DNA from: Candidatus Woykebacteria bacterium
GTDB taxonomy: Bacteria > Patescibacteriota > Microgenomatia > Woykebacterales > RBG-16-39-9b
NCBI GenBank assembly: GCA_040876345.1
Contig: JBBDPM010000006.1
Location: 182,431 to 246,430, forward strand
Direction of reading: 5' to 3'
Length of the DNA: 64,000 nt
Shown: positions 1 to 64,000 of the stretch, one piece after another
Layout of the letters: the number at the start of each line of letters is the position of its first letter
Numbering within the stretch: position 1 is the first letter of the stretch
Translations under genes and position numbers: made by a program
Notes under the pieces: generated by a model
Seen by the model: the letters and a program-made list of their open reading frames with translations, nothing else
Told to the model about the DNA's origin: nothing
The model's database searches: none

Positions 1-89
1 TTATCGAAAATATAGCTGTCGCTACCAGTATCTCGATTAAAGAAAACCCTTTTTTTCCAAGGACGAGTCTTTGTTTCATAATTAGTAAC

Positions 90-1481
90 CTAGGGAATAA
101 CTGTAAACCCATTATTTTGAGTTGCCGTTTTACCGCCCGGCTCTGCAACAACTAAATTCCAATTCCCAGCTGCTACCCCAACTAAACTAAACTCCCCTGT
201 AAGTTGGTTGCCACCGCTGCTTATTACACTTGTCCCCACAACATCGGCTTCCCCTCCTTTTTTAAGCCTAACGTCGGTACCAGAAGGCAAATTGGTTCCA
301 TCAATCGTGAAGAAAACTGTAGTGCCAACCTGCCCTGTAGTAGGTGCCATACTCCTTATTGCCGGATAGGCAGCATCTTGGGTAACTACCATATTAACGG
401 TAAGCGTGCTGCCAGCTGGCAAAGACACATTCTGGTAAGGACTAGTGGTCACAATGTAGTAACCCAAAGGCACTGCGATAGAGTAACTATCCCACTCCAT
501 GTTGTTGAGAGTGATTTTTCCCCCGGAATCAGTCGCCACTGTCTGCTGAAACTTTGCTATTGCTGGATCGTCCGGATCTATCTCAAGAAAATAAGTGCGT
601 TTATCACCCCGGATTGTTAAATTAAGGCTGGCAGTAGCAGCTCCAGTCTCATTAACCGCATTTATAATCATTGTCGAGACTAGATCAATGTTCAGGGTCA
701 GGTTAGTAACTTGCTGGGAAATAATATTGAAATCTTCCGGATCTGGATCATAACCTGGAATATTATCTGGATTGGTCCCATCACTGCTAAAACCAGTTTT
801 GGTTACTTCAACATGGTAGCCACTTGAAGAATCTGGCGGCAGAAGCGGAATTTGGACAATACCATTAACATCAGTGTAGGTGGTTATATCAACATCAGGA
901 TTGGGATTGGGATTTGTGAGATGAACCTGGGCATCGGCAACTGGCTGACCTTGGGAATTTAACACTAAAAGGGCTAGGATCCCCGTGTCGCTTGATGTTT
1001 CCGCTGTCTTAGCAGCCACACTTGTAGAAACTTCCGCCAATATTCGAGAGTTTCTAAAATCCTTAATCCGAACCGTGACCTTCTTGTAATCGTAAGGGTA
1101 TAAATCTATCGGTACAGTACCTGCGGCTTTTCCATCAAAGGGATCGTCAAAATAGCTAACTAGGGTGTAAACAAAATAGGTACTGCCTTCAACCTGCATT
1201 TGTTCTTGATCTGGAAGGGTTCCAGGTGGGTAAATTGGGCCGTTGACTGTGGCCAGACTGTCGTAGGGCATGTTTCGAAGTTCCTCAACTTTTTCATTGG
1301 CTAAATTCTGAGCGTGAATTTTATCTCTAGCTAGTTGGAGTACTCTAAGGTATGAGGTTATTGTGGCGATTATTGACAGCCCTGCTAAAGCCACTATTGC
1401 CGCCGCAATCAAAATTTCAACTAAAGTGAACCCTTTTCTAGAATTGCTATGTGCTTTAAATTTAGGCAGGGGCAATTTCAT
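90..1481 (-). CDS. Type IV pilin-like protein (prepilin-type N-terminal cleavage/methylation domain) with C-terminal Ig/IPT-like domain
   Basis: N-terminus KGFTLVEILIAAAIV matches the class III signal peptide / N-methylation motif (G-F-T-L-x-E); 463 aa extracellular-type Ser/Thr/Asn-rich body. Confidence 0.7.
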   Translation of the reverse strand: MKLPLPKFKAHSNSRKGFTLVEILIAAAIVALAGLSIIATITSYLRVLQLARDKIHAQNLANEKVEELRNMPYDSLATVNGPIYPPGTLPDQEQMQVEGSTYFVYTLVSYFDDPFDGKAAGTVPIDLYPYDYKKVTVRIKDFRNSRILAEVSTSVAAKTAETSSDTGILALLVLNSQGQPVADAQVHLTNPNPNPDVDITTYTDVNGIVQIPLLPPDSSSGYHVEVTKTGFSSDGTNPDNIPGYDPDPEDFNIISQQVTNLTLNIDLVSTMIINAVNETGAATASLNLTIRGDKRTYFLEIDPDDPAIAKFQQTVATDSGGKITLNNMEWDSYSIAVPLGYYIVTTSPYQNVSLPAGSTLTVNMVVTQDAAYPAIRSMAPTTGQVGTTVFFTIDGTNLPSGTDVRLKKGGEADVVGTSVISSGGNQLTGEFSLVGVAAGNWNLVVAEPGGKTATQNNGFTVIP

Positions 1482-1542
1482 ATACTTTTAACTCTAGCCT
1501 AATTTTAACTCAAACCAAGCCGAATCTACAACTCGCAATTGA

Positions 1543-2991
1543 CTAGCGACTATCAATTAATTTTTTCAGTTTTGGTCCTTCCTTTGTATCGACCACTTCG
1601 TAGCCGGCTTTTTCGATTTGCCCGCGAATCTGATCTGCCTTTTCAAAATCGCCGGCCTTTCTCACTCCCTCTCTCTCCTCCATCAACCTAGTAACTCCAC
1701 TGGGCACTTTCGACGCCTCTTTAGCTACTTTTTCCAAACCAAGCCCCAAAACAGCATCAAATTTATATAGACTTTCCAATTTTGCACTAGCAGTATTATC
1801 ACTTTTAACAAGTTCCCAAACTACTTCTAAAGCTTTAGGCATATCCATATCGTTATTTATAGCTTCAAGAAAACGGTCCTCGTACTGAGCGCCGCCAACT
1901 TTCGATTCCGATTCCAGCGCGTAACCCGTCACCTCGCGATAAAGATTGTTCAGAGCGTTTTCGGCTGATTCCAGACTAGCCCTAGTAAAATTCAGACGAG
2001 AGCGGTAGTGGGCTGTTAAGCAAAGATAACGGAAGGACAAGGGGTTAAAGTCTTTTTGAGACAAGGTCTCTACTGTATAGACATTTCCTTCCCTTCGCGC
2101 CATTTTTTTGCCCTCCACTAGGAGAAAACCGCCGTGGAGCCAAAAATTGACGAATTTTTTGCCAGTTGCTGATTCACTCTGAGCAATTTCATCTTCATGA
2201 TGGGGGAAAATATTATCTTCCCCACCGGTGTGAATATCGATGGTACGAGCCCTCTCACTAATGAGTCGATCATCTTCAAAAGCTTCACCCAAAAGCTTCA
2301 AGGACATTGCTGAGCATTCAATATGCCAGCCGGGAAAACCCTCTCCCCAAGGGCTAGCCCATTTCATAGTGCGACCAGCCTCGGCCTTTTTCCAAAGGGC
2401 AAAATCAGCTGAATCCTTTTTATCGGTTTCGGATGATACTCGCACGGCTTCAAGAAGCTTAGCCATCTTCTCAACTGTATTACCCGACAGCCGACCATAA
2501 TTAGTAAATTTTTTAACATCGAAGTATATATTACCTTCGGTTTCGTAGGCAAAACCTTTTTCCAAAAGAGCTTTGGTAATCTCAACCATCTCCTTTATAT
2601 ATTCAGTGGCCTTAGGAAAAGTGTCGGCCGGTAAAATATTCAACCTTTTTTCATCATCAAAAAACTGCTTGGTATATCCTTCAGCGATTTCCTGAGGGGT
2701 TTTACCTTGTTTGAGGGCTTCGGCGATCACCGGGTCAATCTGAGTTTGACTGGCCCCGTCAGTACGCATATGGCCAACATCAGTAATATTTTTGATATGG
2801 CGCACTTTATAGCCATTGTAGATAAGGACTCTTTTGAGAATATCGGCAGACAAGTAAGTACGCAGATTTCCAATGTGAATGTCCCGATAAACTGTGGGCC
2901 CACAAGAATAAATTCGAACTTCTGATTTACCAACCGACACAAATTTCTCTTTTTTACGAGTGAGAGTGTTGGTTAGATTAACCTCAACCAT
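1543..2991 (-). CDS. cysS: Cysteinyl-tRNA synthetase
   Basis: [17 protein letters not shown] (HIGH motif), KMARREGN (KMSKS variant), Cys-tRNA synthetase-like layout. Start moved to internal ATG ([17 protein letters not shown]), which matches the canonical CysRS N-terminus; the upstream 24 codons are unlikely. Confidence 0.9.
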
Positions 2992-3076
2992 GAAACTATT
3001 ATACCAACATAAATCACTTTGTGATAATATTTGCTTGACGAGCAAGGAAAGAGCAAGGATCAACAGGAGGAGACCG

Positions 3077-3340
3077 ATGACAAATCAAAACTCACGAGCA
3101 CCGCGTTTCGCGGTCTGGAGTGTCTTCGTGCTATTACCTATGGTCATGGCTCTAGGAGTCCTAGCAATCATGCGGGACGGAACGTTCGGAGACCTACCAG
3201 TCTATGCCTACCCCATCGTCGGGTCAGTACTAGCGGTGGTGGTAGTGGCGATAGCGGCCTTCATGTTCAGGGTCTTCCTGGGAGACTTAGCCCCAGGAGC
3301 GAACAGTAGAACCAAGACGTGCAACGGATCCGCCAGCTAA
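3077..3340 (+). CDS. Small 2-TM membrane protein (hypothetical), on GC-rich island
   Basis: AGGAGG 6 nt upstream of ATG at 3077; two hydrophobic helices (WSVFVLLPMVMALGVLAI / IVGSVLAVVVVAIAAFMF). The ORF-track start at 2960 would overlap cysS. Confidence 0.45.
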   Translation: MTNQNSRAPRFAVWSVFVLLPMVMALGVLAIMRDGTFGDLPVYAYPIVGSVLAVVVVAIAAFMFRVFLGDLAPGANSRTKTCNGSAS

Positions 3341-3364
3341 CGCTGGTTAGGAAGGAGTCGGTCG

Positions 3365-4132
3365 ATGGATTCGCCAATACGACAGGTGGCTGAATTGCTG
3401 AGAGCATCCAGTAGCATCTTGTTCATCACCGGTGCTGGACTTTCGGCAGACTCGGGGCTCCCAACCTACCGAGGAATCGGTGGGTTATACGAGAAGAAAG
3501 TAACCGACGAGAAGATCCCGATCTACGAAGCCCTGTCAGGTAGGATGTTCCGCGAGGATCCAAGCGTGCTCTGGAGATACCTCGCCCAGGTGGAACAACC
3601 AAAGCGCAGTGCCAAACCGAATCGCGGACACGAGGTAATCGCTCAATTCGAGAGTCGAAAAGAGCGGGTGTGGGTCTTGACACAAAACGTCGACGGTTTT
3701 CACACAGCCGCTGGATCAAGAAACGTGATTGAGATCCACGGTAACATACACAACCTGATGTGCACGTCACCATTATGCGCCTACTCTGCACAGGTACAAG
3801 ACTACGCAGCGCTCCTCGAATTACCACCGAAATGTCCAGAGTGCAGAGGAGTCATAAGGCCAGATGTGGTGTTGTTCGGGGAAGAATTACCCGAACGTCA
3901 AGCCGCGGTGATGGAACGGGAGCTGGAGCAGGGCTTCGAAGTCATCGTCTCCGTCGGGACTTCGAGCGTGTTTCCCTACATCTTCGAACCAATTCTCGAG
4001 GCGGAGAGACGCGGTATCAAAACCGCCGAGATAAACCCTGCTGAAACTCAAATGTCGCCACTTGTCGACATCTGGATTGCTGAAAGAGCCGCAAAAGCTC
4101 TAGACGCGATCTGGGAGATCATGCGGAGTTAG
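3365..4132 (+). CDS. Sir2-family NAD-dependent protein deacetylase (CobB-like sirtuin)
   Basis: GAGLSADSGLPTYRG (sirtuin NAD motif), TQNVDGFH, catalytic HG (IEIHGNIH), Zn ribbon CTSPLC...CPECRG; GGAGT RBS; GC-rich. Confidence 0.85.
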   Translation: MDSPIRQVAELLRASSSILFITGAGLSADSGLPTYRGIGGLYEKKVTDEKIPIYEALSGRMFREDPSVLWRYLAQVEQPKRSAKPNRGHEVIAQFESRKERVWVLTQNVDGFHTAAGSRNVIEIHGNIHNLMCTSPLCAYSAQVQDYAALLELPPKCPECRGVIRPDVVLFGEELPERQAAVMERELEQGFEVIVSVGTSSVFPYIFEPILEAERRGIKTAEINPAETQMSPLVDIWIAERAAKALDAIWEIMRS

Positions 4133-4663
4133 TGCGATCTTAAGCCGGTAAGGATTGAGAGCGATGTGGATGCGGGTAAGGGTACTCATCTTACTAGCCT
4201 CATACCTCGGCGGTCAGCATAGGATTCTACACTAACGTACGCGACAAGGATGTGGACAGCTTAGTCCTGTCCTCTATCCTACTGACGGCTCTAATTGCGG
4301 CGGCAACCTGGTTCGTGAAAGACCAGCAGTAACAAACCCAGCCAAGGCTGGAGGAAAGGAGGGATGTGAGACGGGAAAAGTAGATCAACCATCAGGGCTC
4401 CCAAAAGGCTTCATCCCCCAGGAGCTTGCGCGTAGAGTCCGAATCTACCGCAGGATGGGCTACAGCTTTGAGTACATTGCCGACTACGTGTACACAAAGC
4501 GCCTCGGCCGGCCGGTCACGGCTGCTCAGCTTCGCAAGTTGCTGCGCTTTCTTAGGGTGCCCGTCCGAGCCAGTAGCATTAACGGTAAACACCCGCACTA
4601 GGTGCCGCGCGAGTCCCATCCTCTCGCGGCACCCCGTCTTAGATTCCACATCCAAGCTCAAGT

Positions 4664-5581
4664 TCAGAGCCAATGTTTTTTCTTGAGAAAGACAAATGTT
4701 GCAATGAGGAAAAGAAGCATTAGGGCAAGGAGGGCGTCAAAAGCATAAGGGGATTTCTGGAAAGGCAGCGCTACATTCATACTGTATATTCCGTTTATCA
4801 ACACAATGGGGAGAAGTATTAGGTTTATTATGGTGAAAATCTTTATAACTTCGTTGCTAACTGTGTTCAATATCGCTGCATGAGAATCATTCAATCCTTC
4901 CACCACTTCTTTTTGTTCTTCAAGGTTGGTCCAAAGCTTTTCAATGTGGTCCACAAGATCATCGAAATAAATATCCGCAGCCCGCAGCCCCAATTTATCA
5001 ATAGCAGCTTCAAGATTTACAAGGACCACTCGTTGCGGGCTGATAATTTTTCGATAATTTAAAACGTTCCTTCGCTCAATCGCTATCTCTTCAACTAGCT
5101 TTGAGGATCCTCCCTCTTGCTCGAAAATTTTATCTTCCAAAATATCCAAATTTACATCAATTTTATAAAGTATGGGAAACGAGTAATCAAGAAGCGCATT
5201 AAGAATGTTATAAACTAAGTAGCTAACGTCTTTTCCAAATGTCTCACTTCTCTTTTTCTTATCATCTAGAGCGTCCTCCACCAAATTGTTTAAGGGCTTA
5301 AGGCGGCCATCGTGAAGCGTGACTACGTAGTCTTTACCCACGAACATATCTACCTCGGAAGAGATAATTTTACGGCTTCTTTTCTCAAAAACGGGAAAAT
5401 GAAGCACTATAAAAAGGTGGTCGTCAAACTCATCTATTTTTGGTCGTTGGGTTGGCGAGAGAGTATCCTCCAAAGTTAGCGGGTGAAATTGGGGGAATTC
5501 ATTGTGGATTTTCTCAATATCCCCCTTTGAAGGATGCTCAACGTCAATCCAACGAAGGCCTTCACCAATAATCTCGCGCAT
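4664..5581 (-). CDS. corA: CorA-family Mg2+/Co2+ transporter
   Basis: Cytoplasmic N-domain plus two C-terminal TM helices with YSMNV (variant of the CorA YGMNF signature) in the loop before the last helix. Confidence 0.75.
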   Translation of the reverse strand: MREIIGEGLRWIDVEHPSKGDIEKIHNEFPQFHPLTLEDTLSPTQRPKIDEFDDHLFIVLHFPVFEKRSRKIISSEVDMFVGKDYVVTLHDGRLKPLNNLVEDALDDKKKRSETFGKDVSYLVYNILNALLDYSFPILYKIDVNLDILEDKIFEQEGGSSKLVEEIAIERRNVLNYRKIISPQRVVLVNLEAAIDKLGLRAADIYFDDLVDHIEKLWTNLEEQKEVVEGLNDSHAAILNTVSNEVIKIFTIINLILLPIVLINGIYSMNVALPFQKSPYAFDALLALMLLFLIATFVFLKKKHWL

Positions 5582-6692
5582 AATAGCCTCCGTCTAAAAC
5601 TTATCTTAACCTATGAATTATACCCGTTTTATACGCATCAAAGCAAGTTGGGGTTAAAAAATGTGATTTGCGCGAGGCGGGACAAGGTAATTAAACCCAG
5701 TCCTCAACCTCGCGCAGAGTGCGGGGCGCAGTTCACAGGCTAGTGGCCCCGGAATAATCCTGGCGAGGAGCAACCCTTGGAGCCGACACGAAACAGATCG
5801 GGTCACCCCTCGCCTTGGTGGGGACAGATCTTGTAGCCCAGGGGAGATAAAGGCCCAATAATCTGCCCGGTGAGATCACATCCTGGGGCTCCTAGGTCTC
5901 AGAAGTGATCTTCACCTACGGATCAGTGTTCCTCTTTTGGGGCAGTTCTACCTCTCGTGGAGAGGAGTGAGGATCACTAACCCGAGAGCGTGGGTCGGAG
6001 GGCGGTTATACGGTGTCCCCGCGCCACCTAACAACCCACTTCCCCAACAAACTGCGGAGAAAGCTTGCAGCTTCCTTGCAGGTGCTCTCAAATTGATCTC
6101 CCGCCAATAATTACTTATATCTCAATTAAAAAGCTACCACAGGAAAAAGTCAATGATTAGGTTGTTTGGTTGGGGTGTGGGTTTATTTATAACAAGGTGG
6201 TTAAACAAATAGATCGAGGGCAAGCTTCCTGGCGGAGAACTTGCCCCCAAGCGGTCTTTCCTTGACCCAATTTCCTCCGCAACCGTTATGTCACACTACT
6301 TGACTTCCGTTCCATCTATCAGGATGAACGGTTGTGTAACGGCTGCGGCGGCTACGGCGGGCGGGCTAGGTGGCTACGTTGAGGACGAATGCAACGCATA
6401 CCACACCTCCTCTCCTGTGTGATGTCCCAGCGAGAGTGGAGGGGAGATTAGAGCGGTGGCTAAAGATCCCTCTCACTGAGTCGATCTTGATGCACGTAAT
6501 TCGCGGTCAACCTCCTACCGAGAAGTAGTTGTGCTTCCCTGGCTCGGTTCAATGAGGTTCATCTCTCGATGGGCGCACTCCTCCTTTCATCTGCTGCACG
6601 CTTGCCCTTCCTAACAAGACACGCTGCAGAGGGTCAACCTGACTTTACACTTATATTTCTTATGATTATGAAGATCAACGAACAAGATAAAT

Positions 6693-7136
6693 TTAAGAAA
6701 GTTTCTTGCGGACGATGCTGGAAACTGCACCCATGTCTGCTTTCCCTTTGAGGTCTTGGGAAAGCTTACCCATCACCTTACCCATGTCGGCAATTGTAGA
6801 AGACAAAGTTTCTTTAATTGCAGAGACAACCATTTTTTCTATTTCTGAATCTGATATTTGTTCAGGAAGATATTCTTGCAAAATAGCAAGTTCTTGCTTT
6901 TCTTTTTCAGCTAAGTCCTCTCTTCCCCCTTGACTGTAACCCTCAATCGATTCTTTTCTTTGTTTCACTTGTTTTTGGAGTACTTCTAGCACCTCTTCAT
7001 CAGAAAGTTCTCTCCCCTTTTCAATTTTAGCGTTGTGGGCCGCGGAAACTAACAAACGCAGTGTAGAAAGCCTCAATTCGTCTTTCTCTCTGAGAGCTTT
7101 TTTTATGTCTTCTTGAATTTTTTCTAAAAGGTTCAT
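6693..7136 (-). CDS. yqeY: GatB/YqeY domain protein
   Basis: 147 aa; typical YqeY helical-repeat sequence (LRLSTLRLLVSAAHNAKIEKGRELSDEEVLEVLQK...). Confidence 0.75.
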   Translation of the reverse strand: MNLLEKIQEDIKKALREKDELRLSTLRLLVSAAHNAKIEKGRELSDEEVLEVLQKQVKQRKESIEGYSQGGREDLAEKEKQELAILQEYLPEQISDSEIEKMVVSAIKETLSSTIADMGKVMGKLSQDLKGKADMGAVSSIVRKKLS

Positions 7137-7699
7137 ATTTTGTTTAATATTTCGTCAATTTTTATATATAACTCTTTAATTGTACCATCATTTTTCAATT
7201 TAAAATCGGCTATTTGCATCATCTTTAATGTTTGCTGACCAAAATCAAAACTTTCGTCAAGGTCCCTTGTGTCCATTTTCAAAAATTCTTGCCAATTTTT
7301 TGGATCTCTCTCACTGCTCCTTTCTTTCATTCGTTCGAATCGAACTTTTTTTGGTGCGCCGATGGAAATTAAATAGACCCTTCCCTTGCTGCGGAAAAAC
7401 TCTACTTCTCCAGTGTTCCGGAGCCCATCAATTACTACATTTTTATCTTCTTCTTTTATTTTTTCCCAAGTTTCATCTGCTAAAACACTCTGACCAAATT
7501 TTTTGCGCAGGGCATTACCACCATCTTGCAGCTCTTCTCGGCTCATATCTTGCTTTCCATATTTTTCACGAATTACGTTAGAAAGCCGAAAGCTCGTGAA
7601 TCCTTTTTCCGAAACCAAATATTCCACAAGTGTGCTCTTCCCAACACCTAAAGACCCAACAACCCCAATGATCATATTAATATTCTCTACGTCCTTCAA
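7133..7699 (-). CDS. P-loop nucleotide kinase (dephospho-CoA kinase / adenylate kinase-like)
   Basis: Walker A IIGVVGSLGVGKST at N-terminus; 188 aa; overlaps recR stop. Confidence 0.55.
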   Translation of the reverse strand: MKDVENINMIIGVVGSLGVGKSTLVEYLVSEKGFTSFRLSNVIREKYGKQDMSREELQDGGNALRKKFGQSVLADETWEKIKEEDKNVVIDGLRNTGEVEFFRSKGRVYLISIGAPKKVRFERMKERSSERDPKNWQEFLKMDTRDLDESFDFGQQTLKMMQIADFKLKNDGTIKELYIKIDEILNKI

Positions 7700-8273
7700 C
7701 CGCCCGCGTCAATGTAACTTCATCTGCATATTCCAAATCCCCACCAACCGGTAAACCTCGAGCAATACGAGTAACTTGTACTCCAAGAGGAGAGATTAAT
7801 TTTTGGACATACATGGCTGTGGATTCCCCCTCAACCGATGGGTTGGTTGCAAGGATAACTTCTTTCACTTCCCCATTTTTTAATCGTGGCAAAAGTTCCC
7901 TGATGTGAAGTTCATCCGGCCCAATATTGTCAAGTGGAGCGATTGCTCCGTGAAGGACGTGATAAAGGCCGTTGTACGAATGGGAGCGCTCAAGGGCCAA
8001 AACATCTAGCGGCTCTTCCACAACCATTATCTGTGATTTGTCTCTGCCTTTTGATGCGCAAATACTGCACGGGTCTTCCTCGGCGATGTTAAAACAGGTT
8101 GAGCAAATGATTGTATTTTCTTTTAATTCAGCTACAGCAGCTGCTAAGCTTGCGGAAAATTCCTTTGGGGCGTGAAGCAAGTAGTAAGTGAGCCTTTGAG
8201 CAGATTTTGGCCCGATTCCGGGAAGTTTTTCAAACTCGGCAATAGAAGCTTCAACTGATTTTGGAAGTTTCAT
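7677..8273 (-). CDS. recR: Recombination protein RecR
   Basis: HhH N-terminus (LPGIGPKSAQRL), C4 zinc finger CSTCFNIAEEDPCSIC, Toprim domain. Confidence 0.9.
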   Translation of the reverse strand: MKLPKSVEASIAEFEKLPGIGPKSAQRLTYYLLHAPKEFSASLAAAVAELKENTIICSTCFNIAEEDPCSICASKGRDKSQIMVVEEPLDVLALERSHSYNGLYHVLHGAIAPLDNIGPDELHIRELLPRLKNGEVKEVILATNPSVEGESTAMYVQKLISPLGVQVTRIARGLPVGGDLEYADEVTLTRAVEGRREY

Positions 8274-8288
8274 GAAGATAATTATACA

Positions 8289-9212
8289 CTAGCTGTATTT
8301 TTTGGAAAACCATGCATAGACTATTTTTGTGACTCTTAGACCAAATTTCTTCCCTTCTTCGTGGCTAGGATTATTGCGAGAAAAGAAGCTTACTAGGTAC
8401 GAAAAATTATCGGTCTCGACAATTCCTGAGTCGTGAAAAACTTCAGAAGAGACTGCGTCAATGTAGCCTGATTTATGATACAAGGCGTCTCCCTGGGAAG
8501 CATATATTACCTTCACATCTGGCAAGGTTGAATACTGCAGGGCTTTCTTGGTTGAATCTTTGTTTAAAAGCTCCCCTCGATACAATTTTTGCCAAAATAA
8601 ATTGGCATCCCTGGTACTCATTGCGTTTGACCCAATTCTTAATCTGGGCAGGGGGTTTTTAGTACCATCTTCAAAACCATGGATAAAGAGAGTGTCATAC
8701 AGGCCAATTTCCGCAGGTAAAAGCGATAATTTTTCGATACCTACTTCTCTAATTAAAGCGTTTGCTGCTTGGTTGGAAGAAATACTCATCATGCTCTTTA
8801 TCAAAGGAGCAGTCTCTGCAAAACTATATTTACCCTCCTCAATGTCTTTAAAAACACCAACCAATATTAAAAATTTTATAGTGCTTGCCGGGTAAAAACT
8901 CTTATCCTGCCCAACTTCTGCCGAAAATAAACTTTTTAGATCGGTTACCGAAATAGCCACATCTCCTTTATACTTGGCAACTTCAGCCTGCAGGATTTTT
9001 TGTAATGGCAAAAGATCATTTTCAATTATTTGCAGTGGCGCCGAATTTAATACTTGGGTAGGTGAAAGATCGCCATTTTCGACTATTTTTTCTGGTTCTT
9101 TTACCGAGAGCTTAAAAACCAATAATATCAGGAGAAATATTAAGGCAGCGGCAATGAAAATTAATCTGCGAGACATTGAGAAGATTAAACTAGAAAGAAG
9201 CCTAAAAAGCAA
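8289..9212 (-). CDS. Membrane-anchored serine hydrolase, class A beta-lactamase / PBP-like
   Basis: N-terminal TM; SxxK (ASTIKF), SxN (SISSNQ), KSG (HKSGY) motifs. Confidence 0.6.
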   Translation of the reverse strand: MLFRLLSSLIFSMSRRLIFIAAALIFLLILLVFKLSVKEPEKIVENGDLSPTQVLNSAPLQIIENDLLPLQKILQAEVAKYKGDVAISVTDLKSLFSAEVGQDKSFYPASTIKFLILVGVFKDIEEGKYSFAETAPLIKSMMSISSNQAANALIREVGIEKLSLLPAEIGLYDTLFIHGFEDGTKNPLPRLRIGSNAMSTRDANLFWQKLYRGELLNKDSTKKALQYSTLPDVKVIYASQGDALYHKSGYIDAVSSEVFHDSGIVETDNFSYLVSFFSRNNPSHEEGKKFGLRVTKIVYAWFSKKYS

Positions 9213-9278
9213 GAAAGAACGAAGTTAGGCCTCAAATAAACGCCAAAGGGCACCCGAAGCTTTAGCAAAGGGTGCCCC

Positions 9279-10241
9279 TCAAGAACCTTCTGGCCAGACT
9301 CGCGCCATCGGTATCCAACTCTCTGGAGCTTTCCGGATCTGCTCCTCAATTGGAACAAGCATGGCCATCGTTAGTGAAACTGGGTTGTCTTGATACTCGG
9401 CAGGATCGATTGGCGGGTGAAGTGTTGCCCTATATCTCCCCGCATCTTGCCTCTCCCAAGTACCCGGAATTACAAGACAACCTTTTGCCTTTAGGGCGAT
9501 CTTTGCTGCGCCGGTGGGCATTAGAGTAGGGCGGCCAAGAAAGGTCATTTCCGCCCCAGTACCCTGGATATCCCGATCGATCAGCATGACAACCACACCG
9601 CCATCACTGAGGCGCCTTCGCATCTCGACTAAAGTCTGGCGACTTAGGGGTCTAGCCTTGACACCTCCGCAGTTCTGAAGCTCCTCTGCCCTAGCCGCAA
9701 GCCTAGGACTTGGTATAGGCTCTATTGGGCAAAGCAGATCTACCCCCTCGGCCACCAGCTTGTGAGGAATTCTGTAGACACCCGCGAAGTGAGCACCGGC
9801 TATCAGCACTCCCCGCCCGGAAGCCTGAGCCTCTCTGAGGTACTCAATGCCCTCAAGTTGCACATCAGACCGGATACGCTCAAGATCTATCCTGGGAATC
9901 AGACCCATGTCGACCCATGTTCTTGTCGCCGCCCTTTGCGAGGCTCGAGCGCTCCGGCGCCAGGTCGATGGATCCTCAACTCCCTTCCCCTGCCAAACAC
10001 AGGCCATGTTAGCAGTTGTTTCACGGCGAACGGAGGGCGAAAGCCACCAAGTAACCTCGGCTACCACCGGGCAAAGAACTCCGTAGGACAATAGGCTGGG
10101 CAGGTATTCCACCAGGTACGAGAGTAGGTAGATGGCCCAGTTTCGCCAGGCAGCTGTCTGCCTTTTGTTTGCTCCTATCTTCACAGGCAATCCTCCCTTC
10201 CAGAAATGCGTGTCTTTCAGAAAGTTTGCTTGCCTGTGCAA
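9279..10241 (-). CDS. Lysophospholipid acyltransferase superfamily protein (HtrB/LpxL/PatA-like), GC-rich
   Basis: 320 aa; overall similarity to lipid A / PIM late acyltransferases (N-terminal membrane anchor, AGAHFAGVY region). About 57% GC versus about 40% in neighbours. Confidence 0.5.
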   Translation of the reverse strand: MHRQANFLKDTHFWKGGLPVKIGANKRQTAAWRNWAIYLLSYLVEYLPSLLSYGVLCPVVAEVTWWLSPSVRRETTANMACVWQGKGVEDPSTWRRSARASQRAATRTWVDMGLIPRIDLERIRSDVQLEGIEYLREAQASGRGVLIAGAHFAGVYRIPHKLVAEGVDLLCPIEPIPSPRLAARAEELQNCGGVKARPLSRQTLVEMRRRLSDGGVVVMLIDRDIQGTGAEMTFLGRPTLMPTGAAKIALKAKGCLVIPGTWERQDAGRYRATLHPPIDPAEYQDNPVSLTMAMLVPIEEQIRKAPESWIPMARVWPEGS

Positions 10242-10274
10242 ATTATATTAGATTTACTCAAAAAATGGAAACAT

Positions 10275-10556
10275 CTATCCTTTGAGGAGATCTTGAAGAC
10301 CGCCAAGGCCACCCATCATGCCCTGCATTTTTTTGGCTGCCACTTTTTGGGCCTCATCCATGGCCTTGTTAATGGCGTCCTTAAGTTTGTCTGGATCAAT
10401 ATCGGCTGGATATTCTAACTTGAGAATTTTTTGGGCGCCATTTAGCTTAACTTTTACATCCCCATGCTCAACCTCTAAAACTTCGGCCTCCAGCTCTTTC
10501 TTCATCACATCGGCTTGTTTTTTTAGATCGTACATTTGTTTAAGTTTATCGAACAT
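10275..10556 (-). CDS. ybaB: Nucleoid-associated protein YbaB/EbfC
   Basis: 93 aa; MFDKLKQMYDLKKQ...MQGMMGGLGG; conserved position after dnaX. Confidence 0.85.
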   Translation of the reverse strand: MFDKLKQMYDLKKQADVMKKELEAEVLEVEHGDVKVKLNGAQKILKLEYPADIDPDKLKDAINKAMDEAQKVAAKKMQGMMGGLGGLQDLLKG

Positions 10557-10596
10557 TTTTCCTCCTTATAAATTTTTTATTTTGCATTTTAATTTG

Positions 10597-12180
10597 TCAC
10601 TCTATCTTACCAAATATCTCCACCGGGTCGTCGTCACTTTTGGATTCTTTGACTATTTCTGATTCTTTAACTAACTCAACTGGACGCTCGCCCATTATCC
10701 CCTTTATTTTAACACTTGCTGCAACCTCTTTCTCCAAAGCTTCTTCCACTATTTCGCGGTTCCTTGGCTCTTCGACCATATCTTTGTGAAAACGGTAGTA
10801 AAATTTTATAAAAAGGGTGTCTTCCTCAACTTTATCAACTTTAGCTTTCTTCAGAAAAATTTCGAGCGAATTATTCTTTCCCTTTATATCTTTCAGAATC
10901 TTTGACCACGCTTTTTTAATTTTTTCCAAAAGCTTTCCATCGGAGATATTTGGTTTGGCGATGTGGGCCCTAGCAGTGTCTTTATCATTAGTTTGGGTTT
11001 TGGCGCTAACTTCTTGGTTGGCAATTATTTCCTCAACCAAAGTCTCGGGAGCAGAAAACGACTCAGAGGAAGTCTCGGCCTGAAAATCACAAGCCTCAAT
11101 GAAGGCAAGCTCAAGCGGAAGTTGGGGAATAGCACTCATCGCCAGCTCTTCAGCGGATCTTGTAAAAAGCTTAATTAAAAGGTTTAGTCTATCTTGATCA
11201 ATAGTCTCTGAAAGTTTAAAAAACCCTTGGTATATTTCCGGACTAACATCCCTGACAAGTTTTTCCCCTAGACCCACTTTCATTAACAAGATTTTCCGAA
11301 GAGCCTCGACTAAAGACTCATTCAAAACTCTAATATTGCCGCCTTCTTGGGTAAAATCATCCAGAAAAATAAGAGCCTTTTTGGTGTCCTTTTGCTCAAG
11401 AGTTTGTAAAATCACTAAAATTTGGCCCTCTTCCTCCTTGCCGATAAGCTGCAAGATTTCGGCTCGTTTTGCCTTTGGATTTACACCGGCTACTTTCTCC
11501 AGTAGTACTTCGGCATCGCGAAAGGCCGCGCCAGAAGCTTTAGCTATCTCCGAAAGAGAGTCGCTGTCTATTCCCCAGCCTTCTTTTTTAACGATTTCGG
11601 AGAGTTTCTCGACTATTCTTGAGTAATTAGGCCGCCCAAAATCAAACCTTTGGACTCGGGAAAGGATTGTGCCCGGAAGCTTGTGGGGCTCGGTAGTAGC
11701 GAGAATAAAGATAGCGTGGGAGGGGGGCTCTTCCAAAGTTTTAAGAAGAGCGTTAAAGGCTTCTCCAGTGAGCATATGGGCTTCGTCTATGATGTAGACT
11801 TTAAAAAGGCCGCCAGATGGGGAGAGTTTTATCTTCTCCCGAAGATCCCTAATATCATCAATTCCGCGGTTTGAAGCAGCGTCAATTTCGATTAAGTCAA
11901 GGTGACGCCCTTCAGTAATAGATTTACAACTCGCACATTTGTTACAAGGCTCGCCAAATTTCCTTGTCTCTTCTCCCTTGCCACTTGTCGCCAGACAATT
12001 TACGGCTTTGGCGACTATCCTCGCCGTTGAGGTCTTCCCCGTTCCTCTTGGACCAGCAAATAGGTAAGCGTGATGAATTTTCCCAGATTCAAGTTGTTTT
12101 AGAAGAGGGTTGGTAACTTGTTCCTGACCAACTATTTCGGAAAGTTTTTGGGGACGATACTTTCGATATAAAACAGTCAT
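10597..12180 (-). CDS. dnaX: DNA polymerase III subunit gamma/tau
   Basis: AAA+ clamp loader: GPRGTGKTS Walker A, zinc module CLATSGKGEETRKFGEPCNKCASC, SRC/sensor motifs. Confidence 0.9.
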   Translation of the reverse strand: MTVLYRKYRPQKLSEIVGQEQVTNPLLKQLESGKIHHAYLFAGPRGTGKTSTARIVAKAVNCLATSGKGEETRKFGEPCNKCASCKSITEGRHLDLIEIDAASNRGIDDIRDLREKIKLSPSGGLFKVYIIDEAHMLTGEAFNALLKTLEEPPSHAIFILATTEPHKLPGTILSRVQRFDFGRPNYSRIVEKLSEIVKKEGWGIDSDSLSEIAKASGAAFRDAEVLLEKVAGVNPKAKRAEILQLIGKEEEGQILVILQTLEQKDTKKALIFLDDFTQEGGNIRVLNESLVEALRKILLMKVGLGEKLVRDVSPEIYQGFFKLSETIDQDRLNLLIKLFTRSAEELAMSAIPQLPLELAFIEACDFQAETSSESFSAPETLVEEIIANQEVSAKTQTNDKDTARAHIAKPNISDGKLLEKIKKAWSKILKDIKGKNNSLEIFLKKAKVDKVEEDTLFIKFYYRFHKDMVEEPRNREIVEEALEKEVAASVKIKGIMGERPVELVKESEIVKESKSDDDPVEIFGKIE

Positions 12181-12233
12181 TGGCTAAAACATTTTAACTC
12201 CCTACCGTCTCTTTTACAATCTAGTTTTAAACC

Positions 12234-12262
12234 TTGACACTCAGCTACCCAGCTAGTAATAC
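12234..12262 (+). promoter_or_regulatory. Sigma70-like promoter (TTGACA-17-TAATAC), leaderless-type for the 12271 ORF
   Basis: TTGACA at 12234-12239, 17-nt spacer, TAATAC at 12257-12262, ATG at 12271 only 8 nt downstream. Confidence 0.4.
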
Positions 12263-12270
12263 TAAAAATA

Positions 12271-12642
12271 ATGAGCGTTGAACAGGCATTCCAAAAAAGA
12301 GTTTCCAACACTTCCGTTACCGCCAAAGGCAAGATCTCGCGGATTTTGGAAGATGACTCCGGTGAAACCCCGCACCAGCGCTTTGTAGTCGAAGTGCACT
12401 CGGGACACACAGTGTTAGTTGCTCACAATTTGGAAAGAGCCTACCGAGTGCCCGTAAATCTCGGGGATAAAGTAGAAATTCACGGAACTTACGTGTGGAA
12501 TAAATTTGGCGGAATTATCCACAACACTCACCATGATGATCGTGAAGCTTGTCGGAAGGTAATAAATGGTCGTGTAGTCTGCGGCCCATCTCATGAAGAC
12601 GGCTGGATAATATTTGTTGGCAAGAAAAAGCCAGCCTCTTAA
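12271..12642 (+). CDS. Hypothetical protein (123 aa)
   Basis: Clean ORF with consensus promoter; His-rich, no recognised motif. Confidence 0.5.
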   Translation: MSVEQAFQKRVSNTSVTAKGKISRILEDDSGETPHQRFVVEVHSGHTVLVAHNLERAYRVPVNLGDKVEIHGTYVWNKFGGIIHNTHHDDREACRKVINGRVVCGPSHEDGWIIFVGKKKPAS

Positions 12643-12705
12643 GATTTTGGGGTTCGGTGGCCCCATCCTTCAGCTCGCCAGGATAGGGCCCACCTATAAG
12701 TACGC

Positions 12706-13110
12706 TCAGACGTTCGCGAAGAACCTGAGCACGCACTCTTCTGCTTCGGCAAGATCACTCAGTGCCGAAGGTGTGTCACCACTGGCTATGTGTCGATCGG
12801 CGCTCACAAGCAGAGTCATTACCTGGTGCCAGCAGATGCGATGAAGACCCGCAAGCTCACCAGGAACCACCATTCTGCCTGGGCCGGTCTCCCAGCTAAT
12901 CCGATACCAACGTTTGGCCATTTGAGCAAGCCGCCCTCTTTCGGGCTCTGTGAGGCTAGCCTTTTTCAACAACTCTCGGGCGTGCTGTACACCGCTGATT
13001 ACCTCGATCGAGTACTTAATCATTACCTCTCGGTAGCCTGGCCCGATGAGTAAGCGTCGAAGAGCCCAGACTCCTAACACCGCTGCTGCCACGACTAACA
13101 GTTTCCGCAT
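12706..13110 (-). CDS. Hypothetical secreted/membrane protein on GC-rich island
   Basis: N-terminal hydrophobic signal MRKLLVVAAAVLGVWAL; about 60% GC. Confidence 0.35.
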   Translation of the reverse strand: MRKLLVVAAAVLGVWALRRLLIGPGYREVMIKYSIEVISGVQHARELLKKASLTEPERGRLAQMAKRWYRISWETGPGRMVVPGELAGLHRICWHQVMTLLVSADRHIASGDTPSALSDLAEAEECVLRFFANV

Positions 13111-13252
13111 TGCGAGCCCTCCTTTACTTCGAACGTCTCAAACCCTCCCGCTTGTCAGAAAATCACTAGATCTCTTGACTTAGTAAGAAATATACTAAAT
13201 GGAAAAAGGAAAGCAAATTATTCTCCACCTTTGCTACCGAAGCTAGAAGTAA

Positions 13253-15238
13253 TCAAGAGGATTTAAGTTGTTCTACAGCCTGAGACAAAAGCTGCACGTA
13301 AAGTTCAAATCCAACCAGAGCAATATTTCCACTTTGGGCAACTCCCAGAAGATTGCCTGCACCGCGAATTTCCAGATCTTTTTTGGCAATTTTAAACCCT
13401 GCTCCAAGCTCAGTTGCTTCCGCCATAGTAGCCAGCCTTTCTAGAGAGTCGCCGTCTGGCACAAATCCCTTTGGGTAAAAAAGATATGCAAAAGCTTGGC
13501 GCTCGGATCGCCCAACTCTACCCCGCAACTGATAAAGATCTGAGAGTCCAAACTTCTCGGCATTTTCAATAATAATTGAATTGACATTGGGCATATCTAA
13601 ACCAGAGCCAATAATCGTAGTGCAGACTAAAACATCGGCGTTTCCGGAGTAGAACTCTTCCATAACTTTTTCCAAATTCTGAGCTCTGAATCCTGAATTC
13701 TGAATTCGCCTGTCCATCTGCCCATGTGCATAAACTATTTTCGCATTTGGTACCAACTCTTGCACCTCCTTGGTCTTGGCAGCGATGCGTTCGACCCGAT
13801 TGTAAACATAATAAACTTGCCCACCCCTAGAAATCTCTTTTGCGACCACATCCTTAATTTTCTCCGAATCGTACTCACCAACAAAAGTCTCAACCGCCAC
13901 TCTTCCGGAAGGTGGCTCCGAAAGAGTCGAGGAATCGCGAATTTTGGTAAGGGCCATCTGGAGCGTGCGCGGAATTGGGGTGGCACTCATGCTTAGCACA
14001 TCTACACTGTCCCTAGTATTCTTCAATCTCTCTTTTGCCGCCACTCCAAAGCGGTGCTCCTCATCAATTATCAAAAGTCCTAGATTCTTAAACTCGGTGT
14101 CCTTGCTTAAAAGCCTATGGGTACCAACAACTATATCCAATTTTCCAATTTTTAAAGCCCCCAATATTTTCTTTTGCGCCTCTTCATCCCGGAACCGAGA
14201 GAGCATTTCTATCTCAACTGGAAATTTCTCTAGTCTTTTTTTGAAAAGATGGTAGTGCTGCTCGGCCAGAATTGTAGTGGGAACAAGTACGGCAACCTGT
14301 TTTCCGTCTTGAACCACTTTGAAAGCAGCTCTCACCGCTACCTCAGTTTTCCCAAAGCCGACGTCTCCTACCAACAGCCGATCCATCGGATGAGAAGATT
14401 CTAAATCCTTTTTAATCTCGGCTATCGCTCTGATTTGATCCTCTGTTTCAGTAAATTCAAAGCTATCTTCAAGCTGGCTCTGCCACGGGGTGTCAGACCC
14501 AAACGGGGCTCTTTTAACAATCTCTCTTTTAGCGTACAGAGAAAGGAGCTCGCGAGCTGTCTCAACGATTGATTCTTTTACCTTTTGTTTAGTCCGCTCC
14601 CAGCTTTCTGTACCAAGGTAGGAAAGGACACTCTTCCTGCCCGGGCTGCCGATGTACTTTGTTACCCGCTCGATCTGCTCGACTGGTACATAAAGCTTGT
14701 CCCCTTTAGAATACTCTAGAATTAAATAGGTACGGCCGGCCCCTTTTTCAATTTCTCGATATTCCACGGCTAAAAACTTGCCAATACCATGATCGATATG
14801 AACTACTAAATCACCTTTCTCAATCTCCGAAAGAAAAAGCCGCTCGTATTTACCAAGTTGTTTTTTAGCCCAAGTCGGTGCAAAAGTTGGGGTAGATTTA
14901 TAAGGTAGTATAAATAGTTTAATCAGGCTTTTTGCCTTTTCTTGAGTAATAGAGTTGTACAAGTATATTGCTTCTATTTTGTCGCCGATTAGATCGACTC
15001 GAGCCGGCAATTTATAGCGCTCCAGCCAAATATCGACTATGCCGCCCCGACGTGAGAATTGACCGTGTTGATGCACCTGAGAGGATCCAACAGATTCATA
15101 ACCCAGCTCAACTAGCATTTTGGGAATATCTTGAGGGGAAATTTTTTGATTTTGGGACAGCGAAAAGCCTCCCAAACTCTTATCTGAGGGGGTTTCAAAT
15201 CCTATTTCTTGGTTTTGACTATTTGCTTTTGCCTTCAA
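13253..15238 (-). CDS. mfd: Transcription-repair coupling factor Mfd, N-terminally truncated form
   Basis: KLYVPVEQIERVTKYIG (Mfd RNAP-interacting domain), GFGKTEVA Walker A, DEEHRFG, TRG/translocase region ...LEIRGAGNLLG; only 661 aa (UvrB-homology domains D1-D3 absent). Confidence 0.8.
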   Translation of the reverse strand: MKAKANSQNQEIGFETPSDKSLGGFSLSQNQKISPQDIPKMLVELGYESVGSSQVHQHGQFSRRGGIVDIWLERYKLPARVDLIGDKIEAIYLYNSITQEKAKSLIKLFILPYKSTPTFAPTWAKKQLGKYERLFLSEIEKGDLVVHIDHGIGKFLAVEYREIEKGAGRTYLILEYSKGDKLYVPVEQIERVTKYIGSPGRKSVLSYLGTESWERTKQKVKESIVETARELLSLYAKREIVKRAPFGSDTPWQSQLEDSFEFTETEDQIRAIAEIKKDLESSHPMDRLLVGDVGFGKTEVAVRAAFKVVQDGKQVAVLVPTTILAEQHYHLFKKRLEKFPVEIEMLSRFRDEEAQKKILGALKIGKLDIVVGTHRLLSKDTEFKNLGLLIIDEEHRFGVAAKERLKNTRDSVDVLSMSATPIPRTLQMALTKIRDSSTLSEPPSGRVAVETFVGEYDSEKIKDVVAKEISRGGQVYYVYNRVERIAAKTKEVQELVPNAKIVYAHGQMDRRIQNSGFRAQNLEKVMEEFYSGNADVLVCTTIIGSGLDMPNVNSIIIENAEKFGLSDLYQLRGRVGRSERQAFAYLFYPKGFVPDGDSLERLATMAEATELGAGFKIAKKDLEIRGAGNLLGVAQSGNIALVGFELYVQLLSQAVEQLKSS

Positions 15239-15749
15239 GCCAACTAATTATAACTTGAGATGCCCTGTTAGTCACCTCAGCTAACTTTTCCAGTTCCTCA
15301 TCGGAAAAATTTCTAAGGACCCAAGCATCAGTTTCCATATTCTCCGATGGACGACCGATTCCCACTCGCACCCTATTAAATTCACCCGTTCCCAATTTTT
15401 CCATGATAGACTCTACTCCCCTGTGCCCAGCCGCCCCACGAGCAAATTGCTGTTTTATCTCGCCAAAAGATAAATCCACATCATCATGGACCACTAAAGT
15501 GTTTTCTGGTTTAATCTTGTAAAAGCGGACAATATTGGCCACTGGCCCGCCAGAGCGGTTCATAAAGGTTTGAGGTTTGAGTAAAAGCCTCTCTTTATCC
15601 AAATTATAGAGGATCGCCCCAAGTTTTTTATTCGCATGAGGTGAAGCAACGTATCTTTTGATAATTTCATCAAGCACCATAAAACCAATATTGTGCCGCG
15701 TTTCCGCATATCTTTCCCCAGGATTTCCCAAACCTACGACCAGCTTCAT
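15219..15749 (-). CDS. pth: Peptidyl-tRNA hydrolase
   Basis: MKLVVGLGNPGERYAETRHNIGF canonical Pth N-terminus. Confidence 0.9.
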   Translation of the reverse strand: MKLVVGLGNPGERYAETRHNIGFMVLDEIIKRYVASPHANKKLGAILYNLDKERLLLKPQTFMNRSGGPVANIVRFYKIKPENTLVVHDDVDLSFGEIKQQFARGAAGHRGVESIMEKLGTGEFNRVRVGIGRPSENMETDAWVLRNFSDEELEKLAEVTNRASQVIISWLEGKSK

Positions 15750-15850
15750 AACTTTAGCTTAACAGTTAAATGAAGAGACTTTCAATAAGAGGAATCGAAG
15801 GCGAGGGTGCTAATCGAACACACCCACGCCTTATCCTGCTTCGAAGAGTG

Positions 15851-16006
15851 TTAGGGAGATCCCACGTTGACGGGTAACACAGTAATATCGACCGCTATAT
15901 CAACCCGCCCTTTCAGGATCTCCTCCACATCTGCCCCCATCCTCAGCACTCGCTCTACAAAAGCCTCCTTGACATCGTCAGCTAGGCATTCGATGAGCGA
16001 GCACAT
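15851..16006 (-). CDS. Small hypothetical protein (51 aa) on GC-rich island downstream of ybeY
   Basis: GAGGT 6 nt before ATG; MCSLIECLADDVKEAFVERVLRMGADVEEILKGRVDIAVDITVLPVNVGSP; below ORF-track size cutoff. Confidence 0.3.
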   Translation of the reverse strand: MCSLIECLADDVKEAFVERVLRMGADVEEILKGRVDIAVDITVLPVNVGSP

Positions 16007-16038
16007 GTAAGGACCTCGATACCCTAATGGGATAGCAA

Positions 16039-16530
16039 TTATTTTATTATCTCAACAACTTTTTTGGGGGAAAGGGAGTCAAGAATCTCATCTTCCAGTT
16101 TTTCCATATCTCTGGCTTCTTCTGGCTTTTCGTGGTCATATCCAAGGAGGTGCATCGTTCCGTGAACCACCAAAAGATTTGCCATGTCATCCACCAACAT
16201 ATTTTCTTTGGCGGCCCGATCAAGTAGCTGAGGATAAGAAATTAAAAGCTCACCTAAATTTAGATTTTTTTGATCTGGGGGGTTTATAAAATCAGCTGGC
16301 CTTGAATTGTCCAAAGTGTAAGGAAAGGCTAATACATCGGTTGGTGCATCTATACCGCGGAACTCCCGGTTCATTTTCTTCATTTTCCGGTCTCCAATAA
16401 CAGAAATTGCTGCCTCGGCTCTTCCCTTGACATTCATCTTTTCCAGGGTCCGTACACAAGGCAGAATAAGCTGCTTCCGGCTCAGAGGGTAGTGCGGCTC
16501 AACATAAACATCTACTTTATACATAGACAA
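16039..16530 (-). CDS. ybeY: Endoribonuclease YbeY
   Basis: HGTMHLLGYDHE zinc-binding H3xH5xH motif. Confidence 0.85.
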   Translation of the reverse strand: MSMYKVDVYVEPHYPLSRKQLILPCVRTLEKMNVKGRAEAAISVIGDRKMKKMNREFRGIDAPTDVLAFPYTLDNSRPADFINPPDQKNLNLGELLISYPQLLDRAAKENMLVDDMANLLVVHGTMHLLGYDHEKPEEARDMEKLEDEILDSLSPKKVVEIIK

Positions 16531-16582
16531 TAGTGAATAATCAATAACTTATAATTAAGGATTTATTGGGCAGGTGGGAAAC

Positions 16583-16777
16583 TTAAAAGTCGTGAGTTTC
16601 TCGATAGTGTATTTTTCTTTCCCGGGCGGCTTTTTCTTTTTTACGCACCACTGAAGGCTTTTCATAAAACTCACGTTTCTTAAGCTCATTTAAAATGCCC
16701 TCGGATAAAACTTTCTTATTAAATTTTCGAATTAAAACCTCAACAGACTCGCCTTGTTGGGCCTCTACTCTAGTCAT
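16583..16777 (-). CDS. rpsU: 30S ribosomal protein S21
   Basis: 64 aa basic protein, S21-like MTRVEAQQGESVEVLIRKFNKKV... Confidence 0.85.
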   Translation of the reverse strand: MTRVEAQQGESVEVLIRKFNKKVLSEGILNELKKREFYEKPSVVRKKEKAARERKIHYRETHDF

Positions 16778-16846
16778 TAAATTTAAAAAAACACCCCCAG
16801 ACTTTAAATTTCAAATATCAAATTCTAATTTTTGGTTTTTAATTTA

Positions 16847-17158
16847 TTAGTCCCCTAAAAGATGCCAATGCAGGTGGGGCACATGTTGGTACTTACCACC
16901 ATTGAAAACTAGTTGGTAACCCCCCTCCAATTTTTCTTCCCCTATTAATCTTTGTACCACTTTTACCAGTTTTGTCAACAGCAGATATTGACTGCTAGAT
17001 AAATCTAAGAAGCTTTTTATGTGCCCAGAGGGTACTATTAAATAATGCACCCGAGATTTTGGATTTATGTCTTTGAAAACAACAACTTCCCTGTCTTCAT
17101 AGATAAACTCAGTTGGTATTTCTTTATTTATTATTTTGCAGAATAAACAATCTTCCAT
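16847..17158 (-). CDS. HIT family protein (histidine triad hydrolase)
   Basis: HxHxH motif VPHLHWHLL at C-terminus. Confidence 0.8.
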   Translation of the reverse strand: MEDCLFCKIINKEIPTEFIYEDREVVVFKDINPKSRVHYLIVPSGHIKSFLDLSSSQYLLLTKLVKVVQRLIGEEKLEGGYQLVFNGGKYQHVPHLHWHLLGD

Positions 17159-17185
17159 ACTTAATTAAACAACTAAAATTCTGAA

Positions 17186-18115
17186 TCATTTTGAATTATG
17201 GATTCTTAATTTTAAATTCTCAAGAATTTCGTACGGTACTTTAAGATAAAAATCGACGAATCCCAAGTTCTTTCCGGCTGAGCCGAAACCGTGAAAATCG
17301 CTCCCTCCCGTAACTACTAAATTATTTTTTTCTGCAAGTTTAGAAAAGTGCTCCACACATTTTTTAGTATCTTCTTCATTTTCCCGATGCGCAAGAGCTT
17401 CTACCCCATCGATTCCATCTTCCACCAAATCCCCAAACCCCGCATCATCAAACTCTAGTTTTCCTTCTTTCTTTTCAACTAACGTCCAGCATGGGTGAGC
17501 TACTACGGCAATTCCACCTGCTTCATGAATTAGGTCAATCGCTTCTTTCGGTGTCATAGCTTCACGAGCTACATAAGCTGGTGCCCCTGGGATTAAATAC
17601 TTTCTAATAAATTCCCCCGTGTCGGGCACTTGACCAAATTCCTTTTTTAATTTCTTATGATTTTCGGCGTCTCCCACGATACTCCAGGCGATGTGAGGCG
17701 CAACAATTGTTCCGGACGAGAGCGCTTTTACATCTCCGAAATTAATTTGAAACCCAAGGCTGTTTAACTTTTCAATTACTTTTTTCGAACGTTCCTCTCG
17801 AACTCTGCGAATCTTAGCAAGCTCATCTTGTAAGTTTTTGTTTCCGCAATCCACAAAATATCCTAAGATGTGGTGCTCAGTCAGTGGGGTTGGGTAACTT
17901 GTAATCTCCACTGCCGGAACAACTTCAACTCCAAGTTTTTTACCCTTACGAATCGCCTCGTCTACACCATCTGTACTCTCATGATCAGAAACTGCGATAA
18001 CAATGAGACCAATCTCTTTCGCCTTTTCCACAAGTTGCGAAGGTGCCAACCCACCATCAGAATAAATTGTATGGGTATGAAGATCTATATATTTGTTTGA
18101 TTTATCTTTCATCAA
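17186..18115 (-). CDS. PHP-domain metal-dependent phosphoesterase
   Basis: IDLHTHTIYSDGG PHP motif 1 plus downstream His/Asp motifs. Confidence 0.75.
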   Translation of the reverse strand: MMKDKSNKYIDLHTHTIYSDGGLAPSQLVEKAKEIGLIVIAVSDHESTDGVDEAIRKGKKLGVEVVPAVEITSYPTPLTEHHILGYFVDCGNKNLQDELAKIRRVREERSKKVIEKLNSLGFQINFGDVKALSSGTIVAPHIAWSIVGDAENHKKLKKEFGQVPDTGEFIRKYLIPGAPAYVAREAMTPKEAIDLIHEAGGIAVVAHPCWTLVEKKEGKLEFDDAGFGDLVEDGIDGVEALAHRENEEDTKKCVEHFSKLAEKNNLVVTGGSDFHGFGSAGKNLGFVDFYLKVPYEILENLKLRIHNSK

Positions 18116-18139
18116 CTCAAGTTTTCCCTAATTAAGATA

Positions 18140-18205
18140 ACAGCGGATTTTACTACTTTTATATAGTAAAAACAATTGTACTTCCGTGTCCGCTGATTTT
18201 TTTTT
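18140..18205 (+). terminator. Plus-strand intrinsic terminator-like hairpin plus T10 tract between PHP and proS genes
   Basis: CAGCGGA...TCCGCTG stem (with nested hairpin) followed by ATTTTTTTTTT; genes on both sides are minus-strand. Confidence 0.3.
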
Positions 18206-19449
18206 TAAATCTCGGAAATTTTTAGAGGTTTCGTTGTTTCTTCAGAGCGTTTTTTGACTTCAATGGAATTTTCCTTCAAGGTCTTTTCACTTACCACCCA
18301 GCGCTCCGGTAGACCAACTAAATCTGAGTCAGCAAGTTTCACACCTGGAGATTCTTCCCTATCATCGTACAAAACTTCCAAACCTTTTTTCTGCAGGGAC
18401 TCATAAATTTTATCTGCTTCTTCCCTTACTTTTCCATCTCCGATATTAATTAGATAAACTCGGTAAGGGGAGACAGCCTCTGGCCAAATGATTCCTTTAT
18501 CATCACTACTAACTTCAACAACTGCTGCCATCGAGCGGGTTATACCAATACCGTAACTTCCCAAGAAAACTGGCTTCTTTTTCCCATCCTTATCAGTGAA
18601 ATAAAAGTTCATCTGCTTACTCATAACATCTCCAAAGCGGAAAATATTCCCAACTTCAACTGCCCGACCCTCTTTAATAGTCTCGTTGTGGCCAGTCTTA
18701 GCGCATCTTTGACATTTATCCCCGGCTTTAACACTTGCAATTTCTTTGTTTTGAGAAAACCCGCAATTCTCACCCTCGCAATAATAAATTGTATCTTCTC
18801 CACCATCAGCGATAACTTGGAATTCGTGGGTGTTTTCTTTGGTGAAAACACCACCGGCTGCTTCTGTATAAATTGTCGGGAGAGAGAGACGATCAAAAAC
18901 TTTTTTGTAGGCTTTTGCGCAAAGCTCATAATATTCGTCCAGCTCCTCTTTAGAGCGGCAAAAGGAGTAAAGGTCTTTCATCAAAAATTCCCGGCCACGA
19001 ATGAGGCCACTTCGCGGGCGTGGCTCATCTCTAAATTTCGCTTGAATTTGGTAAAGGTAGAGGGGCAAATCTTTATACGAGGTGGCTCTTTCCCGGGCTA
19101 GGGCAGTCATCGGCTCTTCATGAGTGAAACCCAGGCCAAATTCTTTCTCAGAAGAATCCTTAAATTGGTACATCGCCCCCTTTAACTTCTCCCATCTACC
19201 GGTCTCGTCCCAAATCTCCTTTGGCTGAAGAGCACTCATGATAATTTCCTGACCACCAATTTGATTCATTTCTTCCCGGACAATATTGGCTATTTTTTCA
19301 ACGACTCGTTTTCCCAAGGGCAAAATCTCATAAACACCAGCGGCTCTTTTATTAATAAACCCAGCCTTAATCAAATACTTGGCGTTTCTACTGGTTTCCT
19401 CGGCCGGAAAATCTCTTAATGTTTTTCCAAAAAGCTGGCTGTATTTCAT
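18205..19449 (-). CDS. proS: Prolyl-tRNA synthetase, short form lacking INS editing domain
   Basis: Collinear with bacterial ProRS (SQLFGKTLRD, motif 2 FRDEPRPRSGLIRGREF, anticodon-binding C-term). Editing insertion replaced by a short 4-Cys segment CEGENC...CQRC. Confidence 0.85.
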   Translation of the reverse strand: MKYSQLFGKTLRDFPAEETSRNAKYLIKAGFINKRAAGVYEILPLGKRVVEKIANIVREEMNQIGGQEIIMSALQPKEIWDETGRWEKLKGAMYQFKDSSEKEFGLGFTHEEPMTALARERATSYKDLPLYLYQIQAKFRDEPRPRSGLIRGREFLMKDLYSFCRSKEELDEYYELCAKAYKKVFDRLSLPTIYTEAAGGVFTKENTHEFQVIADGGEDTIYYCEGENCGFSQNKEIASVKAGDKCQRCAKTGHNETIKEGRAVEVGNIFRFGDVMSKQMNFYFTDKDGKKKPVFLGSYGIGITRSMAAVVEVSSDDKGIIWPEAVSPYRVYLINIGDGKVREEADKIYESLQKKGLEVLYDDREESPGVKLADSDLVGLPERWVVSEKTLKENSIEVKKRSEETTKPLKISEI

Positions 19450-20570
19450 CTAAGTAGTTTACTTATATCATTAAACGCTACCAAAACAACTAAAGCTAAA
19501 AGAACTATAAAAGCGACTCCATGAATCAATCTTTCCGCCCTAGGATTGACTTTGTAACCGGTTAACCCTTCAATTAATATAAAGAAAAACCTTCCCCCAT
19601 CCAACGCTGGGATCGGAAGTATGTTCACTACTGCCAGTATTAAACTTATTAAGGCCGTGAGGCTAGCTAAGGCCCCAACTGCCGCAAACCCGCCAATACC
19701 TACAAATTGAGCAATTAAGGCAACTATCCCAACTGGACCGGCGACATTTTCGGTGATTGGCTCCGGAGTTTTTTCTTCAAAAGATTGCTTTATTAAACTC
19801 CCAATAGCCACTGCTTGAAATTGCAGAGTGTTAGCACTGTGTAAAAATCCAGCGAAAACTTTCTCCACTCCCTCATAACTTACTGTTGCAAGATCTATTC
19901 CTAAACCAACCCCAACCGACCCTTCCCCTTCCGGCGGCTTTTCTCTCGGCACTAAGCTAACTATCCGAGTATCTTTTTCTTCAATATTTTGAACTGTAAA
20001 GGTCACTTCTTCGCCAAGATTATCGCCAACAAAATCTTGAAGTTCCCTACTAGATTCCATCAACTTCCCGTCTGCCGAAATCACTTTATCCCCAACTTTT
20101 ATACCACTCTTGTCGGCAGGCGAATCCTTGGCGACATCCAAAATAACCGGGGAGTTTTGTTGTTTACCAAAAAAGAAATCTGTCTTTATAGCTGTTTGGT
20201 CAAAATCAAATTTAAAGCCGCTAAAGCCAAGAATTAAGTAGAAAATTAAAACCGCAAGAAGAAAATTGATAATGACACCAGCTGCCACAACCACCGCTCT
20301 TACCCAAGGCCCTTTTTTGGTAAAACTTCGCAGATCGTTTGATTCTTCCTCCTCACCAAGCAAGCGGACGAAACCACCGGCTGGAACTGCATTAATCGAG
20401 TAGATTGTCTCACCTTTTTTCTTGCCCCAAATTCTTGGGGGAAAACCAAATCCAAATTCCTCGACTTTAATTCCAAAAAACTTAGCCGTGGCGAAATGCC
20501 CAAACTCGTGAATGAATACGAGGAAAAGTAAAATAACTATTCCGATAAGAATTGCGAGTATTACTGCCAT
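19446..20570 (-). CDS. rseP: RIP zinc metalloprotease RseP (site-2 protease) with PDZ domain
   Basis: HEFGH, PDZ segment, NxxPxxxLDGG (NILPIPALDGGRF). Confidence 0.85.
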   Translation of the reverse strand: MAVILAILIGIVILLFLVFIHEFGHFATAKFFGIKVEEFGFGFPPRIWGKKKGETIYSINAVPAGGFVRLLGEEEESNDLRSFTKKGPWVRAVVVAAGVIINFLLAVLIFYLILGFSGFKFDFDQTAIKTDFFFGKQQNSPVILDVAKDSPADKSGIKVGDKVISADGKLMESSRELQDFVGDNLGEEVTFTVQNIEEKDTRIVSLVPREKPPEGEGSVGVGLGIDLATVSYEGVEKVFAGFLHSANTLQFQAVAIGSLIKQSFEEKTPEPITENVAGPVGIVALIAQFVGIGGFAAVGALASLTALISLILAVVNILPIPALDGGRFFFILIEGLTGYKVNPRAERLIHGVAFIVLLALVVLVAFNDISKLLR

Positions 20571-21125
20571 TTAGATTTGTGAGAGCTCTGTTTCTTTAAA
20601 TTTTAATGTTTGATCAATTTCTTTGATAACCTCATCGACTGCTTTTTGAACTTCGCCTTCGTAGCGGTGGCGCTCATCTTTAGAGATTAAGCTGCCTTTT
20701 TCATCCTTTTCCAGCTTTTCCATAACTTCCCGACGAACCCCTCTTACTGCCACTTTAGAGTCTTCAACTTTTTCGTGGACCACTTTTACAAGCTCGCGGC
20801 GCCTCTCCTCAGTAAGAGCGGGAATTGGCACCCGGATGACATTATTTTCCTCGGCTGGATTCAATCCTAAACCTGAGTCTCTCAAAGCTTTAACTATCGG
20901 AGCAGTATTGCCCGCATCCCAAGGTTGGACTATTAATAAACGCGGTTCAGGAGCGTTGATGGAAGAAAGGTCACGAAGAGGCATTGTAGATCCATAGGCT
21001 TCGACTTTAAGTTGTTCAACCAAGCCTGGATTCGCCCTACCAGTACGAACACTTGAAAGTTCACTCCTTAAGTGCTCAAGGGCCTTTTGCATTTTTTGTT
21101 TAGTATCGGAGATTAACTGCTCCAT
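20571..21125 (-). CDS. frr: Ribosome recycling factor
   Basis: 184 aa, canonical RRF sequence. Confidence 0.9.
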   Translation of the reverse strand: MEQLISDTKQKMQKALEHLRSELSSVRTGRANPGLVEQLKVEAYGSTMPLRDLSSINAPEPRLLIVQPWDAGNTAPIVKALRDSGLGLNPAEENNVIRVPIPALTEERRRELVKVVHEKVEDSKVAVRGVRREVMEKLEKDEKGSLISKDERHRYEGEVQKAVDEVIKEIDQTLKFKETELSQI

Positions 21126-21156
21126 AGAAATGATTGCGTACAGACTATCAGTCTAA

Positions 21157-21615
21157 CTATTCTCCAAGTGCAAAACGAGCAACTTTCTTAACTTGAATAT
21201 TCTCCCCAGTTTTAGCAATTGTCTCTTCGACCAGTTCTTTAATCTTTTTGCCTGAATCTCTAATATACTCCTGATCTAAAAGTTCCTCGGTGTTTTCTGG
21301 GCTCATCGCCGCTACCTGCATCGCAATCTCCTTGGCGAGAACCTTAAACTCCTCGGTCTTAGCTACGAAGTCGGTCTCACAAGCTAAGTGTACCATCGAT
21401 CCCACTTTACCACCAGCGTGAACATAAGTTTCGATCAATCCTTGGCCAGTTTCGCGAGCCGCCTTTTTGGCCACAATTTCGGCTCCCTTTTTCTTCAGAA
21501 TTTCCTTGGCTTTATCAAGATTACCCTCTGCTTCAAGCAGGGCGCGTCTTGCATCCATCACCGGAGCACCTGTCTCGTCTCTTAATTTTTTAACTTGGGT
21601 AGCGGTTATTTCCAT
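21157..21615 (-). CDS. tsf: Elongation factor Ts (short form)
   Basis: N-terminal UBA-like ITATQVKKLRDETGAPVMDARRAL; conserved rpsB-tsf-frr order. Confidence 0.85.
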   Translation of the reverse strand: MEITATQVKKLRDETGAPVMDARRALLEAEGNLDKAKEILKKKGAEIVAKKAARETGQGLIETYVHAGGKVGSMVHLACETDFVAKTEEFKVLAKEIAMQVAAMSPENTEELLDQEYIRDSGKKIKELVEETIAKTGENIQVKKVARFALGE

Positions 21616-21617
21616 TT

Positions 21618-22430
21618 TTAGGATTTATCCTCCTTAACATTTTTCGCCCGAGTAGCACTAGCCTTAACTTCTTCTTTAGCAGATTTCAACTCGGCTGATT
21701 CTTGAAGAGCTTTTTCTTTTTCTTCTCTTTTCAATTCCTTCTTTTCCCAAAGCTTACGGCCCTCTTCATACGAATCCGCCATGGCTTTGACGATGATCGA
21801 TATGGATTTTATCGCATCATCATTAGCTGGGATCGGGTAAGTCACTTTAGTAGGGTCGGCGTTAGTATCCACCACCGCTATCACCGGAACCCCCATTTTA
21901 TTTGCTTCGGCGACGGCATTTGCTTCTTTCCGAGAATCCACCACAAAAAGAGTATCTGGTCGTCTTTCAAGGTTGCGGATACCGCCGATAAAGGTTGTTA
22001 ATTTATCAATTTCCCGCTGAATTAAAAGCTGTTCTTTTTTTGTTAAATCTTTTTCTTTTGCTTCCCTTAGTTCTTCCTCAAGCCGAGGAAGCTTAAGGAT
22101 AGTCTTCTGGACAGATTCCCAGTTAGTAAGAAGTCCACCAACCCAGCGATGGGTAAGGTGCATGGCGCCAGCTCTTTCCGCCTCGCCTTTGACAATTTCT
22201 GCTCCTTGCTTCTTGGTGGCGACAAAGATCACGCTACCGCCTCTTGCAGCTACTTCTTTCAAAAATTCGGCAGCTTCCTTAAGGAGTTTTTCAGTTTTTT
22301 CCAAATCAATTATATGAATGCCCTCTTTGGAAGTGAAGATATACGGAGTCATTTTTGGATTCCACCTTTTTGTCAGGTGCCCAAAATGCGCCCCAGATTC
22401 TAATAATTCTTGTATTGTTGGTAACTTCAT
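21618..22430 (-). CDS. rpsB: 30S ribosomal protein S2
   Basis: LLESGAHFGH... canonical S2. Confidence 0.9.
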   Translation of the reverse strand: MKLPTIQELLESGAHFGHLTKRWNPKMTPYIFTSKEGIHIIDLEKTEKLLKEAAEFLKEVAARGGSVIFVATKKQGAEIVKGEAERAGAMHLTHRWVGGLLTNWESVQKTILKLPRLEEELREAKEKDLTKKEQLLIQREIDKLTTFIGGIRNLERRPDTLFVVDSRKEANAVAEANKMGVPVIAVVDTNADPTKVTYPIPANDDAIKSISIIVKAMADSYEEGRKLWEKKELKREEKEKALQESAELKSAKEEVKASATRAKNVKEDKS

Positions 22431-22516
22431 TTTTTACTTGAAAACAACCCTTTTTGACCTCCGCCTGAAATCCAGCTGCTGCCAGAGGGTTTAAACGTCA
22501 GGCGTGTGAAATCGAT

Positions 22517-23212
22517 TTAAGTATAATCTATACTGTCAAACATGACAATTTTATGCTTTTTGAGAATGCCGACAATCTCTTTATTAATAGAGTCTTTTGA
22601 TCTCATAACGCCATTATTACCCACACAACTTACTTTCACCCAATGTTTAAATCGTTTTGATAATAGATCGTACATTTTTTCTGTTTTGGTAAGGTATTCA
22701 AAGTTCTCTTCGTGAATATCACTTTTTCGGCCTCGGCCTTTAATTAAAACCTTAGCAACAGCAACCGGTACGTGAAGGTAGATTACTAAATCTTCTTTGG
22801 GTATTTTATTTACCTTGTACTCAAGCTCCAAAAGCCAGTGTAAAAATTTGTCTTTCTCAGGGTCTGGAATATTTGCACCAGAATAGGCCATGTTGCTTGT
22901 TGCGTAGCGATTAGCTAACACTATTTTTCCAGCTCGCAACCAAGCGTTCATTTCACGCTTGGCCGTTACCCGGTCTAAAGAATAGGCTAAAGACACTAAA
23001 TAAGGGCTAACTTTAGCCACTTCTCCAAATTCACCCTTCAGATAGCGCTCAATAGTCTTGCCGTGAAAGCTTTCTTTATAGCGGGGAAACTCAATTGATT
23101 CGACTGGATAATTCTTTTGTGCAAGAGCCGATTTTAAAAGAGAGGCTTGAGTAGCTTTTCCACTACCGTCTGTGCCTTCGATGACGATTAATTTGCCAGG
23201 CCGCTTTTGCAT
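22517..23212 (-). CDS. tmk: Thymidylate kinase
   Basis: P-loop IVIEGTDGSGKAT, DRY-type motif (ANRYATS), lid region. Confidence 0.65.
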   Translation of the reverse strand: MQKRPGKLIVIEGTDGSGKATQASLLKSALAQKNYPVESIEFPRYKESFHGKTIERYLKGEFGEVAKVSPYLVSLAYSLDRVTAKREMNAWLRAGKIVLANRYATSNMAYSGANIPDPEKDKFLHWLLELEYKVNKIPKEDLVIYLHVPVAVAKVLIKGRGRKSDIHEENFEYLTKTEKMYDLLSKRFKHWVKVSCVGNNGVMRSKDSINKEIVGILKKHKIVMFDSIDYT

Positions 23213-23425
23213 GGTGCTATTCTAACTTGAAATTGGCAAAGATTCAATAAAGGGGTGTGGGCAGGGATTGCCTCACAGCTCGCCAATTTCCCCCGTGAAG
23301 GTCATACCGCTCCTCCTCACTCCCGTTATCAGATAACCGCCGCTCTCCTTTTCCGACACATGAACCGCCCGCACTCTCTTGACCTCCACAACCACACCGT
23401 CTGGCACTACCGAGTATGAGTCAAT

Positions 23426-23794
23426 CTAGCCATTACTTGGGCTGGTATCTATCGGCTTTTCGAAGTAGTAGGTTAACCCGCCAGTCGTGCAATCGCCACA
23501 CGCCAGTGTGACTGACCAGACTGCGTAAAGAGTACCGTCGCTCCGCAACTCGGCGGTGTTCCAGAGCGGCGGCGCTGATCTCGAATCGAAGAGCTTCGGT
23601 TCCACCCCTTCAGGATCGAAGGATAGGGCGAGGCTCTTTGTCAGATCCTCCGAGAGCTGCGGCACGCGGATTTGTTCCACTCGCTGAACCTTCTCAGGGT
23701 ACCGCTCCAAGTTAAGGAGCGTAACGAGTGCTAACGGTATCAGAATGGAGAGGGCCAGAACAGGACCAATCCCACCCAAGCCTGTGGGTTTCAT
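23426..23794 (-). CDS. Hypothetical membrane/secreted protein on GC-rich island
   Basis: N-terminal TM GPVLALSILIPLALVTLL; about 58% GC. Confidence 0.35.
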   Translation of the reverse strand: MKPTGLGGIGPVLALSILIPLALVTLLNLERYPEKVQRVEQIRVPQLSEDLTKSLALSFDPEGVEPKLFDSRSAPPLWNTAELRSDGTLYAVWSVTLACGDCTTGGLTYYFEKPIDTSPSNG

Positions 23795-23812
23795 ACTGCA
23801 TAACCGTCCCTC

Positions 23813-23989
23813 CTACTGTCTTCTCTGACCGGGTGAGTTGCGAGCGCGGTTTTGGTGTCTGTCCCGCCGACTCACCCGAGCTTGTGTGTCTCTCCTGTTG
23901 TTGCCGTTGGTAGTCCCCCGATTCGGCTTCTGGCCCCTGCGACCCCTCTTCGCCGGAACCTTCAGGCCACCTTTCTTACGCTTCTGCAT
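23813..23989 (-). CDS. Small highly basic peptide (58 aa), hypothetical
   Basis: GGAGG RBS immediately upstream of ATG at 23989; MQKRKKGGLKVPAKRGRRGQKPNRG...; 19 nt upstream of the 23794 gene. Confidence 0.3.
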   Translation of the reverse strand: MQKRKKGGLKVPAKRGRRGQKPNRGTTNGNNRRDTQARVSRRDRHQNRARNSPGQRRQ

Positions 23990-24071
23990 GGAACCTCCTT
24001 CTCCTTCCGTGCTGGTTGTTAGCTTGCGCTATTATATTGTTAACTGGGATTTTTTGTCAAACAAAGGGGAA

Positions 24072-24512
24072 TTACAGATTTCTTGGGTTTTTCAATCCAG
24101 CGTGAATTGCATTTTTGACATTAGGTAAGAGGTTGTATTTATCCAAATCTTCAATTCGAATCCATTCAGGGGTTGATTCTGGTGAGGAGACAAGCTCTCC
24201 CTCAAAATCTTTAGAAAGAAAAACTTTCATAGAAAACTTTTTCACTGTGCCGTCTTTTCTTTTAACATCTGCTTTATAAAAATTTTCTGGAAACTCCAAA
24301 AGATCTTTTTCATCTTTTATGAACCCAGTTTCTTCCTTAAGTTCCCTTACAGCTGCTGCCTTTTCCTCTTCTTTCTCTTCCAATGTGCCTGATGGGAGAC
24401 CATAAGTACCAGGCTCATGCCCAGCATCCTCTTCATGCTTCACCAAAAGCACTTTCTTATCTTTAATAATCAACACAGCAACTGTAGGAATTACGTTGGG
24501 GCTTGAGTTCAT
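24072..24512 (-). CDS. NUDIX hydrolase
   Basis: Nudix box GLPSGTLEEKEEEKAAAVRELKEETGF. Confidence 0.8.
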   Translation of the reverse strand: MNSSPNVIPTVAVLIIKDKKVLLVKHEEDAGHEPGTYGLPSGTLEEKEEEKAAAVRELKEETGFIKDEKDLLEFPENFYKADVKRKDGTVKKFSMKVFLSKDFEGELVSSPESTPEWIRIEDLDKYNLLPNVKNAIHAGLKNPRNL

Positions 24513-24520
24513 AAATTAAC

Positions 24521-25471
24521 CTAAAACCCGCCGACAACTGTCACTTCAGCTTTTATTGTCGGGTGGGGATCATAGTCTTCAAGAGTAAAATCTTCAAAAA
24601 TAAAATCATCAATTTTTTTGACTTTAGGATTCAGCTTCATCTTGGGAAAGGGTTTTGGTTTCCTCTTTAGCTGCTCGCGTACTGCATCAAAATGGTTTTC
24701 ATAAATGTGGACGTCTCCCCAGGTTAGAATAAACTCGCCCGGCTTAAATCCAGTCACCTGGGCAATCATCAAAAGAAGCAGGGAGTAGCTGGCAATGTTA
24801 AAAGGAACTCCGAGGAAAATATCGGCACTTCTCATGTAAAGTTCTAGTGAAAGCTTCCCCTCATCATCCACATTAAGCTGGAAAAAGGTATGACAGGCAG
24901 GAAGTACGACGGATTTTCCAGGCAGCGCCATCTCGTAAATATACTCCGGGTTCCAAGCAGAAATCACCACGTGTTTACGCTGGGGAGTTTTTTTCAGTTT
25001 TTCAATTGCCCAAGCAAGCTGGTCGATTTCTCGTCCGTCAGAAGCAGGCCAGCGCCGCCAGTTCACCCCATAAACTGGTCCAAGCTCGCCCCACTTCTTG
25101 GCAAACTTTGGCTCCTCCGCAATTTTTTGAACGAATTCCTCCTCCTCCATTTTTGGTACTTTTCCTTTTTCCATTTCCTTTAGATAGATCTTGTACGCCC
25201 ATTCATCCCAAATGTGCACGTTATTATCCACCAAATATTTAATATTAGAATCCCCCTTCAAAAACCAAAGCAGCTCATGGATAACTCCTCTTATAAAAAC
25301 TTTTTTGGTGGTGAGTAAAGGAAAACCCTGGGAAAGATCAAAGCGAATCATTCGGCCTAAAACACTCTTAATTCCAATTCCAGAATTAAATTCACGTTTC
25401 AGATGACCATTTTTTAAGATGTCTCTCAATAAATCTAAGTATTGTTGTTCAGGATGAGACTTATCAGTCAT
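24521..25471 (-). CDS. thyA: Thymidylate synthase (ThyA)
   Basis: Active-site region PACHTFFQLNV, RSADIFLGVPFNIASY. Confidence 0.9.
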   Translation of the reverse strand: MTDKSHPEQQYLDLLRDILKNGHLKREFNSGIGIKSVLGRMIRFDLSQGFPLLTTKKVFIRGVIHELLWFLKGDSNIKYLVDNNVHIWDEWAYKIYLKEMEKGKVPKMEEEEFVQKIAEEPKFAKKWGELGPVYGVNWRRWPASDGREIDQLAWAIEKLKKTPQRKHVVISAWNPEYIYEMALPGKSVVLPACHTFFQLNVDDEGKLSLELYMRSADIFLGVPFNIASYSLLLLMIAQVTGFKPGEFILTWGDVHIYENHFDAVREQLKRKPKPFPKMKLNPKVKKIDDFIFEDFTLEDYDPHPTIKAEVTVVGGF

Positions 25472-25495
25472 ATTTCTCCCTTTCTTGACACAAAT

Positions 25496-26035
25496 TCAAA
25501 CCTGCTTCTCCTCCCCTTCAGTTGTAACTCTTCCTCCTTGCCACTGGCCTCGGTAGGAAGCTCCTTTCCCTGCAATTTCAGAAAATATTATGTGAGCGAC
25601 TCTGGCTCCCATCTCGACTTTAAAATTCGAATTTCCCATATTTTTCAAGCCAAAAGTCAAAATCCCTTTATATCCAGGGGCTACTTGAGTTGAAAGTAAC
25701 CACATACCGCTTCGTAAAAGTGTTGAGCGTGGGTATGGGATCGCAACAATGTTGTCAGATAGATTGACCGACTCTACAGTTTGCATCAGGTAAAACTCGG
25801 CTGGTTTTATTGTAAAAGTAGAGGATTTCTTCGAATCGTATTTCGCAACCGAAGTATGATCGACGGTGTTCCTTTTTTCGACCCCCAAAAAAGTCTCTCC
25901 TTTTATTTTAAATAACTCGCCTAGCCGAAGATCAAGACCCACTCCTTCAGGATTAGTAAGCTCACGCTCGCTTAGGCCTTCAACCAGCTTTGAAGTCTGT
26001 ATTAATTCCTTTATTTTCTCCTGACTTAGTACCAT
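25496..26035 (-). CDS. dCTP deaminase / dUTPase-family paralog 3
   Basis: 179 aa, beta-clip dUTPase-superfamily pattern; third of three tandem paralogs. Confidence 0.65.
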   Translation of the reverse strand: MVLSQEKIKELIQTSKLVEGLSERELTNPEGVGLDLRLGELFKIKGETFLGVEKRNTVDHTSVAKYDSKKSSTFTIKPAEFYLMQTVESVNLSDNIVAIPYPRSTLLRSGMWLLSTQVAPGYKGILTFGLKNMGNSNFKVEMGARVAHIIFSEIAGKGASYRGQWQGGRVTTEGEEKQV

Positions 26036-26160
26036 GACTTTTTAATTATAGCCCACACGGTGGGAGCAGAACGCGGGAGTACTCAAATTTTGAGTTCGGC
26101 GATAAAATTTGATTACGGAGCGTTCTATTTTTTTGATTGTCTCCTGAGAAAGCACCATAA

Positions 26161-26634
26161 TTAAAGCTTGCTCTTTTCGGGCTTATTGTGATCGTAACTT
26201 GACCGATACCCCGCAACGCTTTTGTCTACCTCCTCAAAAATTACCTGACAAACTGGCAAACCTGCGCTCAGAAGGACTGGCTTTTTGGAAAGATTTTTCA
26301 GGGTTAAAATTGGCTTCCCTGAATAATTTGGGGGCAAAAGATCGGCTTCAAAAGTTGTCAAAATACCAAGCCTGGCGATGGACGAGCGGGAAACAACTCT
26401 GCCCATTATATTTTCTGGAAGGCTTATGTGCTCGGCCGTGTTAGTCAGCAAAAATTCATCAAGTGAGAGGTGGTAATCAGCAAGATCTATCTCTTCCCCG
26501 CTATCTGGATTCAAGGCTTGACTGCCTAAATGTAGATCCACGCTAATTGCCCCGACCTTCGCTTCCTCAAACGGATCGATTTTAATCTTCCCAGTCTTTA
26601 TTAGGTTTTTGATAGTCTGTCCCGATAAAACCAT
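26161..26634 (-). CDS. dCTP deaminase / dUTPase-family paralog 2 (short, Dut-like)
   Basis: 157 aa; N-terminus MVLSGQTIKNLIKTGKIKIDPF mirrors Dcd. Confidence 0.65.
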   Translation of the reverse strand: MVLSGQTIKNLIKTGKIKIDPFEEAKVGAISVDLHLGSQALNPDSGEEIDLADYHLSLDEFLLTNTAEHISLPENIMGRVVSRSSIARLGILTTFEADLLPPNYSGKPILTLKNLSKKPVLLSAGLPVCQVIFEEVDKSVAGYRSSYDHNKPEKSKL

Positions 26635-26638
26635 AATA

Positions 26639-27259
26639 CTAAACCCTCACCGATTTTTTCCCGTGCCGGACATATCTGGCTTCTTTCTTACCTGACATTT
26701 CCTCCCCTAATTTACTTGCCAATGGACTTTCCTGGCCTGCATACTTAGCTCCTTTCTTCTTACGATAGGGATTATCTACTGGAGAAGAAACTTGTTCAAA
26801 AGTGAAAGAACATATTCTCATGCCAGGGTAAAGTGCTACGGGCATTACCCCAATGTTGCCAAGCTCCATTACTGGCTTGCCCACCCAACCCGGATCAAAA
26901 CGAGCAGCGGTTGAGTGAACAATTATTCCAAGACGTCCTAGGCTGCTTCTTCCTTCTAAGCGGCCGAGCAGGTCATCAGAAATCTCCAAATGCTCAACTG
27001 TCGTTGCCAGGCAAAACTCCCCCGGCCGCATAATGAAAGACTCATCCCCTTGCACAACAATGTCTTTCATCACATCTCCAGAAGTAGTACTGCGTGGATC
27101 AATATAAGGATATTTTGAATGGTTAAATATTTTAAAAGTGTTACCCAGGTGAAAATCAATGGAACAGGAGCCAAGTTGAACTTCAAGGTCTGGCGAAGGT
27201 GTAATTTTTATCTTACCCGAATCTATATATTCGCGAATATCTCTATCAGAAAGAATCAT
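26639..27259 (-). CDS. dcd: dCTP deaminase
   Basis: MILSDRDIREYIDSGKIKITP Dcd N-terminus, 206 aa typical size. Confidence 0.8.
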   Translation of the reverse strand: MILSDRDIREYIDSGKIKITPSPDLEVQLGSCSIDFHLGNTFKIFNHSKYPYIDPRSTTSGDVMKDIVVQGDESFIMRPGEFCLATTVEHLEISDDLLGRLEGRSSLGRLGIIVHSTAARFDPGWVGKPVMELGNIGVMPVALYPGMRICSFTFEQVSSPVDNPYRKKKGAKYAGQESPLASKLGEEMSGKKEARYVRHGKKSVRV

Positions 27260-27527
27260 AGGGACGGCGAACCCCGTGAAAGTTTAACTGAAGTGGGGCC
27301 CCTCCTTTTCGCATTCCATAATATCAGCGGAATAAATCAAAAACAAGAGGATCAAAATAGGTCACTCTGTAGGATGTGTGGAGGACCGGGGCGCGCTAGG
27401 ACGGTTGTCCGCAAACAGCGCGTCCCGGTCCTCAAGGCGGGGGAGGGAATGTCTTTCTAGTTGTGCCCCTACCCCCACCAGTACCATGATGTTGGTGTGT
27501 TCCAGGTTGGCGCGGAAGTTTGCTGCT

Positions 27528-27851
27528 TTACTGCTTTGGGGCAGTGTAAATGGCGTGCGGACCATCTAGTCCAGCACCTTCCCTACCAACCACGATGATC
27601 TCCTCGCCCCTTTCGGCTGCTTCTGTGAACCTACTCAATAGACCCTTGCTCCGCCATTCGACTTCTGCTCTAGAGTCTATCAGGTTATAGTGAGTTGCTA
27701 CCCTACCATCTGGAAGAGTCACTCTACTCCACACCCGCGCAGGATGAAGAGGGGCTTGAAAGTAGCGGACCGCGCAGGTTCCTTCTGGCAATTCAACAAT
27801 GAGAACGCCGCTCTTCTCATCGCTAAGTTGCGGTGGTTCGTCTGTGCCCAC
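27528..27851 (-). CDS. Hypothetical protein (GC-rich island), in frame with the upstream ORF across a single TAA
   Basis: GTG start directly after the TAA of 27852..28169 in the same frame; protein-like composition. Confidence 0.25.
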   Translation of the reverse strand: MGTDEPPQLSDEKSGVLIVELPEGTCAVRYFQAPLHPARVWSRVTLPDGRVATHYNLIDSRAEVEWRSKGLLSRFTEAAERGEEIIVVGREGAGLDGPHAIYTAPKQ

Positions 27852-28169
27852 TTACCATCGCCTCCCATATCCATAAACGGCCATCTGCCGCGCTCCAAGA
27901 GCACCACCAACTCGAGCGTGTGTGCTCGCCAAGATCACTCTTGTCCACTCATTTTGTGCCGCCGCGACGCTTCTCGCCATCGCTGCGTTGAAGCTCTCGT
28001 CTCCCTCCTGGTGCACTTCGTTGAAGTGAGTCCACACCCCACTACTGTGAGGAAAGTGGTATGTCGGTGGTGGCGGCCACAGTATACCACCACGATAGCG
28101 GATACGGTCTTTCCTCCCATCCACCGAGGAAACTACAACCCTGCCGCGTCCACGATTCCTGGATGCCAA
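27852..28169 (-). CDS. Hypothetical protein (GC-rich island)
   Basis: 105-aa ORF; possibly the N-terminal part of a disrupted 211-aa gene. Confidence 0.25.
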   Translation of the reverse strand: MASRNRGRGRVVVSSVDGRKDRIRYRGGILWPPPPTYHFPHSSGVWTHFNEVHQEGDESFNAAMARSVAAAQNEWTRVILASTHARVGGALGARQMAVYGYGRRW

Positions 28170-28654
28170 CTACGAACCTCCCTTTCGTTCGCGCTGATCC
28201 CTACCTGGGGTCCTTCCCGATCAAGGCTTTAATAGCCCGATTTGGATCTCTCAAAAAACAAATCGCGCCCTTCAAGCGCTTTATTAAAATTATAACGAAA
28301 AATCCCCAGGCGTTCAACAACTCAAGCTTGGGTTCGGCGAACCGCGGTAAGAGTTTCCATTCTCTTGCCGCGGCTCAGTCCACGCATCATCCCCAACTAA
28401 CGGATGTGCCCTTCCGCCAATTAGGAGACTGGCTGCCGACGAGAAGCTAATCTGACAGCCTCATCAACAGCCCAGTCTCCGATCTTCCTTGGTGCTGCAA
28501 CACACAGAAAGAAGCTCGGATCTTCCTTCCATGGGCTTCATGCGATGGATTTCCCCTCCCCATCTCCGGTCTCTTTGATCCGCCAGAGCTGTTTTTGAAC
28601 CCTCAAAAACAGATCCCGCTTATCAATCTTTGTTTTGTATATTACACCTCTCTG

Positions 28655-28712
28655 TCCAAAAAATCCAAAACCCCGAGGACTTATGCAGGCAATGCCCACG
28701 GCCTCGGGGTTT
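28655..28712 (-). terminator. Rho-independent terminator (minus strand)
   Basis: 11-bp perfect inverted repeat AAACCCCGAGG/CCTCGGGGTTT followed on the minus strand by TTTTGGATTTTTTGG, 27 nt after the stop of the 28739 gene. Confidence 0.5.
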
Positions 28713-28738
28713 GGCAGCTGACTTCTCTCCCACGTTCC

Positions 28739-29152
28739 TCACTCTTTCACGCCGATTGCAACCATCCCACCCGGCAATAGAACGGCGCAGGTCTCGTCCT
28801 TCCTCGTCTTCCGAAGAGCAAACGCCGCCACACTGACCAAGTCGTCGCCATTGGCCATTGTCGGCACCTGTGCGACTAGCAAGCACTTGAAGACGCCTGG
28901 CCCAGGAATCTCGATCGTGTCGCCGATCTCCATTTCCCGATCGTAGCTCGCAAACCGTACCCGTCGGCCGGTTATAGTGATCGAGCTAACACCCGTCAGT
29001 GGCTTGACCACATGAAGGCTTGACCGGTGCAAGCTTGGACTGGTCTCACCAGTTCCTTGCAAAAGCCTAGTTAAGGGGCCCATCTCCACCCTCCTTTCCA
29101 ATGTATTACTACTCTCACCTTGAGCAGTCCAACCTGCCTTCAACAAAAGCAA
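28739..29152 (-). CDS. Hypothetical protein (GC-rich island)
   Basis: ORF with downstream terminator; possible shorter start at MGPLTRLL. Confidence 0.35.
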   Translation of the reverse strand: MLLLKAGWTAQGESSNTLERRVEMGPLTRLLQGTGETSPSLHRSSLHVVKPLTGVSSITITGRRVRFASYDREMEIGDTIEIPGPGVFKCLLVAQVPTMANGDDLVSVAAFALRKTRKDETCAVLLPGGMVAIGVKE

Positions 29153-29236
29153 GTTGCACTAATCAAGTAAGGATCGACGGAGCCACACCTGGTGAAACAC
29201 CATGCGTGGCTCCGCAGAAGTGACCTGGGGTCTGGG

Positions 29237-29599
29237 TTAGCCGGTTGCGGGCATAGGCGCGACAGCGATCCTCGTACCGCGGGCGGTGGTCTCAATAATG
29301 ACGGCCACCACCTTGCGGAGCTGCTCGAAGCGTTCGAGAAGCTGGCGAACGATGTCTGGCTGCGTCGTACAGCTCACCTCGACAACATGCTCGCATCGCA
29401 GCCCGTTGCCCTCGAAGACGATGCCACCACCCACTTCCAGGGCGCCCTTCTTCTCAGGCTCCGCGAAGACGACCGTCAGACCTCCCATAGTGATGGATGC
29501 CCCCGGGCCCTGCCGATTCACTTTCAGTGCCAAACGTTCCCTCCTCCATGAGTTACCGGAGACTAGCGCTGCGGGTCCTTCTACCCCACATCTCTGCAC
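29237..29599 (-). CDS. Hypothetical protein (GC-rich island)
   Basis: Protein-like composition, AT-rich promoter region upstream (29600-29800). Confidence 0.35.
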   Translation of the reverse strand: MQRCGVEGPAALVSGNSWRRERLALKVNRQGPGASITMGGLTVVFAEPEKKGALEVGGGIVFEGNGLRCEHVVEVSCTTQPDIVRQLLERFEQLRKVVAVIIETTARGTRIAVAPMPATG

Positions 29600-29815
29600 T
29601 CCGAAGGCTTTGACTAGCCCAAGCTACCTTTTAGGTAATCCTAAAAAACAGTTTGCACAAGTCAAACATTCTGTATTTTACACTAATTTGTAAAGTAATA
29701 TGCAAAAACCTAAAATTCCCCCCAATCTTTAAACAAACTCAGCCCAAATAAGCAAGAAGGGCAGGGGAATATTTCATCTCTCTGCCCTTCCGGGAATCCT
29801 TTCCGTAGAGTGTGG

Positions 29816-29974
29816 CTACCTTGCCTTGTCAGCGCCTTCCATCAACCCTTCCACTTTGCTTATTGCATCCATGGCTGGGTCTAGGAAGACAGGGAGCGCG
29901 AAAACGGCGATGATGACTGCTAATGCTAGCAGCAATCCAACCGTCAACAGTCCCCCTGAGGAACCACTTCTCAC
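29816..29974 (-). CDS. Small membrane protein (52 aa)
   Basis: GGAGG then 8 nt then GTG; single TM GLLTVGLLLALAVIIAVFALPVF; below ORF-track cutoff. Confidence 0.35.
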   Translation of the reverse strand: MRSGSSGGLLTVGLLLALAVIIAVFALPVFLDPAMDAISKVEGLMEGADKAR

Positions 29975-30116
29975 GGTATTCACCTCCAGAAAAAGTAGTG
30001 TCGAATTTCTTCGACCCTCGACTGAAATCCACCTTCCAGAAGATGGCCTTCAGTTGAGCCCTGGGGGAACACGCATCCGAAGATTTGTGTCCCCCAGGGC
30101 GGCGGCAGGAAGTTGT

Positions 30117-30710
30117 CTACTGGCTGGGGGCGGCGGTCGGCTGGACGGGTTTGTTGAAGCGCCTCCGCAGTGCGGAAAAGAACGCCTTCAACCCAGTCCG
30201 TATTCCATACCTGTACCGGTGGACGACCACACCCGCCCCAAACGCGACGATACTTGCGGCTGCGAGGGCGGTTCTCCAGTGTGGCCAATCGTTGTCGGTT
30301 GGGACCCGAACGGCCCGAACCACAACCGGTTGACCGACCCACTGCCACGGAATCTCGAGCTCCACACCCGGCAGAAGTGGGCAATTCCCGAAGGGAATCC
30401 CCGTCTGCTGGGCAGCCCGAGAGATCGTCTCGACGTTGTTGCCGGTATAGAGCAGCTGATGCCACTCTCCCGGCCTACCAAGCGCCGTGGCGATCCTCGA
30501 GCATGTATCGTTGTCACCGACGACCCACGTGCCGCCGGGCGGCAGCATGCCGCCGAGCACCTCGTCCTCCTGGTTCTCCTGCGCACTCGCGCTGTGGGCG
30601 AAAGTGAACAGGATGATGATGAGCGCTACTAACCCCACGATCAGCGCGAGTAGCAGGGCTCCATTCCCTCTCTGGTAACCCGGTTGGCGCATGTAACCTC
30701 CTTGCTGCAT
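30117..30710 (-). CDS. LysM-domain membrane protein
   Basis: N-terminal TM, LysM-like WVVGDNDTCSRIATALGRPGEWHQLLYTGNNVE, C-terminal TM. Confidence 0.45.
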   Translation of the reverse strand: MQQGGYMRQPGYQRGNGALLLALIVGLVALIIILFTFAHSASAQENQEDEVLGGMLPPGGTWVVGDNDTCSRIATALGRPGEWHQLLYTGNNVETISRAAQQTGIPFGNCPLLPGVELEIPWQWVGQPVVVRAVRVPTDNDWPHWRTALAAASIVAFGAGVVVHRYRYGIRTGLKAFFSALRRRFNKPVQPTAAPSQ

Positions 30711-31109
30711 ACTTCCTGCCTGCCGAAACTAATTACCAGATATCCTGATAGCCAGATTCGGCAGACAAACTTAATTTTCAAAGAACGAAAGCTCTTATCT
30801 TACAGCAATGGACATTATCTGCTAAATCACCCTGGTGACTCGGCCTCAAATGCCCACGAAATAGTACCTATTATATCAGAAAATGCTGGAAAAGTCAAAT
30901 ACTATAAGTCGCTACATAACTTCGAGACCAGCGAGCTTCTTGTAGCTCAAGGAGTGATCGCAGAGCGCGAAGCGATCTATTTATCAGGTATTCTCGCGCC
31001 TTGCGCTAGCCAACTTTTGGCTAGATAAGGACTCTTATTGAAGGGCTAGTAGTGGTGGGGTGGCGCGCTTCCTCAGATGCTACGCGCCTGCCCCAAAATG
31101 ACCTCCGCC

Positions 31110-31583
31110 TCACTTCTCCTGAGCTTCTCCCCTGATCGCGATGGCGTAGAGAAGATCGTCGACTTGCCGCTCACTCTCCGGGTCCGGACCAGTCTGCCCT
31201 ACCTCGAGATAGTTCCTCAGCCTCTGCACTCGAGGCGCTAAGTCCGCATCCGTAACACCCTTTCCCAGAGTAACCGCAGTGCTCAGGTATCGGAGGACGA
31301 GGAACACTCGCTCCCTATCGAGAGCATCGTAGTAATGGTAAACCCCATCTTCCCGATCCGCCTCGATCATCAGCATCGTGCGATCGAAGACACCAAGCGC
31401 CCAGTTCGCCGTCTTTTCATCAAACTGCAACTGGATCAAGTGACCAACGTTGATTGCTTCGCTTTCTAGGCGGAGCTCCTCCCTGAGTTGGATGTTTTCC
31501 TGCCGCGTGTCATGCCAGGCAACCCCGAAGATAATTGCGCTGGCAGTTGTGATTGCCGCCAACGCTGATAGGAACAGGCTCAT
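31110..31583 (-). CDS. Hypothetical membrane-anchored protein (GC-rich island)
   Basis: N-terminal TM MSLFLSALAAITTASAIIFGVAW, 157 aa. Confidence 0.4.
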   Translation of the reverse strand: MSLFLSALAAITTASAIIFGVAWHDTRQENIQLREELRLESEAINVGHLIQLQFDEKTANWALGVFDRTMLMIEADREDGVYHYYDALDRERVFLVLRYLSTAVTLGKGVTDADLAPRVQRLRNYLEVGQTGPDPESERQVDDLLYAIAIRGEAQEK

Positions 31584-31960
31584 CGTTGTTTCCCTCCTTC
31601 CGTGAACCAGTCCCCGCCGTCCAGGACGTTTGAAAGAATATTAACGCTTATGCACTTAATGGTCAAGAAATTCATTAATAGAAAAATGGTGAAAAAAGCT
31701 GTAGGCGGCGCGTGCTCCGTGAGGAAACTCGCGCCGCACCAAACGTTGCTGGCCAGGTTTTCAGAAGGTAGTTCCGTCAGACGCACCTTCGGGGACCGGA
31801 GTCGGCGTTTCGTACGCGGCGCAGGGATCGAATATAGGTCAAGAGATTGGTTTGGCTACGTTTGGGGCACTTCTTCTTTAGTCTGAGGCTTTGTCCGAGC
31901 TCATCCACTTACTTAAATACTCTTATTTACTTTTATTCTTCGCTGATTTATACTTTTGTC

Positions 31961-32197
31961 ATGAATTTCCGCGTTTTTATTACTCAAGATGAAAGTGGTG
32001 TTTATGTAGCCTCTGTTCCAAGCCTTCCGGGCTGCCACAGTCAAGGTAAGAGCGTTGAAGAAGCCACTAAAAACATTAGGGAGGCTATTACTGGGTGGAT
32101 CGACGTGGCTAAGGAATTTGGTGATCCAATACCTTCTGACGATACGGAAGTAATTGAACTAAACGTAAAAGTTGCCGAACCTGCAACATCTCAATGA
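31961..32197 (+). CDS. hicB: Type II antitoxin HicB (UPF0150)
   Basis: MNFRVFITQDESGVYVASVPSLPGCHSQGKSVEEATKNIREAI is the classic HicB/UPF0150 pattern; start set to the internal ATG. Confidence 0.8.
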   Translation: MNFRVFITQDESGVYVASVPSLPGCHSQGKSVEEATKNIREAITGWIDVAKEFGDPIPSDDTEVIELNVKVAEPATSQ

Positions 32198-32415
32198 AAC
32201 TTCCAGTCGTATCTGGTAACGAGTTTGTGAAACGAGTGAAGAGTAAAGGTTTTATCTTTGAAAAACAAGAGGGCTCGCACATGATGTTGCGCCTCACCCA
32301 ACACCCATTCACTAAATTATCCGTACCGAGACATAAAGAACTTAGTAAAGGCCTGCTGCGTCGTCTATTACGAGATGCGGATATTACAGTTGAAGAGTTT
32401 GGAAAGCTCAAATAA
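32194..32415 (+). CDS. hicA: Type II toxin HicA (mRNA interferase)
   Basis: MKLPVVSGNEFVKRVKSKGFIFEKQEGSHMML: YcfA/HicA fold with conserved GSH; 4-nt overlap with hicB. Confidence 0.8.
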   Translation: MKLPVVSGNEFVKRVKSKGFIFEKQEGSHMMLRLTQHPFTKLSVPRHKELSKGLLRRLLRDADITVEEFGKLK

Positions 32416-32421
32416 AATTCA

Positions 32422-34485
32422 TTAAGTTTCCGTTTTTACAGCCTGCACCTCCGGCTTTGTCCAGCTCATCCATTTGCATTTGGGGTAGCCGGAACAGCCG
32501 TAAAAAGGTCTGCCCTTTCGGGTTCGTTTGATAACGACTGGATCGCCAGACTCTGGACATTTGGCGTCTATTTTTTCTTCAAAAGCCTTTGTGTATTTGT
32601 GTTCGGGGAATTTTTCGCAGGCTAAAAATTTGCCAAAACGGCCGTAGCGAATTACAAGGGGATGACCATCTGGGCATTTCTCATCTGTAAGCTCGGCAAA
32701 CACCTTTACTCTTTCTGCCTCGGCCGTTACTTTATCCAAATGCTCTGCGAAAGGATCGTAAAACTCTCGAATCATCGGTACCCATTCCCTTCTGCCGTTT
32801 GCAATTTCATCTAGTTCATCTTCTCTTTTGGCGGTAAACCCAGGGTCAAGCTCTTCTGAAAAATTTTTAACAAGAAAATCATTGGTGGCTGCTCCCAAAG
32901 GAGTTGGCCGAAGTTTCCGATCTTCTCGCTCAACGTAGTGGCGATCTAAGATTGTGGAAATAATCGGCGCATAAGTACTTGGCCGACCAATCCCTCGCTC
33001 CTCCAAAGCTTTGATCAGGGAAGCCTCTGTATATCTTGGTGGAGGCTCGGTGAAATGTTGGCTTGGCAAAAGCTTGCTTAAATCAAGATCGGTTCCTTCT
33101 GGAAGTGGTGGAACTTTTTTCTCTTCATCCCCAATTGCTTCCCCTTCCTCCCTACCATAAACTTTCTTCCAGCCTGGGAATTTTATAATCGATCCAACTG
33201 CCCTAAATAGATATTGGATTTTAGATTTAGGATTTTGGGCTGAGATATCCAAACTAACTTGATCGTAAACAGCATCTGCCATCTGCCCCGCCACAAATCT
33301 GCTCCAAATCAACCCATAAAGTTTTTTGTGATCATTTGGCATTTGAATTTTGGCATTTGACATCCCCACGTCAGTGGGCCTTATTGCCTCGTGCGCTTCC
33401 TGTGCTGACCTTGATTTAGTTTTGTAAACTCTTGCAGAAGGCGGTAAATAATCTTTGCCAAACTCTTTTTCGATGAATTTCCTGGCTGCCGAAAGAGCTA
33501 CTGGCGCAAGATTGAAAGAATCAGTGCGGTGGTAAGTAATTATTCCTTCTTCATAAAGATCTTGGGCAAGCTTCATTGTTTTTTTCGAGGTAAAGCCGAA
33601 GGTATTAGCCGCTCCCTGAGTCATCGTCGAAGTGGTAAAAGGCGGGTAAGGAGCCTTCCTAACATCTTTTTGTTCTGACCGAATTACTTTCCAGGCTGTA
33701 TCTTTTGATTCTAAGTCTGAGGTAATTTCTTTCGACTCCTTTTCATTCTTAACCTCTGCCTTCTTGTCCCCAGTCTTAACCAAACCCGCCAAAAAATCCT
33801 CTTTTTGGCTTTTGGCTTTTGGCTTTTGACTCAATAGTGCTTCAATATTCCAGTACTCCACCGCCACAAACTGCTCAATCTCCCGCTCTCGTTCGACTAT
33901 CAAACGGACCGCAACTGATTGCACTCTTCCCGCCGAGAGCCCCCGTTTTACCTTCCTCCAAAGCAATGGGGAAAGTTTATAGCCTACTAAACGGTCTAAC
34001 ACTCTCCGGGCGGTTTGAGCATCAACCAGCTGGAAATCTATATCCCGTGGGGCTCTGAGAGCTTCAAGAATGGCTTCTTTAGTTATCTCATGGAAAACAA
34101 TACGCTTCGTAATAAGTGGGGCCTTAACAGCCACAGGTTTTTTATCATTTTTTTCTTTCTTGGAGCTTGTTACTTGGGTCTTGTTACTTATTAATTGACT
34201 AATATGCCAAGCGATTGCCTCTCCTTCCCTGTCTGGGTCGGTCGCTAAAAGTACTTGTTCAGATTTTTCCGATAAGTGCTTGAGACTCTCGACCGTCTTC
34301 CTTTTATCTTTCGGAATAACATAATCTGGCTCAAAATTATGATCAGTATCTACCCCAAGCTTTGATTTGGGCAAATCGCGCACGTGCCCCATTGAGGCCT
34401 CGATTTGATAATTTTTATCTAAAAATCGGGAAAGTGTACGTGCTTTTGTTGGGCTTTCGACTATAACCAAGATTTTTGGCATCAT
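32422..34485 (-). CDS. topA: DNA topoisomerase I
   Basis: Toprim ILVIVESPTKA, catalytic Tyr region ITYHRTDS, C-terminal C4 zinc ribbons. Confidence 0.9.
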   Translation of the reverse strand: MMPKILVIVESPTKARTLSRFLDKNYQIEASMGHVRDLPKSKLGVDTDHNFEPDYVIPKDKRKTVESLKHLSEKSEQVLLATDPDREGEAIAWHISQLISNKTQVTSSKKEKNDKKPVAVKAPLITKRIVFHEITKEAILEALRAPRDIDFQLVDAQTARRVLDRLVGYKLSPLLWRKVKRGLSAGRVQSVAVRLIVEREREIEQFVAVEYWNIEALLSQKPKAKSQKEDFLAGLVKTGDKKAEVKNEKESKEITSDLESKDTAWKVIRSEQKDVRKAPYPPFTTSTMTQGAANTFGFTSKKTMKLAQDLYEEGIITYHRTDSFNLAPVALSAARKFIEKEFGKDYLPPSARVYKTKSRSAQEAHEAIRPTDVGMSNAKIQMPNDHKKLYGLIWSRFVAGQMADAVYDQVSLDISAQNPKSKIQYLFRAVGSIIKFPGWKKVYGREEGEAIGDEEKKVPPLPEGTDLDLSKLLPSQHFTEPPPRYTEASLIKALEERGIGRPSTYAPIISTILDRHYVEREDRKLRPTPLGAATNDFLVKNFSEELDPGFTAKREDELDEIANGRREWVPMIREFYDPFAEHLDKVTAEAERVKVFAELTDEKCPDGHPLVIRYGRFGKFLACEKFPEHKYTKAFEEKIDAKCPESGDPVVIKRTRKGRPFYGCSGYPKCKWMSWTKPEVQAVKTET

Positions 34486-34606
34486 TTAAATATTAACAGT
34501 TCTGTAAAGGATTAAAACCCAACTCTCTTGACTAGCCGTTGCTTGCACGCTAAAATGTTTGCCGGAAACGGCATCGTAAAGAGATCTGGAAGAGCAAGGA
34601 GGATCT

Positions 34607-35278
34607 GTGGTCCAGCAAAGCATCCCTAAAACTCGACGGCAAGACCTTTTCGTTCGCAACGGCAACACTGCCCCCACAACTCCAACACTGCTACAGCTGG
34701 CGGGGGAACCTGACGGACTCCGCGAGGACCTTTTCACCGATTTCTGGAGGCCATGGATCGCTTTCGGATGCGGAGATGGACGTTGGGTAGCCATAACGGA
34801 TTTCATGGTGGCTGCTCGGAACGCTGGCGGTACTGATCAACCCTCACCACTGGGCGGAATTCGCAAAGTGGCGGAGTACCTACGGGCAGGTGATAAATCA
34901 GCCTTAAGGCTGGTCGTGGACGAGATTGACTTCGCTCATGATCACCACGGAGTAGTTGCAGTTCAACTCATTGCTCACCCACTCTGTGGAGCGACAAGAG
35001 TTGAGGTCTGTAAAGCAATTCCTGAGGCAAGCTCGATCTACAGGAGCCCAACGAAGGGCGATCCCCAACTCTTTTACTCCACCATGATGGCGGAGCTGGG
35101 AATACAACGGTCTGACTTCGACAAGGTGCGGCGCTGGATATTCCAAACCTTCCCGTTCATCGTCGCTGTCCAGTACCTCAGAGTCACTAAGTATCGTCTG
35201 ACCCTCTTCAGCGACCACGAACTCGCAGTCGCAAAGGCTGTGCAGGAACTCAAGTCGCAAGGCAACTGGACGGAGTAG
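34607..35278 (+). CDS. Hypothetical protein (223 aa) on GC-rich island
   Basis: Protein-like composition; followed by a 13-bp perfect hairpin at 35296-35327. Confidence 0.35.
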   Translation: MVQQSIPKTRRQDLFVRNGNTAPTTPTLLQLAGEPDGLREDLFTDFWRPWIAFGCGDGRWVAITDFMVAARNAGGTDQPSPLGGIRKVAEYLRAGDKSALRLVVDEIDFAHDHHGVVAVQLIAHPLCGATRVEVCKAIPEASSIYRSPTKGDPQLFYSTMMAELGIQRSDFDKVRRWIFQTFPFIVAVQYLRVTKYRLTLFSDHELAVAKAVQELKSQGNWTE

Positions 35279-35295
35279 AGGTAGGTAGCGTGGGG

Positions 35296-35327
35296 GCATG
35301 GTGTTTTTAGCGGAAAACACCATGCCT
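35296..35327 (+). terminator. Hairpin terminator after the island gene
   Basis: GGCATGGTGTTTT-TAGCGG-AAAACACCATGCC perfect 13-bp stem. Confidence 0.35.
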
Positions 35328-35552
35328 CAGGTCCGTACCTGTTTAGATTGAACAAACCAAAACCCAAAACTTTTACTTCGTTTTTATACCCATCAAAGAA
35401 AGCAGCGACCCCACTTTTGCAGCCTCAATTCCCAGAACAGCAGCCAAAGACATACTATGGGCGGAGATCAAGTTTGATCTCCTGTCAATGACAAAATTTC
35501 CGATCGTGAAAAGTGTCATGACTAGGTATAGATTTTGGACTCTTGGTAAAAA

Positions 35553-37079
35553 CTATTCGTACTCTATCGTCGCTGGGGGTTTTTGGGTGACGTCGTAAAC
35601 TACTCGATTTACTCCTTTGACTTCATTGACTATCCGACTCGAGATTTTCTCAAGCACATCATGGGGCATTTTGAACCAATCCGCAGTCATTCCATCCACG
35701 CTCGTCACTGCTCGAAGAGTGATAATATATTGATAAGTTCGCAAGTCCCCCATCACCCCGACAGTTTTAATTGGCAAAAGCGCAGCAAAAGCCTGCCAAA
35801 TTTTATCGTAAAGCTTGGTTTTCTTTAGCTCTTCTATATAAACTGCGTCTGCTTCCCGAAGAATTTCGAGCCGCTCGGGCGTGACCTCCCCAACAATTCG
35901 AACCGCAAGGCCAGGCCCCGGAAATGGATGGCGAAACAAAGCTTCGGTGGGAAGCCGAAGCTGCATCCCAAGGGAACGTACCTCATCCTTATAGAAGTTT
36001 CGGAGTGGCTCGACAACCTGAAATTTGAGCTTTTCCGGCAAAGTTAGATTGTGATGGCTTTTTATTTTGGTGCTCTGCTTGCTAGTCGAAGCAGACTCCA
36101 CTCTGTCTGGGTAGATTGTCCCTTGAGCAAAAAAGCGAATTTTTTCCTTTTTTTCTAGCGAGGCTGCTACATCCTCAAAAACTTTAATGAAAGTGTGGCC
36201 AATTATTTTTCTTTTTTCCTCTGGATCCTCAATTTTTTTTAATTTTCTTAAGAAGATATTTGAAGCGTCTACTTTAATAAAATTTGCAAACCTTTGTTTT
36301 CTGAATAAAAATTCCACCTCCTCCGCCTCATTTTTTCGAAGTAGCCCAGTGTCGATGAAAACAGCAAAAAGATTATCTCCAATTGCTTTATAAAGAAGGT
36401 TGGAAGCTACCAGGGAGTCCACTCCACCAGAAACACCAATAAGAACTTTTTCCTCGCCTAGATTTTCCTTAAGATTCTTGATTAGCTCTTTGGTTATATC
36501 TTTGATTTGCCAGCTTTTTTTAGCCTTGCAAATCCCAAAAACGAAGTTTTTCAAAATCGCCTGTCCATACTCGGTGTGGGCAACTTCAGGGTGAAACTGC
36601 ACTGCGTATATTTTTTGTTCAATATTGGAGAAAGCGCTGATAGGGCAATAGTTACTCCTTGCTATTATTTCAAAATCTGCTGGGAGTTTTTTGACCAAAT
36701 CCCCGTGAGATAGCCAAACTGTTTGGCTATCTGAAAGCCCTTTAAAAAGCAGGCTTTTAGTGTTTAATTTAATCCTTTCTTTCCCATATTCCCTACTCCT
36801 TCCTTCTTCAACCTCTCCCCCTTTTTCTTTTGCTAGAAGTTGTAGTCCGTAACAAATGCCGAGGATTGGAATATTAAGATCAAATACCTTTGGATTAAGC
36901 TTGGGGGAACCTTTTCCATAAACAGAGGAGGGCCCGCCGGAAAGAATAACACCCTCAAGAGTATTAAGCCCGCCAAGGTCCACTTTTGGGCCAAAAATTT
37001 CGGCCGCTACCCCAAGCTCTCGAATTCTCCGAGAAATAAGATGAGTATATTGGCTACCATAATCCAAAACTGCAATCAT
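35553..37079 (-). CDS. guaA: GMP synthase (glutamine-hydrolysing)
   Basis: GATase domain with catalytic Cys (GICYGLQ), ATP-PPase SGGVDS motif. Confidence 0.9.
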   Translation of the reverse strand: MIAVLDYGSQYTHLISRRIRELGVAAEIFGPKVDLGGLNTLEGVILSGGPSSVYGKGSPKLNPKVFDLNIPILGICYGLQLLAKEKGGEVEEGRSREYGKERIKLNTKSLLFKGLSDSQTVWLSHGDLVKKLPADFEIIARSNYCPISAFSNIEQKIYAVQFHPEVAHTEYGQAILKNFVFGICKAKKSWQIKDITKELIKNLKENLGEEKVLIGVSGGVDSLVASNLLYKAIGDNLFAVFIDTGLLRKNEAEEVEFLFRKQRFANFIKVDASNIFLRKLKKIEDPEEKRKIIGHTFIKVFEDVAASLEKKEKIRFFAQGTIYPDRVESASTSKQSTKIKSHHNLTLPEKLKFQVVEPLRNFYKDEVRSLGMQLRLPTEALFRHPFPGPGLAVRIVGEVTPERLEILREADAVYIEELKKTKLYDKIWQAFAALLPIKTVGVMGDLRTYQYIITLRAVTSVDGMTADWFKMPHDVLEKISSRIVNEVKGVNRVVYDVTQKPPATIEYE

Positions 37080-37141
37080 CCAAAGAATTATAGCAGACTG
37101 CGCTTAGGCTGGGAATGAGAGAAAAGAGGGCTTCCTAAAAC

Positions 37142-38311
37142 CTAGAGGTTAGTATCAACTTCTTCTTTCGAACGGGTTAATCGGCCTCGGAACATGAAGA
37201 GTATAAAAGCGACCAAAACTGCTATTCCAATAAGGCCCAAACCAAGCATCTGGGTTGTAGTTAAACCTTGTAGCGCCAGCGCCCCGGCAACTTTCACTTC
37301 AAATGTTTGTACCCCATCTTTCTGGGCAACCTTGACAATTTGAGAGATACTTTTACCTTGATAATCAACTAAAACAGCTCTTTCACCATCCTCCACGTCT
37401 TTATAATTAGCTGCCCCTTTTTCATCGGTACCAACTTCTCCATACGATACTAAAGTAACTTTAGCTCCTTCAATTGGAACTCCATCTTTGTCGACAACTT
37501 TAATCTGAACTTGATATCCGGGCACTGTAAAGCTTTGATCAGTTGATACTCCCTTATTACCAGAGCCATCCTTACTTATCACTCTGTAATGAACGGCAGT
37601 ACCAGGCTCCAAAAGCCTTTTATCAAGGGCGATGGCGTGGCTTTTCGTAAGCTTGCTACTAGCTGCAATAATGCCGTATTTACTAGTTGGTCCCCATTCA
37701 ACCGTAGAATCTGAATCTTCATTTGTCGCCCAGGCTATAGTAGCACTTGTCCGGGTAAGCTTAGTAACCTTGACGCTAGAGACTTTTGGCGCTGTTTTAT
37801 CCTGAGCTTTAGGTTTTGGCGGTGGTGGCGCAGCTTTAAAAGTGTAGGTTCCGCCTGCTACACTAGTCAAAAGGTTTGCGCCACTTCCACTACCTGCCAA
37901 ACCTGATCCAGACTTGTTGATGCTAACTGAAGCTGTACCAGAGCTAACTTTGGCTCTGAATTTAATAGTAGCAACTAAATTGCTGCCAGATTTACCAGAT
38001 CCTGACACTCCTGCAACAACATAAATCGATCCACTACCGCCCTTAGATAAATCATACAAAGTAAAAGAACCGTTCCCGAAACCAAGGAAATCCAACTTAT
38101 TAGCTGGGTAAGTTATCCTTGTCTCAATTGCGTTTACTTTGGACCCACTACTCACCCTTAAAGAAACTGTAAAATCGCTGCCTTGAGTTACTGTAGAGCT
38201 CGAGGGAGAAAGAGAAAGGCTACCAGCACCTAGAACTGGCTTTGTAACAAGGAAAGAAAAAATTCCGAGGAAAAAAATTACGGTTAGGAATCTGGACAGA
38301 ATCTTTATCAT
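37142..38311 (-). CDS. Membrane-anchored cohesin-like domain protein with FN3 domain (putative dockerin receptor / scaffoldin)
   Basis: Signal peptide, about 140-aa beta-sandwich with a cohesin-like pattern (TVSLRVSSGSKVNAIETRITYPANKLDFLGF...ATIKFRAKVSSGTASV), Pro-rich linker, FN3 (SATIAWAT...EWG...YRV), C-terminal TM anchor. Confidence 0.5.
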   Translation of the reverse strand: MIKILSRFLTVIFFLGIFSFLVTKPVLGAGSLSLSPSSSTVTQGSDFTVSLRVSSGSKVNAIETRITYPANKLDFLGFGNGSFTLYDLSKGGSGSIYVVAGVSGSGKSGSNLVATIKFRAKVSSGTASVSINKSGSGLAGSGSGANLLTSVAGGTYTFKAAPPPPKPKAQDKTAPKVSSVKVTKLTRTSATIAWATNEDSDSTVEWGPTSKYGIIAASSKLTKSHAIALDKRLLEPGTAVHYRVISKDGSGNKGVSTDQSFTVPGYQVQIKVVDKDGVPIEGAKVTLVSYGEVGTDEKGAANYKDVEDGERAVLVDYQGKSISQIVKVAQKDGVQTFEVKVAGALALQGLTTTQMLGLGLIGIAVLVAFILFMFRGRLTRSKEEVDTNL

Positions 38312-38356
38312 CTATATTAAATATAAGGTGTAGGCGCTTTACTTGTCAATTTTAAT

Positions 38357-41300
38357 TTAACTCCCCCAATTAGATAGCAGTATTGAGAGATCAAAGATAT
38401 CTACTCTACCACGTCCATCTAGGTTAGAGGCTTGATCAGTAGTTCCCCATTTGGAAAGAAGGAAGGAAAGGTCAAAGATGTTTACCTTCCCGTCACCATC
38501 TAGATCCCCTATCTTACCCTTTCTTACTCCAGTATTCGAGGTAGTCACTGTTAGGATAGACGATACACCTTGGTTAGTAGCAGCATCATAGGCTTTGGCC
38601 TGGAGGGTGTGTTTGGCATTGGTGTACTTGGTTGTGTCCCAAGAGTAGGTGTAGGAAGAGGTTGTGTCAGAGCCTACTGGTTTACCATCAATGAAAAACT
38701 CTACCTTGGCAACCCCGACGTTGTCAGAAGCAGCAGCTGATACGATCACTGTCTTAGAGACTGTTGCTCCAGAAGCTGGTGAGGTGATCGAAACAGTTGG
38801 TTTAGCGCTGTCTCCGGAAGGCGGAGGGGATACATTACTCACCGTCACAGTAACTGAGGCTGTTGCATTCATTCCAGCAGCATCTGAAGCTTTAGCTTTA
38901 AGGGTGTGGGAGCCATTAGTTAGTTTAGTGGTATCAATGCTACAGGTATATGTAGAAGTAGTGTCTGTACAGGTAGCGGTACTGGCATTGTCGATGAAGA
39001 ACTCTACCTTGGTAACACCCACATTGTCAGAAGTAGTTGCCGCCACGTTGACTGTGCTAGATACTGTGGCCCCATTGGCTGGGGAGGTGATTGAGACAGT
39101 TGGGTTAGTGGTGTCTCCAGGTGGTGGTGTGGTGCCACCTGAGGAGACAGTTAGTACTAGATTGTCAAAGTTAGTATCCCAACCATTGGAGCTCATGACC
39201 GTCACATTCGTACAGGGGGTGATCCAACCAGTCTCAATAATTGATATTGTCTTGGAAGGTACACTTACTTGTTTATCTGGATTACCAGAACACTTCAAAG
39301 TGACTGTGCTGGAAGAGCCTCCACCGTTATCAGCATCAATTGAGTCAAAAATAGCTGTTTTTAGTATTGTAAAGGAGGCTTGGGTAAGACTTGCTCCATT
39401 AAAAGAGATACTGTTGCTATTAAACTTATCAAAAGGACCCGAGAGTACCCAATTCCCTGTTCCCCAGTCGATGAGACCAGAGGGGTGCTGACCAGAAAGT
39501 GGAGGGTTTCCGGAAGAAACGGTAATGGTATTGAAATCTACGATCACTTTCTGGGGAGGGTTGTCTACTTCAACTTTTACGGCGCTACTTGTGGAGGAGT
39601 TCCCAGACCCATCCGTAGCCTTGGCCGTAAGGGTGTGATCCCCGTTAGTAACACTGGTGGAATCCCAACTTATGGTAAAGATACCGTTAGTTTGCGTGTC
39701 TGTCTCTTTGATAGGGCTACCATCTACCAAAAGCTCTACCTTGGAGACTACCGAGTCATCAGTAGCCGATACACTAACATCCACCTGTCCCCTAGCAAGA
39801 CCGTTATCTAGAGGTGAGATAATACTAACACTTGGCGGACCTAAATCTCCGGCCATTCCTGTCGGTATGAAGCCCGTGTCGTTGGTGACTAGGACTTTAT
39901 CTATCTTTGCACCAGCTTCTCTACCGATGATGTTAAGGGTGTGAGTACCCTCTGTGAGGTTTAGGGATATCTTGCTGCTAGTGTTCCCATCTTTATGATC
40001 TACCCATTGGTAGGAGCCAAAGGTAACTCCACCATTACCTACTATAATGCCAGGTTTAGTATCAACTCGTAGCCAAAAGGAGTCGCTACTTGCATTAGCG
40101 GCTAACATCCTTGTCCAAATATTGTAACTACCCGCCTCTGGAACTGAGAACTGTATTGTTGAAGAGCCAGTGTTAGTTGGCAGGGGTGGGTTAGAATTGC
40201 TGGTGCTGATCGTTATGTTAGCCGAGTTTTTGTTACCTAGCTTATCAAATGCTTGGGCCATTAAGGTGTGACTGCCATCAAAAAGCTCAGCTGTGTCTAA
40301 AGTAAATTTGTATGGAGAAGCAGCTGGAAAGGAGTGGATAATCCCATCCACGTAAAATTCTACGAGGGCAATACCAGAAGCGTCCGATGCTGAAGCTTCA
40401 ACATTTATTGTATCAGAAACCGTCGCTCCATTGGCAGGGCTGATGAAATTGACTGTTGGTGGTATAGTCTCGGGTGGGTCTTTTTCGTCAATATCGCTGG
40501 CGCTAGTACAGCCAGGGTCGGCAGGGAAATCTATCTTGCCATCAGAGTCATTATCGATAGTGTCTGAACAGGCAGGACCAAGGGGTGTAGCTGTGCTCCA
40601 GATATGGACATCAAAGAAGGTAGGCCAGATATTGCGGAATCTCACCTCCTTTACACCTTCCGGAATTGGCACCATGACCGTACCCAAATATGTTTTTGTA
40701 GCCTGCTGAAGAGTTGGGGTATGCCAGGTATTAAACCCCTCAACATCAAGAGCATATTGCGGTATCTTATCAACTTTGGCAAAACGGAGATACGAGTTTG
40801 GTGGCGAAGGTCTTTCAAAATTTACTGTGGCGCTTAGGCTTGGATCCTTAAAGATTGAATTGGCGCGGCACGTATTATCCCTTTGTTCTAAACAGCTGTG
40901 AATCACCGTAAAAGGAATCGCCGGGGAAAGACTTACGTCATCAATGTGCCAGGTATTCTCATGCATGGGCTCACACGGATCGTCTATACAAGAGCCTTTA
41001 CCACTATTGTAAGCAAGCTGCATAAATTGCACGGTTGCGTTGGTCCAGGAAAGCGCTGGAATATCATCATTGAAAAAACAGTGGTTGTATTCCGGCATAC
41101 AAAGTGAGAGATGAGTGCGGCTCATTTTCATCACAAACAAATCCCTGCGTGTGGCTGAAGGCGTGAGGAATGAATTCCATCCACTAGTGCGATTGTGCAA
41201 GACATTAACGCCTCCATTGAAAACCTTTAAATTCCAAAGACCATTTCCCAGCATTTCTATTCCAAGAGATTCTGAAGGAGGTCCTTGGTCATCAAAAAAG

Positions 41301-42049
41301 GGGTACATAAGAGTGCGGTCAAAGTCACGATGACCACTCTGGTAACCAGGGGTGAGTACTACTGCTGGCCATTCCCTATCACTGCCTCGCTCAGTGCTCA
41401 TGCGCCAGCTAAAAGTTGCTTCTCCTTGGGACCAATCAAGTAAGGCCGCTGGAGTCATAACCACAACTGGGAAGTTTTCAAACCCACCAGCAGACGTCAT
41501 AATATGGTTTCGGCAGTTAAACATCATATTTTCCCGCATATCAACCATATGGGTAGCCGGCGGCGGTCCACAATCAGAGCCGTGTTGCGCCATGATATGT
41601 CCTTCGGTCCCAAAATTATCACTATTAACATCCATTGACCAGTTTTGGCGACGGTACATTGATTCTGGCGCTGCCGGTGTTCCATCGAAGGTGTCTAGAA
41701 AGGAGTTGCCACTTGTAGCCTGGAGGACTTTGGTAGGAGATTCTCCTTGGGCTGTATTAGTAATTGTGGAAGAAACATATTTCCCTCCCGAAGCATTGGT
41801 GTCATTGCCCGCTGTCATTGGGGCTGTAAGTTGGCCGTTCTCCCCTTCTAACCAGATCTTGGAGATTACTGCTGCTCTTCCGCCAAGGTTTACTCCCTTG
41901 AAAGCAAGTAATACTGTAGCCGGAATTGCTACGAGAATTAATACGGTGGCTAGAACAACTAAGTAGTCTCTGCCTTTATATGGGGGATTAATAGATTTAC
42001 GGTAGTGTTTGAACAGATCAGTGGCTCTCATAGGTAGAGAAAACTTCAT
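38357..42049 (-). CDS. Giant surface protein (1230 aa): N-terminal anchor, unknown 500-aa domain, multiple Ig-like domains, C-terminal double dockerin repeat
   Basis: N-term MRATDLFKHYRKSINPPYKGRD plus TM; repeated Ig-like modules (TVSITSPANGATVS...VGVTKVEFFIDG...YSWDTT); C-term DLDGDGKVNIFDLSFLLSKWG...DGRGRVDIFDLSILLSNWG. Confidence 0.75.
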   Translation of the reverse strand: MKFSLPMRATDLFKHYRKSINPPYKGRDYLVVLATVLILVAIPATVLLAFKGVNLGGRAAVISKIWLEGENGQLTAPMTAGNDTNASGGKYVSSTITNTAQGESPTKVLQATSGNSFLDTFDGTPAAPESMYRRQNWSMDVNSDNFGTEGHIMAQHGSDCGPPPATHMVDMRENMMFNCRNHIMTSAGGFENFPVVVMTPAALLDWSQGEATFSWRMSTERGSDREWPAVVLTPGYQSGHRDFDRTLMYPFFDDQGPPSESLGIEMLGNGLWNLKVFNGGVNVLHNRTSGWNSFLTPSATRRDLFVMKMSRTHLSLCMPEYNHCFFNDDIPALSWTNATVQFMQLAYNSGKGSCIDDPCEPMHENTWHIDDVSLSPAIPFTVIHSCLEQRDNTCRANSIFKDPSLSATVNFERPSPPNSYLRFAKVDKIPQYALDVEGFNTWHTPTLQQATKTYLGTVMVPIPEGVKEVRFRNIWPTFFDVHIWSTATPLGPACSDTIDNDSDGKIDFPADPGCTSASDIDEKDPPETIPPTVNFISPANGATVSDTINVEASASDASGIALVEFYVDGIIHSFPAASPYKFTLDTAELFDGSHTLMAQAFDKLGNKNSANITISTSNSNPPLPTNTGSSTIQFSVPEAGSYNIWTRMLAANASSDSFWLRVDTKPGIIVGNGGVTFGSYQWVDHKDGNTSSKISLNLTEGTHTLNIIGREAGAKIDKVLVTNDTGFIPTGMAGDLGPPSVSIISPLDNGLARGQVDVSVSATDDSVVSKVELLVDGSPIKETDTQTNGIFTISWDSTSVTNGDHTLTAKATDGSGNSSTSSAVKVEVDNPPQKVIVDFNTITVSSGNPPLSGQHPSGLIDWGTGNWVLSGPFDKFNSNSISFNGASLTQASFTILKTAIFDSIDADNGGGSSSTVTLKCSGNPDKQVSVPSKTISIIETGWITPCTNVTVMSSNGWDTNFDNLVLTVSSGGTTPPPGDTTNPTVSITSPANGATVSSTVNVAATTSDNVGVTKVEFFIDNASTATCTDTTSTYTCSIDTTKLTNGSHTLKAKASDAAGMNATASVTVTVSNVSPPPSGDSAKPTVSITSPASGATVSKTVIVSAAASDNVGVAKVEFFIDGKPVGSDTTSSYTYSWDTTKYTNAKHTLQAKAYDAATNQGVSSILTVTTSNTGVRKGKIGDLDGDGKVNIFDLSFLLSKWGTTDQASNLDGRGRVDIFDLSILLSNWGS

Positions 42050-42133
42050 TGGTAACCAAAATTTATAATATTAGTAATTTGATTATCCTGTCTCCCAACA
42101 AACAAGTCAATAGTACTAAAGTACTAAATCGTG

Positions 42134-45100
42134 TTACTTACCCCATCTGGAAAGCAGAATCGATAAATCAAATATATTAACCTTTCCTTTATCATCTAGA
42201 TTGGAGTTTGGATCGCTTGTATTCCAGTCGGCAAGTAATATTGAAAGATCAAAAATATTAATCTTTGTATCTCCATTAAGATCCGCATATTTAAGTGTTC
42301 GCACAGCAACTCCTGAAGATCTGGCTGATTCATTACCGGCAGCATCATAAGCAGATACCTGATAAGTGTAAGCTGTGTAAGATTTCAGGCCGATATCAGT
42401 GTAGGAAGTACTGCTAACAGACTGTATTCTCACGTTGTTACGATAAATGTGATAGCCTTTGACTCCAACATTATCGGTTGAGGCTTTCCAAGCAATTTTA
42501 GTCTCGGAATCCGAAATAGCCTGCCCAGTAGAAACAGTTGGTACTGATGGTTTCTGGATATCTCCCACTGGTTGGTTTGAAACATTGACACTAATTTGAG
42601 CACTTCCCTCATTTGGCTTGGCATCAAAGGCCTTCACTAAAATTGTGTGGGAACCATTACCTATTATAGTTGTATCCCAACTATAAACATATGGGGAGGC
42701 GGTATCGGTAAATTTCCGAGCTCCGTCAATATTAAACTCAACTGATGAAACAGTACCTGAGTCATCAGTAGCTGTGGCTTGGATATTGACTCTATCAATA
42801 ACCGTCTGACCATTTAATGGGTTCGTTATAGTAACAACTGGCGCCGTTGTATCCTGCGGAGGTATTATTTCTTGGTAAGTTGCGGTGTAGGTAGTATTTG
42901 AAGCTAGCGTATCAATATTATGAGTAGCGGCTCCTGCGTCTGACCAACTTACAAATTGGTAGTTTTTACCTGCCAAAGTTTGGTTAGAGGCGGCGCCTAA
43001 GATACGGGTAAAGCCAACCACACTATCTGTAGAGTAAGGAGCTGTTCTTGGTTGTCCGTCTAAGGTAACCTGCAAACCGGCTGGCGAAGAATTAATTGTA
43101 ATAGTTGATTTTCGGGGAATAACGTCAACGAAGGTTGTATTTTGTAAGCCTTTAGAATCGGTTACCTTCAAGTGAACTCTGTACCACACATTAGCCGATG
43201 ACTCCCCTACCTTTGGTATTGTAAGGGAGCCTGTTTTAGTGCCGTCATTAAGGGGTGGGTCCAGAAATGGATGGGTGTGGGTGTCGTGATGAAAAACAAT
43301 TGTCCAACTGAAGGCACTAGCTGCCAGTGTCCCATCCTCCGGATCAGTACCGCTACCTGAAAAGTTGATCATTCCCCCCGCTGAATATAAAGTTTGGTCA
43401 GCTGGAGCGGTAATTGTTGCCGTTGGCGGAAGATTAGGAGTCCCGGTACCAGCGTCAAAAACAAAATTATCAAAATTAGTATCCCAACCATTGCTACTTC
43501 CAATTGTTACGGTGGTACAATTATTGTTCCAGCCAGTTTGAATTGTAGTTAATAAATTGGCGGACACGTTGCGGGTGATGGTGGTATTACCAGCGCAGCT
43601 TATTGTAATTGTGCTGTTACTTACCCCAGAAATATCAACGCTGAGAAGTCTCTTTGGGCTCACAAATGTAAAAGTAGCCGAAGTTGGCCCAGCCCCGTTG
43701 AAAGCTATACTGTTATCGGGGAAGGAAGCAAAAGCTGCCCCAACCAACCACTTATTACTTCCCCAATCAGCTATACCAGTTGGGTATTGGCCATTAAGAA
43801 TCCCGGTTGGTCGATCGTTGAAACTAATTATCCCCGCATTACCGACATTTATGCTGATCGGGCTTGAATTATTTGATACATTATTGCTATTAGTAACCGT
43901 CAGAATGGCTTGAAAAATTCCGTTTGAATTGTAAGTATGATTAGCTAAAAGGCCTGTCCCTACAGCCCCATCCCCAAAATCCCATGAATAAGTAAGGGCT
44001 AGACCATTAGGATCGGTGCTGCCTAATCCGGAAAAGCTCACCGTCAACGGAGCATTTCCCGAAGTTAGATTAGCGTTAGCTACCGCCGTTGGGGCCCCTT
44101 TTTGAATTTTGTAGACTGTTCCATCGGATATATCCAAATAATACAAAGACCCGTCTGGACCAATTTTTAGATCCACTGGATTGGAAGCGCCGGTTGCAAA
44201 ACTAGTGACCTGATTATTGGATGGCTCAAGCTTCCTGATAAAATTCTGGATGTAGTCAGCAAAGAAATAATCGCCGTCAAAATCGGCTGGAAACTGAGTC
44301 CCACGGTAAAAGGTACCCCCTGTTATCGCCGAAGACCCGCTGTGAGGGTAGGAGTAGATTGGATAAGTGAAGGCTGAATTATTGCAACTCCCTACGCCTG
44401 AGCCTTGCGGACCTTCACAGTTTGGCCAACCGTAATTTTTACCCTTTTGGATGTCATTTACCTCTTCCCAAGCCCCTGCTCCAACATCATTCAAGAATAT
44501 TTTGCCAGTGGCTGGGTCTACAGCAAAAGTAAATGGGTTACGAAGCCCATAAGCCCATATTTCACCTCGCTGACCGGATTGACCAACAAAAGGATTATCC
44601 GAAGGAATAGTCCCATCTTTATTTATCCTTAGAATTTTACCAGATAGATTGCTAAGGTCTTGGGAATTTGTGGCAACTGATCCTCCATCGCCCGCGGTTA
44701 TGTAAAGTTTCCCATCAGTACCAAAGTGAACCGCTCCAGCATTGTGATTTCCAGCATCCGAAGCGATATTATCAACCAATACTGTCTCGCTTCCAGCCTC
44801 GACAATGTCTGGGTTTGTAGCACTTGCTCGAAAACGACTGACCCTATTTTTCACCGGGCTAGAGCGTGTGTAATATACATATATATAGCGATTGTTTTGA
44901 AAATCAGGGTCAAAAGCTATACCAAGCAGTCCCCTTTCGGAAACTGTATTAACCGAGACTGTCAAAAACGGGGTTGAGAGTAAGTTACCATTTTTAATAA
45001 CCCGCAAGCTTCCCCCTTTTTCAGAAACAAAAAGCCTGCCATCTGGTGCAAACTCCATGGCAGTCGGGATTGACAAACCAGATACTAGAGGAGTTTCAGC

Positions 45101-45286
45101 ATAACCGGAAGGAACTGTGGTCGCTGCTTGAGGAGATTTTATTGGGTCCTCGCTTTTTAAAGCAAGTCGGACTGTTAAAGGTATCGCGACAATAAGTAAA
45201 ATAAGTGCAAGCAAGGATACAACGTGCGAGGGTTTCTTGTGATTGAATTTTTTTATCACGGCAGGCATATTATCCAAATTTACCAA
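42134..45286 (-). CDS. PQQ-dependent sugar (glucose/sorbosone) dehydrogenase-family beta-propeller protein with PKD, Ig-like, FN3 domains and C-terminal dockerin
   Basis: GSDH-family motifs GLLGIAFDPDF, HNAGAVHFGTDGKLYIT, GLRNPF, NYGWP; PKD WDFGDG; FN3; C-term DLNGDTKINIFDLSILLADW...KGKVNIFDLSILLSRWG. Confidence 0.75.
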   Translation of the reverse strand: MVNLDNMPAVIKKFNHKKPSHVVSLLALILLIVAIPLTVRLALKSEDPIKSPQAATTVPSGYAETPLVSGLSIPTAMEFAPDGRLFVSEKGGSLRVIKNGNLLSTPFLTVSVNTVSERGLLGIAFDPDFQNNRYIYVYYTRSSPVKNRVSRFRASATNPDIVEAGSETVLVDNIASDAGNHNAGAVHFGTDGKLYITAGDGGSVATNSQDLSNLSGKILRINKDGTIPSDNPFVGQSGQRGEIWAYGLRNPFTFAVDPATGKIFLNDVGAGAWEEVNDIQKGKNYGWPNCEGPQGSGVGSCNNSAFTYPIYSYPHSGSSAITGGTFYRGTQFPADFDGDYFFADYIQNFIRKLEPSNNQVTSFATGASNPVDLKIGPDGSLYYLDISDGTVYKIQKGAPTAVANANLTSGNAPLTVSFSGLGSTDPNGLALTYSWDFGDGAVGTGLLANHTYNSNGIFQAILTVTNSNNVSNNSSPISINVGNAGIISFNDRPTGILNGQYPTGIADWGSNKWLVGAAFASFPDNSIAFNGAGPTSATFTFVSPKRLLSVDISGVSNSTITISCAGNTTITRNVSANLLTTIQTGWNNNCTTVTIGSSNGWDTNFDNFVFDAGTGTPNLPPTATITAPADQTLYSAGGMINFSGSGTDPEDGTLAASAFSWTIVFHHDTHTHPFLDPPLNDGTKTGSLTIPKVGESSANVWYRVHLKVTDSKGLQNTTFVDVIPRKSTITINSSPAGLQVTLDGQPRTAPYSTDSVVGFTRILGAASNQTLAGKNYQFVSWSDAGAATHNIDTLASNTTYTATYQEIIPPQDTTAPVVTITNPLNGQTVIDRVNIQATATDDSGTVSSVEFNIDGARKFTDTASPYVYSWDTTIIGNGSHTILVKAFDAKPNEGSAQISVNVSNQPVGDIQKPSVPTVSTGQAISDSETKIAWKASTDNVGVKGYHIYRNNVRIQSVSSTSYTDIGLKSYTAYTYQVSAYDAAGNESARSSGVAVRTLKYADLNGDTKINIFDLSILLADWNTSDPNSNLDDKGKVNIFDLSILLSRWGK

Positions 45287-45316
45287 CCTTGGCCATTCCT
45301 AAAAATTTAGACAAAA

Positions 45317-47410
45317 CTAACCCCAATTAGATAAAAGTATAGATAAATCAAATATATCAACTTTTTCTTCATCATTCAAGTTGGAGGCGGAATCTGTTGT
45401 TGCCCATTTTGAGAGTAAAATAGACAGATCAAAGATATTTACTTTTCCATCAATATTAATATCTCCTTTCCTTCCGACTCTTACAGCCACGCTATCCGAA
45501 TCTGATCCACCGGATCCAGAGCAAGTTAACGAAAAAGTTTTGTTGGATTTAATCCTACTGATTACAGCTGAACCATTAGCAGCCTTGCTGCCTGACCAAC
45601 CACCAGAAGCAGCGCAAGATGAGGCACCAGATGAGGACCAAGATAAAGTAGCTGAAGTGTTGTAAATTATAGTAACTGGGCCGTTTGAACCGTTTGCTTT
45701 TATGTCAACTGAGGGTGGTGTTGGTGTCCCAACATCATTGGAAACAAAAACAGTTATGATGGTTGACTCTCCGATGTTAGGGACTGCGTCGTGAGCTTTC
45801 GCTTGCAAGGTGTGGGAACCGTTGCTAACACTTTTTGTATCCCAACTAAAAGAATAAGGATCGAGCGAAGTATCCGTTGATTTTAAAGCTCCATCGACAT
45901 AAAACTCCACTTTCGTGACGCCGATGTTATCGGATGCTGTAGCTATTACGGAAACAGTATTTGATACCGTTTGGTTTTGTGGGGGTGATTGTATAGAAAC
46001 CGACGGCTTTTCTGTGTCTGGTATAGGGTTGTTTACATTAACAGAAACTGTTTGGGAAGCTTGGTTGTTAGCTGCGTCATACGCTTTCGTAGCTACTGTG
46101 TGGTTACCATTAGTTACACTTCGACTATCCCAACTGCATGTATACGGAGCGGTCGTGTCTGTGCAGAGAGCTGCTCCGCTGTTATCTAAATAAAACTCCA
46201 CTCTTGTCACCCCAACGTTGTCGGTTGCGGTAGTGGAAATATTCACTGTACCCGAAACAGTTGTCCCATTTGTTGGAGAGGTTATTGTTAGCTGAGGTAG
46301 TTCTGCATCGCCAGGCGGTGCAGCAGTTCTAGGACCAATATCGCTTTTCCCTTGGGCGAAAGTTTTTGCGGCTGCAAGATCAATTTGCAACCGATCGCCA
46401 GTGTGATCGTAAAAGAGCGACCAGGCAAATCCCCCAGCATAACCTTTATTGTACCAATCTGTGAAACGCTGCAAGGGGTTTGCATCAGATCCTGCATAAA
46501 ACTCCCCAATCACCAGTGGTGCATCAAGATTATATCTTGCCTTAACCGTATTATAATCTGTACAACGCGCGCACCAATTACCACTACTCATATAATCGTA
46601 CCAGTGGGCTGTGTAGTAATCCAACCCTTGCCCAACCCAAAAGGGCAATCCGTCCAAATGGGCAGAGCCAACCGAAACGTAGGCGTTCGAATTTGCGTGG
46701 ACCGAAGCGGCCACTTCTCGAACTAATGCCTGAGTTCCGGCTCTGTCAACTGTATTGTTCCACATATCCCACTCTGGTTCATTAAATATCTGCCAGGTAA
46801 GTACCCTAGGGTTGTTTCGATAACGACTAAACAACTGACCCAAGACGCTCGCAAGTTGAGCGCGTTGAGTAGAATTGTTTATCCAAGAACTTGGGATGTG
46901 GCTGGGTGCAGAAAAAAGAGTAAAAACATAGTACATATCGTGCTTTTCGGCTAGCTCTAGAGCAGAATCAAAATCCTGATAAATTGCGCTGTTTAATCCG
47001 GTTGGGGCACCAGAAGCATCTTTAGTAATCTGCCAAGGGTCTCCTGGAAACACCCACCAACGGGCAACGTGCATACCGGAGTCTTTTGCCTGTACGAACC
47101 GGCTGTCAATGTCGTTATTCACGCTGGTACTACTCACGCCACTTCCTGTACCACATCCAAAATCACAACCCCAGTTGTACCAAGGCATATTAAATCCGTG
47201 TAAATACCAGTCTCCACCCTGCCAGGGAACACGAGTCCCAGGAGGAACTGCCGCTTTGCTCTTTAACCTCAATCCTTGACCAACCAAAACGACCGTTAAT
47301 GGTATTGAGAACAAAACAAAAATTGTAACCAAAATTATTAGGGTGTCTCTTCGATTGTACGGAGGATTAATGGACTTGCGGTATTGTTTGAATAAATCAG
47401 TAGCTCTCAT
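45317..47410 (-). CDS. Glycoside hydrolase family 5-like enzyme with two Ig-like domains and C-terminal dockerin
   Basis: N-term anchor MRATDLFKQYRKSINPPYNRRD; GH5 acid/base motif LTWQIFNEPE and nucleophile region VIGEFY; C-term GDINIDGKVNIFDLSILLSKW...EKVDIFDLSILLSNWG. Confidence 0.7.
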   Translation of the reverse strand: MRATDLFKQYRKSINPPYNRRDTLIILVTIFVLFSIPLTVVLVGQGLRLKSKAAVPPGTRVPWQGGDWYLHGFNMPWYNWGCDFGCGTGSGVSSTSVNNDIDSRFVQAKDSGMHVARWWVFPGDPWQITKDASGAPTGLNSAIYQDFDSALELAEKHDMYYVFTLFSAPSHIPSSWINNSTQRAQLASVLGQLFSRYRNNPRVLTWQIFNEPEWDMWNNTVDRAGTQALVREVAASVHANSNAYVSVGSAHLDGLPFWVGQGLDYYTAHWYDYMSSGNWCARCTDYNTVKARYNLDAPLVIGEFYAGSDANPLQRFTDWYNKGYAGGFAWSLFYDHTGDRLQIDLAAAKTFAQGKSDIGPRTAAPPGDAELPQLTITSPTNGTTVSGTVNISTTATDNVGVTRVEFYLDNSGAALCTDTTAPYTCSWDSRSVTNGNHTVATKAYDAANNQASQTVSVNVNNPIPDTEKPSVSIQSPPQNQTVSNTVSVIATASDNIGVTKVEFYVDGALKSTDTSLDPYSFSWDTKSVSNGSHTLQAKAHDAVPNIGESTIITVFVSNDVGTPTPPSVDIKANGSNGPVTIIYNTSATLSWSSSGASSCAASGGWSGSKAANGSAVISRIKSNKTFSLTCSGSGGSDSDSVAVRVGRKGDINIDGKVNIFDLSILLSKWATTDSASNLNDEEKVDIFDLSILLSNWG

Positions 47411-47466
47411 TTGGCAGGATGTAACTAAATTATGACTTTAGTGATTAGCTTGTGTCAACGAATAGT

Positions 47467-50400
47467 TTACTTGGTATTGATAACAAGCTTAGGAGAAAAG
47501 CTAGATCCTGACTCTTTAGATGAATAAACAACCCCATCGGAGCTAGTCGAAGCTATAGCTAAACTCAATACCCCATCCCCCTTAACTACATTGGTTAGAT
47601 TTATCGAATAGGTCTTGGCGCACGATACCTTGCCTAAGGAAGCTACTTTACTTCCTGTAGAAGGAGCTGTATTCCAGGTAATTGTTTCTTCTTCCCAATT
47701 ACCCGCTTTGTAAAAGGCACCACCTATTGGGCCGGGGTTGGTACAATAGAGTCTAAGATAGGCTGAAGTGATTGGTCTCCCCACTACCCCCAACACCTGA
47801 AATTTAAGTAAAGAGTTTCTTCTTGGAGCGTAGTCCACCACCAAGGATTTACTGGATCCATAACTAGTGTTGGGGTAGGATTTGGCTATTGTGGCATCAT
47901 CTACTGGGGTAAAGGTGAGGGTTTTTGAGTAATTAATCACAGTGGTATAAATCTGGGAGTTGTCAAAATTACCTCCTGAATCATAAGCTTTTATTAATAA
48001 ACCATAAGTTTTATTGCTGTCTAAAGTAGTATTCCAAGAATAAGAGTAAGGAGAAGCTGTGTCGATTGCCTTTAAAACCCCATCGACATAAAATTCTACT
48101 TTCGTAACCCCAGTATTATCGATAGCACTTGCAGCTACCGCAACTGTCCCAGAAACTGTTCCTCCATCGGATGGTGACGTAACAGAAACAGTCGGACTCT
48201 CTGTGTCTTGGGGTGTGATTGGCCGCTTATAGATAAGCACTCTTCCCCGATTTAAATCCGCTACATAAAGATTGTCATTTTCATCAAAAGTGGCTGAAAA
48301 CGCCATCGAGTAGAAATCCTTTAGGGATCCGTCAGGAGCGGTAGATGCGCCTAAAGGATCACGATAGATCCCTACAAACCGATGGTTTGGCGAACCAATA
48401 CTACCAGCGTGATAGGCGTTGTATCCTACTACCATTTGATTTTTCGAATCAAACGCTGGTTTCCAGGTAGCAACGTCTGGAAATATTTTCGATGCTGCAA
48501 CCGCAAAGAGAACACTTGTATTATTGGTCGGGAAAAGATCCTTGTTGAACACAAGGAGCCGGAAGTTTCCCTGTACTTCTAACGAGTGATCGGAGACAAA
48601 TAAATTACCGAGTCGGTCTAAGGCCAAAGCCCCTGGAGATCCTAGTGTTGTAGCACTTGGGCTACCACTCTGATTTGGTTGTTTGCCAGTAATGCTAGTT
48701 TGACCCAAAACCACATCCACTAAGGGGTTGGTCAGCGGATTGCGAATCCGTAACACCCGATGGTTATCGGTATCCGACACCCAAAGGAACTCACTACCAT
48801 CTGTCGCGGCAATTCCCCAGATGATTCCAAGTGATACAGTTCCACCACCCAACACTGGAAGAGTGGTAAACGTTCCACCAGGACTGCTGCCAATTACTTT
48901 CAAAGGTTGGGCTTTATTTGTCAGTGGCATCTGGTATGCAAAGATCTTTCCAAGAGCAGCATACAGACGATGATTAGCATCTGCTGTCATCACCGGGTTC
49001 CAACCATTAACCTTATCGCTGAAGCTATTAATTGAAAAACCCGGGTAGCCAATAAAACCATCGGCGTCTTTCCCATTAGTCAAGCTAATAGGATTATTCC
49101 AGTATAATATCCGTCCATCTCCACCAACAATAAGCTGATTGTCTGACGCGACTACTCCGGTAACCTGAGCACCAAGATCACTCGGGCCCATTAAATTTCC
49201 ACTATTGGAGTTGGTCCCAAAAAACTGCTTGGAAGGATATCGAATTCGTCCTGCGTCGATATCTTGCTTAAGGTAAACAGCGTAATCATAACCTGGAGCT
49301 GTCGCGATAATATTACCCGCAGTGTCAATTCCAATCGACCCCGTCGTATCTCCAAGAACATTACCGTCTCCTCTCACACCCAGCTCTAAAATTCGGCTCT
49401 GGGTATCTTCGTCCCAAAGCTCGAGAACATGAGCACCTTTGTTTGCGACCCATACCTTCCCTGGTCTTGTAGGATCGAAATCAATACCATGCGGAATTGA
49501 AAATCCAGAACCAAAAATTTCGCCATTCATGCCGTTTGTAAATGGTGCCTTAAACCTCATCACGCGACTGTTGCCCTCATCAGTAACATAGACCGAGCCG
49601 CTGCTATTTACTCTGACCACACTAGGGGTGGAGAGCCGATTCAACCCACTACCGGCACTTCGAGAGGTAAAGCCAGATTGCCCCAAAACTAAATCAGCTG
49701 TATTGGAACCAGCCGGAAATCGCAGTACCCGATGATTACCACTATCGGCTATCCAAACATTTCCAGTAGCATCAACATCAACTCCGGCTAAAAAGGCATT
49801 AACGCAGCAGGGGTCGAAACGCAGACTAGTAGAATCAGGTGATGAGGCACCTTTGTTTGGTTGGTTTCCAGTAAAATCGCTTTGCCCCCAAACGTCATCA
49901 GCTACCGTATCAGTTTCAAAGGGCCGGATATATTTTAAGACGCGGTGGTTAAAATAATCAGTGACATAAAGATTCCCAACTAAATCCACCGCCATGCTCG
50001 CTCCCATTATTGATTCCTGTATACTAATCGAAGACTCATTTAGTGAGCACAGGCTTGAAGCACTAGCTGCCGCTCTAACCGGGTGGTTCTGAAAGGCTGA
50101 ATCTCCATTACAGGCCGACGAATTCATGTTTGGCTGCCCTATAACGAGAGAGGGTGTGCAGTTAAGGGGGTTTGTGGTTGAAGCAATACACTGATCCCAG
50201 CTAAATCCCAAAATACGGCTGTTGCCGGCATCGAATACATAAAGCCTTTGGGAGCTTGAAGTCCGATCAATTATTGCACCGTGGGGGTTAAATAGTTTGT
50301 TCGGTACAACCTTATTGGGTGTAATTTCCGAAAAATCAGGCTGCCCAACAATCACATCTGGCCACTCATCCCCTACTATACCCCGAGGAGCTAGACTAGA

Positions 50401-50568
50401 CTGGGCTTGGGCGTATTCTATTGACTCTTTAACTTGAAAAATTGAAAAAGTCAGTGGTATTGCAAGAATTGTTAATAATGCACAGAATACGATTATAACA
50501 TCTTTTTTTCTATAAGGAGAAGTTATAGCTTCACGGCATTTTTTAATGCGGCGGTTTAATTTTTCCAT
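47467..50568 (-). CDS. NHL-repeat beta-propeller surface protein with Ig-like domains (1033 aa)
   Basis: Repeated NHRVL motifs (NHRVLKY, NHRVLRF, NHRVLRI); Ig-like module (PTVSVTSPSDGGTVSGTVAVAASAIDNTGVTKVEFYVDG); same N-terminal anchor architecture; no dockerin. Confidence 0.7.
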   Translation of the reverse strand: MEKLNRRIKKCREAITSPYRKKDVIIVFCALLTILAIPLTFSIFQVKESIEYAQAQSSLAPRGIVGDEWPDVIVGQPDFSEITPNKVVPNKLFNPHGAIIDRTSSSQRLYVFDAGNSRILGFSWDQCIASTTNPLNCTPSLVIGQPNMNSSACNGDSAFQNHPVRAAASASSLCSLNESSISIQESIMGASMAVDLVGNLYVTDYFNHRVLKYIRPFETDTVADDVWGQSDFTGNQPNKGASSPDSTSLRFDPCCVNAFLAGVDVDATGNVWIADSGNHRVLRFPAGSNTADLVLGQSGFTSRSAGSGLNRLSTPSVVRVNSSGSVYVTDEGNSRVMRFKAPFTNGMNGEIFGSGFSIPHGIDFDPTRPGKVWVANKGAHVLELWDEDTQSRILELGVRGDGNVLGDTTGSIGIDTAGNIIATAPGYDYAVYLKQDIDAGRIRYPSKQFFGTNSNSGNLMGPSDLGAQVTGVVASDNQLIVGGDGRILYWNNPISLTNGKDADGFIGYPGFSINSFSDKVNGWNPVMTADANHRLYAALGKIFAYQMPLTNKAQPLKVIGSSPGGTFTTLPVLGGGTVSLGIIWGIAATDGSEFLWVSDTDNHRVLRIRNPLTNPLVDVVLGQTSITGKQPNQSGSPSATTLGSPGALALDRLGNLFVSDHSLEVQGNFRLLVFNKDLFPTNNTSVLFAVAASKIFPDVATWKPAFDSKNQMVVGYNAYHAGSIGSPNHRFVGIYRDPLGASTAPDGSLKDFYSMAFSATFDENDNLYVADLNRGRVLIYKRPITPQDTESPTVSVTSPSDGGTVSGTVAVAASAIDNTGVTKVEFYVDGVLKAIDTASPYSYSWNTTLDSNKTYGLLIKAYDSGGNFDNSQIYTTVINYSKTLTFTPVDDATIAKSYPNTSYGSSKSLVVDYAPRRNSLLKFQVLGVVGRPITSAYLRLYCTNPGPIGGAFYKAGNWEEETITWNTAPSTGSKVASLGKVSCAKTYSINLTNVVKGDGVLSLAIASTSSDGVVYSSKESGSSFSPKLVINTK

Positions 50569-50631
50569 AGGCAGGAATTAATTAAATTATGGGTTTGTTA
50601 GGTACAAATGTCAAATTATGAAAAATTTACT

Positions 50632-51015
50632 TTAAGAGCCAATTACAAATTTTTCAAAATCTTCATCAAAAGCAAAGGATTGGTCAATATTATAATACCT
50701 CATTACAGCAAAGGAGGTACAATACGAAACATTTTTAGATTTTATTCCTTTAAAAATTTTCCAAGCCGCTCCTTCCAGATCTTCATCAATACTTATCAAC
50801 TTAATTCTAGGATCAAACTCTTCTCCGAAAGCTATCAATCTATCTTTACTTACCTTTTGAGAAATTACTGTGTAAGTTTCCGCAAGAATATAATTGGTAG
50901 TTATGAGGCTGTCTTCACGCTTTTCAAGCTGAAAGGCAACTTCGTGGGCTTTTTTATGATTTGGATCAGCTGGACTCCTGAGGGCAACGAAAGCACTAGT
51001 GTCAACAAAAATCAT
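50632..51015 (-). CDS. vapC: PIN-domain toxin VapC
   Basis: MIFVDTSAFVAL N-terminal acidic motif; 127 aa; conserved PIN acidic positions. Confidence 0.8.
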   Translation of the reverse strand: MIFVDTSAFVALRSPADPNHKKAHEVAFQLEKREDSLITTNYILAETYTVISQKVSKDRLIAFGEEFDPRIKLISIDEDLEGAAWKIFKGIKSKNVSYCTSFAVMRYYNIDQSFAFDEDFEKFVIGS

Positions 51016-51301
51016 TTCTTCTTTTTCTTATCTTGCCTATAAAGATAGCCCCCTTTAGGAGATTTCCGGCCATATAAATACTCATCGTGATTATCAGATA
51101 AATCGGCTGGGCCTTTTATCCCTTCTTGCTCTGCCTGCAGGGCGAGTTTTACTAGAAAACTAGCTCCACTACCTCCCTCTTCTTTTAACTTTACTCGACA
51201 CTTTCTCTGACAATATCAGAAACAGTTTTTTTAGTTTCTTTTGCCTCTCTTTTTAAAATCTCTAAAGTTTTTTCTGGAAAATAAAGCTGGGTTCTTTTCA
51301 T
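51012..51301 (-). pseudogene. vapB: RHH (CopG/VapB-like) antitoxin gene disrupted by a frameshift
   Basis: ATG 51301 encodes MKRTQLYFPEKTLEILKREAKETKKTVSDIVRESVE then TAA at 51191. The other frame continues ...KLKEEGGSGASFLVKLALQAEQEGIKGPADLSDNHDEYLYGRKSPKGG... and ends in TGA overlapping the vapC ATG (ATGA). Confidence 0.45.
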
Positions 51302-51373
51302 GGTGTATATAACATACACCACCATTTAGGGTTTGTCGAACACATATAGTATCGACCCCAGGGGTCAAAAAGT

Positions 51374-53266
51374 TCATGGTCGGCGTCCAAACCACCACTC
51401 AAAAATCTCTTTTGTTGCGGGGGCACTCACTTCTGAGCCGTGGCCGGCATGCTCTCCCATTACCGTGACCACTATCTCTGGATCTTCATACGGAGCAAAC
51501 CCCGTGTACCAAGCGTGGGGTCGGCTGTCGCCAGATTCGGCCGTGCCGGTTTTTCCAGCCGATTTAACCTTAAAAGAATTAAACAAATAACTAACATTTC
51601 CATCACCGACTGTGTTTTGGTACATTCCTTCCCGCACTACTTCGACAGTTTCATCATTTAAAAATTTTGGGATCAACACTGTCTCCTCACCCTTTAAAAT
51701 CGTTGGTTTCACGAGTGAGCCCCCGTTTGCGTAAAAAGCAGCGATTCTTGAGAGTTGGATTGGTGAGACCAAAAGATCCCCTTGGCCGATGGCAAGATTC
51801 AAGGTTTCTCCTGGAAACCAAATTTCGCCCTTTGTTTTTAGCTTCCACTCTGAAGACGGAACAAGACCCAAAGCTTCTCCTGGTAAGTTGACTCCGGTAG
51901 CTTCTCCAAGCGAGAATTTTTTAGCCATCTCTACAATCGCATCTTCCCCGATTTTTTGCCCCAACTTAAAGAAAAAAGTGTCGTTTGATCGGGAAAGGGC
52001 CCGAACAACGTTAATTGCACCTTCCCGGCGGTGATGATCAAGCCAAAGCCAATTGTTAAAAACTTGGTTTCCAAGCTTAATAAATCCGGTATCGACAATT
52101 TCCGTATCCTTTGTTATCGCTCCTTTCTCTAATCCGGCGGCGGCGGTAACTAATTTAAAAGTTGATCCTGGTGGGTAAGCTGCCCCAATTACTCTGGACA
52201 GAAGTGGTTTTGTCGTGTTTTTCAAAAGTCTATCGTATTCTTTCTGGGTAAGACCCGCCTCGAAAGAATTGTTGTCAAAGGCGGGTATTGAGACTAGGGC
52301 AAGGATCTCGCCAGTTTTTGGATCGATCGCAACGGCTGATCCTGCCTTGCTACCAGCTTTTTTTAACCATTTTTTGGTTATCACGTAAACTTTTTTCTGT
52401 AGCTCTATATCAATACTTATGGTGATGTCGCCCCCGGCCACAGGCTTTGTAGTTAAAAGGCTCCCCAGCTTTTTGCCAGCTGCGTCCACCTTGGCAAGAT
52501 CGTATCCATTAGCACCGCGAAGAATATTTTCAAATTCCTGCTCAACACCGGCTCTACCTACCCTATCTCCCAATTGATAGGTACTAGTTGGATTTTTAAG
52601 TTCCTCTTTTGAAACTTCGCTAGTATAACCAATTACGTGGGCTAAAATTTCTTTATAGGGGTACTCTCTTTTTGGTCGAATTTCAACCTCGACCCCAGGA
52701 ATAGCTGATGATTGAAGGCGCAGAGCTTCCTCGTGAGAAGCATCCTCCTTAATTGTTATTGGATCAGAAGATCCTGACCCTTTTTCCTTTAACTTATCTT
52801 TAATACTAGAGCCGGAAACACCAATAATTTTGGAAAGTTTATTTATAGCATCCTCCCTCTTTTCATCTGTAATAAGGCCCTCGTCCAAAGAGACGCGAAA
52901 TGTTGGAACATTTCTTGCCAAAACTTGCCCATTTCTATCGTAAATCACCCCTCGGGGGGCATGATTAGTTGTGACTTTGTACCGGTTATCTTCTGCCCTA
53001 CCCAAGAAACTATCTCCCTCAATTACCTGAAGCTCAAAGGAGCGTGAAAACAAAATTACAAACGCGAGAATAAAAGCTAAGTAAAAAAACAAACGCCGAC
53101 TACCAGAAATCTTGGTTTTTGAAATATCTAAATCTTCATCCAAAAAACCTTTTCCGATCCAGCTCTCGGCCCTTTTAAGCATTTCGTGACTAGCAGCTCT
53201 CCTTTTCGATTTGTTTTTTTGAAAATTTTCGCCAAAGAGAGGCCCCAAAAATGAGTTTTTTTTCAT
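51374..53266 (-). CDS. mrdA: Penicillin-binding protein 2 (peptidoglycan D,D-transpeptidase)
   Basis: SxxK (GSTFKL), SxN (SRSNDT), KTGT (AGKTGTAE); N-terminal TM; follows mreBCD. Confidence 0.85.
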   Translation of the reverse strand: MKKNSFLGPLFGENFQKNKSKRRAASHEMLKRAESWIGKGFLDEDLDISKTKISGSRRLFFYLAFILAFVILFSRSFELQVIEGDSFLGRAEDNRYKVTTNHAPRGVIYDRNGQVLARNVPTFRVSLDEGLITDEKREDAINKLSKIIGVSGSSIKDKLKEKGSGSSDPITIKEDASHEEALRLQSSAIPGVEVEIRPKREYPYKEILAHVIGYTSEVSKEELKNPTSTYQLGDRVGRAGVEQEFENILRGANGYDLAKVDAAGKKLGSLLTTKPVAGGDITISIDIELQKKVYVITKKWLKKAGSKAGSAVAIDPKTGEILALVSIPAFDNNSFEAGLTQKEYDRLLKNTTKPLLSRVIGAAYPPGSTFKLVTAAAGLEKGAITKDTEIVDTGFIKLGNQVFNNWLWLDHHRREGAINVVRALSRSNDTFFFKLGQKIGEDAIVEMAKKFSLGEATGVNLPGEALGLVPSSEWKLKTKGEIWFPGETLNLAIGQGDLLVSPIQLSRIAAFYANGGSLVKPTILKGEETVLIPKFLNDETVEVVREGMYQNTVGDGNVSYLFNSFKVKSAGKTGTAESGDSRPHAWYTGFAPYEDPEIVVTVMGEHAGHGSEVSAPATKEIFEWWFGRRP

Positions 53267-53267
53267 C

Positions 53268-53615
53268 TTAAAAAACCTTTGAATAAACTAAAAGTTCCCC
53301 TCTTATAATGATTTCCCAAATAATAAGAGTAAGAATTAGCATCGAAAAGCCAAAAATACCTCTTTCCGGCAAAGCTTTTTTTAGTAACATAAATGCACCA
53401 ATGCACAGACTAAAACCTATCAAAACAAGCCCAAAATTTAAATCCCCAAAAATGGCCGTGAAAAAACTTGCTCCCATTACTAAAACTAAAATTTTTCCCG
53501 ATTTAGCTTTAAAAACCCACATCGGAAGCGCCAAAAGAGTTAAATTTATTGGTAAAAACACCGTTGGAATAAGAGAAAGAAGGGCTAGTAACAGCAACTG
53601 GAGAATCCAAATCAC
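53268..53615 (-). CDS. mreD: Rod shape-determining protein MreD
   Basis: 115-aa polytopic membrane protein directly after mreC. Confidence 0.55.
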   Translation of the reverse strand: MIWILQLLLLALLSLIPTVFLPINLTLLALPMWVFKAKSGKILVLVMGASFFTAIFGDLNFGLVLIGFSLCIGAFMLLKKALPERGIFGFSMLILTLIIWEIIIRGELLVYSKVF

Positions 53616-54412
53616 GGCTCCCCCACCACAAAAACGGTTGCTAACTTGTCTACATCAAGAAGTGGTGCAATCTTAGCTTTCTGGAAGAGCTCTTTTTCCA
53701 CCTTAATAACGCTCTCTATCTCCCCCATTACTAAACCAGCCGGTATAACCCCCTCACCAACTGTCAATACAAGATCCCTCTTTTCAAGATTCTCTCCCTG
53801 AACAACTTCAGAGAGTTCAATTTCGGCTCCAAACTGGCCTTTAACTACTCCTCTCACTTTTTTGTTGGTAACAGCAGCAATACTGGAGTCAGGATCCGAG
53901 ATTAGCTCTACTGAGCTTACTCTTTCCGATGCTTCAAAAACTCTCCCGATCAAAATATTTTTCACCACCACAATCATTCCGCTCCGTACTCCGTGAACCC
54001 TACCTTTATCTATTAGCAGAAGTCTCTTGGTAGCAAGGGGCGAAAAACCAAGGGTGGAGGCTGGAATCAAACTCTCTTTTTTGAAAGCGGTTACTCCAAT
54101 TTGCGCTCTTAAGGCCTCGTTTTCCTCTTTCAGCCCCCGTAGTTCCTCATTTTCAGCCTTAAGTAGAGCATTTTCTTCGGAAAGATTCGAATTTTTGGAC
54201 CTGAGATTTTTTACATCGGCAACCGTCGAAAAGCCTTCCTTAAGTCGGTTACTAAATTTATAGGCACCTAGTTGTAACGGGACGGTGATTTTCTGAATTG
54301 GGCCTTTTACCGGGGCAAAAATGCCAAACCTTTCCAAGGGCACCAACAAAAGACCTAGGAATAAAAGTATTAAGATAATCCTAAAACTAGCAAATTTATT
54401 GGAAATCTTCAC
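53612..54412 (-). CDS. mreC: Rod shape-determining protein MreC
   Basis: N-terminal TM, coiled-coil ENALLKAENEELRGLKEENEALRAQ, beta-domain. Confidence 0.8.
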   Translation of the reverse strand: MKISNKFASFRIILILLFLGLLLVPLERFGIFAPVKGPIQKITVPLQLGAYKFSNRLKEGFSTVADVKNLRSKNSNLSEENALLKAENEELRGLKEENEALRAQIGVTAFKKESLIPASTLGFSPLATKRLLLIDKGRVHGVRSGMIVVVKNILIGRVFEASERVSSVELISDPDSSIAAVTNKKVRGVVKGQFGAEIELSEVVQGENLEKRDLVLTVGEGVIPAGLVMGEIESVIKVEKELFQKAKIAPLLDVDKLATVFVVGEP

Positions 54413-55461
54413 GGGACACCTTGAGTAATTTTAACTTTCTCAAGTAACTCCACATTGTCTAAAACTTTACCAGCACCCATAACAACAGTGGTGAGCGGGT
54501 CTTTAGTAAGAATGGTGGGTATTTTTGTTTCCTTGGAAATAAGCTCAGGTAAGCCAGAAAGCAAGGAGCCACCACCAGTCAAATAGATTCCCCGCTCGTA
54601 AATATCCGAGACAAGCTCTGGCGGAGTCTCTTCAATCGTGTCTTTAATTACCCCAATTATCGTCTGGATAGTGCTACTCAGGGCTTCTCTAATTTCGGAT
54701 GAGCCGATATTAATTGTGGCTGGCAAACCTGTGGCTAAGTCTCTTCCGCGAAGCGGCATTCTAATTTCTTCCCCAACTGGAAAAGCGGAGCCAGCTTCGA
54801 TTTTTACCTGCTCAGCAGTTTTTTCGCCAACTAAGAGATTGTAACGGGCTCTTGCATAATTAACTATATCCTGATCCATTTCATCACCGGCTATCCTCAC
54901 GGAGTGGTTGACGACTATTCCACCGAGTGAAATAACCGCAATCTCGCTGGTACCACCACCGATATCAACTATCATGTTACCAGCTGCTTCTTCGATTGGT
55001 AGCTCTGCCCCGATTGCCGCTGCCACACCCTCTTCAATGAGAAAAACCTCTCTGGCTCCTGAGTTCAAAGCAGCCTCCTGAACGGCTCGTCTCTCAACCT
55101 CGGTAACGTCCGACGGAATGCCAATTACTACTCTTGGTCTTGGAATTTTAGGTAAGCCCTGAGAGTCACCATGAACCTTTTTAATAAAATGTTTCAAAAT
55201 TGCCTCCGCTGCCTCAAGATCATTTATCACCCCATCCTTCAAGGGTTTTTGGGCCACTATTGAGGCCGGGGTTCTACCGACCATTTTTTTTGCCTCTGTC
55301 CCAATGGCCAAAACATTTTTAGTTTTTTTGTGAATTGCAACAACGGAGGGTTCGCGGATCATAATGCCTTTTCCGCGAACTAAAACGAGCGTATTTGCAG
55401 TCCCAAGATCGATTGCTAAATCGTGGGAAAATGTTCCAAAGAATTGATCAATTATAAACAT
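54409..55461 (-). CDS. mreB: Rod shape-determining protein MreB
   Basis: Actin-fold motifs DLGTANTLV, DIGGGTSE. Confidence 0.9.
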   Translation of the reverse strand: MFIIDQFFGTFSHDLAIDLGTANTLVLVRGKGIMIREPSVVAIHKKTKNVLAIGTEAKKMVGRTPASIVAQKPLKDGVINDLEAAEAILKHFIKKVHGDSQGLPKIPRPRVVIGIPSDVTEVERRAVQEAALNSGAREVFLIEEGVAAAIGAELPIEEAAGNMIVDIGGGTSEIAVISLGGIVVNHSVRIAGDEMDQDIVNYARARYNLLVGEKTAEQVKIEAGSAFPVGEEIRMPLRGRDLATGLPATINIGSSEIREALSSTIQTIIGVIKDTIEETPPELVSDIYERGIYLTGGGSLLSGLPELISKETKIPTILTKDPLTTVVMGAGKVLDNVELLEKVKITQGVP

Positions 55462-55882
55462 ACACCTGCTTTATCCCCCGTAGCTTGCTTGACCCACGAA
55501 GCTTTAGGCGAATGGGGACTGTCCTTCGTTTTTGACCTAACTTGTTAATAATGTAACACCCTAAAATTTGAATATCAACCAGCAGATTTTTGAACTAGAT
55601 CTAAACTCAGCTAAATAGGGCTAAAATAGATCATTTTTAAATTAATTGACTCTTGGTGTTACCCTATAAAAAGTTTGGCGGTTGCACGATACCGATAAAC
55701 CCCCACCAGCGCAGGAAGGAGACTTATCATGGAAGAACCAGAAACTGCGGAACAATTGCTCGAGAGGCGTCTCGATTAGATAACTGAGCAAAAGCGACAA
55801 GGACATCCTCGAGCGCTCAACCCGACCACTGCCGCTGCAAGTTGAGCTCGGCGAACTACTCGTCCAAGCCGATAAGGATCAT

Positions 55883-56176
55883 GTGAGAGAGCACTGGGCA
55901 AAAACGCTGCTTTGGTTCTTGTCCATCGCGTCACTGATGAACATCTTTGCGTGGCTGGGGCTTCCGAACCTGGATAAACTTTTCAGTGGAACGGCCTTGA
56001 TCACTAACGAAGCGGACTCAGTTGCCGCGGCAACAATAATGCCTTTCGCGATTGGCGCCATTCTTGCCTTCGCGATTTACATCCCGAGTCTGTTACCAGG
56101 AAGTGAAGGCCGACACCTTAGGCAACTACTAGCGCCGAGGGATCCCGAGAAGGAAGAGGCACCGAAGTCTGACTAA
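55883..56176 (+). CDS. Hypothetical membrane protein on GC-rich island (start uncertain, possibly frameshifted)
   Basis: Two TM helices. The reading frame is open from 55784 with no ATG. A strong AGGAAGGAG RBS precedes ATG 55729 in another frame, which encodes only 16 aa. Confidence 0.3.
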   Translation: MREHWAKTLLWFLSIASLMNIFAWLGLPNLDKLFSGTALITNEADSVAAATIMPFAIGAILAFAIYIPSLLPGSEGRHLRQLLAPRDPEKEEAPKSD

Positions 56177-56487
56177 GCCCCAAACCTAGATCAGACGCTA
56201 GTCAATACAGCCCTAGAACAGCCAACAGCAAAACCAACACAGGTCCGTGCGAGCGAACTTCGCAAGCACGGCTCTGCTCTTTCTCACTTTTTCCATCAAT
56301 TATTGATACTAATTAAAAAACTCAAAAAGCCCTGACACATAAATCAAGGCTGGCAATAACAATGAAAATATTATGACAATATATCCGATCGTAGTTTTTG
56401 TCATAATATAATCTAATACCCAGGCTAATTATAAATTTTTTGAGGGTGGTATTTTTAACTAATAATTTATGCTATTATCATCTGGAT

Positions 56488-58620
56488 ATGGATGGCCGCT
56501 CTCTTCCCGACATAGTCATCGAATACTCCTTCTACCTTCTTATCTTCCTCGTTCCTATCATTTGGCTTCCCGTAAACTACGAGCTTTTTGAGTTTAATAA
56601 GATGACGCTCACCTACATATTAGCAACGGCGATTTTTGGTGCCTGGATTTTTAAAGGAATCTCGGAGCGCAGGCTCTATATAAAAAGGACACCTTTAGAT
56701 CTAGTTTTACTTCTTTTCCTAGCTGGAAATATCCTCGCAACAATTTTTTCGAATGATCCTCACATGTCTATCTTTGGTTACTATTCAAGATTCAATGGCG
56801 GTCTTTTATCGACTGTTACCTACATTTTCCTCTACTACGCCCTTGTTACGCATCTTGACAAAGAAAAAGCGATTAAATTACTACTGGTCGGCTTTGCTTC
56901 AAGTGTTTTGGTGGCGATCTACGCTATTATCCAGCATCCAACCCCCCTCTTCCGTAACCCAGACGGTTCTTTCCGGGGTATAGACGCCGGTTACTGGGAC
57001 CAGAATGGAGAGGTTCGTGCTTTTTCTACACTCGGTCAGCCCAATTGGCTTGCAGCTTACATGGCCATGTTTTTCTTCATAGGTACATCTTTTCTTCTAA
57101 CTCTTGAGAAAAACTGGCAGAAATTACTGATTTTATCTGGTCTTGCTCTTATTTTTCTAGGATTCACTTTCACCTACTCTCGAGGCGGAACGCTCGGGTT
57201 CGTAGCGGGAGGTATATTATTTCTCATGTTACTTTTTTTAAGCAAGCCAACGTTTCTCGAAAAAATCCACGACCGAATTCTTTTTGTCAGACGACATATT
57301 AGAGTGCCAAAGCTTGGCAACGACTGGCGATGGTTTTTTGGGGTTATCGCAATAATTGTAGTGTCTAACCTAGCCTTCGGAAATGCTTTTACTAAAAGGG
57401 GCGCTGCTTTTGACGTTAGTGGCTCAGTAACTCAACTTGAAATTGAGGGTGAACAAACTGGTCAGATACGTCTTATCGTCTGGAAAGGAGCTCTTAATAC
57501 ATTCAAACACTACCCCATATTTGGTACCGGAGTCGAAACCTTTGCCGTAAGCTATTACAAATTCCGCCCGCCGGAACACAATGAGACAGGGGAGTGGGAT
57601 TTTCTTTATAACAAAGCGCATAACGAATACCTAAACTACCTATCCACCACTGGTATTGTTGGCACTCTACCATACTTAGCGTTAATTATTGCGTTCCTAT
57701 TTATAGTTGTTGGGTGGCTTTACTTCAGTACTGAGAATAAAGAAAAGTTACTTTCCCTGGGGTTAGTTTCTGCTTATGTAAGTTACCTTGTACAAAATGT
57801 CTTTGGCTTTTCCGTTGTTATCATCGCTATTTTATTTTTTCTCATCCCCGGATTTTTTTTCATAATCTCTGATTTAGAAAAAAGCAGGAACTTCGTTTTA
57901 CTATCTGAAAAAAATCTCAAACTTCTCTCCGCCCACCCATTATGGGAGTACTCTTCGAAGTTAGCTGTAGTGATATTAACAGCTGCCTTAGTACTTTTAG
58001 CAATTAATTCCTGGGTTGCGGATTACTATTTCGCTAAGGGAATCTCCGGAAATACCGCCGATGTTGTCTATACTAATCTTTCTTCCGCCACGAGACTTCG
58101 GCCTGATGAGCCGCTTTTTGTCTCCGAACTTGCCGCAGCTGAGGCAAACCTTTCTCACCAAGTTGAAGATAAAGATTTTGCAAAGAAAATGGAAGAAAAC
58201 TCCTTGAAACATATAGAAAAGGCTCTTTCAATTAGCCCAAATAACCTAGGAGTCTGGAGAAATAAATTAAGAGTGCTTTTTGAGCTTGTGAAAGTGGACC
58301 ACGACCGCTATCTACCTGATGCAATAAAAACAGCTGAAAAAGTTGGGGAGCTTGCGCCAACCGATGCGAAAACACAATACAACATAGCCCTGTTTTACCT
58401 TTTGAGAGACGATCCTGATTATGAAAAGGCTAACGATATCCTCAAGAAAGTAGTGTCTTGGAGGCCACAATATCTTGAAGCAAGGAAGCAACTTGTCGAA
58501 AATTATATAGATCAGGGAAAGAATAAAGAAGCGAAGGAACAACTTAACTATCTACTAACTGAAAACCCAGATGATGAAAAAAGCTTAAAGCTTTTAAAAC
58601 AATTAACTAAGTCAGATTAA
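56488..58620 (+). CDS. O-antigen ligase/polymerase-like polytopic membrane protein with C-terminal TPR repeats
   Basis: More than 10 TM helices (Wzy_C-like loop region), C-terminal TPR-like helical repeats. Start set to the in-frame ATG at 56488 rather than the TTG at 56440. Confidence 0.65.
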   Translation: MDGRSLPDIVIEYSFYLLIFLVPIIWLPVNYELFEFNKMTLTYILATAIFGAWIFKGISERRLYIKRTPLDLVLLLFLAGNILATIFSNDPHMSIFGYYSRFNGGLLSTVTYIFLYYALVTHLDKEKAIKLLLVGFASSVLVAIYAIIQHPTPLFRNPDGSFRGIDAGYWDQNGEVRAFSTLGQPNWLAAYMAMFFFIGTSFLLTLEKNWQKLLILSGLALIFLGFTFTYSRGGTLGFVAGGILFLMLLFLSKPTFLEKIHDRILFVRRHIRVPKLGNDWRWFFGVIAIIVVSNLAFGNAFTKRGAAFDVSGSVTQLEIEGEQTGQIRLIVWKGALNTFKHYPIFGTGVETFAVSYYKFRPPEHNETGEWDFLYNKAHNEYLNYLSTTGIVGTLPYLALIIAFLFIVVGWLYFSTENKEKLLSLGLVSAYVSYLVQNVFGFSVVIIAILFFLIPGFFFIISDLEKSRNFVLLSEKNLKLLSAHPLWEYSSKLAVVILTAALVLLAINSWVADYYFAKGISGNTADVVYTNLSSATRLRPDEPLFVSELAAAEANLSHQVEDKDFAKKMEENSLKHIEKALSISPNNLGVWRNKLRVLFELVKVDHDRYLPDAIKTAEKVGELAPTDAKTQYNIALFYLLRDDPDYEKANDILKKVVSWRPQYLEARKQLVENYIDQGKNKEAKEQLNYLLTENPDDEKSLKLLKQLTKSD

Positions 58621-58637
58621 TATATCAAAATATAAAT

Positions 58638-58961
58638 ATGACTATCAAAAGTAAACCCTATGATACAGAAAAAGCCGGGTTTAAAAAAATTGGCGACGTA
58701 ATTAAAGAGAGAATTGAGAAAAAAGGCCCAGTTTACGCAAAATATGAGTTCCAAGACTACGGCGTGAGGCTTTCGGAAGAATTGCACGACCAAAAGCACA
58801 AAGCCCTCTATATTAAATTTGCCAAAGAAAAGCCCCGCCCGCTTCTGGAAGAAGCCAGAGCGTTTGCCCGCGATTACAATACCAAATCTCTAAACCGCGG
58901 CAAAATCTTCATGTGGAAGCTAGCGGATCTTGAGAAAGGCGCAAAAACTAAAAAGCGTTAA
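58638..58961 (+). CDS. Hypothetical protein (107 aa)
   Basis: Clean ORF, Lys-rich, no motif recognised. Confidence 0.45.
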   Translation: MTIKSKPYDTEKAGFKKIGDVIKERIEKKGPVYAKYEFQDYGVRLSEELHDQKHKALYIKFAKEKPRPLLEEARAFARDYNTKSLNRGKIFMWKLADLEKGAKTKKR

Positions 58962-59234
58962 AGAGCACGACCCTACTCCTAGAGTCACGCTCCCTCCCAA
59001 GAAAACCTTGCTTCGACAAACTCAGGATAAACAAGATTTGCTTAGGGAATAGAACCGCCTAAGGCCAGATTGCGGTTCTCACTATTTACTGCTGGCACAG
59101 TTTCCCTACTCGCCGGCGATGCCAGTATCGCTGACAGAGATATTGTTAACCTCAACCCGACAAAATTCCTGGATCGTCTCGAGGACCAGATGTTCGACCA
59201 GCCTGTTGAAGGGGTCGAACAGCCCAAAGGCTGA

Positions 59235-59835
59235 CACAACGATCCCGCTGTTCACGATACCACCGGGGTTTTAAGAAGGTTTAATCTAACCAGAAAGAAA
59301 AGACAGGCTAAGTACTACATCCCACTCCCAAGACCACTCTCAAATTGTCCAGGAGCCTTAGTGGAGGTGGACACCATCCACTTCGTTAGACCAAACACTA
59401 GTCGGTTTTATATCTACACTTTAATTGATGTTTATTCCCGGTTAGCTTATGCGGAGTACCCTCCTAAGCTTTCTCAGAAAAACTCTCTAAAATTTGTTAA
59501 GGCGGCTCAGAAGAAGTTTGTCTTTAAGTTCTTTACAGTCCAAACCGACAATGGACCAGAGTTTAAGGACCACTTTAACATTGAGCTTAAGAGAAACAAG
59601 ATTACTTTAAGACATTCCCGGGTCAGGACCCCTAACGATAATGCCCATCTGGAGAGATTTAACCGCACTTTACAAGAAGAGTGTTTCCAAGGAAGACGAC
59701 CTAATGAAGAAGGGCTAACGGGCAACTCAGGTCCTATTTAACTTATTACAACAATGTTAGACTACACCTATTAATTAACCTTCAGACACCTACTCAATTT
59801 GTTTCTAAGGTCCTGACGTAATTACGTATAATTAG
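59235..59835 (+). mobile_element. Degraded IS transposase (rve/DDE integrase core) remnant with frameshifts
   Basis: DDE core: ALVEVDTIHF (D), VQTDNGPEF (D), NAHLERFNRTLQEE (E). N-terminal HTH region missing. C-terminal YYNNVRLHLLINLQTPTQFVSKVL lies in a different frame. Confidence 0.6.
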
Positions 59836-59874
59836 TTCTTGTCGTAGCTTTGTTTGAACGCTATAATAGCTCGA

Positions 59875-61227
59875 ATGATTCTAAAGATAACCAAAAACAC
59901 AGATTCTATCTGGAAACAAAAATTTAAAAACGTCTCTCAGGTGGATTCTGAAACTCGGAAAATTGTCGCCGATATGAAGGAGACTCTGGAGTTTACCGGC
60001 GGTGTTGGCCTAGCTGCTCCCCAAGTGGATATTCCCTTCAATATCTTTATCGCCAACTTTGGAAAGCTAAACGAAGTTTTTATTAATCCAAAAATTGTTA
60101 GCCAATCCAAGGAAACCGGCGAAGGCGAGGAAGGATGTCTCTCTGTTCCAGGCTTTCGAGGGCTTCTAAACCGATCGAGCGAACTAGTAATTAACTATAT
60201 CGACCTCAAGGGACGCAAAAAAACCGCTTCTCTTTCTGGCTTTTATGCAAGGATCATCCAACATGAGTACGATCACTTAAAATCCACTTTTTACATCGAC
60301 AAAATAGTCGATAAAAAGGAAAAAGTGGTTCATTTTAAGCCAACTAAACTTGTTTTCTTTGGCACTCCGAAGTTTGGAGCGACAATTTTAAAAAGCATTA
60401 TCGGGCAACAAGTAGTCGGCGAATATAAAGTTCTTCTAGTGGTAACCCAACCTGATCAACCCTTCGGTCGAGGCCAAGAGGTTAAAAAGTCTGCCGTTAA
60501 ACAGCTTGCCGAGCAATTTGGCATTAGAGTAATTGAGCCGACAAAACTTGATCAAAAAGAAGTTGTAAAAACCCTTCAAAAGCTAAACCCCGACGTGTTC
60601 GTAGTTGCCTCCTATGGCCAAATACTACCAAAAGACGTCTTAAATATACCAAAATACGGCTCTTTAAACTTGCATGCAAGCCTTTTACCAAAGTATCGAG
60701 GTGCCTCCCCTATTCAGGGGGCTATATTGAACAAGGAAAAATACACAGGGGTAACAATTATGCTTATGAATGAGAGGCTGGATGAAGGCGAAATTTTGGC
60801 TGAAGCAAAAGTTAAAATTAGTCCCAAAGACACGTTTATCTCCCTTCATGACAAGCTTGCAAAAGTTGGTTCAGAGCTCCTTCACCAAGTAATATATCTT
60901 TGGATAAACAAGCGTATCAAACCCAGGCGCCAAACTGCCTCTAAATCCAAAGCAACCTATACACCCCGTCTGACCCGTGATTCAGGTTTCATCGACGCTC
61001 TTAGGCCTCCAAAAAATCTTGAGACTATGATCCGCGCTTACCATCCTTGGCCAGGGGTTTGGACCCGCCTGGCAGCGCCTGATGGCGCAGCCTCTGGCGG
61101 GCAGGCAAAAAATCAAGGAAAAGTATTAAAACTGCTGCCGAATCGAATGGTGCAACTTGAGGGAAAGTCCCCAGTTTCTTTGAAAGACTTCAAACAAGGT
61201 CATAAAGATTTTGATTTGAGTTGGTGA
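59875..61227 (+). CDS. Bifunctional peptide deformylase / methionyl-tRNA formyltransferase fusion protein
   Basis: PDF motifs GVGLAAPQV, EGCLSVPG, HEYDHL in residues about 1-160. Then Fmt domain LVFFGTPKFGATIL...HASLLPKYRGASPIQ plus Fmt C-terminal domain. Single continuous ORF. Confidence 0.8.
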   Translation: MILKITKNTDSIWKQKFKNVSQVDSETRKIVADMKETLEFTGGVGLAAPQVDIPFNIFIANFGKLNEVFINPKIVSQSKETGEGEEGCLSVPGFRGLLNRSSELVINYIDLKGRKKTASLSGFYARIIQHEYDHLKSTFYIDKIVDKKEKVVHFKPTKLVFFGTPKFGATILKSIIGQQVVGEYKVLLVVTQPDQPFGRGQEVKKSAVKQLAEQFGIRVIEPTKLDQKEVVKTLQKLNPDVFVVASYGQILPKDVLNIPKYGSLNLHASLLPKYRGASPIQGAILNKEKYTGVTIMLMNERLDEGEILAEAKVKISPKDTFISLHDKLAKVGSELLHQVIYLWINKRIKPRRQTASKSKATYTPRLTRDSGFIDALRPPKNLETMIRAYHPWPGVWTRLAAPDGAASGGQAKNQGKVLKLLPNRMVQLEGKSPVSLKDFKQGHKDFDLSW

Positions 61228-61234
61228 GGGGCTG

Positions 61235-61546
61235 TTATGTCACTTCGGCTGGTTCTTTTTCTTTATTATCAACCGCTTTTTGGATAGCTTCAGATAACAT
61301 CGAGGATTCCTTTTTTACTTCTCGTTCAACTACGGGTACTACCTCAACTTTCCTGGCCGCATTAGGAAAATCTTCCTTCATTATCCGAAGGCATTTAGTA
61401 CAAAGGCGCAATCCCAAGCTTCGGCCACCAATAAAGAGGGTAGTTTTGTGAAGATTTGGCTTACTTCTTTTTTTTGTCCTTCGGTGGGAATGCGATACAT
61501 TCATCCCTACCTGAGACCCTTTTCCACAACGATCACATACGTACAT
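61235..61546 (-). CDS. rpmB: 50S ribosomal protein L28 with C-terminal extension
   Basis: CDRCGKGSQVGMNVSHSHRRTKKRSKPNLHKTT matches the L28 core. Confidence 0.75.
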   Translation of the reverse strand: MYVCDRCGKGSQVGMNVSHSHRRTKKRSKPNLHKTTLFIGGRSLGLRLCTKCLRIMKEDFPNAARKVEVVPVVEREVKKESSMLSEAIQKAVDNKEKEPAEVT

Positions 61547-61655
61547 AGTTTTAGTTAACAGTCGACAATTGACACGTAACGATTAAAAACTAACATGTTA
61601 CTTGTCACCTGCAACTTGTTGCTGTTAAACTATACCAGATCAGTCAAATATTTCT

Positions 61656-62321
61656 ATGGATTTTCTTTATACAAACAATCCTGTCTCTATTTTTGCTGCG
61701 ATAAGCATATTTCTAGGCACAATAATAGCTCTCGTAAGTGTTCACGAAGCCTCTCATGCTTGGATGGCTAATAAACTTGGTGACCCAACTGCTAAATATC
61801 AAGGAAGGATAAGTCTAAACCCTCAAGTTCACATCGATCCTTTAGGAACTGTTATTCTACCTTTGTTTCTTATAGTCACTAGTGTATTAACCGGTGGCGG
61901 ACTTCTCTTGTTTGGTTGGGCAAAGCCGACTCCTTTTAACCCTTGGAATCTTAAAAATCCAAGGCGCGATGCCGCTCTTATATCCTTCGCCGGGCCGGTC
62001 TCCAACTTCGCAGTTGCAATAATAATCGCTTTGATAATCAGAGTTGTCTCGACCTCAGCTCCAGATCTTATATTAGTTTACCTACAATTTTTATTAAACT
62101 TAACCTTGGTTCTTGGAATATTTAATCTTATCCCAATAGCCCCTTTGGATGGCTTTAAAGTAGTAGCCGGAATATTACCCAGAGACTTAGCAACGCGTTG
62201 GGAAGAATTGGAAAGAATCGGGCCTTTTTTACTCATTTTTATTATCTTCTTTGGTGGGAGTATATTGCAGCCATTGATTTCAAATATCCTCTCCTTCTTT
62301 TTGAAAATTCTAGTTGGCTGA
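61656..62321 (+). CDS. M50-family (site-2 protease-like) membrane zinc metallopeptidase
   Basis: HEASHAW HExxH in TM helix, polytopic, LDG motif (IAPLDGFKV). Confidence 0.8.
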   Translation: MDFLYTNNPVSIFAAISIFLGTIIALVSVHEASHAWMANKLGDPTAKYQGRISLNPQVHIDPLGTVILPLFLIVTSVLTGGGLLLFGWAKPTPFNPWNLKNPRRDAALISFAGPVSNFAVAIIIALIIRVVSTSAPDLILVYLQFLLNLTLVLGIFNLIPIAPLDGFKVVAGILPRDLATRWEELERIGPFLLIFIIFFGGSILQPLISNILSFFLKILVG

Positions 62322-62584
62322 GCTAAAGTATTAAGGCTCGCTTGCTACTTGATCTCTTGTGTACTCGGGAATATAATATAACTGATCCCGTAGGTACGGG
62401 AGCACCCTACTTTGAAGGGTAAGCGGGGTGAAGATTTTTCTTCCGCTAATTTCCTTCTACTTTGGGTTGACTCGGAGTTTCGGCTCACCTTGGTGAGCTG
62501 AACAGGGTTCCCACCTAAGCGTTTTGGGAGGAATAACTTCACACTTCCTTCATTGTAGGGCTGGACTTAATCTTTAAAGAGAAA

Positions 62585-62616
62585 CTCACCCTGAGCGGCT
62601 CGTAGGGTGAGTTTTT
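62585..62616 (+). terminator. Rho-independent terminator
   Basis: CTCACCCT-GAGCGGCTCGT-AGGGTGAG followed by TTTTTC. Confidence 0.55.
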
Positions 62617-62893
62617 CGTCTAATTGAACCCCTAAGGACTTTTTGATATAATCTCAACGTTTTGATATAGTTTGCTGGGAGATAACGCTCTGGGTTCTGC
62701 GCTGTTGCTAAGCACTTTCCGTAACCAAATTCATCCGCCAGATGGCGGAAGTAATTTGGGTACTCCCGAGTGCAGCGCTCCATCGGCAGCGGAGCTAATG
62801 CTCAGTGGTAGGACACTAAAGCATCCTGCGAATATTTTATGTTCTAAAAGCAACGATTTTTAGTCACTCTAGTGGCCTAAGGCATTAAGCCAG

Positions 62894-62968
62894 GCCGTCC
62901 TAGCTCAACGGTAGAGCAGCTGTTTTGTAAACAGCAGGTTGTCGGTTCGAATCCGACGGACGGCTCCA
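62894..62968 (+). tRNA. tRNA-Thr (anticodon TGT)
   Basis: Cloverleaf: acceptor GCCGTCC/GGACGGC, D-arm GCTCAACGGTAGAGC, anticodon stem GCTGT/ACAGC with loop TTTGTAA, T-arm GTCGGTTCGAATCCGAC, CCA encoded. Confidence 0.85.
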
Positions 62969-63077
62969 GAAGATTGAGTAGACTCAAAATTCAAAGAATT
63001 TTGAAGAGGAGGGCTAACGAAGCGCTAAAATTTGCTTCTTCAGAAGCAAATGATAAGAGTGCAGTCCAGCCCGACGC

Positions 63078-63164
63078 GCTGGGGTAGCGAAGTGGTTAAA
63101 CGTACCTGACTGTAAATCAGGCGGCCTTGTGCCTTCGGGGGTTCGAATCCCTCCCCCAGCACCA
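63078..63164 (+). tRNA. tRNA-Tyr (anticodon GTA), long variable arm
   Basis: Acceptor GCTGGGG/CCCCAGC, anticodon stem CCTGA/TCAGG with loop CTGTAAA, long variable arm, T-loop TTCGAAT, CCA encoded. Confidence 0.85.
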
Positions 63165-63165
63165 C

Positions 63166-63219
63166 GCCCAGATAGTTCAGTGGTAGCACGCTAAAGCGTG
63201 TGCGCCCGATCACTCGGGC
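63166..63219 (+). other. tRNA-like fragment (acceptor plus D-arm consensus) followed by two short hairpins; probable decayed tRNA at the glyT-equivalent position
   Basis: GCCCAGATAGTTCAGTGGTAGCAC resembles a tRNA 5' half; no anticodon or T-arm can be folded; hairpins GCACGC-TAAA-GCGTGT and GCCCGA-TCAC-TCGGGC. Confidence 0.35.
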
Positions 63220-63244
63220 TAGGAATGCAGATCTAATGATATAG

Positions 63245-63319
63245 GCCGACGTGGCTCAGTGGCAGAGCACTTTCTTGGTAAGAAAGGGGTCGTGGGTTCG
63301 ACTCCCACCGTCGGCTCCA
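63245..63319 (+). tRNA. tRNA-Thr (anticodon GGT)
   Basis: Acceptor GCCGACG/CGTCGGC, D-arm GCTCAGTGGCAGAGC, anticodon stem CTTTC/GAAAG with loop TTGGTAA, T-arm GTGGGTTCGACTCCCAC, CCA encoded. Confidence 0.85.
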
Positions 63320-63388
63320 TATAATTGATATATAAATAAATATTTATTAGTTTAGCACTAATAACTGTCGATTGACAAAGGAGGTTTT

Positions 63389-63553
63389 ATGGCTAAAAAA
63401 GGTAAAATAATTATAATCAATCTAGAATGTACTGTTTGCAAAAACCAAAATTACGTAACTGAAAAAAGTAAGGTCAACGATCCTGAGCGACTGTTAACTA
63501 GGAAGTTTTGTAAACATTGCCGTAAGGTAACTGAGCACAAAGAAGTAAAGTAG
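63389..63553 (+). CDS. rpmG: 50S ribosomal protein L33
   Basis: GGAGG RBS; [54 protein letters not shown] matches L33 including the Cys4 zinc ribbon; 54 aa (below ORF-track cutoff). Confidence 0.85.
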
Positions 63554-63667
63554 CACTCTAGGTGACCAAATCCATTCGCTAACTCTCAAGTTATTTGGGT
63601 AATCTCGAGTGCTGCCCCAGGCATCTTAATTCCTGGCTAAGACCTTAATTTGAATTTAATCCATCTT

Positions 63668-63741
63668 AGGGGTGTCGGTTAATGGTAAACCACGGGTCTC
63701 CAAAACCCGGACTGGGAGTTCGATTCTCCCCACCCCTGCCA
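63668..63741 (+). tRNA. tRNA-Trp (anticodon CCA)
   Basis: Acceptor AGGGGTG/CACCCCT, D-arm GGTTAATGGTAAACC, anticodon stem CGGGT/ACCCG with loop CTCCAAA, T-arm GGGAGTTCGATTCTCCC, CCA encoded. Confidence 0.85.
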
Positions 63742-63795
63742 TTTTAAGAAACTTGCTTTTAATTACTGCCCGATTTGTTTATAATAAATCTTATA

Positions 63796-64000
63796 TGGAA
63801 CAGGAGAAAAGAATTTTGTTGGTTGATGATGATTCCTCATTCACCGATCTTTACAGTGCGGTGTTCAATAATTTTGGATTTAAATATTCTGTTGCCCAGA
63901 ATGGTGCTGTGGCCTTGGAAACGGCTTCTCAGGAAAAACCTTCTCTTCTGCTCCTTGACGTCATGCTTGCCGATATGAACGGTTTTGAAGTGTTAAAAAA
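63796..64000 (+). CDS. Response regulator receiver domain protein (partial, runs off window)
   Basis: MEQEKRILLVDDDSSFTDLY...LLLLDVMLADMNGFEVLK is a CheY-like receiver (DD pair, phospho-acceptor D in LLDVML). The ORF-track entry 63775..63978 is a different, spurious frame. Confidence 0.7.

What the first reader, a model, noticed from the sequence alone, without database searches (positions are those of the whole stretch)
37142..50568. 13.4-kb operon of giant surface proteins forming a putative cohesin-dockerin display system
Five co-directional minus-strand genes. Three different catalytic or binding modules each end in a duplicated dockerin-type Ca-binding repeat (D-x-[DN]-x-D-G-K-[VI]-N-I-F-D-L-S-[IF]-L-L-S-x-W twice): a PQQ-type sugar dehydrogenase propeller, a GH5-like glycosidase, and a multi-Ig protein of unknown function. 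The last gene (37142..38311) encodes a membrane-anchored protein whose N-terminal beta-sandwich resembles a cohesin. An NHL-propeller protein leads the operon. A compact, self-contained cellulosome-like module of this kind would be unusual in a small AT-rich (likely CPR) genome, and its substrate is unknown.
Basis: partly seen in the sequence, partly recalled or inferred. Interest (0 to 1): 0.7.

Follow-up and report, generated by a model that had tools for sequence, protein, structure and literature searches.

The report
Cohesin–dockerin enzyme tether in a CPR bacterium
A tiny-genome (CPR, Candidatus Woykebacteria) bacterium encodes a membrane-anchored protein with a cohesin "socket" next to three secreted enzymes that each end in a dockerin "plug"; the same pairing recurs across many relatives with different enzymes, so it most likely holds secreted degradative enzymes on the cell surface.

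Summary
Five co-directional minus-strand genes occupy 37142-50568. Three end in a duplicated dockerin-like repeat, found nowhere else in the window. The last gene encodes a signal peptide, an N-terminal beta-sandwich, two spacer domains and a C-terminal TM helix.

The strongest evidence is context. In 54 GTDB loci, 21 of 28 cohesin loci have a dockerin ORF, usually within 80 nt; 0 of 26 control loci do (p = 2e-9). Cargo varies: proteases, GH5, beta-helix enzymes. Some Saccharimonadales loci encode Coh+Doc adaptors and two-cohesin proteins.

Corrections:
- At least four promoter-like units, not a proven operon.
- The proteins are 389-1230 aa, not giant, and GC is about 44%.
- One cohesin makes this an anchor, not a cellulosome.
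- The module is widespread in Patescibacteria, not unusual.

The unknown head is a ConA-like jelly roll. A conserved 'INPPY' leader marks this secretome. Binding itself is untested. This is a new variant of a known kind.

The parts
37142..38311 (-). Anchor protein (389 aa): Sec signal peptide, cohesin, Pro-rich linker, fn3-like domain, CarboxypepD_reg-like (prealbumin-like) domain, C-terminal TM helix and a basic cytoplasmic tail.
   Evidence: ORF. Pfam: Cohesin 23.2 bits (GA 24.1), Pur_ac_phosph_N and CarboxypepD_reg. The same architecture is conserved in orthologs P0002-P0009. It is 100% identical to an NCBI Candidatus Woykebacteria hypothetical protein.
37832..38227 (-). Cohesin module (about residues 29-160 of the anchor protein); type-I-like, all-beta, no helices.
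37190..37249 (-). C-terminal transmembrane helix (MLGLGLIGIAVLVAFILFMF) followed by RGRLTRSK, which gives an N-out/C-in type I anchor.
   Evidence: Read directly from the sequence. A hydrophobic stretch followed by basic residues is conserved at the same place in the orthologs. No TM predictor was run.
38357..42049 (-). Cargo 1 (1230 aa): INPPY leader, ConA-like jelly-roll head, acidic double-disulfide repeat, four Big_7 Ig domains, C-terminal dockerin.
   Evidence: Pfam Big_7 at E 3e-77. Local dockerin HMM at E 5e-31.
40565..41707 (-). Head of cargo 1 (about residues 115-495): beta-jelly roll of the concanavalin A-like lectin/glucanase type. There is no Pfam model and the function is unknown.
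38360..38530 (-). Dockerin of cargo 1 (last 57 aa).
   Evidence: Pfam Dockerin_1 at 22.3 bits against a GA of 22.9, E 1.5e-4. The tail profile hits solved dockerins at E 5e-8 to 1e-3.
42134..45286 (-). Cargo 2 (1050 aa): leader variant, GSDH beta-propeller (PQQ-type aldose sugar dehydrogenase family), PKD, Big_7, fn3, C-terminal dockerin (42137-42304).
   Evidence: PF07995 at E 4e-68, PKD_4, Big_7 and fn3. PDB 2ism at E 2e-41 and 2g8s at E 2e-39. The dockerin tail scores 23.2 bits against a GA of 22.9.
45317..47410 (-). Cargo 3 (697 aa): INPPY leader, GH5 beta-mannanase-like (beta/alpha)8 head (46388-47242), two Big_7 domains, an Ig-like spacer, C-terminal dockerin (45320-45484).
   Evidence: PDB phmmer: 2c0h at E 5e-12, 4oou at 4e-10 and 3vup at 8e-9, with FNEPE and VIGEF aligned to the catalytic motifs. 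Big_7 at E 5e-44. The dockerin tail scores 22.6 bits.
47467..50568 (-). Leading gene (1033 aa): same leader family, NHL beta-propeller, Big_7, C-terminal CBM96/DNRLRE. It has no dockerin, so it is secreted with the others but not docked.
   Evidence: NHL at E 1.5e-25, CBM96 at 7e-30, DNRLRE at 8e-21. No dockerin HMM hit.
50586..50614 (-). Promoter-like site TTGACA-17-CATAAT upstream of gene 5.
   Evidence: 11 of 12 matches; sequence shown.
47429..47458 (-). Promoter-like site TTGACA-18-CATAAT upstream of gene 4. It shares a TCCTGCC element just before the ATG with the gene 5 leader.
   Evidence: 11 of 12 matches.
42082..42110 (-). Promoter-like site TTGACT-17-GATAAT upstream of gene 2.
   Evidence: 10 of 12 matches.
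38320..38349 (-). Promoter-like site TTGACA-18-TATATT upstream of the anchor gene.
   Evidence: 11 of 12 matches.

Best explanation
This is a non-cellulosomal cohesin-dockerin surface-tethering module.

The 389-aa protein is exported by an ordinary Sec signal and stays in the membrane through its C-terminal helix, with the N-terminus outside. It holds one type-I-like cohesin away from the membrane on a stalk made of a Pro-rich linker, an fn3-like domain and a prealbumin-like domain.

Three secreted enzymes are exported through a lineage-specific 'INPPY' leader: a GH5 beta-mannanase-like glycosidase, a PQQ-type sugar dehydrogenase and a ConA-like lectin or lyase-type protein. They are probably released by signal peptidase at a conserved (S/G)-(R/K)-A site. 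They are then recaptured non-covalently when their C-terminal dockerin binds the cohesin.

All three dockerins carry the same putative recognition residues (I-F at positions 10-11, L-S at 17-18). They would therefore compete for the single cohesin, giving a mixed, exchangeable enzyme coat.

The likely purpose is to keep polysaccharide- and, in relatives, protein-degrading enzymes on an ultra-small cell, so that their products are captured by that cell or the enzymes act on whatever the cell adheres to.

Shown here: the folds, family membership by profile, exclusivity of the motif, and conserved adjacency across many genomes. Inferred: physical binding, Ca dependence, leader cleavage, substrates and surface location.
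For: - Cohesin fold and family.
- Dockerin family: all nine tails aligned hit Dockerin_1 (best E 2.3e-10). The tail profile's top PDB hits are solved dockerins, with some alignments spanning both repeats. The window tails score 22.3, 23.2 and 22.6 bits against a GA of 22.9.
- Exclusivity: the window holds exactly one cohesin and three dockerins, all in this cluster.
- Orthologs of the anchor sit immediately downstream of Big_7+dockerin proteins with different heads in L001/L002, L003, L004/L005 and L006. L006 also keeps guaA downstream, as in the window.
- In 54 GTDB loci the counts are 21 with both a cohesin and a dockerin, 7 cohesin only, 0 dockerin only and 26 neither (Fisher p 2.4e-9). The partner ORF lies within 80 nt in 19 of 21, is on the same strand in 17 of 21, and 30 of 33 dockerins are C-terminal.
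- Seven loci encode Coh+Doc proteins and three encode two-cohesin proteins. That is the logic of hierarchical cohesin-dockerin assembly.
- The cargo heads that can be classified are mostly extracellular degradative or glycan-binding modules: S8, M10, reprolysin-like, GH5, beta-helix, CBM6/35 and F5/8C.
- Of the long proteins carrying the INPPY leader, 47 of 92 end in a dockerin. Of the 150 leader proteins listed, 15 contain a cohesin.
Against: - No binding evidence of any kind. A pseudo-complex model could not be run.
- The window's own modules are borderline on curated thresholds: Cohesin 23.2 vs 24.1 bits, and two of three dockerin tails just under 22.9.
- The second Ca-binding loop of all three window dockerins has R, K or E at position 5 and N at position 1. 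One Ca site may therefore be weak or lost. Relatives have S or D there.
- The leader's hydrophobic stretch is about 22 residues long, like a TM helix. The enzymes might therefore stay N-terminally anchored, which would make dockerin-based retention partly redundant.
- Only 64 kb of a contig of at least 586 kb was seen, so other cohesins or dockerins may exist elsewhere.
- Seven of 28 cohesin loci showed no dockerin, although at least two of these (L008, L011) have the cohesin at or near a contig end.
- The control loci include non-CPR genomes, and the dockerin HMM was trained on CPR tails.
Confidence: 0.75

Rival explanations
1. The modules are genuine, but the pairing differs. The dockerins bind a different cohesin encoded elsewhere in the genome or on a host or partner cell. 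Alternatively, the anchor's cohesin binds a different ligand, and the adjacency reflects only co-regulation of surface proteins.
For: Only 64 kb of a contig of at least 586 kb was examined. Relatives encode several distinct cohesin proteins per locus, including adaptors and two-cohesin proteins, so specificities may be partitioned. Seven of 28 cohesin loci lack a nearby dockerin.
Against: The partner ORF lies within 80 nt in 19 of 21 loci, across very divergent genomes and with constantly changing cargo heads. This is hard to explain unless the adjacent pair interacts. In the window the ratio is 1 cohesin to 3 dockerins with identical putative recognition residues.
Confidence: 0.12
2. The enzymes remain membrane-anchored by an uncleaved INPPY leader acting as a type II signal anchor. 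The cohesin-dockerin contact then works in cis on the membrane, organising or orienting already tethered enzymes into clusters rather than retaining released ones.
For: The leader's hydrophobic segment is about 22 residues long and contains a conserved IPLT motif. That is longer than the roughly 15-residue h-region of the anchor protein's own signal peptide. No cleavage has been demonstrated.
Against: A conserved Q-(A/S)-R-E-P-x-(S/G)-(R/K)-A motif follows the helix and ends in a signal-peptidase-I-like small-x-Ala site. The cargo proteins carry long Ig/fn3 spacers before the dockerin, as expected if the C-terminus is the attachment point.
Confidence: 0.15
3. There is no cohesin-dockerin interaction. 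The C-terminal repeats are generic EF-hand-like Ca-binding stabilisers or cell-wall/glycan-binding tails. The N-domain is a generic Ig-like adhesin domain that happens to share the cohesin fold.
Confidence: 0.07

Closest known systems
Single-cohesin anchoring proteins of the Clostridium (Acetivibrio) thermocellum cellulosome system (OlpA, OlpC; type I cohesin-dockerin; PDB 3ul4, 4dh2)
   Different: - Anchoring is by a C-terminal TM helix rather than SLH repeats. That these clostridial anchors use SLH is from my own knowledge and PMC9012536.
- The stalk is made of fn3-like and prealbumin-like domains.
- The cargo is not cellulases.
- The dockerin is compact, about 50 aa with a linker of about 5 residues, and its second Ca loop is degenerate.
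- Sequence identity is only 10-22%.
Non-cellulosomal cohesin/dockerin modules (Archaeoglobus fulgidus cohesin 2xdh; survey of Peer et al. 2009; ANME archaea, PMC9012536)
   Same: Cohesin and dockerin occur outside cellulolytic organisms, with no large multi-cohesin scaffoldin in many cases and non-cellulase cargo. 2xdh is the best single-sequence PDB hit (E 0.017) and a top structural hit.
   Different: Here there is a fixed, syntenic anchor-plus-cargo module with a TM anchor. It recurs across a whole bacterial superphylum and is linked to a dedicated N-terminal leader. None of the papers found describes this.
Minimal cohesin-dockerin pair ClcC/ClcD of Cellulosilyticum lentocellum (PMC13487519)
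   Same: A highly reduced system with one cohesin protein and adjacent dockerin enzyme gene(s). Complex formation was shown experimentally there.
   Different: That system is cellulolytic, in a Firmicute, with one dockerin annotated. Here three dockerin enzymes share one membrane-anchored cohesin, and the cargo is mannanase-like, dehydrogenase or lectin-like.
Clostridium perfringens glycosidase/toxin Coh-Doc complexes (cohesins 2vo8, 2w1n, 2o4e; dockerin 2jnk/2ozn) and the Ruminococcus bromii amylosome (7urp, 9qfa)
   Different: In those systems, according to the PDB entry descriptions, the cohesins sit on the enzymes themselves or on scaffoldins. Here the cohesin is on a dedicated TM anchor with no Pfam-detectable catalytic domain.

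Membership tests
Cohesin (Pfam PF00963; type I-like) | Scores at or above the Pfam gathering threshold. | tested here: not met
   23.2 bits against a GA of 24.1, E 8.7e-5, covering profile positions 6-127 of 139. It misses by 0.9 bits.
Cohesin (Pfam PF00963; type I-like) | Homology to bona fide cohesins detectable by profile. | tested here: met
   The profile of 11 N-domains retrieves 55 proteins (E down to 1e-35), most carrying precomputed PF00963. Its best PDB hits are scaffoldin cohesins 6kgc/6kg8, aligned over the full length at E 0.012.
Cohesin (Pfam PF00963; type I-like) | Nine-stranded flattened beta-sandwich (jelly-roll) fold superposable on solved cohesins. | tested here: met
Cohesin (Pfam PF00963; type I-like) | Binds a dockerin (Ca-dependent, high affinity). 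| not testable with these tools
Only genomic adjacency supports binding.
Dockerin type I (Pfam PF00404) | Tandem duplication of a roughly 22-residue segment (12-residue Ca loop plus helix) at a protein terminus. | tested here: met
   Two segments per tail at the extreme C-terminus of three proteins. 30 of 33 dockerins in related loci are also C-terminal.
Dockerin type I (Pfam PF00404) | Ca ligands at loop positions 1, 3, 5, 9 and 12 (D/N/S). | tested here: inconclusive
   The first repeats are canonical (D-x-D/N-x-D-...-N-..-D). The second repeats have N1, D/N3, then R, K or E at position 5, D/N9 and D12. Relatives have S or D at position 5.
Dockerin type I (Pfam PF00404) | Scores at or above the Pfam gathering threshold. 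| tested here: inconclusive
   The window tails scanned alone score 22.3, 23.2 and 22.6 bits against a GA of 22.9, so one of three passes. Most relatives' tails in the same alignment family score 26-37 bits.
Dockerin type I (Pfam PF00404) | Profile homology to solved dockerins. | tested here: met
   The tail profile hits 4fl4_A at 5e-8, 2y3n_B at 1e-6 (both repeats aligned), and 1daq, 2mte, 2ccl, 1ohz and 5nrk among others. EF-hand proteins appear only at E above 0.2.
Cellulosome (multi-enzyme scaffoldin complex) | Scaffoldin with multiple cohesins that integrates several enzymes at once. | tested here: not met
   There is one cohesin in the anchor and none elsewhere in the window. Two-cohesin and Coh+Doc proteins exist only in some related Saccharimonadales loci.
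Cellulosome (multi-enzyme scaffoldin complex) | Cellulose-binding CBM on the scaffoldin, and cellulases as the main cargo. | tested here: not met
   The anchor gives no CBM hit in Pfam or NCBIfam. The cargo is mannanase-like GH5, GSDH and a ConA-like domain.
Glycoside hydrolase family 5 (clan GH-A) | Matches PF00150 or GH5 structures, and has the two catalytic Glu residues (NEP acid/base on strand 4, nucleophile on strand 7). | tested here: inconclusive
   PF00150 gives no hit at E 0.1 or better. GH5 beta-mannanases 2c0h, 4oou, 3vup and 5y6t match at E 5e-12 to 9e-9, with FNEPE and VIGEF aligned to NEPE and VIGEF of 2c0h. Activity was not tested.
GSDH / PQQ-dependent aldose sugar dehydrogenase (PF07995) | Full-length match to the six-bladed propeller family. 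| tested here: met
   PF07995 at 230 bits, covering profile positions 1-330 of 332. 2ism and 2g8s at about 1e-40. The PQQ and Ca ligands, the cofactor supply and the electron acceptor were not examined.

The most novel reading that the evidence does not exclude
Patescibacteria (CPR) as a group possess their own modular cohesin-dockerin secretome. It consists of TM-anchored single-cohesin anchors, Coh+Doc adaptors and two-cohesin scaffoldins in Saccharimonadales, and a freely exchangeable set of dockerin-tailed proteases, glycosidases and lyases. In the lineage that includes this Woykebacteria genome it is coupled to a previously undescribed N-terminal sorting signal (MRAxDL..YRxSINPPY, a TM helix containing IPLT, then REPxx[RK]A). 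This would be the surface machinery by which these ultra-small, auxotrophic cells digest the envelope or exopolymers of hosts or neighbours and capture the products.
Probability: 0.35. Interest if true: 0.75.

Novelty: new variant of a known kind. Interest (0 to 1): 0.58.

Why it matters
CPR/Patescibacteria make up a large share of bacterial diversity. They have tiny genomes and are thought to live attached to other cells, yet how their surface engages and exploits a partner or substrate is largely unknown.

A conserved, swappable cohesin-dockerin tether would give a concrete and experimentally simple handle, since two small domains can be expressed and tested for Ca-dependent binding. It would show which enzymes these cells display. 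It would extend the cohesin-dockerin principle to a TM-anchored, non-cellulolytic form in a new superphylum. It could also supply new orthogonal Coh-Doc pairs for protein engineering.

The linked INPPY leader, if it is a real sorting signal, would allow the displayed secretome of that lineage to be predicted from sequence alone. Cultivated Saccharibacteria with genetic tools now exist (PMC10633639), so the Saccharimonadales versions of the module could be tested by knockout.

Tried and rejected
- AlphaFold pseudo-complex (cohesin, GS linker, dockerin).
- The search for related loci with the 11-sequence alignment A1 failed because the alignment was too diverse. It was repeated with the 7 closest sequences, A6.
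- The first attempt to translate the cargo-1 head used the wrong frame and was redone.
- GH16-type hydrolase for that head: rejected as a membership claim, because no Glu is invariant or nearly invariant among 30 homologs. A lectin or beta-jelly-roll lyase remains possible but was not tested.
- 'One 13.4-kb operon': not supported. Promoter-like sites with 10-11 of 12 matches lie in four of the five upstream gaps, and no intergenic terminators were found.
- Link to the essential dockerin protein SEML1_0315 of Southlakia epibionticum: its neighbours are an alpha/beta hydrolase gene and a tRNA gene, not a cohesin gene, so no support came from there.
- Peer et al. 2009 (PMC3035643) is not held. 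It is cited only through PMC9012536.
- Rfam on the window found only four tRNAs and nothing in the odd high-GC stretch.
- Six literature searches found no description of a CPR cohesin-dockerin system. Only open-access papers and bioRxiv preprints were searched, so this is not proof of absence.

Full report
**What is there**

The window comes from a Candidatus Woykebacteria MAG (CPR/Patescibacteria, Microgenomates group). The 389-aa protein is 100% identical to an NCBI hypothetical protein from that taxon, on a contig of 586 kb. GC around the cluster is 42-46%, so the region is not AT-rich.

Five ORFs lie head-to-tail on the minus strand with gaps of 30-84 nt:

| Gene | Coordinates | Length |
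|---|---|---|
| 5 | 47467-50568 | 1033 aa |
| 4 | 45317-47410 | 697 aa |
| 3 | 42134-45286 | 1050 aa |
| 2 | 38357-42049 | 1230 aa |
| 1 | 37142-38311 | 389 aa |

guaA follows at 35553-37079. A PIN-like ORF and a PBP2-like gene lie upstream; I read these two from the translations and did not test them.

**Domain content**

- Gene 5: NHL repeats (E 1.5e-25), Big_7 and a C-terminal CBM96/DNRLRE domain (E 7e-30). It has no dockerin.
- Gene 4: a clan GH-A head, two Big_7 domains and a dockerin-like tail. Pfam PF00150 does not hit the head. Solved GH5 beta-mannanases do (2c0h 5e-12, 4oou 4e-10, 3vup 8e-9, 5y6t 9e-9). The motifs WQIFNEPEW and PLVIGEF align with the acid/base and nucleophile motifs of 2c0h.
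- Gene 3: a full-length GSDH propeller (PF07995, E 4e-68; PDB aldose sugar dehydrogenases 2ism and 2g8s at about 1e-40), then PKD, Big_7, fn3 and a dockerin-like tail.
- Gene 2: four Big_7 domains (E 3e-77), a dockerin-like tail and an N-terminal head of about 400 aa with no Pfam or PDB sequence match.
- Gene 1: an ordinary Sec signal (MIKILSRFLTVIFFLGIFSFLVTKPVLG/AGS), a beta-rich N-domain, a PPPPKPK linker, an fn3-like domain, a CarboxypepD_reg-like domain, a 20-residue hydrophobic helix and a basic tail (RGRLTRSK).

**The C-terminal repeat is not chance**

A six-frame regular-expression scan finds the motif six times in 64 kb. All six copies are the paired repeats at the three C-termini. 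An HMM built from nine such tails scores those three ORFs at E of about 1e-30. The next ORF in the window scores E 0.08.

**Is the N-domain a cohesin?**

- Pfam Cohesin scores 23.2 bits, 0.9 below the gathering score (E 8.7e-5).
- The best single-sequence PDB hit is the Archaeoglobus fulgidus cohesin 2xdh (E 0.017).
- A profile of the N-domains of 11 homologs aligns over its full length with the Clostridium acetobutylicum scaffoldin cohesin 6kgc/6kg8 (E 0.012).
- In the 5.8-billion-protein collection, that profile retrieves 55 proteins with E down to 1e-35, most already carrying PF00963.
- AlphaFold2 with a 48-sequence alignment gives pLDDT 94.5 and pTM 0.88, an all-beta structure.
- The top 46 Foldseek hits against PDB are all cohesins (TM about 0.8, E to 7e-11), many solved in complex with dockerins.

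The domain is therefore a cohesin by fold and by profile homology, type-I-like with no extra helices, although it narrowly misses the curated Pfam cut-off.

**Are the tails dockerins?**

- All nine aligned tails (three from the window, six from related loci) hit Pfam Dockerin_1, with a best E of 2.3e-10.
- The window tails scanned alone score 22.3, 23.2 and 22.6 bits against a cut-off of 22.9.
- Most relatives' tails score 26-37 bits.
- The tail profile's best PDB hits are solved dockerins (4fl4_A 5e-8; 2y3n_B 1e-6 with both repeats aligned; 1daq, 2mte, 2ccl, 1ohz, 5nrk and others). EF-hand proteins appear only at E above 0.2.
- Loop spacing is canonical: positions 1, 3, 5, 9 and 12 read D, D/N, D, N, D in the first repeats.
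- The second repeats of all three window dockerins read N, D/N, then R, K or E, then D/N, D. Position 5 is therefore not a ligand-type residue, and one Ca site may be weakened. Relatives have S or D there.
- The module is compact, about 50 aa with a linker of about 5 residues between the two segments.
- Positions 10-11 (I-F) and 17-18 (L-S) are the same in all six repeats. By analogy with type I dockerins (my own knowledge), these are recognition positions. This predicts a shared specificity and possibly a dual binding mode.

**Evidence from context**

This is the strongest argument for a functional pair. Orthologs of the anchor (33-52% identity, same architecture) were located on other contigs. 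In every case a Big_7+dockerin protein lies immediately upstream, each time with a different head:

| Locus | Cargo head |
|---|---|
| L001/L002 | tandem fn3-like repeats plus Big_7-like Ig domains (read from the sequence; contig-truncated at the N-terminus) |
| L003 | F5/8-type-C |
| L004/L005 | peptidase S8 |
| L006 | reprolysin-like metalloprotease |

L006 also has a second anchor paralog and guaA downstream, as in the window.

One pattern scan of the GTDB species representatives gave 54 loci. Searching their six-frame ORFs with the local cohesin and dockerin HMMs gave these results:

| Loci | Count |
|---|---|
| Cohesin and dockerin | 21 |
| Cohesin only | 7 |
| Dockerin only | 0 |
| Neither | 26 |

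- Fisher p is 2.4e-9.
- The nearest dockerin ORF is within 80 nt of the cohesin ORF in 19 of 21 loci, and on the same strand in 17 of 21.
- 30 of 33 dockerins are C-terminal.
- At least two of the cohesin-only loci (L008, L011) have the cohesin at or near a contig end.

The 26 loci with neither module matched only through the fn3 segment. They serve as a rough background. The caveat is that they include non-CPR genomes.

The cohesin-bearing loci are mostly labelled Patescibacteria or Saccharimonadales. A few are labelled Gammaproteobacteria or Nanoarchaeia, which I suspect are bin mislabels.

Seven loci encode proteins with both a cohesin and a C-terminal dockerin, and three encode proteins with two cohesins. 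These are the parts needed for hierarchical assembly. The window has the simplest version.

**What is displayed**

Across the loci the cargo heads are S8, M10, reprolysin-like and HExxH/CARDB proteases, a GH5 cellulase-family enzyme, five right-handed beta-helix proteins, a CBM6/35 protein, an F5/8C protein and a GH16-like protein with an N-terminal dockerin. The HExxH motif and the GH16-like call rest on motifs I read in the sequences.

In the window the cargo is as follows.

- The mannanase-like GH5.
- The PQQ-type sugar dehydrogenase. Its cofactor supply and electron acceptor in a CPR cell are unexplained.

Among the 30 homologs of that head, His, Cys, Arg and Tyr residues are invariant and no Glu is conserved. 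It is therefore not a GH16-type hydrolase. A lectin or a beta-jelly-roll lyase are the open options.

**Export signal (noticed in passing, relevant to mechanism)**

The four large proteins share an unusual leader, while the anchor does not:

- a basic N-region with YRKSINPPY;
- a hydrophobic helix of about 22 residues containing (A/S)IP(L/A)T;
- about 10 residues later, a small-x-Ala site.

A profile of the four window leaders finds only 151 representatives among 1.84 billion proteins, nearly all matching at the extreme N-terminus. Of the 150 listed, 130 have xNPPY. Of the 92 that are at least 300 aa long, 47 end in a dockerin. Fifteen of the 150 contain a cohesin. The consensus after the helix is Q-(A/S)-R-E-P-x-(S/G)-(R/K)-A.

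No Pfam or NCBIfam model covers this leader. I read it as a lineage-specific signal peptide cleaved by signal peptidase I after (R/K)-A. That would release the enzymes and make dockerin-mediated recapture meaningful. If it is not cleaved, the enzymes would be tethered at both ends, which is one of the rival explanations.

**Transcription**

The best sigma-70-like matches in 19 kb fall in the short gaps directly upstream of the genes:

| Upstream of | Site | Matches |
|---|---|---|
| Gene 5 | TTGACA-17-CATAAT | 11/12 |
| Gene 4 | TTGACA-18-CATAAT | 11/12 |
| Gene 1 | TTGACA-18-TATATT | 11/12 |
| Gene 2 | TTGACT-17-GATAAT | 10/12 |
| guaA | TTCCCA-17-TATAAT | 10/12 |

The gene 5 and gene 4 leaders also share TCCTGCC just before the ATG. 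Only the 30-nt gap before gene 3 lacks a promoter-like site and has an AGGA. No terminator-like hairpins lie in the gaps. The cluster is therefore better described as at least four co-directional units than as one operon. Read-through cannot be excluded.

**Mechanism proposed**

Shown: the folds, the profile homology, the exclusivity of the motif and the conserved adjacency.

Inferred:

1. The anchor inserts N-out/C-in and presents one cohesin on a stalk.
2. The three enzymes are secreted, cleaved from their leader, and captured by Ca-dependent dockerin-cohesin binding.
3. They compete for the single cohesin, giving a mixed, exchangeable coat.
4. The purpose is to keep glycan- and protein-degrading enzymes on an ultra-small cell, so that it captures the products or acts on whatever surface it adheres to.

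Confidence is about 0.75.

**Comparison with what is known**

The module works like single-cohesin anchoring proteins of clostridial cellulosomes (OlpA and OlpC, PDB 3ul4 and 4dh2, among the structural hits). It also resembles non-cellulosomal cohesin-dockerin pairs:

- Archaeoglobus fulgidus 2xdh;
- Clostridium perfringens enzyme complexes 2vo8, 2w1n and 2jnk;
- the Ruminococcus bromii amylosome;
- the minimal ClcC/ClcD pair of Cellulosilyticum lentocellum, PMC13487519;
- ANME archaea, PMC9012536.

It is not a cellulosome. It has one cohesin, no Pfam CBM hit on the anchor, no cellulase set, and a TM anchor rather than an SLH or sortase anchor.

NCBI already labels some Paceibacterota proteins as 'cohesin domain-containing', so the domains are not unknown in CPR. 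In the open-access and bioRxiv library I found no description of this syntenic module, its adaptors or the leader. The only CPR mention is an essential dockerin-domain protein in a cultivated Saccharibacterium (PMC10633639), whose neighbours are not cohesin genes.

**Verdict**

- Novelty: a new variant of a known kind.
- Interest is moderate to high. The module is widespread in a poorly understood superphylum, is easy to test, and comes with a candidate new sorting signal.

Noticed in passing
window 47231-47410, 41852-42031, 50389-50568, 45107-45286 (minus strand; N-termini of genes 4, 2, 5 and 3): The four large secreted proteins share an N-terminal leader: MRAxDL..YRxSINPPY, a helix of about 22 aa containing (A/S)IPLT, then ..REPxx(R/K)A. 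Gene 3 has a divergent copy without the NPPY motif. The profile finds only 151 representatives in 1.84 billion proteins, nearly all at the extreme N-terminus. 47 of the 92 long ones end in a dockerin, and 15 of the 150 listed contain a cohesin. No Pfam or NCBIfam model covers it. It is a candidate lineage-specific sorting signal.
   Followed up: partly
L007 8647-9933; L015 8022-9911 and 6289-7905; L016 7989-9869 and 5220-6836; L023 8092-9912; L033 3354-4982; L042 5404-6996 and 7088-8713; L044 3826-5424: Related Patescibacteria/Saccharimonadales loci encode proteins with both a cohesin and a C-terminal dockerin (adaptor-like), and proteins with two cohesins, next to TM-anchored cohesin proteins. 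These are the parts needed for a hierarchical assembly, more elaborate than in the window.
   Followed up: partly
window about 27300-31000: A stretch of 53-54% GC in a genome of about 43% GC. It has only short, overlapping, Arg/Pro/Ser-rich ORFs on both strands and no Rfam hit even at E 0.01. It may be foreign, pseudogenised or non-coding.
   Followed up: partly
window 47411-47466 and 50569-50640 (minus strand): The upstream regions of genes 4 and 5 look like copies of each other: TTGACA-17/18-CATAATTTA.TTA..TCCTGCC..ATG. The TCCTGCC element 2-4 nt before the start codon is not Shine-Dalgarno-like. The -10 elements of the anchor gene and guaA end only 8-9 nt before the ATG, which suggests very short or absent 5' leaders.
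   Followed up: no
window 38378-38425, 42155-42202, 45335-45382 (second dockerin repeats): All three window dockerins have a non-ligand residue (R, K or E) at Ca-loop position 5 of the second repeat and N at position 1. Dockerins in related loci have S or D at position 5. The change is shared by the three paralogous tails of this genome.
   Followed up: partly
window about 40500-40575 (gene 2, about residues 493-516): An acidic double-disulfide repeat (CSDTIDNDSDGKIDFPADPGC; NF033662 at E 2e-4) sits between the ConA-like head and the Ig domains. It probably explains the dozens of short, high-identity hits (about 7% coverage) to unrelated secreted proteins from many phyla in the homolog search.
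   Followed up: no
window 38000-44000: GC skew is slightly positive here (+0.03 to +0.06) and negative almost everywhere else in the window, although the genes are on the same strand. This may reflect the Thr/Ser/Gly/Asn-rich Ig-domain composition rather than foreign origin.
   Followed up: no
L009, L010, L011, L023, L024 (record titles): Contigs carrying the typical CPR anchor-plus-dockerin module are labelled 'Gammaproteobacteria' or 'Nanoarchaeia' in their MAG records. These are probably taxonomic mislabels or mis-binned contigs.
   Followed up: no
window 62894-63738: A cluster of four tRNA genes on the plus strand. These are the only Rfam gathering-level hits in the window.
   Followed up: no

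What the first reader, a model, noticed from the sequence alone, without database searches (positions are those of the whole stretch)
38357..50568. Conserved N-terminal anchor motif shared by four functionally unrelated giant proteins
The proteins at 38357, 42134, 45317 and 47467 all start with a short basic cytoplasmic segment containing K-x-I-N/S-P-P-Y-x-x-R-D (MRATDLFKHYRKSINPPYKGRD / MRATDLFKQYRKSINPPYNRRD / ...REAITSPYRKKD). This is followed by a TM helix with an (A)IPLTV core (VAIPATVLLA / SIPLTVVLV / VAIPLTVRLA / LAIPLTFSIF). Conservation of the leader, rather than the passenger domains, suggests a dedicated sorting/secretion or processing signal that a specific peptidase or sortase-like system might recognise. 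It is not a canonical Sec signal peptide.
Basis: seen in the sequence. Interest (0 to 1): 0.5.

Follow-up and report, generated by a model that had tools for sequence, protein, structure and literature searches.

The report
Conserved secretion leader on dockerin proteins
A small group of uncultured, tiny-genome bacteria (Woykebacteria) puts the same unusually long, highly conserved 53-residue N-terminal leader on many unrelated surface proteins, most of which end in a dockerin module that plugs into a membrane-anchored cohesin encoded next door; it looks like a lineage-specific secretion signal that has not been described.

Summary
Three of the four genes (p1, p3, p4) carry [KR]-x-I-[NT]-[PS]-P-Y-x-x-[RK]-D, then 13 residues, then I-P-[LA]-T. 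The fourth (p2) shares only the IPLTV membrane core. It is not local paralogy. A profile of the leader finds 207 protein clusters among 1.84 billion, and 149 of the best 150 matches lie at residues about 1-60. DNA-pattern scans find it in other Woykebacteria and related Patescibacteria, usually in tandem arrays. The p1 and p3 leaders are saturated at synonymous sites, so the peptide is under selection.

The module spans 53-54 residues:
- a basic n-region, MRAxDLFKxYRKS-INPPY-xxKD;
- a 21-22-residue apolar segment with G-T...L...IPLTV;
- then Q-x-R-E-P-x-S-[RK]-A|A.

Conservation collapses straight after that Ala, and the -3/-1 signal-peptidase rule is met there in 60% of members against about 12% background. 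About two thirds of members end in a type I dockerin. A cohesin protein with an ordinary signal peptide and a C-terminal anchor lies directly downstream in several genomes; its fold was predicted for the window copy.

Best reading (0.6): an extended, lineage-specific Sec signal peptide for dockerin cargo, comparable to YSIRK-type leaders. No dedicated peptidase or sortase was found. No Pfam or NCBIfam model and no paper covers it.

The parts
41870..42031 (-). p1 leader (54 aa): MRATDLFKHYRKSINPPYKGRDYLVVLATVLILVAIPATVLLAFKGVNLGGRA|A. The family consensus points to Met at 42031 as the start. The ORF and the NCBI gene call begin 6 codons upstream, at 42049.
   Evidence: Leader HMM score 74.9 bits. 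88.0 bits, E 2.1e-20, in the 1.84-billion-protein search, matching residues 7-66 of the NCBI call.
38357..42049 (-). p1 gene. Order of parts: leader, an unnamed roughly 400-aa domain family, an acidic disulfide repeat, an unnamed roughly 125-aa domain, four Big_7 domains, a C-terminal dockerin (38360-38530).
   Evidence: Dockerin_1 scores 22.1 bits, E 1.8e-4, just under the gathering score of 22.9.
45122..45268 (-). p2 leader. It is divergent and has no PPY motif: MPAVIKKFNHKKPSHVVSLLALILLIVAIPLTVRLALKSEDPIKSPQA|A. It shares only the AIPLTV core and the Ala-Ala end with the family.
   Evidence: Leader HMM score 14.9 bits, over model positions 23-52 only. The NCBI call is 1044 aa, so the start is at 45268.
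42134..45286 (-). p2 gene. Order of parts: GSDH (PQQ glucose/sorbosone dehydrogenase) propeller, PKD, the unnamed roughly 125-aa domain, Big_7, fn3, a C-terminal dockerin (42137-42310).
   Evidence: Dockerin_1 scores 28.7 bits, above the gathering score of 22.9.
47249..47410 (-). p3 leader (54 aa): MRATDLFKQYRKSINPPYNRRDTLIILVTIFVLFSIPLTVVLVGQGLRLKSKA|A.
   Evidence: Leader HMM score 81.5 bits. 93.9 bits, E 2.8e-22, matching residues 1-60.
45317..47410 (-). p3 gene. Order of parts: leader, GH5 beta-mannanase-like domain, two Big_7 domains, a C-terminal dockerin (45320-45490).
   Evidence: PDB sequence search: 2c0h mannanase, E 7.4e-12. Big_7. Dockerin_1 scores 22.3 bits, E 1.5e-4.
50404..50568 (-). 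p4 leader, a divergent member: MEKLNRRIKKCREAITSPYRKKDVIIVFCALLTILAIPLTFSIFQVKESIEYAQA|Q.
   Evidence: Leader HMM score 39.4 bits.
47467..50568 (-). p4 gene. Order of parts: leader, NHL-repeat propeller, Big_7, CBM96/DNRLRE domain. It has no dockerin.
37142..38311 (-). Cohesin anchor protein. Parts: an ordinary short signal peptide (38225-38311, MIKILSRFLTVIFFLGIFSFLVTKPVLGA), a cohesin module (37832-38230), beta-sandwich spacers, and a C-terminal TM helix with a basic tail (37145-37255). It is the likely receptor for the dockerins of p1-p3.
   Evidence: Pfam Cohesin scores 26.3 bits on the N-terminal part, above the gathering score of 24.1. AlphaFold2 model pLDDT 94.1. The top Foldseek PDB hits are cohesins, with TM-score 0.85 and E 2.5e-10. 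Orthologues lie directly downstream of leader-dockerin genes in L007, L008, L012, L021, L034, L046, L055 and L058.

Best explanation
The shared N-terminus is a lineage-specific, extended Sec-type signal peptide of 53-54 residues. Woykebacteria and close Patescibacteria relatives use it for a modular set of cell-surface proteins, most of which carry a C-terminal dockerin.

Its layout, numbered from the Ile of INPPY as position 0:
1. A basic n-region that stays in the cytoplasm (net charge about +3). It has a hydrophobic periodicity that suggests a short amphipathic helix (M-R-A-x-D-L-F-K-x-Y-R-K-S). The near-invariant I-N-P-P-Y turn follows, then x-x-[KR]-D at the membrane edge.
2. A 21-22-residue apolar h-region with conserved positions: Thr+15, Leu+19, Ile+22, Pro+23, Thr+25 and Val+26.
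3. A c-region, Q-x-R-E/D-P-x-S/G-[RK]-Ala(+39), followed by Ala.

Inferred mechanism. The precursor inserts N-in through SecYEG. Signal peptidase I cuts after Ala+39 or +40. The mature protein is released from the membrane and held at the surface by its dockerin, which binds the cohesin of a type I membrane-anchored protein encoded at the end of the same gene array (window 37142-38311). The mid-helix Pro may help clear the remnant peptide by an intramembrane protease such as the RseP-type M50 enzyme.

The conserved n-region and TM face go beyond what Sec needs. They most likely add pathway, timing or location specificity, as the YSIRK/GXXS motif does for staphylococcal surface proteins.

Shown: the anatomy, the family, its N-terminal position, selection on the peptide, the association with dockerins, the gene order with the cohesin gene, and the predicted cohesin fold of the window protein. 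Inferred: export, the cleavage site, dockerin-cohesin pairing, and any specificity role.
For: - Family and position. A profile of 9 leaders finds 207 clusters at E<=1e-3 and 91 at E<=1e-10 among 1.84 billion representatives. 149 of the best 150 matches start within the first 35 or so residues.
- Independent DNA-pattern scans. 19 genuine N-terminal leaders against 7 ORF-less chance hits in 185,579 species genomes. 36 further metagenome loci.
- Anatomy from ungapped columns of 151 members: Y-4 0.68, R-3 0.91, I0 0.87, N1 0.89, P2 0.96, P3 0.99, Y4 0.99, K/R7 0.80, D8 0.81, T15 0.72, L19 0.84, P23 0.89, T25 0.79, A39 0.78. From +42 the columns fall to background.
- Cleavage-site signature. The -3/-1 rule is met at +39 in 60% of members, against about 12% at downstream positions. 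n-region charge is +3.2 and c-region charge is +1.3.
- Homology argument for cleavage. Cohesin modules that follow an ordinary signal peptide (...VHA|AAS-LSLSP) start 5-6 residues after the predicted cut. The same modules behind the INPPY leader start 8-9 residues after Ala+39.
- Cargo logic. Dockerin_1 is found in 43 of 64 members of at least 400 aa, and in 35 of 50 3'-complete leader ORFs in genomic loci. Dockerin proteins in the same loci that lack the leader have ordinary short signal peptides, so both leaders deliver to the same compartment.
- Cohesin partner. Conserved order [leader-dockerin genes]n then cohesin anchor, directly adjacent in the window and 7 other loci (L007, L008, L012, L021, L034, L046, L058) and one gene removed in L055.
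- Selection. Between p1 and p3, 19 of 32 identical residues use different codons. The four genes share no 20-mers.
Against: - The apolar segment is 21-22 residues long, which is the length of a membrane anchor rather than a typical h-region.
- The c-region is long (9 residues) and carries Arg and Glu.
- 15% of members have Pro at -3 relative to Ala+39, which signal peptidase I disfavours.
- Specific residues inside the apolar segment are conserved far more than Sec targeting requires. This hints at a sequence-specific partner that was not identified.
- No signal-peptide predictor could be run, and there is no proteomic evidence for a mature N-terminus.
- p4 and about 30% of members have no dockerin, so dockerin retention cannot be the whole story.
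Confidence: 0.6

Rival explanations
1. The leader is an uncleaved N-terminal signal anchor, which makes these type II membrane proteins. The 21-22-residue helix would keep each protein tethered. The cytoplasmic YRKS-INPPY-xxKD motif would bind a cytoplasmic or membrane partner, for example for clustering or polar placement. The conserved TM face (T15, L19, P23, T25) would mediate helix-helix packing. The C-terminal dockerin would then cross-link the distal end to cohesins on the same cell or on another cell.
For: - The apolar run has full TM length, 21-22 residues.
- Residue-specific conservation inside the helix and in the cytoplasmic motif exceeds what Sec or signal peptidase I recognition needs.
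- The c-region is long and charged, and 15% of members have Pro at -3.
- p4 and roughly 30% of members have no dockerin, so they would need some other means of retention.
Against: - Conservation stops abruptly at a small-x-Ala site that satisfies the -3/-1 rule five times more often than background.
- Cohesin modules begin only 8-9 residues after that Ala. That matches the spacing seen behind ordinary cleaved signal peptides and would leave almost no linker for an anchored protein.
- A dockerin is redundant on a protein that is already membrane-anchored.
- Equivalent dockerin cargo in the same loci uses ordinary cleavable signal peptides.
Confidence: 0.25
2. The leader is a sorting tag for a dedicated processing enzyme, an N-terminal counterpart of the LPXTG/sortase, PEP-CTERM/exosortase or GlyGly-CTERM/rhombosortase systems. 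A specific membrane protease, such as an M50, a rhomboid or a specialised signal-peptidase paralogue, would recognise IPLTV and/or REPxSRA and cut or transfer the protein.
For: - The tag is tripartite, with a charged tail, a TM helix and a conserved extracytoplasmic motif. This mirrors the C-terminal sorting signals.
- A helix-breaking Pro-x-Thr is conserved in mid-membrane.
- The tag is restricted to one narrow lineage and occurs several times per genome.
- A second, small M50 peptidase gene lies 11 kb from the array, at 61656-62321.
Against: - No peptidase, sortase or rhomboid gene recurs beside leader genes in 52 loci. The recurrent neighbours are mreBCD-pbp2, guaA, topA, dprA, the L11 operon, and GH94 with GT1.
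- The IP[LA]T motif lies inside the apolar core, out of reach of a sortase-type active site.
- The same AIPLTV and RxRA features occur in broader leader classes that lack INPPY, so they are not specific to this tag.
- Co-distribution with any enzyme could not be tested.
Confidence: 0.1
3. The similarity is only a by-product of recent tandem duplication or gene conversion of a 5' gene segment among neighbouring paralogues, with no function of its own.
For: - The four genes are adjacent. p1 and p3 have 19 of 22 identical n-region residues.
- Tandem arrays of leader genes are the rule: 25 of 52 loci hold two or more.
Against: - The p1 and p3 leader DNA is only 61% identical, with third-position identity 0.37. 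19 of the 32 conserved residues use different codons, and the genes share no 20-mers.
- The same leader occurs on 207 protein clusters that carry unrelated passengers. Several genomes and many metagenomes hold it.
Confidence: 0.02

Closest known systems
YSIRK/GXXS signal peptides of staphylococcal and streptococcal surface proteins (PMC5962339, PMC11841062, PMC11370438)
   Same: Both are long, cleavable Sec signal peptides with a conserved motif at the n/h boundary and conserved small or polar residues in the h-region. Both are carried by a subset of surface proteins with unrelated passengers. Both are paired with a C-terminal surface-retention module, LPXTG there and a dockerin here. Both coexist with ordinary signal peptides in the same genome. 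In the known system the motif sets the place of secretion and is not needed for export as such.
   Different: The sequences differ: Y-R-K-S-I-N-P-P-Y-x-x-K-D here, against Y-S-I-R-K-x-x-x-G-x-x-S. Hmmscan of six leaders against Pfam and NCBIfam at E<=10 returned no signal-motif family. This leader is longer, at 53 aa. Its h-region has TM length with a central Pro. It occurs in Patescibacteria. Its retention module is non-covalent (dockerin-cohesin). No localisation data exist.
Other motif-bearing extended signal peptides: ESPR of autotransporters and two-partner-secretion proteins, and KxYKxGKxW of Gram-positive serine-rich glycoproteins
   Same: These are N-terminal extensions with a conserved, basic, aromatic-containing motif ahead of an otherwise Sec-like h/c region. 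They mark a class of large surface proteins.
   Different: There is no sequence relationship; two searches returned nothing of this kind. The lineages and export contexts differ (outer-membrane secretion, accessory Sec). Here the h- and c-regions are conserved as well.
Cellulosome-type cohesin-dockerin display, in cellulolytic clostridia and ruminococci, plus non-cellulosomal cohesin/dockerin modules
   Same: Type I dockerin duplicated-segment modules sit at the C-termini of diverse enzymes. A cohesin module of canonical fold sits on a cell-anchored protein. Adaptor proteins carry both a cohesin and a dockerin.
   Different: The anchor is a single-cohesin protein held by a C-terminal TM helix, not by SLH domains or sortase. 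The cargo is mostly proteases, propellers, Ig-like and lectin-like modules, with only an occasional glycoside hydrolase. The host is a roughly 0.6-0.9 Mb Patescibacteria genome. A dedicated conserved leader is not, to my knowledge, a feature of cellulosomal enzymes.
C-terminal tripartite sorting signals: LPXTG/sortase, PEP-CTERM/exosortase, GlyGly-CTERM/rhombosortase
   Same: Each is a short lineage-restricted tag made of a motif, a TM helix and a charged cluster. Each is shared by many unrelated surface proteins in a genome.
   Different: Those tags are C-terminal and each has a cognate processing enzyme, often encoded nearby. This tag is N-terminal, has the polarity of a signal peptide, and no cognate enzyme was found.

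Membership tests
Sec-type (signal peptidase I) signal peptide | Tripartite layout: a positively charged n-region, an uninterrupted apolar h-region and a polar c-region, at the extreme N-terminus. | tested here: met
   n-region net charge +3.2. Apolar run, median 21 residues. c-region Q-x-R-E-P-x-S-[RK]-A. N-terminal in 149 of the 150 best matches.
Sec-type (signal peptidase I) signal peptide | Small, uncharged residues at -3 and -1 of a site shortly after the h-region. | tested here: met
   The rule is satisfied at +39 in 60% of 139 members, against about 12% background. Ala occupies +39 in 78%. Conservation ends at +40/+41. Caveat: 15% have Pro at -3.
Sec-type (signal peptidase I) signal peptide | h-region of typical length, about 7-20 residues, and a short c-region of 3-7 residues. 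| tested here: not met
   The apolar run is 21-22 residues and the c-region is 9 residues with Arg and Glu. The leader is therefore atypical. This is the main argument for the signal-anchor rival.
Sec-type (signal peptidase I) signal peptide | Actual export and cleavage. | not testable with these tools
   No predictor such as SignalP or DeepTMHMM, and no proteomic data, were available.
YSIRK/GXXS, KxYKxGKxW and ESPR motif signal peptides | A match to the family's profile or motif. | tested here: not met
   Hmmscan of six leaders against Pfam-A and NCBIfam at E<=10 returned no signal-peptide family. That these libraries hold models for these motifs is from my own knowledge. The motif order differs on inspection.
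Tat signal peptide | The twin-arginine motif S/T-R-R-x-F-L-K ahead of a weakly hydrophobic h-region. | tested here: not met
   No conserved Arg-Arg pair. Position +6 is Arg in 25% and position +7 is Lys in 60%. No Tat model hit.
Lipoprotein (signal peptidase II) signal | A lipobox with an invariant Cys at +1. | tested here: not met
   Cys is not among the four commonest residues in any column from +28 to +45. None of the four window leaders has Cys after the h-region.
Type IV pilin-like (prepilin peptidase) signal | A G|F-T-L-[IV]-E motif before the hydrophobic helix. | tested here: not met
   The motif is absent from the consensus. No N_methyl hit on the leaders.
Sortase (LPXTG) sorting signal | A C-terminal LPXTG-type motif outside the membrane, followed by a TM helix and a basic tail. 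| tested here: not met
   The I-P-[LA]-T here is N-terminal. It lies 14 residues into a 21-22-residue apolar segment.
Type I dockerin (C-termini of p1, p2, p3) | A duplicated Ca-binding loop-helix segment that matches Pfam Dockerin_1. | tested here: met
   p2 scores 28.7 bits, above the gathering score of 22.9. p1 (22.1) and p3 (22.3) fall just below it, at E about 1e-4. 43 of 64 family members match at E<=1e-3.
Cohesin (window 37142-38311) | A nine-stranded jelly-roll cohesin fold, or a match to the Pfam Cohesin model. | tested here: met
   Pfam Cohesin scores 26.3 bits, above the gathering score of 24.1. AlphaFold2 model pLDDT 94.1. The top 8 Foldseek PDB hits, and 36 of the top 37, are cohesins; TM-score is up to 0.85 and E 2.5e-10. 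A PDB sequence-profile search found nothing. Binding to these dockerins was not tested.

The most novel reading that the evidence does not exclude
The INPPY n-region and the conserved TM face form a true address label read by a partner that has not been identified. That partner could be a specialised Sec-associated factor, a membrane protease or a positional landmark. It would route a whole repertoire of dockerin-bearing enzymes and adhesins to one site on the cell, for example the contact zone with a host cell in an episymbiotic Patescibacterium. There they would assemble on cohesin anchors into a cellulosome-like attachment and feeding complex. This would be a lineage-specific protein-sorting system defined by an N-terminal tag.
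Probability: 0.2. Interest if true: 0.75.

Novelty: new variant of a known kind. Interest (0 to 1): 0.5.

Why it matters
Patescibacteria make up a large share of uncultured bacterial diversity, and their surface proteins are thought to mediate attachment to hosts and feeding on them. How these cells sort and display such proteins is essentially unknown.

This work yields three practical things:
- A 53-residue leader profile that identifies, from sequence alone, a modular surface-protein repertoire in one lineage. The repertoire includes proteases, mannanase, propellers, lectin-like and Ig-like modules. About two thirds of members carry dockerins, and their cohesin anchor is encoded alongside.
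- A directly testable case of a signal peptide that carries information beyond 'export me', outside the Firmicutes where YSIRK is studied.
- A marker for annotating proteins that are currently labelled only 'Ig-like domain-containing' or 'hypothetical'.

If the leader turns out to be just a long signal peptide, the gain is modest: better annotation, plus a documented cohesin-dockerin display locus in a candidate phylum.

Tried and rejected
- A word-indexed homology search with one 61-aa leader found nothing. The same tool with a 22-leader alignment returned only short fragments, although these exposed sister leader classes.
- Homologues of the p1 passenger domain number 23 and look mostly non-Patescibacterial (the one organism-named hit is an Anaerolineae MAG). 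They do not carry the leader, so the leader is not inherited together with the passenger.
A DNA pattern was used instead.
- The recent-duplication idea was rejected on codon evidence.
- Tat, lipoprotein, pilin, YSIRK, KxYKxGKxW, ESPR and LPXTG were rejected.
- The search for a cognate peptidase, by clustering the neighbours of 83 leader genes, found only housekeeping synteny and a GH94+GT1 pair.
- The two M50 peptidases in the window are not linked to the array in other genomes. The first sits in the usual frr-rseP-proS context.
- The amphipathic-helix idea for the n-region gave a hydrophobic moment of 0.57 against 0.34 for shuffles, p about 0.09. That is suggestive only.
- A PDB sequence-profile search for the cohesin-like module found nothing. 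The fold search settled the question.
- Cluster look-ups gave almost no taxonomy for the metagenomic members.
- A full-text search for 'INPPY' and for signal-peptide motifs in Patescibacteria found no description.

Full report
**Source and setting.** The window is part of contig JBBEDR010000006.1 (586 kb) of a Candidatus Woykebacteria metagenome-assembled genome, GCA_040881185.1. This organism belongs to the Patescibacteria group, Microgenomates group. The finding covers four consecutive minus-strand genes:
- p1, 38357-42049
- p2, 42134-45286
- p3, 45317-47410
- p4, 47467-50568

They lie between the mreB-mreC-mreD-pbp2 cluster plus a PIN toxin on one side, and a cohesin gene, guaA and topA on the other.

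**Checking the observation.** The motif I-[NT]-[PS]-P-Y-x-x-[RK]-D, then exactly 13 residues, then I-P-x-T is present in p1, p3 and p4 and nowhere else in the window's six frames. As a degenerate DNA pattern it gives 3 matches against 0.00 expected in shuffles.

p2 lacks the PPY motif. It shares only the AIPLTV core of the membrane segment and an Ala-Ala a few residues after it. A leader HMM scores p3 at 81.5 bits, p1 at 74.9, p4 at 39.4 and p2 at 14.9.

The observation therefore holds for three of the four genes. The TM-core part holds for all four.

The passengers are indeed unrelated:
- p1 has an unnamed domain family.
- p2 has a PQQ glucose/sorbosone dehydrogenase propeller.
- p3 has a GH5 mannanase-like domain (PDB entry 2c0h, E 7.4e-12).
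- p4 has an NHL propeller with CBM96.

All four contain Big_7 Ig-like domains.

**Not recent paralogy.** The p1 and p3 leaders share 32 of 54 residues, but 19 of those 32 are encoded by different codons. Third-position identity is 0.37 and DNA identity is 61%. No 20-mer is shared among the four genes. The peptide sequence itself is under purifying selection.

**Not confined to this locus.** A scan of one genome for each of 185,579 species with the degenerate pattern gave 26 matches.
- 19 are genuine N-terminal leaders heading long ORFs.
- 7 are ORF-less chance hits.

The genuine ones come from three Woykebacteria genomes and three other Patescibacteria assemblies (two labelled 'Patescibacteria group', one Saccharimonadales). 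Three further genomes, labelled Gammaproteobacteria (two) or Nanoarchaeia, also carry them. One of these, OZ246414.1, shows the same housekeeping synteny and a GuaA that is 74% identical.

A profile of nine leaders, searched with HMMER against 1.84 billion representative proteins, found 207 clusters at E<=1e-3 and 91 at E<=1e-10. In 149 of the best 150 the match lies at about residues 1-60. The proteins range from 67 to 1575 aa. The one exception is an internal-repeat false positive.

A stricter pattern scan of JGI metagenomes added 36 loci. Across all loci, local HMMs find 83 leader ORFs in 52 loci, and 25 loci hold two or more, usually in tandem.

No Pfam-A or NCBIfam model matches the leader at E<=10. 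The string INPPY appears in no relevant paper.

**Anatomy.** Positions are numbered from the Ile of INPPY as 0. Ungapped columns of 151 members show the following.

| Region | Position and frequency |
|---|---|
| n-region | Met -13; hydrophobic at -11, -8, -7, -4; Tyr -4 0.68; Arg -3 0.91 |
| Core motif | Ile 0 0.87; Asn +1 0.89; Pro +2 0.96; Pro +3 0.99; Tyr +4 0.99; Lys/Arg +7 0.80; Asp +8 0.81 |
| Apolar segment (+9 to about +30) | Thr +15 0.72; Leu +19 0.84; Ile +22 0.74; Pro +23 0.89; Thr +25 0.79; Val +26 0.64 |
| c-region | Gln +31 0.43; Arg +33 0.54; Ser/Gly/Pro +37; Arg/Lys +38 0.55; Ala +39 0.78; Ala +40 0.40 |

From +42 onward every column is at background. The near-absence of indels over 53 residues is itself striking.

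Other measures:
- The apolar run is 21-22 residues long.
- Net charge is +3.2 before it and +1.3 after it.
- The -3/-1 rule for signal peptidase I is satisfied at +39 in 60% of members, against about 12% at downstream positions. Smaller peaks occur at +41 and +43.

The n-region periodicity suggests an amphipathic helix, but the hydrophobic moment is only marginally above that of shuffled sequences.

**What the leader is attached to.** Of 64 members of at least 400 aa, 43 match Pfam Dockerin_1 and 33 match Big_7. Their passengers include subtilases (9), M12 and M11 metallopeptidases, FG-GAP and NHL propellers, cohesin, CAP, beta-helix, DUF4185 and CBM96 domains. In all, 71 Pfam families appear.

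In genomic loci, 35 of 50 3'-complete leader ORFs end in a dockerin, and 10 begin with a cohesin-like module.

**The cohesin partner.** The gene immediately downstream of p1 (37142-38311) has these parts:
- an ordinary short signal peptide;
- a module that matches Pfam Cohesin (26.3 bits, gathering score 24.1);
- beta-sandwich spacers;
- a C-terminal TM helix with a basic tail.

An AlphaFold2 model of that module has pLDDT 94.1. It superposes on solved cohesins, including cohesin-dockerin complexes, with TM-score 0.85 and E 2.5e-10.

Orthologues of this anchor are 36-41% identical. In L007, L008, L012, L021, L034, L046 and L058 one lies directly downstream of the last leader-dockerin gene. In L055 it sits one gene away from the nearest leader ORF. 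The conserved unit is therefore an array of leader-passenger-dockerin genes followed by a cohesin membrane anchor. The array sits at housekeeping junctions: mreBCD-pbp2, guaA/topA/dprA, or the L11 operon.

**Mechanism.** The simplest reading is an extended Sec signal peptide cleaved after Ala+39 or +40, with the mature protein then held by dockerin-cohesin binding. Four observations favour cleavage:
1. Conservation ends at a small-x-Ala site.
2. Cohesin modules behind ordinary signal peptides start 5-6 residues after the predicted cut. The same modules behind the INPPY leader start 8-9 residues after Ala+39. That leaves no linker for an anchored protein.
3. A dockerin is redundant on a protein that stays anchored.
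4. Dockerin proteins in the same loci that lack the leader carry ordinary cleavable signal peptides, so both routes end in the same compartment.

Four observations count against it. The apolar segment has TM length. The c-region is long and charged. Pro occupies -3 in 15% of members. Residue-specific conservation in the n-region and inside the helix goes beyond what Sec or signal peptidase I needs.

That excess conservation suggests an extra, sequence-specific function. By analogy with YSIRK/GXXS leaders, this could be the site, timing or pathway of secretion (PMC5962339, PMC11841062). I put cleavage at 0.6, an uncleaved signal anchor at 0.25, and a dedicated processing or sorting enzyme at 0.1.

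**Search for a partner.** No S26 signal peptidase, sortase or rhomboid gene lies in the window or within 10 kb beyond its right-hand end; the left flank was not read.

Two M50 peptidases are present:
- An RseP-type enzyme at 19446-20570, in its usual frr-rseP-proS context.
- A small one at 61656-62321.

Neither recurs next to leader arrays elsewhere. Recurrent neighbours are housekeeping genes and a GH94 phosphorylase with a GT1 glycosyltransferase. Genome-wide co-distribution could not be tested with these tools.

**Relation to broader leader classes.** Searches also recovered leaders without INPPY that keep the AIPLTV core and a basic-x-Ala end:
- '...NLKNK[KR]HLL - TM - REP[ST]G/SRA' in P0036, L004 1637-2791, L004 2791-4782 and L018 2138-3637.
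- '...[AS]PS[HN]SRT - AIPLTV - QQQELRQRA' in P0038-P0041.

The p2 leader (KKPSH...AIPLTV...SPQAA) resembles the second class. The h- and c-region design therefore seems to be a wider habit among related organisms, whose taxonomy was not established here. The YRKS-INPPY-xxKD n-region is the lineage-specific addition.

**Verdict.** This is a real, undescribed, lineage-restricted N-terminal leader family of about 200 clusters. It marks a cohesin-dockerin surface-display repertoire in Woykebacteria and close relatives. It is a new variant of a known kind, the motif-bearing signal peptide, and not a new category. The proposed specific peptidase or sortase is not supported. Interest is moderate, at 0.5.

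Noticed in passing
window 27300-31100: This stretch has GC of 0.53-0.54, against about 0.43 around it. It holds only short overlapping ORFs on both strands. There is no Rfam match even at E<=0.01, and gene calls here have no Pfam hits. It could be a decayed foreign insert or an unknown non-coding element.
   Followed up: partly
window 39146-39547 (p1) and 43451-43834 (p2): p1 and p2 share an unnamed domain of roughly 125 aa that ends ...GW(D/N)TNF(D/K)N(L/F)V. The two copies are 46% identical, E 5e-34. There is no Pfam hit. The same domain sits at the C-terminal ends of distant p1 homologues P0001, P0011, P0016 and P0022.
   Followed up: partly
window about 40500-41750 (p1 residues about 100-500): The N-terminal passenger domain of p1 belongs to a family with 20 clear full-domain homologues of 412-731 aa among the 23 hits. 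Conserved motifs include HG.DC.PPPATH and P.TWHWDN. Almost none has a Pfam domain. Function unknown.
   Followed up: no
L004, L006, L018 (OZ246414.1); L012 (DATBWR010000016.1); L002 (CAZAIV010000089.1): Assemblies labelled 'uncultured Gammaproteobacteria' (OZ246414.1, a 915-kb chromosome, and CAZAIV010000089.1) or 'Nanoarchaeia' (DATBWR010000016.1) carry INPPY leader genes. OZ246414.1 also shows Woykebacteria-type synteny and a GuaA 74% identical to the window's, so its label looks wrong; DATBWR has a cohesin anchor next to its leader gene.
   Followed up: partly
window 42032-42080, 47411-47450, 50569-50610 (upstream of p1, p3, p4): The three motif-bearing genes share an upstream sequence, (C/T)ATAA(A)TTT(A/T)(A/G)(G/A)TTA(C/A), about 12-25 nt before the start codon. 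p3 and p4 also share TCCTGCC just before the ATG. No obvious Shine-Dalgarno sequence is present. This may be a promoter -10 element with a short leader. In p1 the element sits so close to the annotated ATG at 42049 that the family-consensus start at 42031 looks more likely.
   Followed up: no
window 19446-20570 and 61656-62321: The window holds two Peptidase_M50 (site-2 protease) genes. One is RseP-like with PDZ domains, in the frr-rseP-proS context. The other is a small 221-aa enzyme next to def-fmt. Both are candidates for clearing the Pro-containing leader remnant, but nothing links them to the array.
   Followed up: partly
window 50632-51015 (-), 31961-32415 (+): Toxin-antitoxin genes flank the region. 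A PIN-domain gene lies between p4 and pbp2. A HicB-HicA pair lies next to topA.
   Followed up: no
L004 1637-2791 and 2791-4782; L018 2138-3637; P0036-P0041: Sister leader classes lack INPPY but keep the AIPLTV core and a basic-x-Ala end: '...NLKNK[KR]HLL...REPSGRA' and '...PSHSRT...QQQELRQRA'. They occur in tandem with INPPY-leader genes. The p2 leader resembles the second class.
   Followed up: partly
L034 1540-5123, and L040, L049, L056, L058, L062: A GH94 glycoside phosphorylase gene followed by a GT1 glycosyltransferase gene recurs just upstream of leader-gene arrays. GH94 is seen in 7 loci and GT1 in 9. This may simply be synteny within one sub-lineage.
   Followed up: partly
window 59854-61227 (+): Peptide deformylase and methionyl-tRNA formyltransferase are encoded as a single fused ORF of 457 aa in the ORF list, 450 aa in the NCBI call.
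   Followed up: no

What the first reader, a model, noticed from the sequence alone, without database searches (positions are those of the whole stretch)
59875..61227. In-frame fusion of peptide deformylase and Met-tRNA formyltransferase
def and fmt are normally adjacent but separate genes. Here a single 451-aa ORF carries all three PDF metal-binding motifs (GVGLAAPQV, EGCLSVPG, HEYDHL). After a short Lys-rich linker (DKKEKVVHFKPTK) it continues into a complete Fmt (N-terminal Rossmann with HASLLPKYRG, then the C-terminal tRNA-binding domain). One polypeptide would physically couple the enzymes that add and remove the N-formyl group.
Basis: seen in the sequence. Interest (0 to 1): 0.55.

Follow-up and report, generated by a model that had tools for sequence, protein, structure and literature searches.

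The report
Conserved deformylase–formyltransferase fusion gene
One real, uninterrupted gene in this Candidatus Woykebacteria genome encodes both the enzyme that adds the formyl group to the starting methionine and the enzyme that removes it; the fusion is genuine and conserved, but the same kind of fusion has been published and recurs in several other bacterial groups.

Summary
Window 59875-61227 (+) is one open frame of 450 codons plus stop. It carries a full peptide deformylase (PDF) domain at aa 1-~146 and a Met-tRNA formyltransferase (Fmt) at aa 158-450. Both score above the curated NCBIfam cut-offs.

It is not a sequencing artefact. The identical protein is recorded on six contigs, including an NCBI MAG and a Logan assembly. 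117 of the 120 best database hits (35-70% identity) share the fused architecture. The one "standalone" Woykebacteria Fmt is an annotation truncation of a fused ORF.

All PDF metal and catalytic residues and the Fmt Asn/His/Asp triad are invariant in 32 fused homologues.

- The Fmt C-terminal tRNA-binding domain is reduced, not complete.
- The "linker" replaces most of the ribosome-anchoring C-terminal helix of E. coli-type PDF, and AlphaFold2 predicts it to be structured.

The kind is known. A def-fmt fusion in Exiguobacterium complemented E. coli Δdef-fmt (PMC12690207). Fusions also occur in MAGs labelled Bacillota, Chloroflexota, Actinomycetia and Ignavibacteriales. The Woykebacteria fusion arose independently of the Exiguobacterium one.

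Whether a second def or fmt exists elsewhere in the genome could not be tested. Interest is modest.

The parts
59839..59867 (+). Promoter-like site TTGTCG-17 nt-TATAAT. The -10 box ends 7 nt before the ATG and there is no Shine-Dalgarno motif, so the mRNA may be leaderless (inferred).
   Evidence: Consensus scan, 10/12 match. A TATAAT-like box 7-8 nt upstream of the start occurs in 4 of 5 Woykebacteria loci. TATAAT-N6-8-ATG occurs 5 times in the window against 1.19 expected.
59875..61227 (+). def-fmt fused ORF, 450 aa plus TGA stop.
   Evidence: It is identical to P0001, 'MAG: methionyl-tRNA formyltransferase [Candidatus Woykebacteria bacterium]', found on GCA_040881185.1 JBBEDR010000006.1 and on Logan SRR27977662.
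59875..60309 (+). Peptide deformylase domain (aa 1-145).
60001..60027 (+). PDF motif 1, GVGLAAPQV (aa 43-51).
   Evidence: Read from the sequence. G45, A47 and Q50 are invariant in 32 fused homologues.
60130..60153 (+). PDF motif 2, EGCLSVPG (aa 86-93). Cys88 is the metal ligand and corresponds to E. coli Cys90.
   Evidence: Read from the sequence. E86, G87, C88, L89 and S90 are invariant.
60262..60279 (+). PDF motif 3, HEYDHL (aa 130-135). His130 and His134 are metal ligands and Glu131 is catalytic (E. coli H132, H136, E133).
   Evidence: Read from the sequence. H130, E131, D133, H134 and L135 are invariant.
60310..60345 (+). Junction DKKEKVVHFKPT (aa 146-157). It sits where E. coli PDF has its C-terminal ribosome-anchoring helix. 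It is short and predicted to be ordered. No canonical start codon is conserved at the domain boundary.
   Evidence: The alignment offset to E. coli PDF is 2 (query 7-159 against 1bs4_A 7-161). The ribosome-contact residues are taken from PMC12690207. AF2 gives pLDDT 90-94, a helix at 147-150 and a strand at 151-153.
60346..60894 (+). Fmt N-terminal catalytic (formyltransferase) domain, aa 158-340.
60667..60702 (+). NLHASLLPKYRG (aa 265-276). Asn265 and His267 are catalytic (E. coli N108, H110), followed by the SLLP folate-site motif.
   Evidence: Read from the sequence. N265, H267, S269, L271, P272 and R275 are invariant.
60781..60783 (+). Asp303, the catalytic Asp (E. coli D146, by my own count of the remembered E. 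coli sequence).
   Evidence: D303 and G305 are invariant in 32 fused homologues.
60952..61224 (+). Reduced Fmt C-terminal (tRNA-binding) domain, about aa 360-450.
   Evidence: PF02911 scores only 22.1 bits and covers profile positions 2-35 of 100. The Woykebacteria clade has a roughly 45-column gap relative to the full-length fused proteins P0115, P0116 and P0119. AF2 predicts only 3 strands and 1 helix after aa 395.
61072..61116 (+). Lineage-specific low-complexity insert (about aa 400-414, AAPDGAASGGQAKNQ) in a length-variable loop of the C-terminal domain.
   Evidence: It is absent from the 433-aa relatives, and other members have unrelated inserts at the same place. pLDDT is below 50 at aa 406-413. 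Local GC is 0.50.

Best explanation
This is a genuine bifunctional Def-Fmt protein that is fixed in the Candidatus Woykebacteria lineage (Patescibacteria/CPR).

The C-terminal two thirds is a Met-tRNA(fMet) formyltransferase. It transfers the formyl group of 10-formyl-tetrahydrofolate to the initiator Met-tRNA. The N-terminal third is a metal-dependent peptide deformylase. It removes that formyl group from nascent chains.

The fusion most likely arose from the ordinary adjacent def-fmt gene pair, through loss of the def stop codon and of the fmt start codon. Its main effect would be obligatory 1:1 co-expression. Fmt can then never be made without the PDF that detoxifies its product. This suits a small genome with little regulation.

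Shown here: the continuous ORF, its conservation, the intact catalytic residues of both domains, the two folds in a confident model, and independent origin from the Exiguobacterium fusion.

Inferred: both activities in vivo (by analogy with the Exiguobacterium fusion, which rescued E. coli Δdef-fmt), the stop-loss origin, and the selective advantage.
For: - Uninterrupted ORF.
- Pfam and NCBIfam hits above the curated cut-offs for both enzymes.
- The identical protein is on six contigs, including an NCBI MAG and a Logan assembly.
- 117 of the 120 best hits are fused, at 35-70% identity.
- The apparent exception P0099 is a truncated annotation of a fused ORF.
- Synteny Wzy_C / small ORF / def-fmt / L28 / M50 is conserved.
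- Invariant in 32 fused homologues: PDF G45, A47, Q50, E86-S90, H130, E131, D133, H134; Fmt N265, H267, S269, L271, P272, R275, D303.
- No canonical start codon is conserved at the domain boundary.
- Published precedent: the Exiguobacterium def-fmt fusion rescues E. coli Δdef-fmt.
- In 35 of 70 sampled loci from other bacteria, def and fmt lie in the same frame and are separated by a single stop codon. A fusion is therefore one mutation away. The sample is biased.
- No other def- or fmt-like sequence lies in the 64-kb window.
Against: - No activity data exist for this protein or for any Woykebacteria member.
- The PDF half lacks most of the C-terminal helix that anchors E. coli PDF on the ribosome. 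Co-translational deformylation must therefore work differently or less efficiently.
- The Fmt C-terminal tRNA-binding domain is reduced.
- A second def or fmt elsewhere in the genome cannot be excluded. All four Exiguobacterium reference genomes carry a second PDF.
- The rigid domain packing suggested by pTM 0.88 is a prediction only.
- The extended motif III of PMC12690207 (QHExDHLxG) ends in Ser, not Gly, in the window protein and in most, though not all, of its clade.
Confidence: 0.85

Rival explanations
1. Assembly or sequencing artefact: two ordinary adjacent genes, def and fmt, joined by a missed stop codon or a frameshift error.
For: In many bacteria def and fmt are adjacent, in frame, and separated by one stop codon. 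A single base error could therefore mimic a fusion. The window comes from a metagenome-assembled genome.
Against: - The identical ORF is on six contigs, including an NCBI MAG and a Logan assembly.
- More than 100 clusters at 35-70% identity have the same junction.
- Junction codons differ among relatives but stay in frame.
- The ancestral fmt start codon is gone; the boundary codon is ACT, GTT or ATA.
- There is no compositional break at the junction.
Confidence: 0.01
2. The fusion is real, but one half is redundant or catalytically dead. A standalone PDF (as in Exiguobacterium) or a standalone Fmt elsewhere in the genome does the work, and the fused domain serves as a scaffold or regulator.
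For: - All Exiguobacterium genomes with the fusion also carry a second PDF.
- The PDF half lacks the ribosome-anchoring helix.
- The Fmt C-terminal domain is reduced.
- Only 64 kb of the genome could be checked.
Against: - Every metal ligand and catalytic residue of both halves is invariant across 32 homologues, down to 38% identity.
- Both halves pass the NCBIfam equivalog cut-offs.
- Standalone short Fmt proteins of 272-300 aa align to the very end of the query. The reduced C-domain is therefore not specific to the fusion and does not by itself signal decay.
Confidence: 0.08
3. One ORF but two proteins. Internal translation initiation or proteolysis at the Lys-rich junction would release separate PDF and Fmt.
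For: In the window, an AAGGA motif lies 4 nt upstream of an in-frame GTG (Val151) inside the junction.
Against: - The GTG and its SD-like motif are not conserved. Relatives have ATC ATA or CTT TAT at that place.
- SD motifs are rare in this genome anyway.
- The junction is short, its length is conserved, and it is predicted to be ordered (pLDDT 90-94).
Confidence: 0.05

Closest known systems
def-fmt fusion gene of Exiguobacterium (Bacillales), reported in PMC12690207 (Mol Biol Evol 2025). The E. alkaliphilum fusion rescued E. coli Δdef-fmt.
   Same: One ORF with PDF at the N-terminus and Fmt at the C-terminus. The junction is at the same place: shortly after PDF motif 3 it runs directly into Fmt strand β1, so the PDF C-terminal helix is lost in both (P0319...HLDGVLFTDKLVEQEKPRVVFMGTP). 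The two proteins are 36% identical over 403 aa, through the junction. Databases name both simply 'methionyl-tRNA formyltransferase'.
   Different: The origins are independent. The Exiguobacterium Fmt half is 55-58% identical (374 bits) to standalone 316-aa Fmt proteins, but only 39% (182 bits) to the window protein. Exiguobacterium keeps a full-length Fmt C-terminal domain, about 80 aa after the P-F-P motif, while the Woykebacteria clade has a reduced one. Exiguobacterium has a second PDF; whether this genome does is unknown. The lineages differ: Patescibacteria against Bacillota.
Canonical def-fmt operon (E. coli and most bacteria): two adjacent, co-transcribed genes.
   Same: Same two enzymes, same gene order (def then fmt), same catalytic residues. 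68 of 70 sampled loci with adjacent def and fmt in other bacteria show the two-gene state.
   Different: Here the def stop and the fmt start are gone, giving one polypeptide. The second half of the PDF C-terminal helix, which carries E. coli K160 and R163 contacting 23S rRNA, is replaced by Fmt strand β1. Of the uL22-contacting positions, L149 becomes K147, K150 becomes K148, R153 becomes V151 and K157 becomes K155.
Unpublished def-fmt fusions in MAGs labelled Bacillota, Thermaerobacter, Clostridiales, Chloroflexota, Actinomycetia and Ignavibacteriales (database entries only).
   Same: Same PF01327+PF00551(+PF02911) architecture. About 75 fused clusters appeared in one profile search. 43 of the 150 best 50%-identity representatives are fused. 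L008 and L014 are fused ORFs in GTDB genomes.
   Different: Many of them have longer, acidic linkers (P0115, P0116, P0119, L008) and a full-length C-terminal domain. In an NJ tree of the Fmt domain they are scattered among standalone Fmt proteins, whereas the Woykebacteria-type fusions form one clade (no branch support was computed).
ArnA (bifunctional UDP-Ara4N formyltransferase / UDP-GlcA decarboxylase).
   Different: Not a member. NCBIfam ArnA scores 142 bits against a cut-off of 777. The partner domain and the substrate are unrelated.

Membership tests
Peptide deformylase (Pfam PF01327; NCBIfam TIGR00079) | Profile score above the curated cut-off. | tested here: met
   PF01327 scores 145.3 bits against 22.8. 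TIGR00079 scores 128.1 against 103.95, and subfamily NF001159 scores 135.3 against 125.
Peptide deformylase (Pfam PF01327; NCBIfam TIGR00079) | Three catalytic motifs: GΦGΦAAxQ, EGCxS (Cys ligand), and QHExDH (two His ligands and the catalytic Glu). | tested here: met
   G43-VGLAAP-Q50, E86-GCLS-90 and Q129-HEYDH-134 are present and invariant in 32 fused homologues. The extended form QHExDHLxG of PMC12690207 ends in Ser137 here rather than Gly.
Peptide deformylase (Pfam PF01327; NCBIfam TIGR00079) | PDF fold. | tested here: met
Peptide deformylase, E. coli-type (1B) ribosome-binding mode | A long C-terminal α-helix that inserts between uL22 and uL32 (E. coli L149, K150, R153, K157, K160, R163). 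| tested here: not met
   At an alignment offset of 2, the equivalent positions are K147, K148, V151, K155, K158 and F161. AF2 shows only a one-turn helix at 147-150, then strands, and residues 157-163 form Fmt β1. The contact residues are taken from PMC12690207.
Peptide deformylase | Deformylase activity on fMet-peptides; sensitivity to actinonin. | not testable with these tools
   This needs biochemistry or complementation.
Methionyl-tRNA formyltransferase (NCBIfam TIGR00460; Pfam PF00551+PF02911) | Equivalog profile score above the cut-off, and better than the paralogous formyltransferases. | tested here: met
   TIGR00460 scores 245.6 bits against 201.5. ArnA (142 against 777), PurN (70.6 against 150) and PurU (52 against 286) all fall below their cut-offs.
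Methionyl-tRNA formyltransferase (NCBIfam TIGR00460; Pfam PF00551+PF02911) | Catalytic Asn/His/Asp (E. coli N108, H110, D146) and the SLLPxxRG motif. | tested here: met
   N265, H267, D303 and S269-LLPKYRG-276 are present and invariant in 32 homologues. The E. coli numbering comes from my own knowledge of the sequence.
Methionyl-tRNA formyltransferase (NCBIfam TIGR00460; Pfam PF00551+PF02911) | Fmt-specific insertion loop 1 in the Rossmann domain (E. coli TQPDRPAGRGKK, which contacts the tRNA acceptor end). | tested here: met
   The window has TQPDQPFGRGQE at aa 190-201. The E. coli loop sequence is recalled from memory. Two distant fused relatives (P0096, P0098) lack this loop.
Methionyl-tRNA formyltransferase (NCBIfam TIGR00460; Pfam PF00551+PF02911) | Complete C-terminal β-barrel (OB-like) tRNA-binding domain. 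| tested here: inconclusive
Methionyl-tRNA formyltransferase | Formylation of initiator Met-tRNA; recognition of the initiator acceptor-stem features. | not testable with these tools
   No initiator tRNA gene lies in the window (tRNA-Thr, Tyr, Thr and Trp only). Activity needs an experiment.
Single-gene def-fmt fusion (as described for Exiguobacterium) | One uninterrupted ORF with PDF N-terminal to Fmt, conserved in related genomes. | tested here: met
Single-gene def-fmt fusion (as described for Exiguobacterium) | Common descent with the Exiguobacterium fusion. | tested here: not met
   The Exiguobacterium Fmt half is closest to standalone Fmt proteins (55-58% identity, 374 bits), against 39% and 182 bits to the window protein. 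The window Fmt half is 48-49% identical to standalone short Fmt proteins. The two lie in separate clades of the NJ tree.
Single-gene def-fmt fusion (as described for Exiguobacterium) | Rescue of E. coli Δdef-fmt; presence of a second standalone PDF in the genome. | not testable with these tools
   There is no other def or fmt in the 64-kb window or among the genes called within about 10 kb on either side. The rest of the 586-kb contig and of the genome could not be read.

The most novel reading that the evidence does not exclude
In Woykebacteria the fused protein may be the only PDF and the only Fmt in the cell, and the fusion may be more than co-expression. The PDF half has lost the canonical ribosome-anchoring helix, and the Fmt half has a truncated tRNA-binding domain. 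The two halves, which AF2 predicts to pack rigidly (pTM 0.88), could then depend on each other. The basic Fmt surface might serve as the new ribosome/rRNA anchor for PDF. Alternatively, the PDF domain might substitute for the missing part of the Fmt tRNA-binding domain. Either would be a different docking mode of the nascent-chain processing machinery on the divergent CPR ribosome.
Probability: 0.15. Interest if true: 0.55.

Novelty: new member of a known kind. Interest (0 to 1): 0.3.

Why it matters
Formylation and deformylation of the initiator methionine are hallmarks of bacterial translation, and PDF is an antibiotic target.

The 2025 survey of 5,042 reference genomes listed def-fmt fusion as an oddity of four Exiguobacterium genomes. 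This window shows that the same solution is fixed in a whole CPR lineage. The searches around it show that it has arisen repeatedly: at least 43 clusters at 50% identity, in MAGs carrying labels of several phyla. All of these are annotated only as "methionyl-tRNA formyltransferase", so genome surveys will undercount PDF in these organisms.

The fusions also provide natural PDF variants that lack the C-terminal ribosome anchor. Because the Exiguobacterium fusion works in E. coli, this raises a testable question about how necessary that anchor is. None of this changes the basic understanding of the pathway.

Tried and rejected
- **Artefact hypothesis.** Rejected; see rival 1.
- **A Woykebacteria relative with separate genes.** The only candidate, P0099 (313 aa, RBG_16_43_9), turned out to be a truncated gene call. 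The DNA of L001 has one fused open frame, 2458..3942, with the MIL start at 2527.
- **Genome-contig scan for the taxonomic spread of the fusion.** The 80 loci kept are an arbitrary sample biased towards in-frame pairs, and none is a Woykebacteria genome. It was useful only to show that most bacteria have two genes and that 2 of the 80 loci are fused.
- **The listing of cluster members on ten distant fused proteins.** It gave no organism names.
- **Foldseek against afdb50.** That library was not available. PDB searches by sequence and by fold found no solved chain containing both domains.
- **Literature searches for a CPR or Woykebacteria def-fmt fusion.** Nothing was found beyond the Exiguobacterium report. 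Its supplements hold no sequence, so the Exiguobacterium protein was recovered by a profile search instead.
- **A second def or fmt copy.** Only the window could be searched.
- **A conserved internal start at the junction.** None was found.
- **Compositional break at the junction.** None was found.
- **Rfam scan of the whole window.** It found only four tRNAs.
Full report
**Observation**

Window 59875-61227 (+) is one uninterrupted reading frame. It runs from ATG at 59875 through 450 sense codons to TGA at 61225-61227. The mechanical ORF starts seven codons earlier at TTG 59854, but homologues begin at the equivalent of the ATG (MIL...).
- GVGLAAPQV, aa 43-51
- EGCLSVPG, aa 86-93
- HEYDHL, aa 130-135
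- DKKEKVVHFKPT, aa 146-157
- HASLLPKYRG, within aa 265-276

Pfam finds Pep_deformylase at aa 3-149 (E 1.5e-42), Formyl_trans_N at aa 158-340 (E 1.5e-44) and a marginal Formyl_trans_C at aa 366-399 (22.1 bits against a cut-off of 21.1). The NCBIfam equivalogs for both enzymes are passed: fmt TIGR00460 scores 245.6 against 201.5, and pept_deformyl TIGR00079 scores 128.1 against 103.95. ArnA, PurN and PurU are far below their cut-offs. Base composition shows no break at the junction.

**Not an artefact**

The identical protein (P0001, named 'MAG: methionyl-tRNA formyltransferase [Candidatus Woykebacteria bacterium]') is recorded on six contigs. These include a 586-kb contig of GCA_040881185.1 and a 110-kb contig of the Logan assembly of run SRR27977662.

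Of the 120 best hits among 5.8 billion proteins, 117 carry both PF01327 and PF00551. Their identity is 35-70% and most are 433-469 aa long. Several are named as Woykebacteria.

The only named Woykebacteria 'standalone' Fmt is P0099 (313 aa). It is a truncated gene call: the DNA of that locus has one fused open frame, L001 2458..3942, with the conserved MIL start at 2527.

The neighbourhood Wzy_C-type protein / small ORF / def-fmt / ribosomal protein L28 (opposite strand) / M50 peptidase recurs in L001, L082-L086 and the window.

At the junction the codons differ between relatives but stay in frame. The position where a standalone fmt would start is ACT, GTT or ATA, so the ancestral start codon is gone.

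**Both halves look competent**

I aligned 32 fused proteins that are down to 38% identical to the window protein. The invariant columns include:
- PDF: G45, A47, Q50; E86, G87, C88, L89, S90; H130, E131, D133, H134
- Fmt: N265, H267, S269, L271, P272, R275, D303

The alignments to E. coli PDF and Fmt chains give consistent offsets: query 7-159 against 1bs4_A 7-161, and query 158-399 against 1fmt_A 5-240. Using these, and the E. coli numbering I know from the literature, the residues map as follows:
- PDF metal ligands: Cys90, His132, His136
- PDF catalytic residue: Glu133
- Fmt catalytic residues: Asn108, His110, Asp146

**Differences from the textbook enzymes**

1. *PDF C-terminus.* In E. coli the C-terminal helix anchors PDF between uL22 and uL32. 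The contacts are L149, K150, R153 and K157 to uL22, and K160 and R163 to 23S rRNA (PMC12690207). At the constant offset of 2, the window has K147, K148, V151, K155, K158 and F161. The model shows only a one-turn helix (147-150) followed by strands, and residues 157-163 form the first β-strand of Fmt. The 'linker' is therefore the stump of that helix. Its length is conserved within the clade and it is predicted to be ordered (pLDDT 90-94).
2. *Fmt C-terminal domain.* It is reduced. Pfam covers only 34 of 100 profile positions. The Woykebacteria clade has a gap of about 45 columns relative to the full-length fused proteins P0115, P0116 and P0119. The model shows only three strands and one helix after aa 395. 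Standalone short Fmt proteins of 272-300 aa align to the very end of the query, so the reduction is not specific to the fusion.
3. *Window-specific insert.* The window protein carries a disordered low-complexity insert of about 15-17 aa (AAPDGAASGGQAKNQ). It lies in a loop where other members have unrelated inserts.

**How known and how common**

A 2025 survey of PDFs (PMC12690207) reports, as 'an unusual case', that def and fmt are fused in the four Exiguobacterium reference genomes. All four also have a second PDF. The E. alkaliphilum fusion restores growth of E. coli Δdef-fmt. I found no paper describing the fusion in CPR bacteria.

In sequence databases the fusion is frequent:
- 43 of the 150 best representatives of a 50%-identity library are fused.
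- A profile of non-CPR fusions retrieved about 75 more fused clusters. Where named, they come from Exiguobacterium, Bacillota, Thermaerobacter, Clostridiales, Chloroflexota, Actinomycetia and Ignavibacteriales. All are called just 'methionyl-tRNA formyltransferase'.
- Two of 80 arbitrarily sampled GTDB loci are fused (L008, L014).

The window protein and the Exiguobacterium protein P0319 are 36% identical through the junction, and both lose the PDF C-terminal helix. Their origins are nevertheless independent:
- The Exiguobacterium Fmt half is 55-58% identical to standalone 316-aa Fmt proteins, against 39% to the window protein.
- The window Fmt half is 48-49% identical to standalone short Fmt proteins.
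- In an NJ tree of the Fmt domain, the Woykebacteria-type fusions form one clade while other fusions are scattered among standalone Fmt proteins. The tree has no branch support and its deep branches are poorly resolved.

A simple route to fusion is visible. In 35 of 70 sampled loci with adjacent genes, def and fmt share a frame and are separated by one stop codon. That sample is biased towards in-frame pairs by the way the loci were ranked.

**Mechanism**

Shown: one polypeptide with an intact PDF centre and an intact Fmt centre, conserved across a clade.

Established for the families: Fmt formylates initiator Met-tRNA with 10-formyl-THF, and PDF removes the formyl group from nascent chains. 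Loss of fmt reduces susceptibility to the PDF inhibitor actinonin, and def and fmt can be deleted together in E. coli, leaving a strong growth defect. From my own knowledge, PDF is essential only while Fmt is active. [quoted passage not shown]

Inferred: the fusion arose by loss of the def stop and the fmt start. It is kept because it enforces 1:1 co-expression, so that Fmt is never made without PDF. This would be an advantage in a small genome. The window also holds thyA, so the organism uses folates.

How PDF reaches the nascent chain without its usual anchor is open. Proteins around the tunnel exit vary in CPR ribosomes: L29 and L32 are lost in some lineages, and L22, L23 and L32 are enlarged in some.

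I put 0.85 on 'genuine bifunctional enzyme with both activities'. I put 0.15 on the more novel reading that the two halves have become structurally interdependent.

**What could not be settled**

I could not determine whether another def or fmt exists elsewhere in the genome. None lies in the 64-kb window (tblastn with both halves; best other hit E 0.08), and none is among the genes called within about 10 kb on either side. Activity, ribosome binding and the real transcription start also remain untested.

**Verdict**

The feature is a new, independently evolved and clade-wide member of a kind already described. It has two noteworthy structural reductions. Interest is modest (0.3).

Noticed in passing
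window 59839-59877; also 8271-8286 (-) and 37077-37092 (-): A perfect TATAAT box ends 7-8 nt upstream of the ATG of def-fmt, of recR, and of the 35553-37079 gene, with no Shine-Dalgarno motif. This suggests leaderless mRNAs. TATAAT-N6-8-ATG occurs 5 times against 1.19 expected, and 1 of 100 shuffles reached 5. SD-like motifs precede only about 10 of 40 genes. Four of five Woykebacteria def-fmt loci show the same arrangement.
   Followed up: partly
window 59237-59741 (+): A truncated integrase-core (rve) fragment, probably an IS remnant, lies directly upstream of def-fmt (Pfam rve E 3.5e-10). It has no N-terminal part and no second copy in the window. GC is 0.50 against about 0.40 around it. 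It widens the spacer between the small upstream ORF and def-fmt to 913 bp, against about 140-280 bp in L001, L085 and L086.
   Followed up: partly
window ~27400-31800: A GC-rich island (0.50-0.65 against about 0.43) is full of overlapping ORFs on both strands. None has a Pfam match and the region has no Rfam match. A HicB-like antitoxin gene lies at its edge (31847-32197). It may be foreign DNA; this is unexplained.
   Followed up: partly
window 24072-27259 (-): Three tandem paralogues with the dCTP-deaminase/dUTPase fold (25496-26035, 26161-26634, 26639-27259) lie next to thymidylate synthase thyA (24521-25471) and a NUDIX hydrolase (24072-24512). Together they form a compact pyrimidine-deoxynucleotide cluster.
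   Followed up: no
window 61235-61546 (-): The ribosomal protein L28 gene ends 8 bp after the def-fmt stop, on the opposite strand. The protein is 103 aa, but the Pfam L28 domain covers only aa 3-57, so it has a C-terminal extension of about 45 aa rich in Lys and Glu. The relatives L001 and L086 have a 79-aa L28.
   Followed up: no
L001 3001-3942 (GCA_001816715.1, MHCS01000033.1): The public annotation calls only the Fmt half (313 aa, P0099). It starts at an ATA codon inside what is a fused 472-aa def-fmt ORF. All fused proteins seen are named only 'methionyl-tRNA formyltransferase', so PDF is invisible in name-based surveys.
   Followed up: yes
window 50632-51015 (-) and the small ORF upstream of it (L082 758-1427): A PIN-domain toxin gene with a small RHH antitoxin gene lies between the large NHL/Big_7 surface protein gene and the PBP2-MreD?-MreC-MreB cell-shape cluster.
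   Followed up: no
window 62326-63741: About 560 bp (62326-62890) have no long ORF and no Rfam hit. They are followed by a cluster of tRNA-Thr(TGT), Tyr, Thr(GGT) and Trp genes.
   Followed up: no
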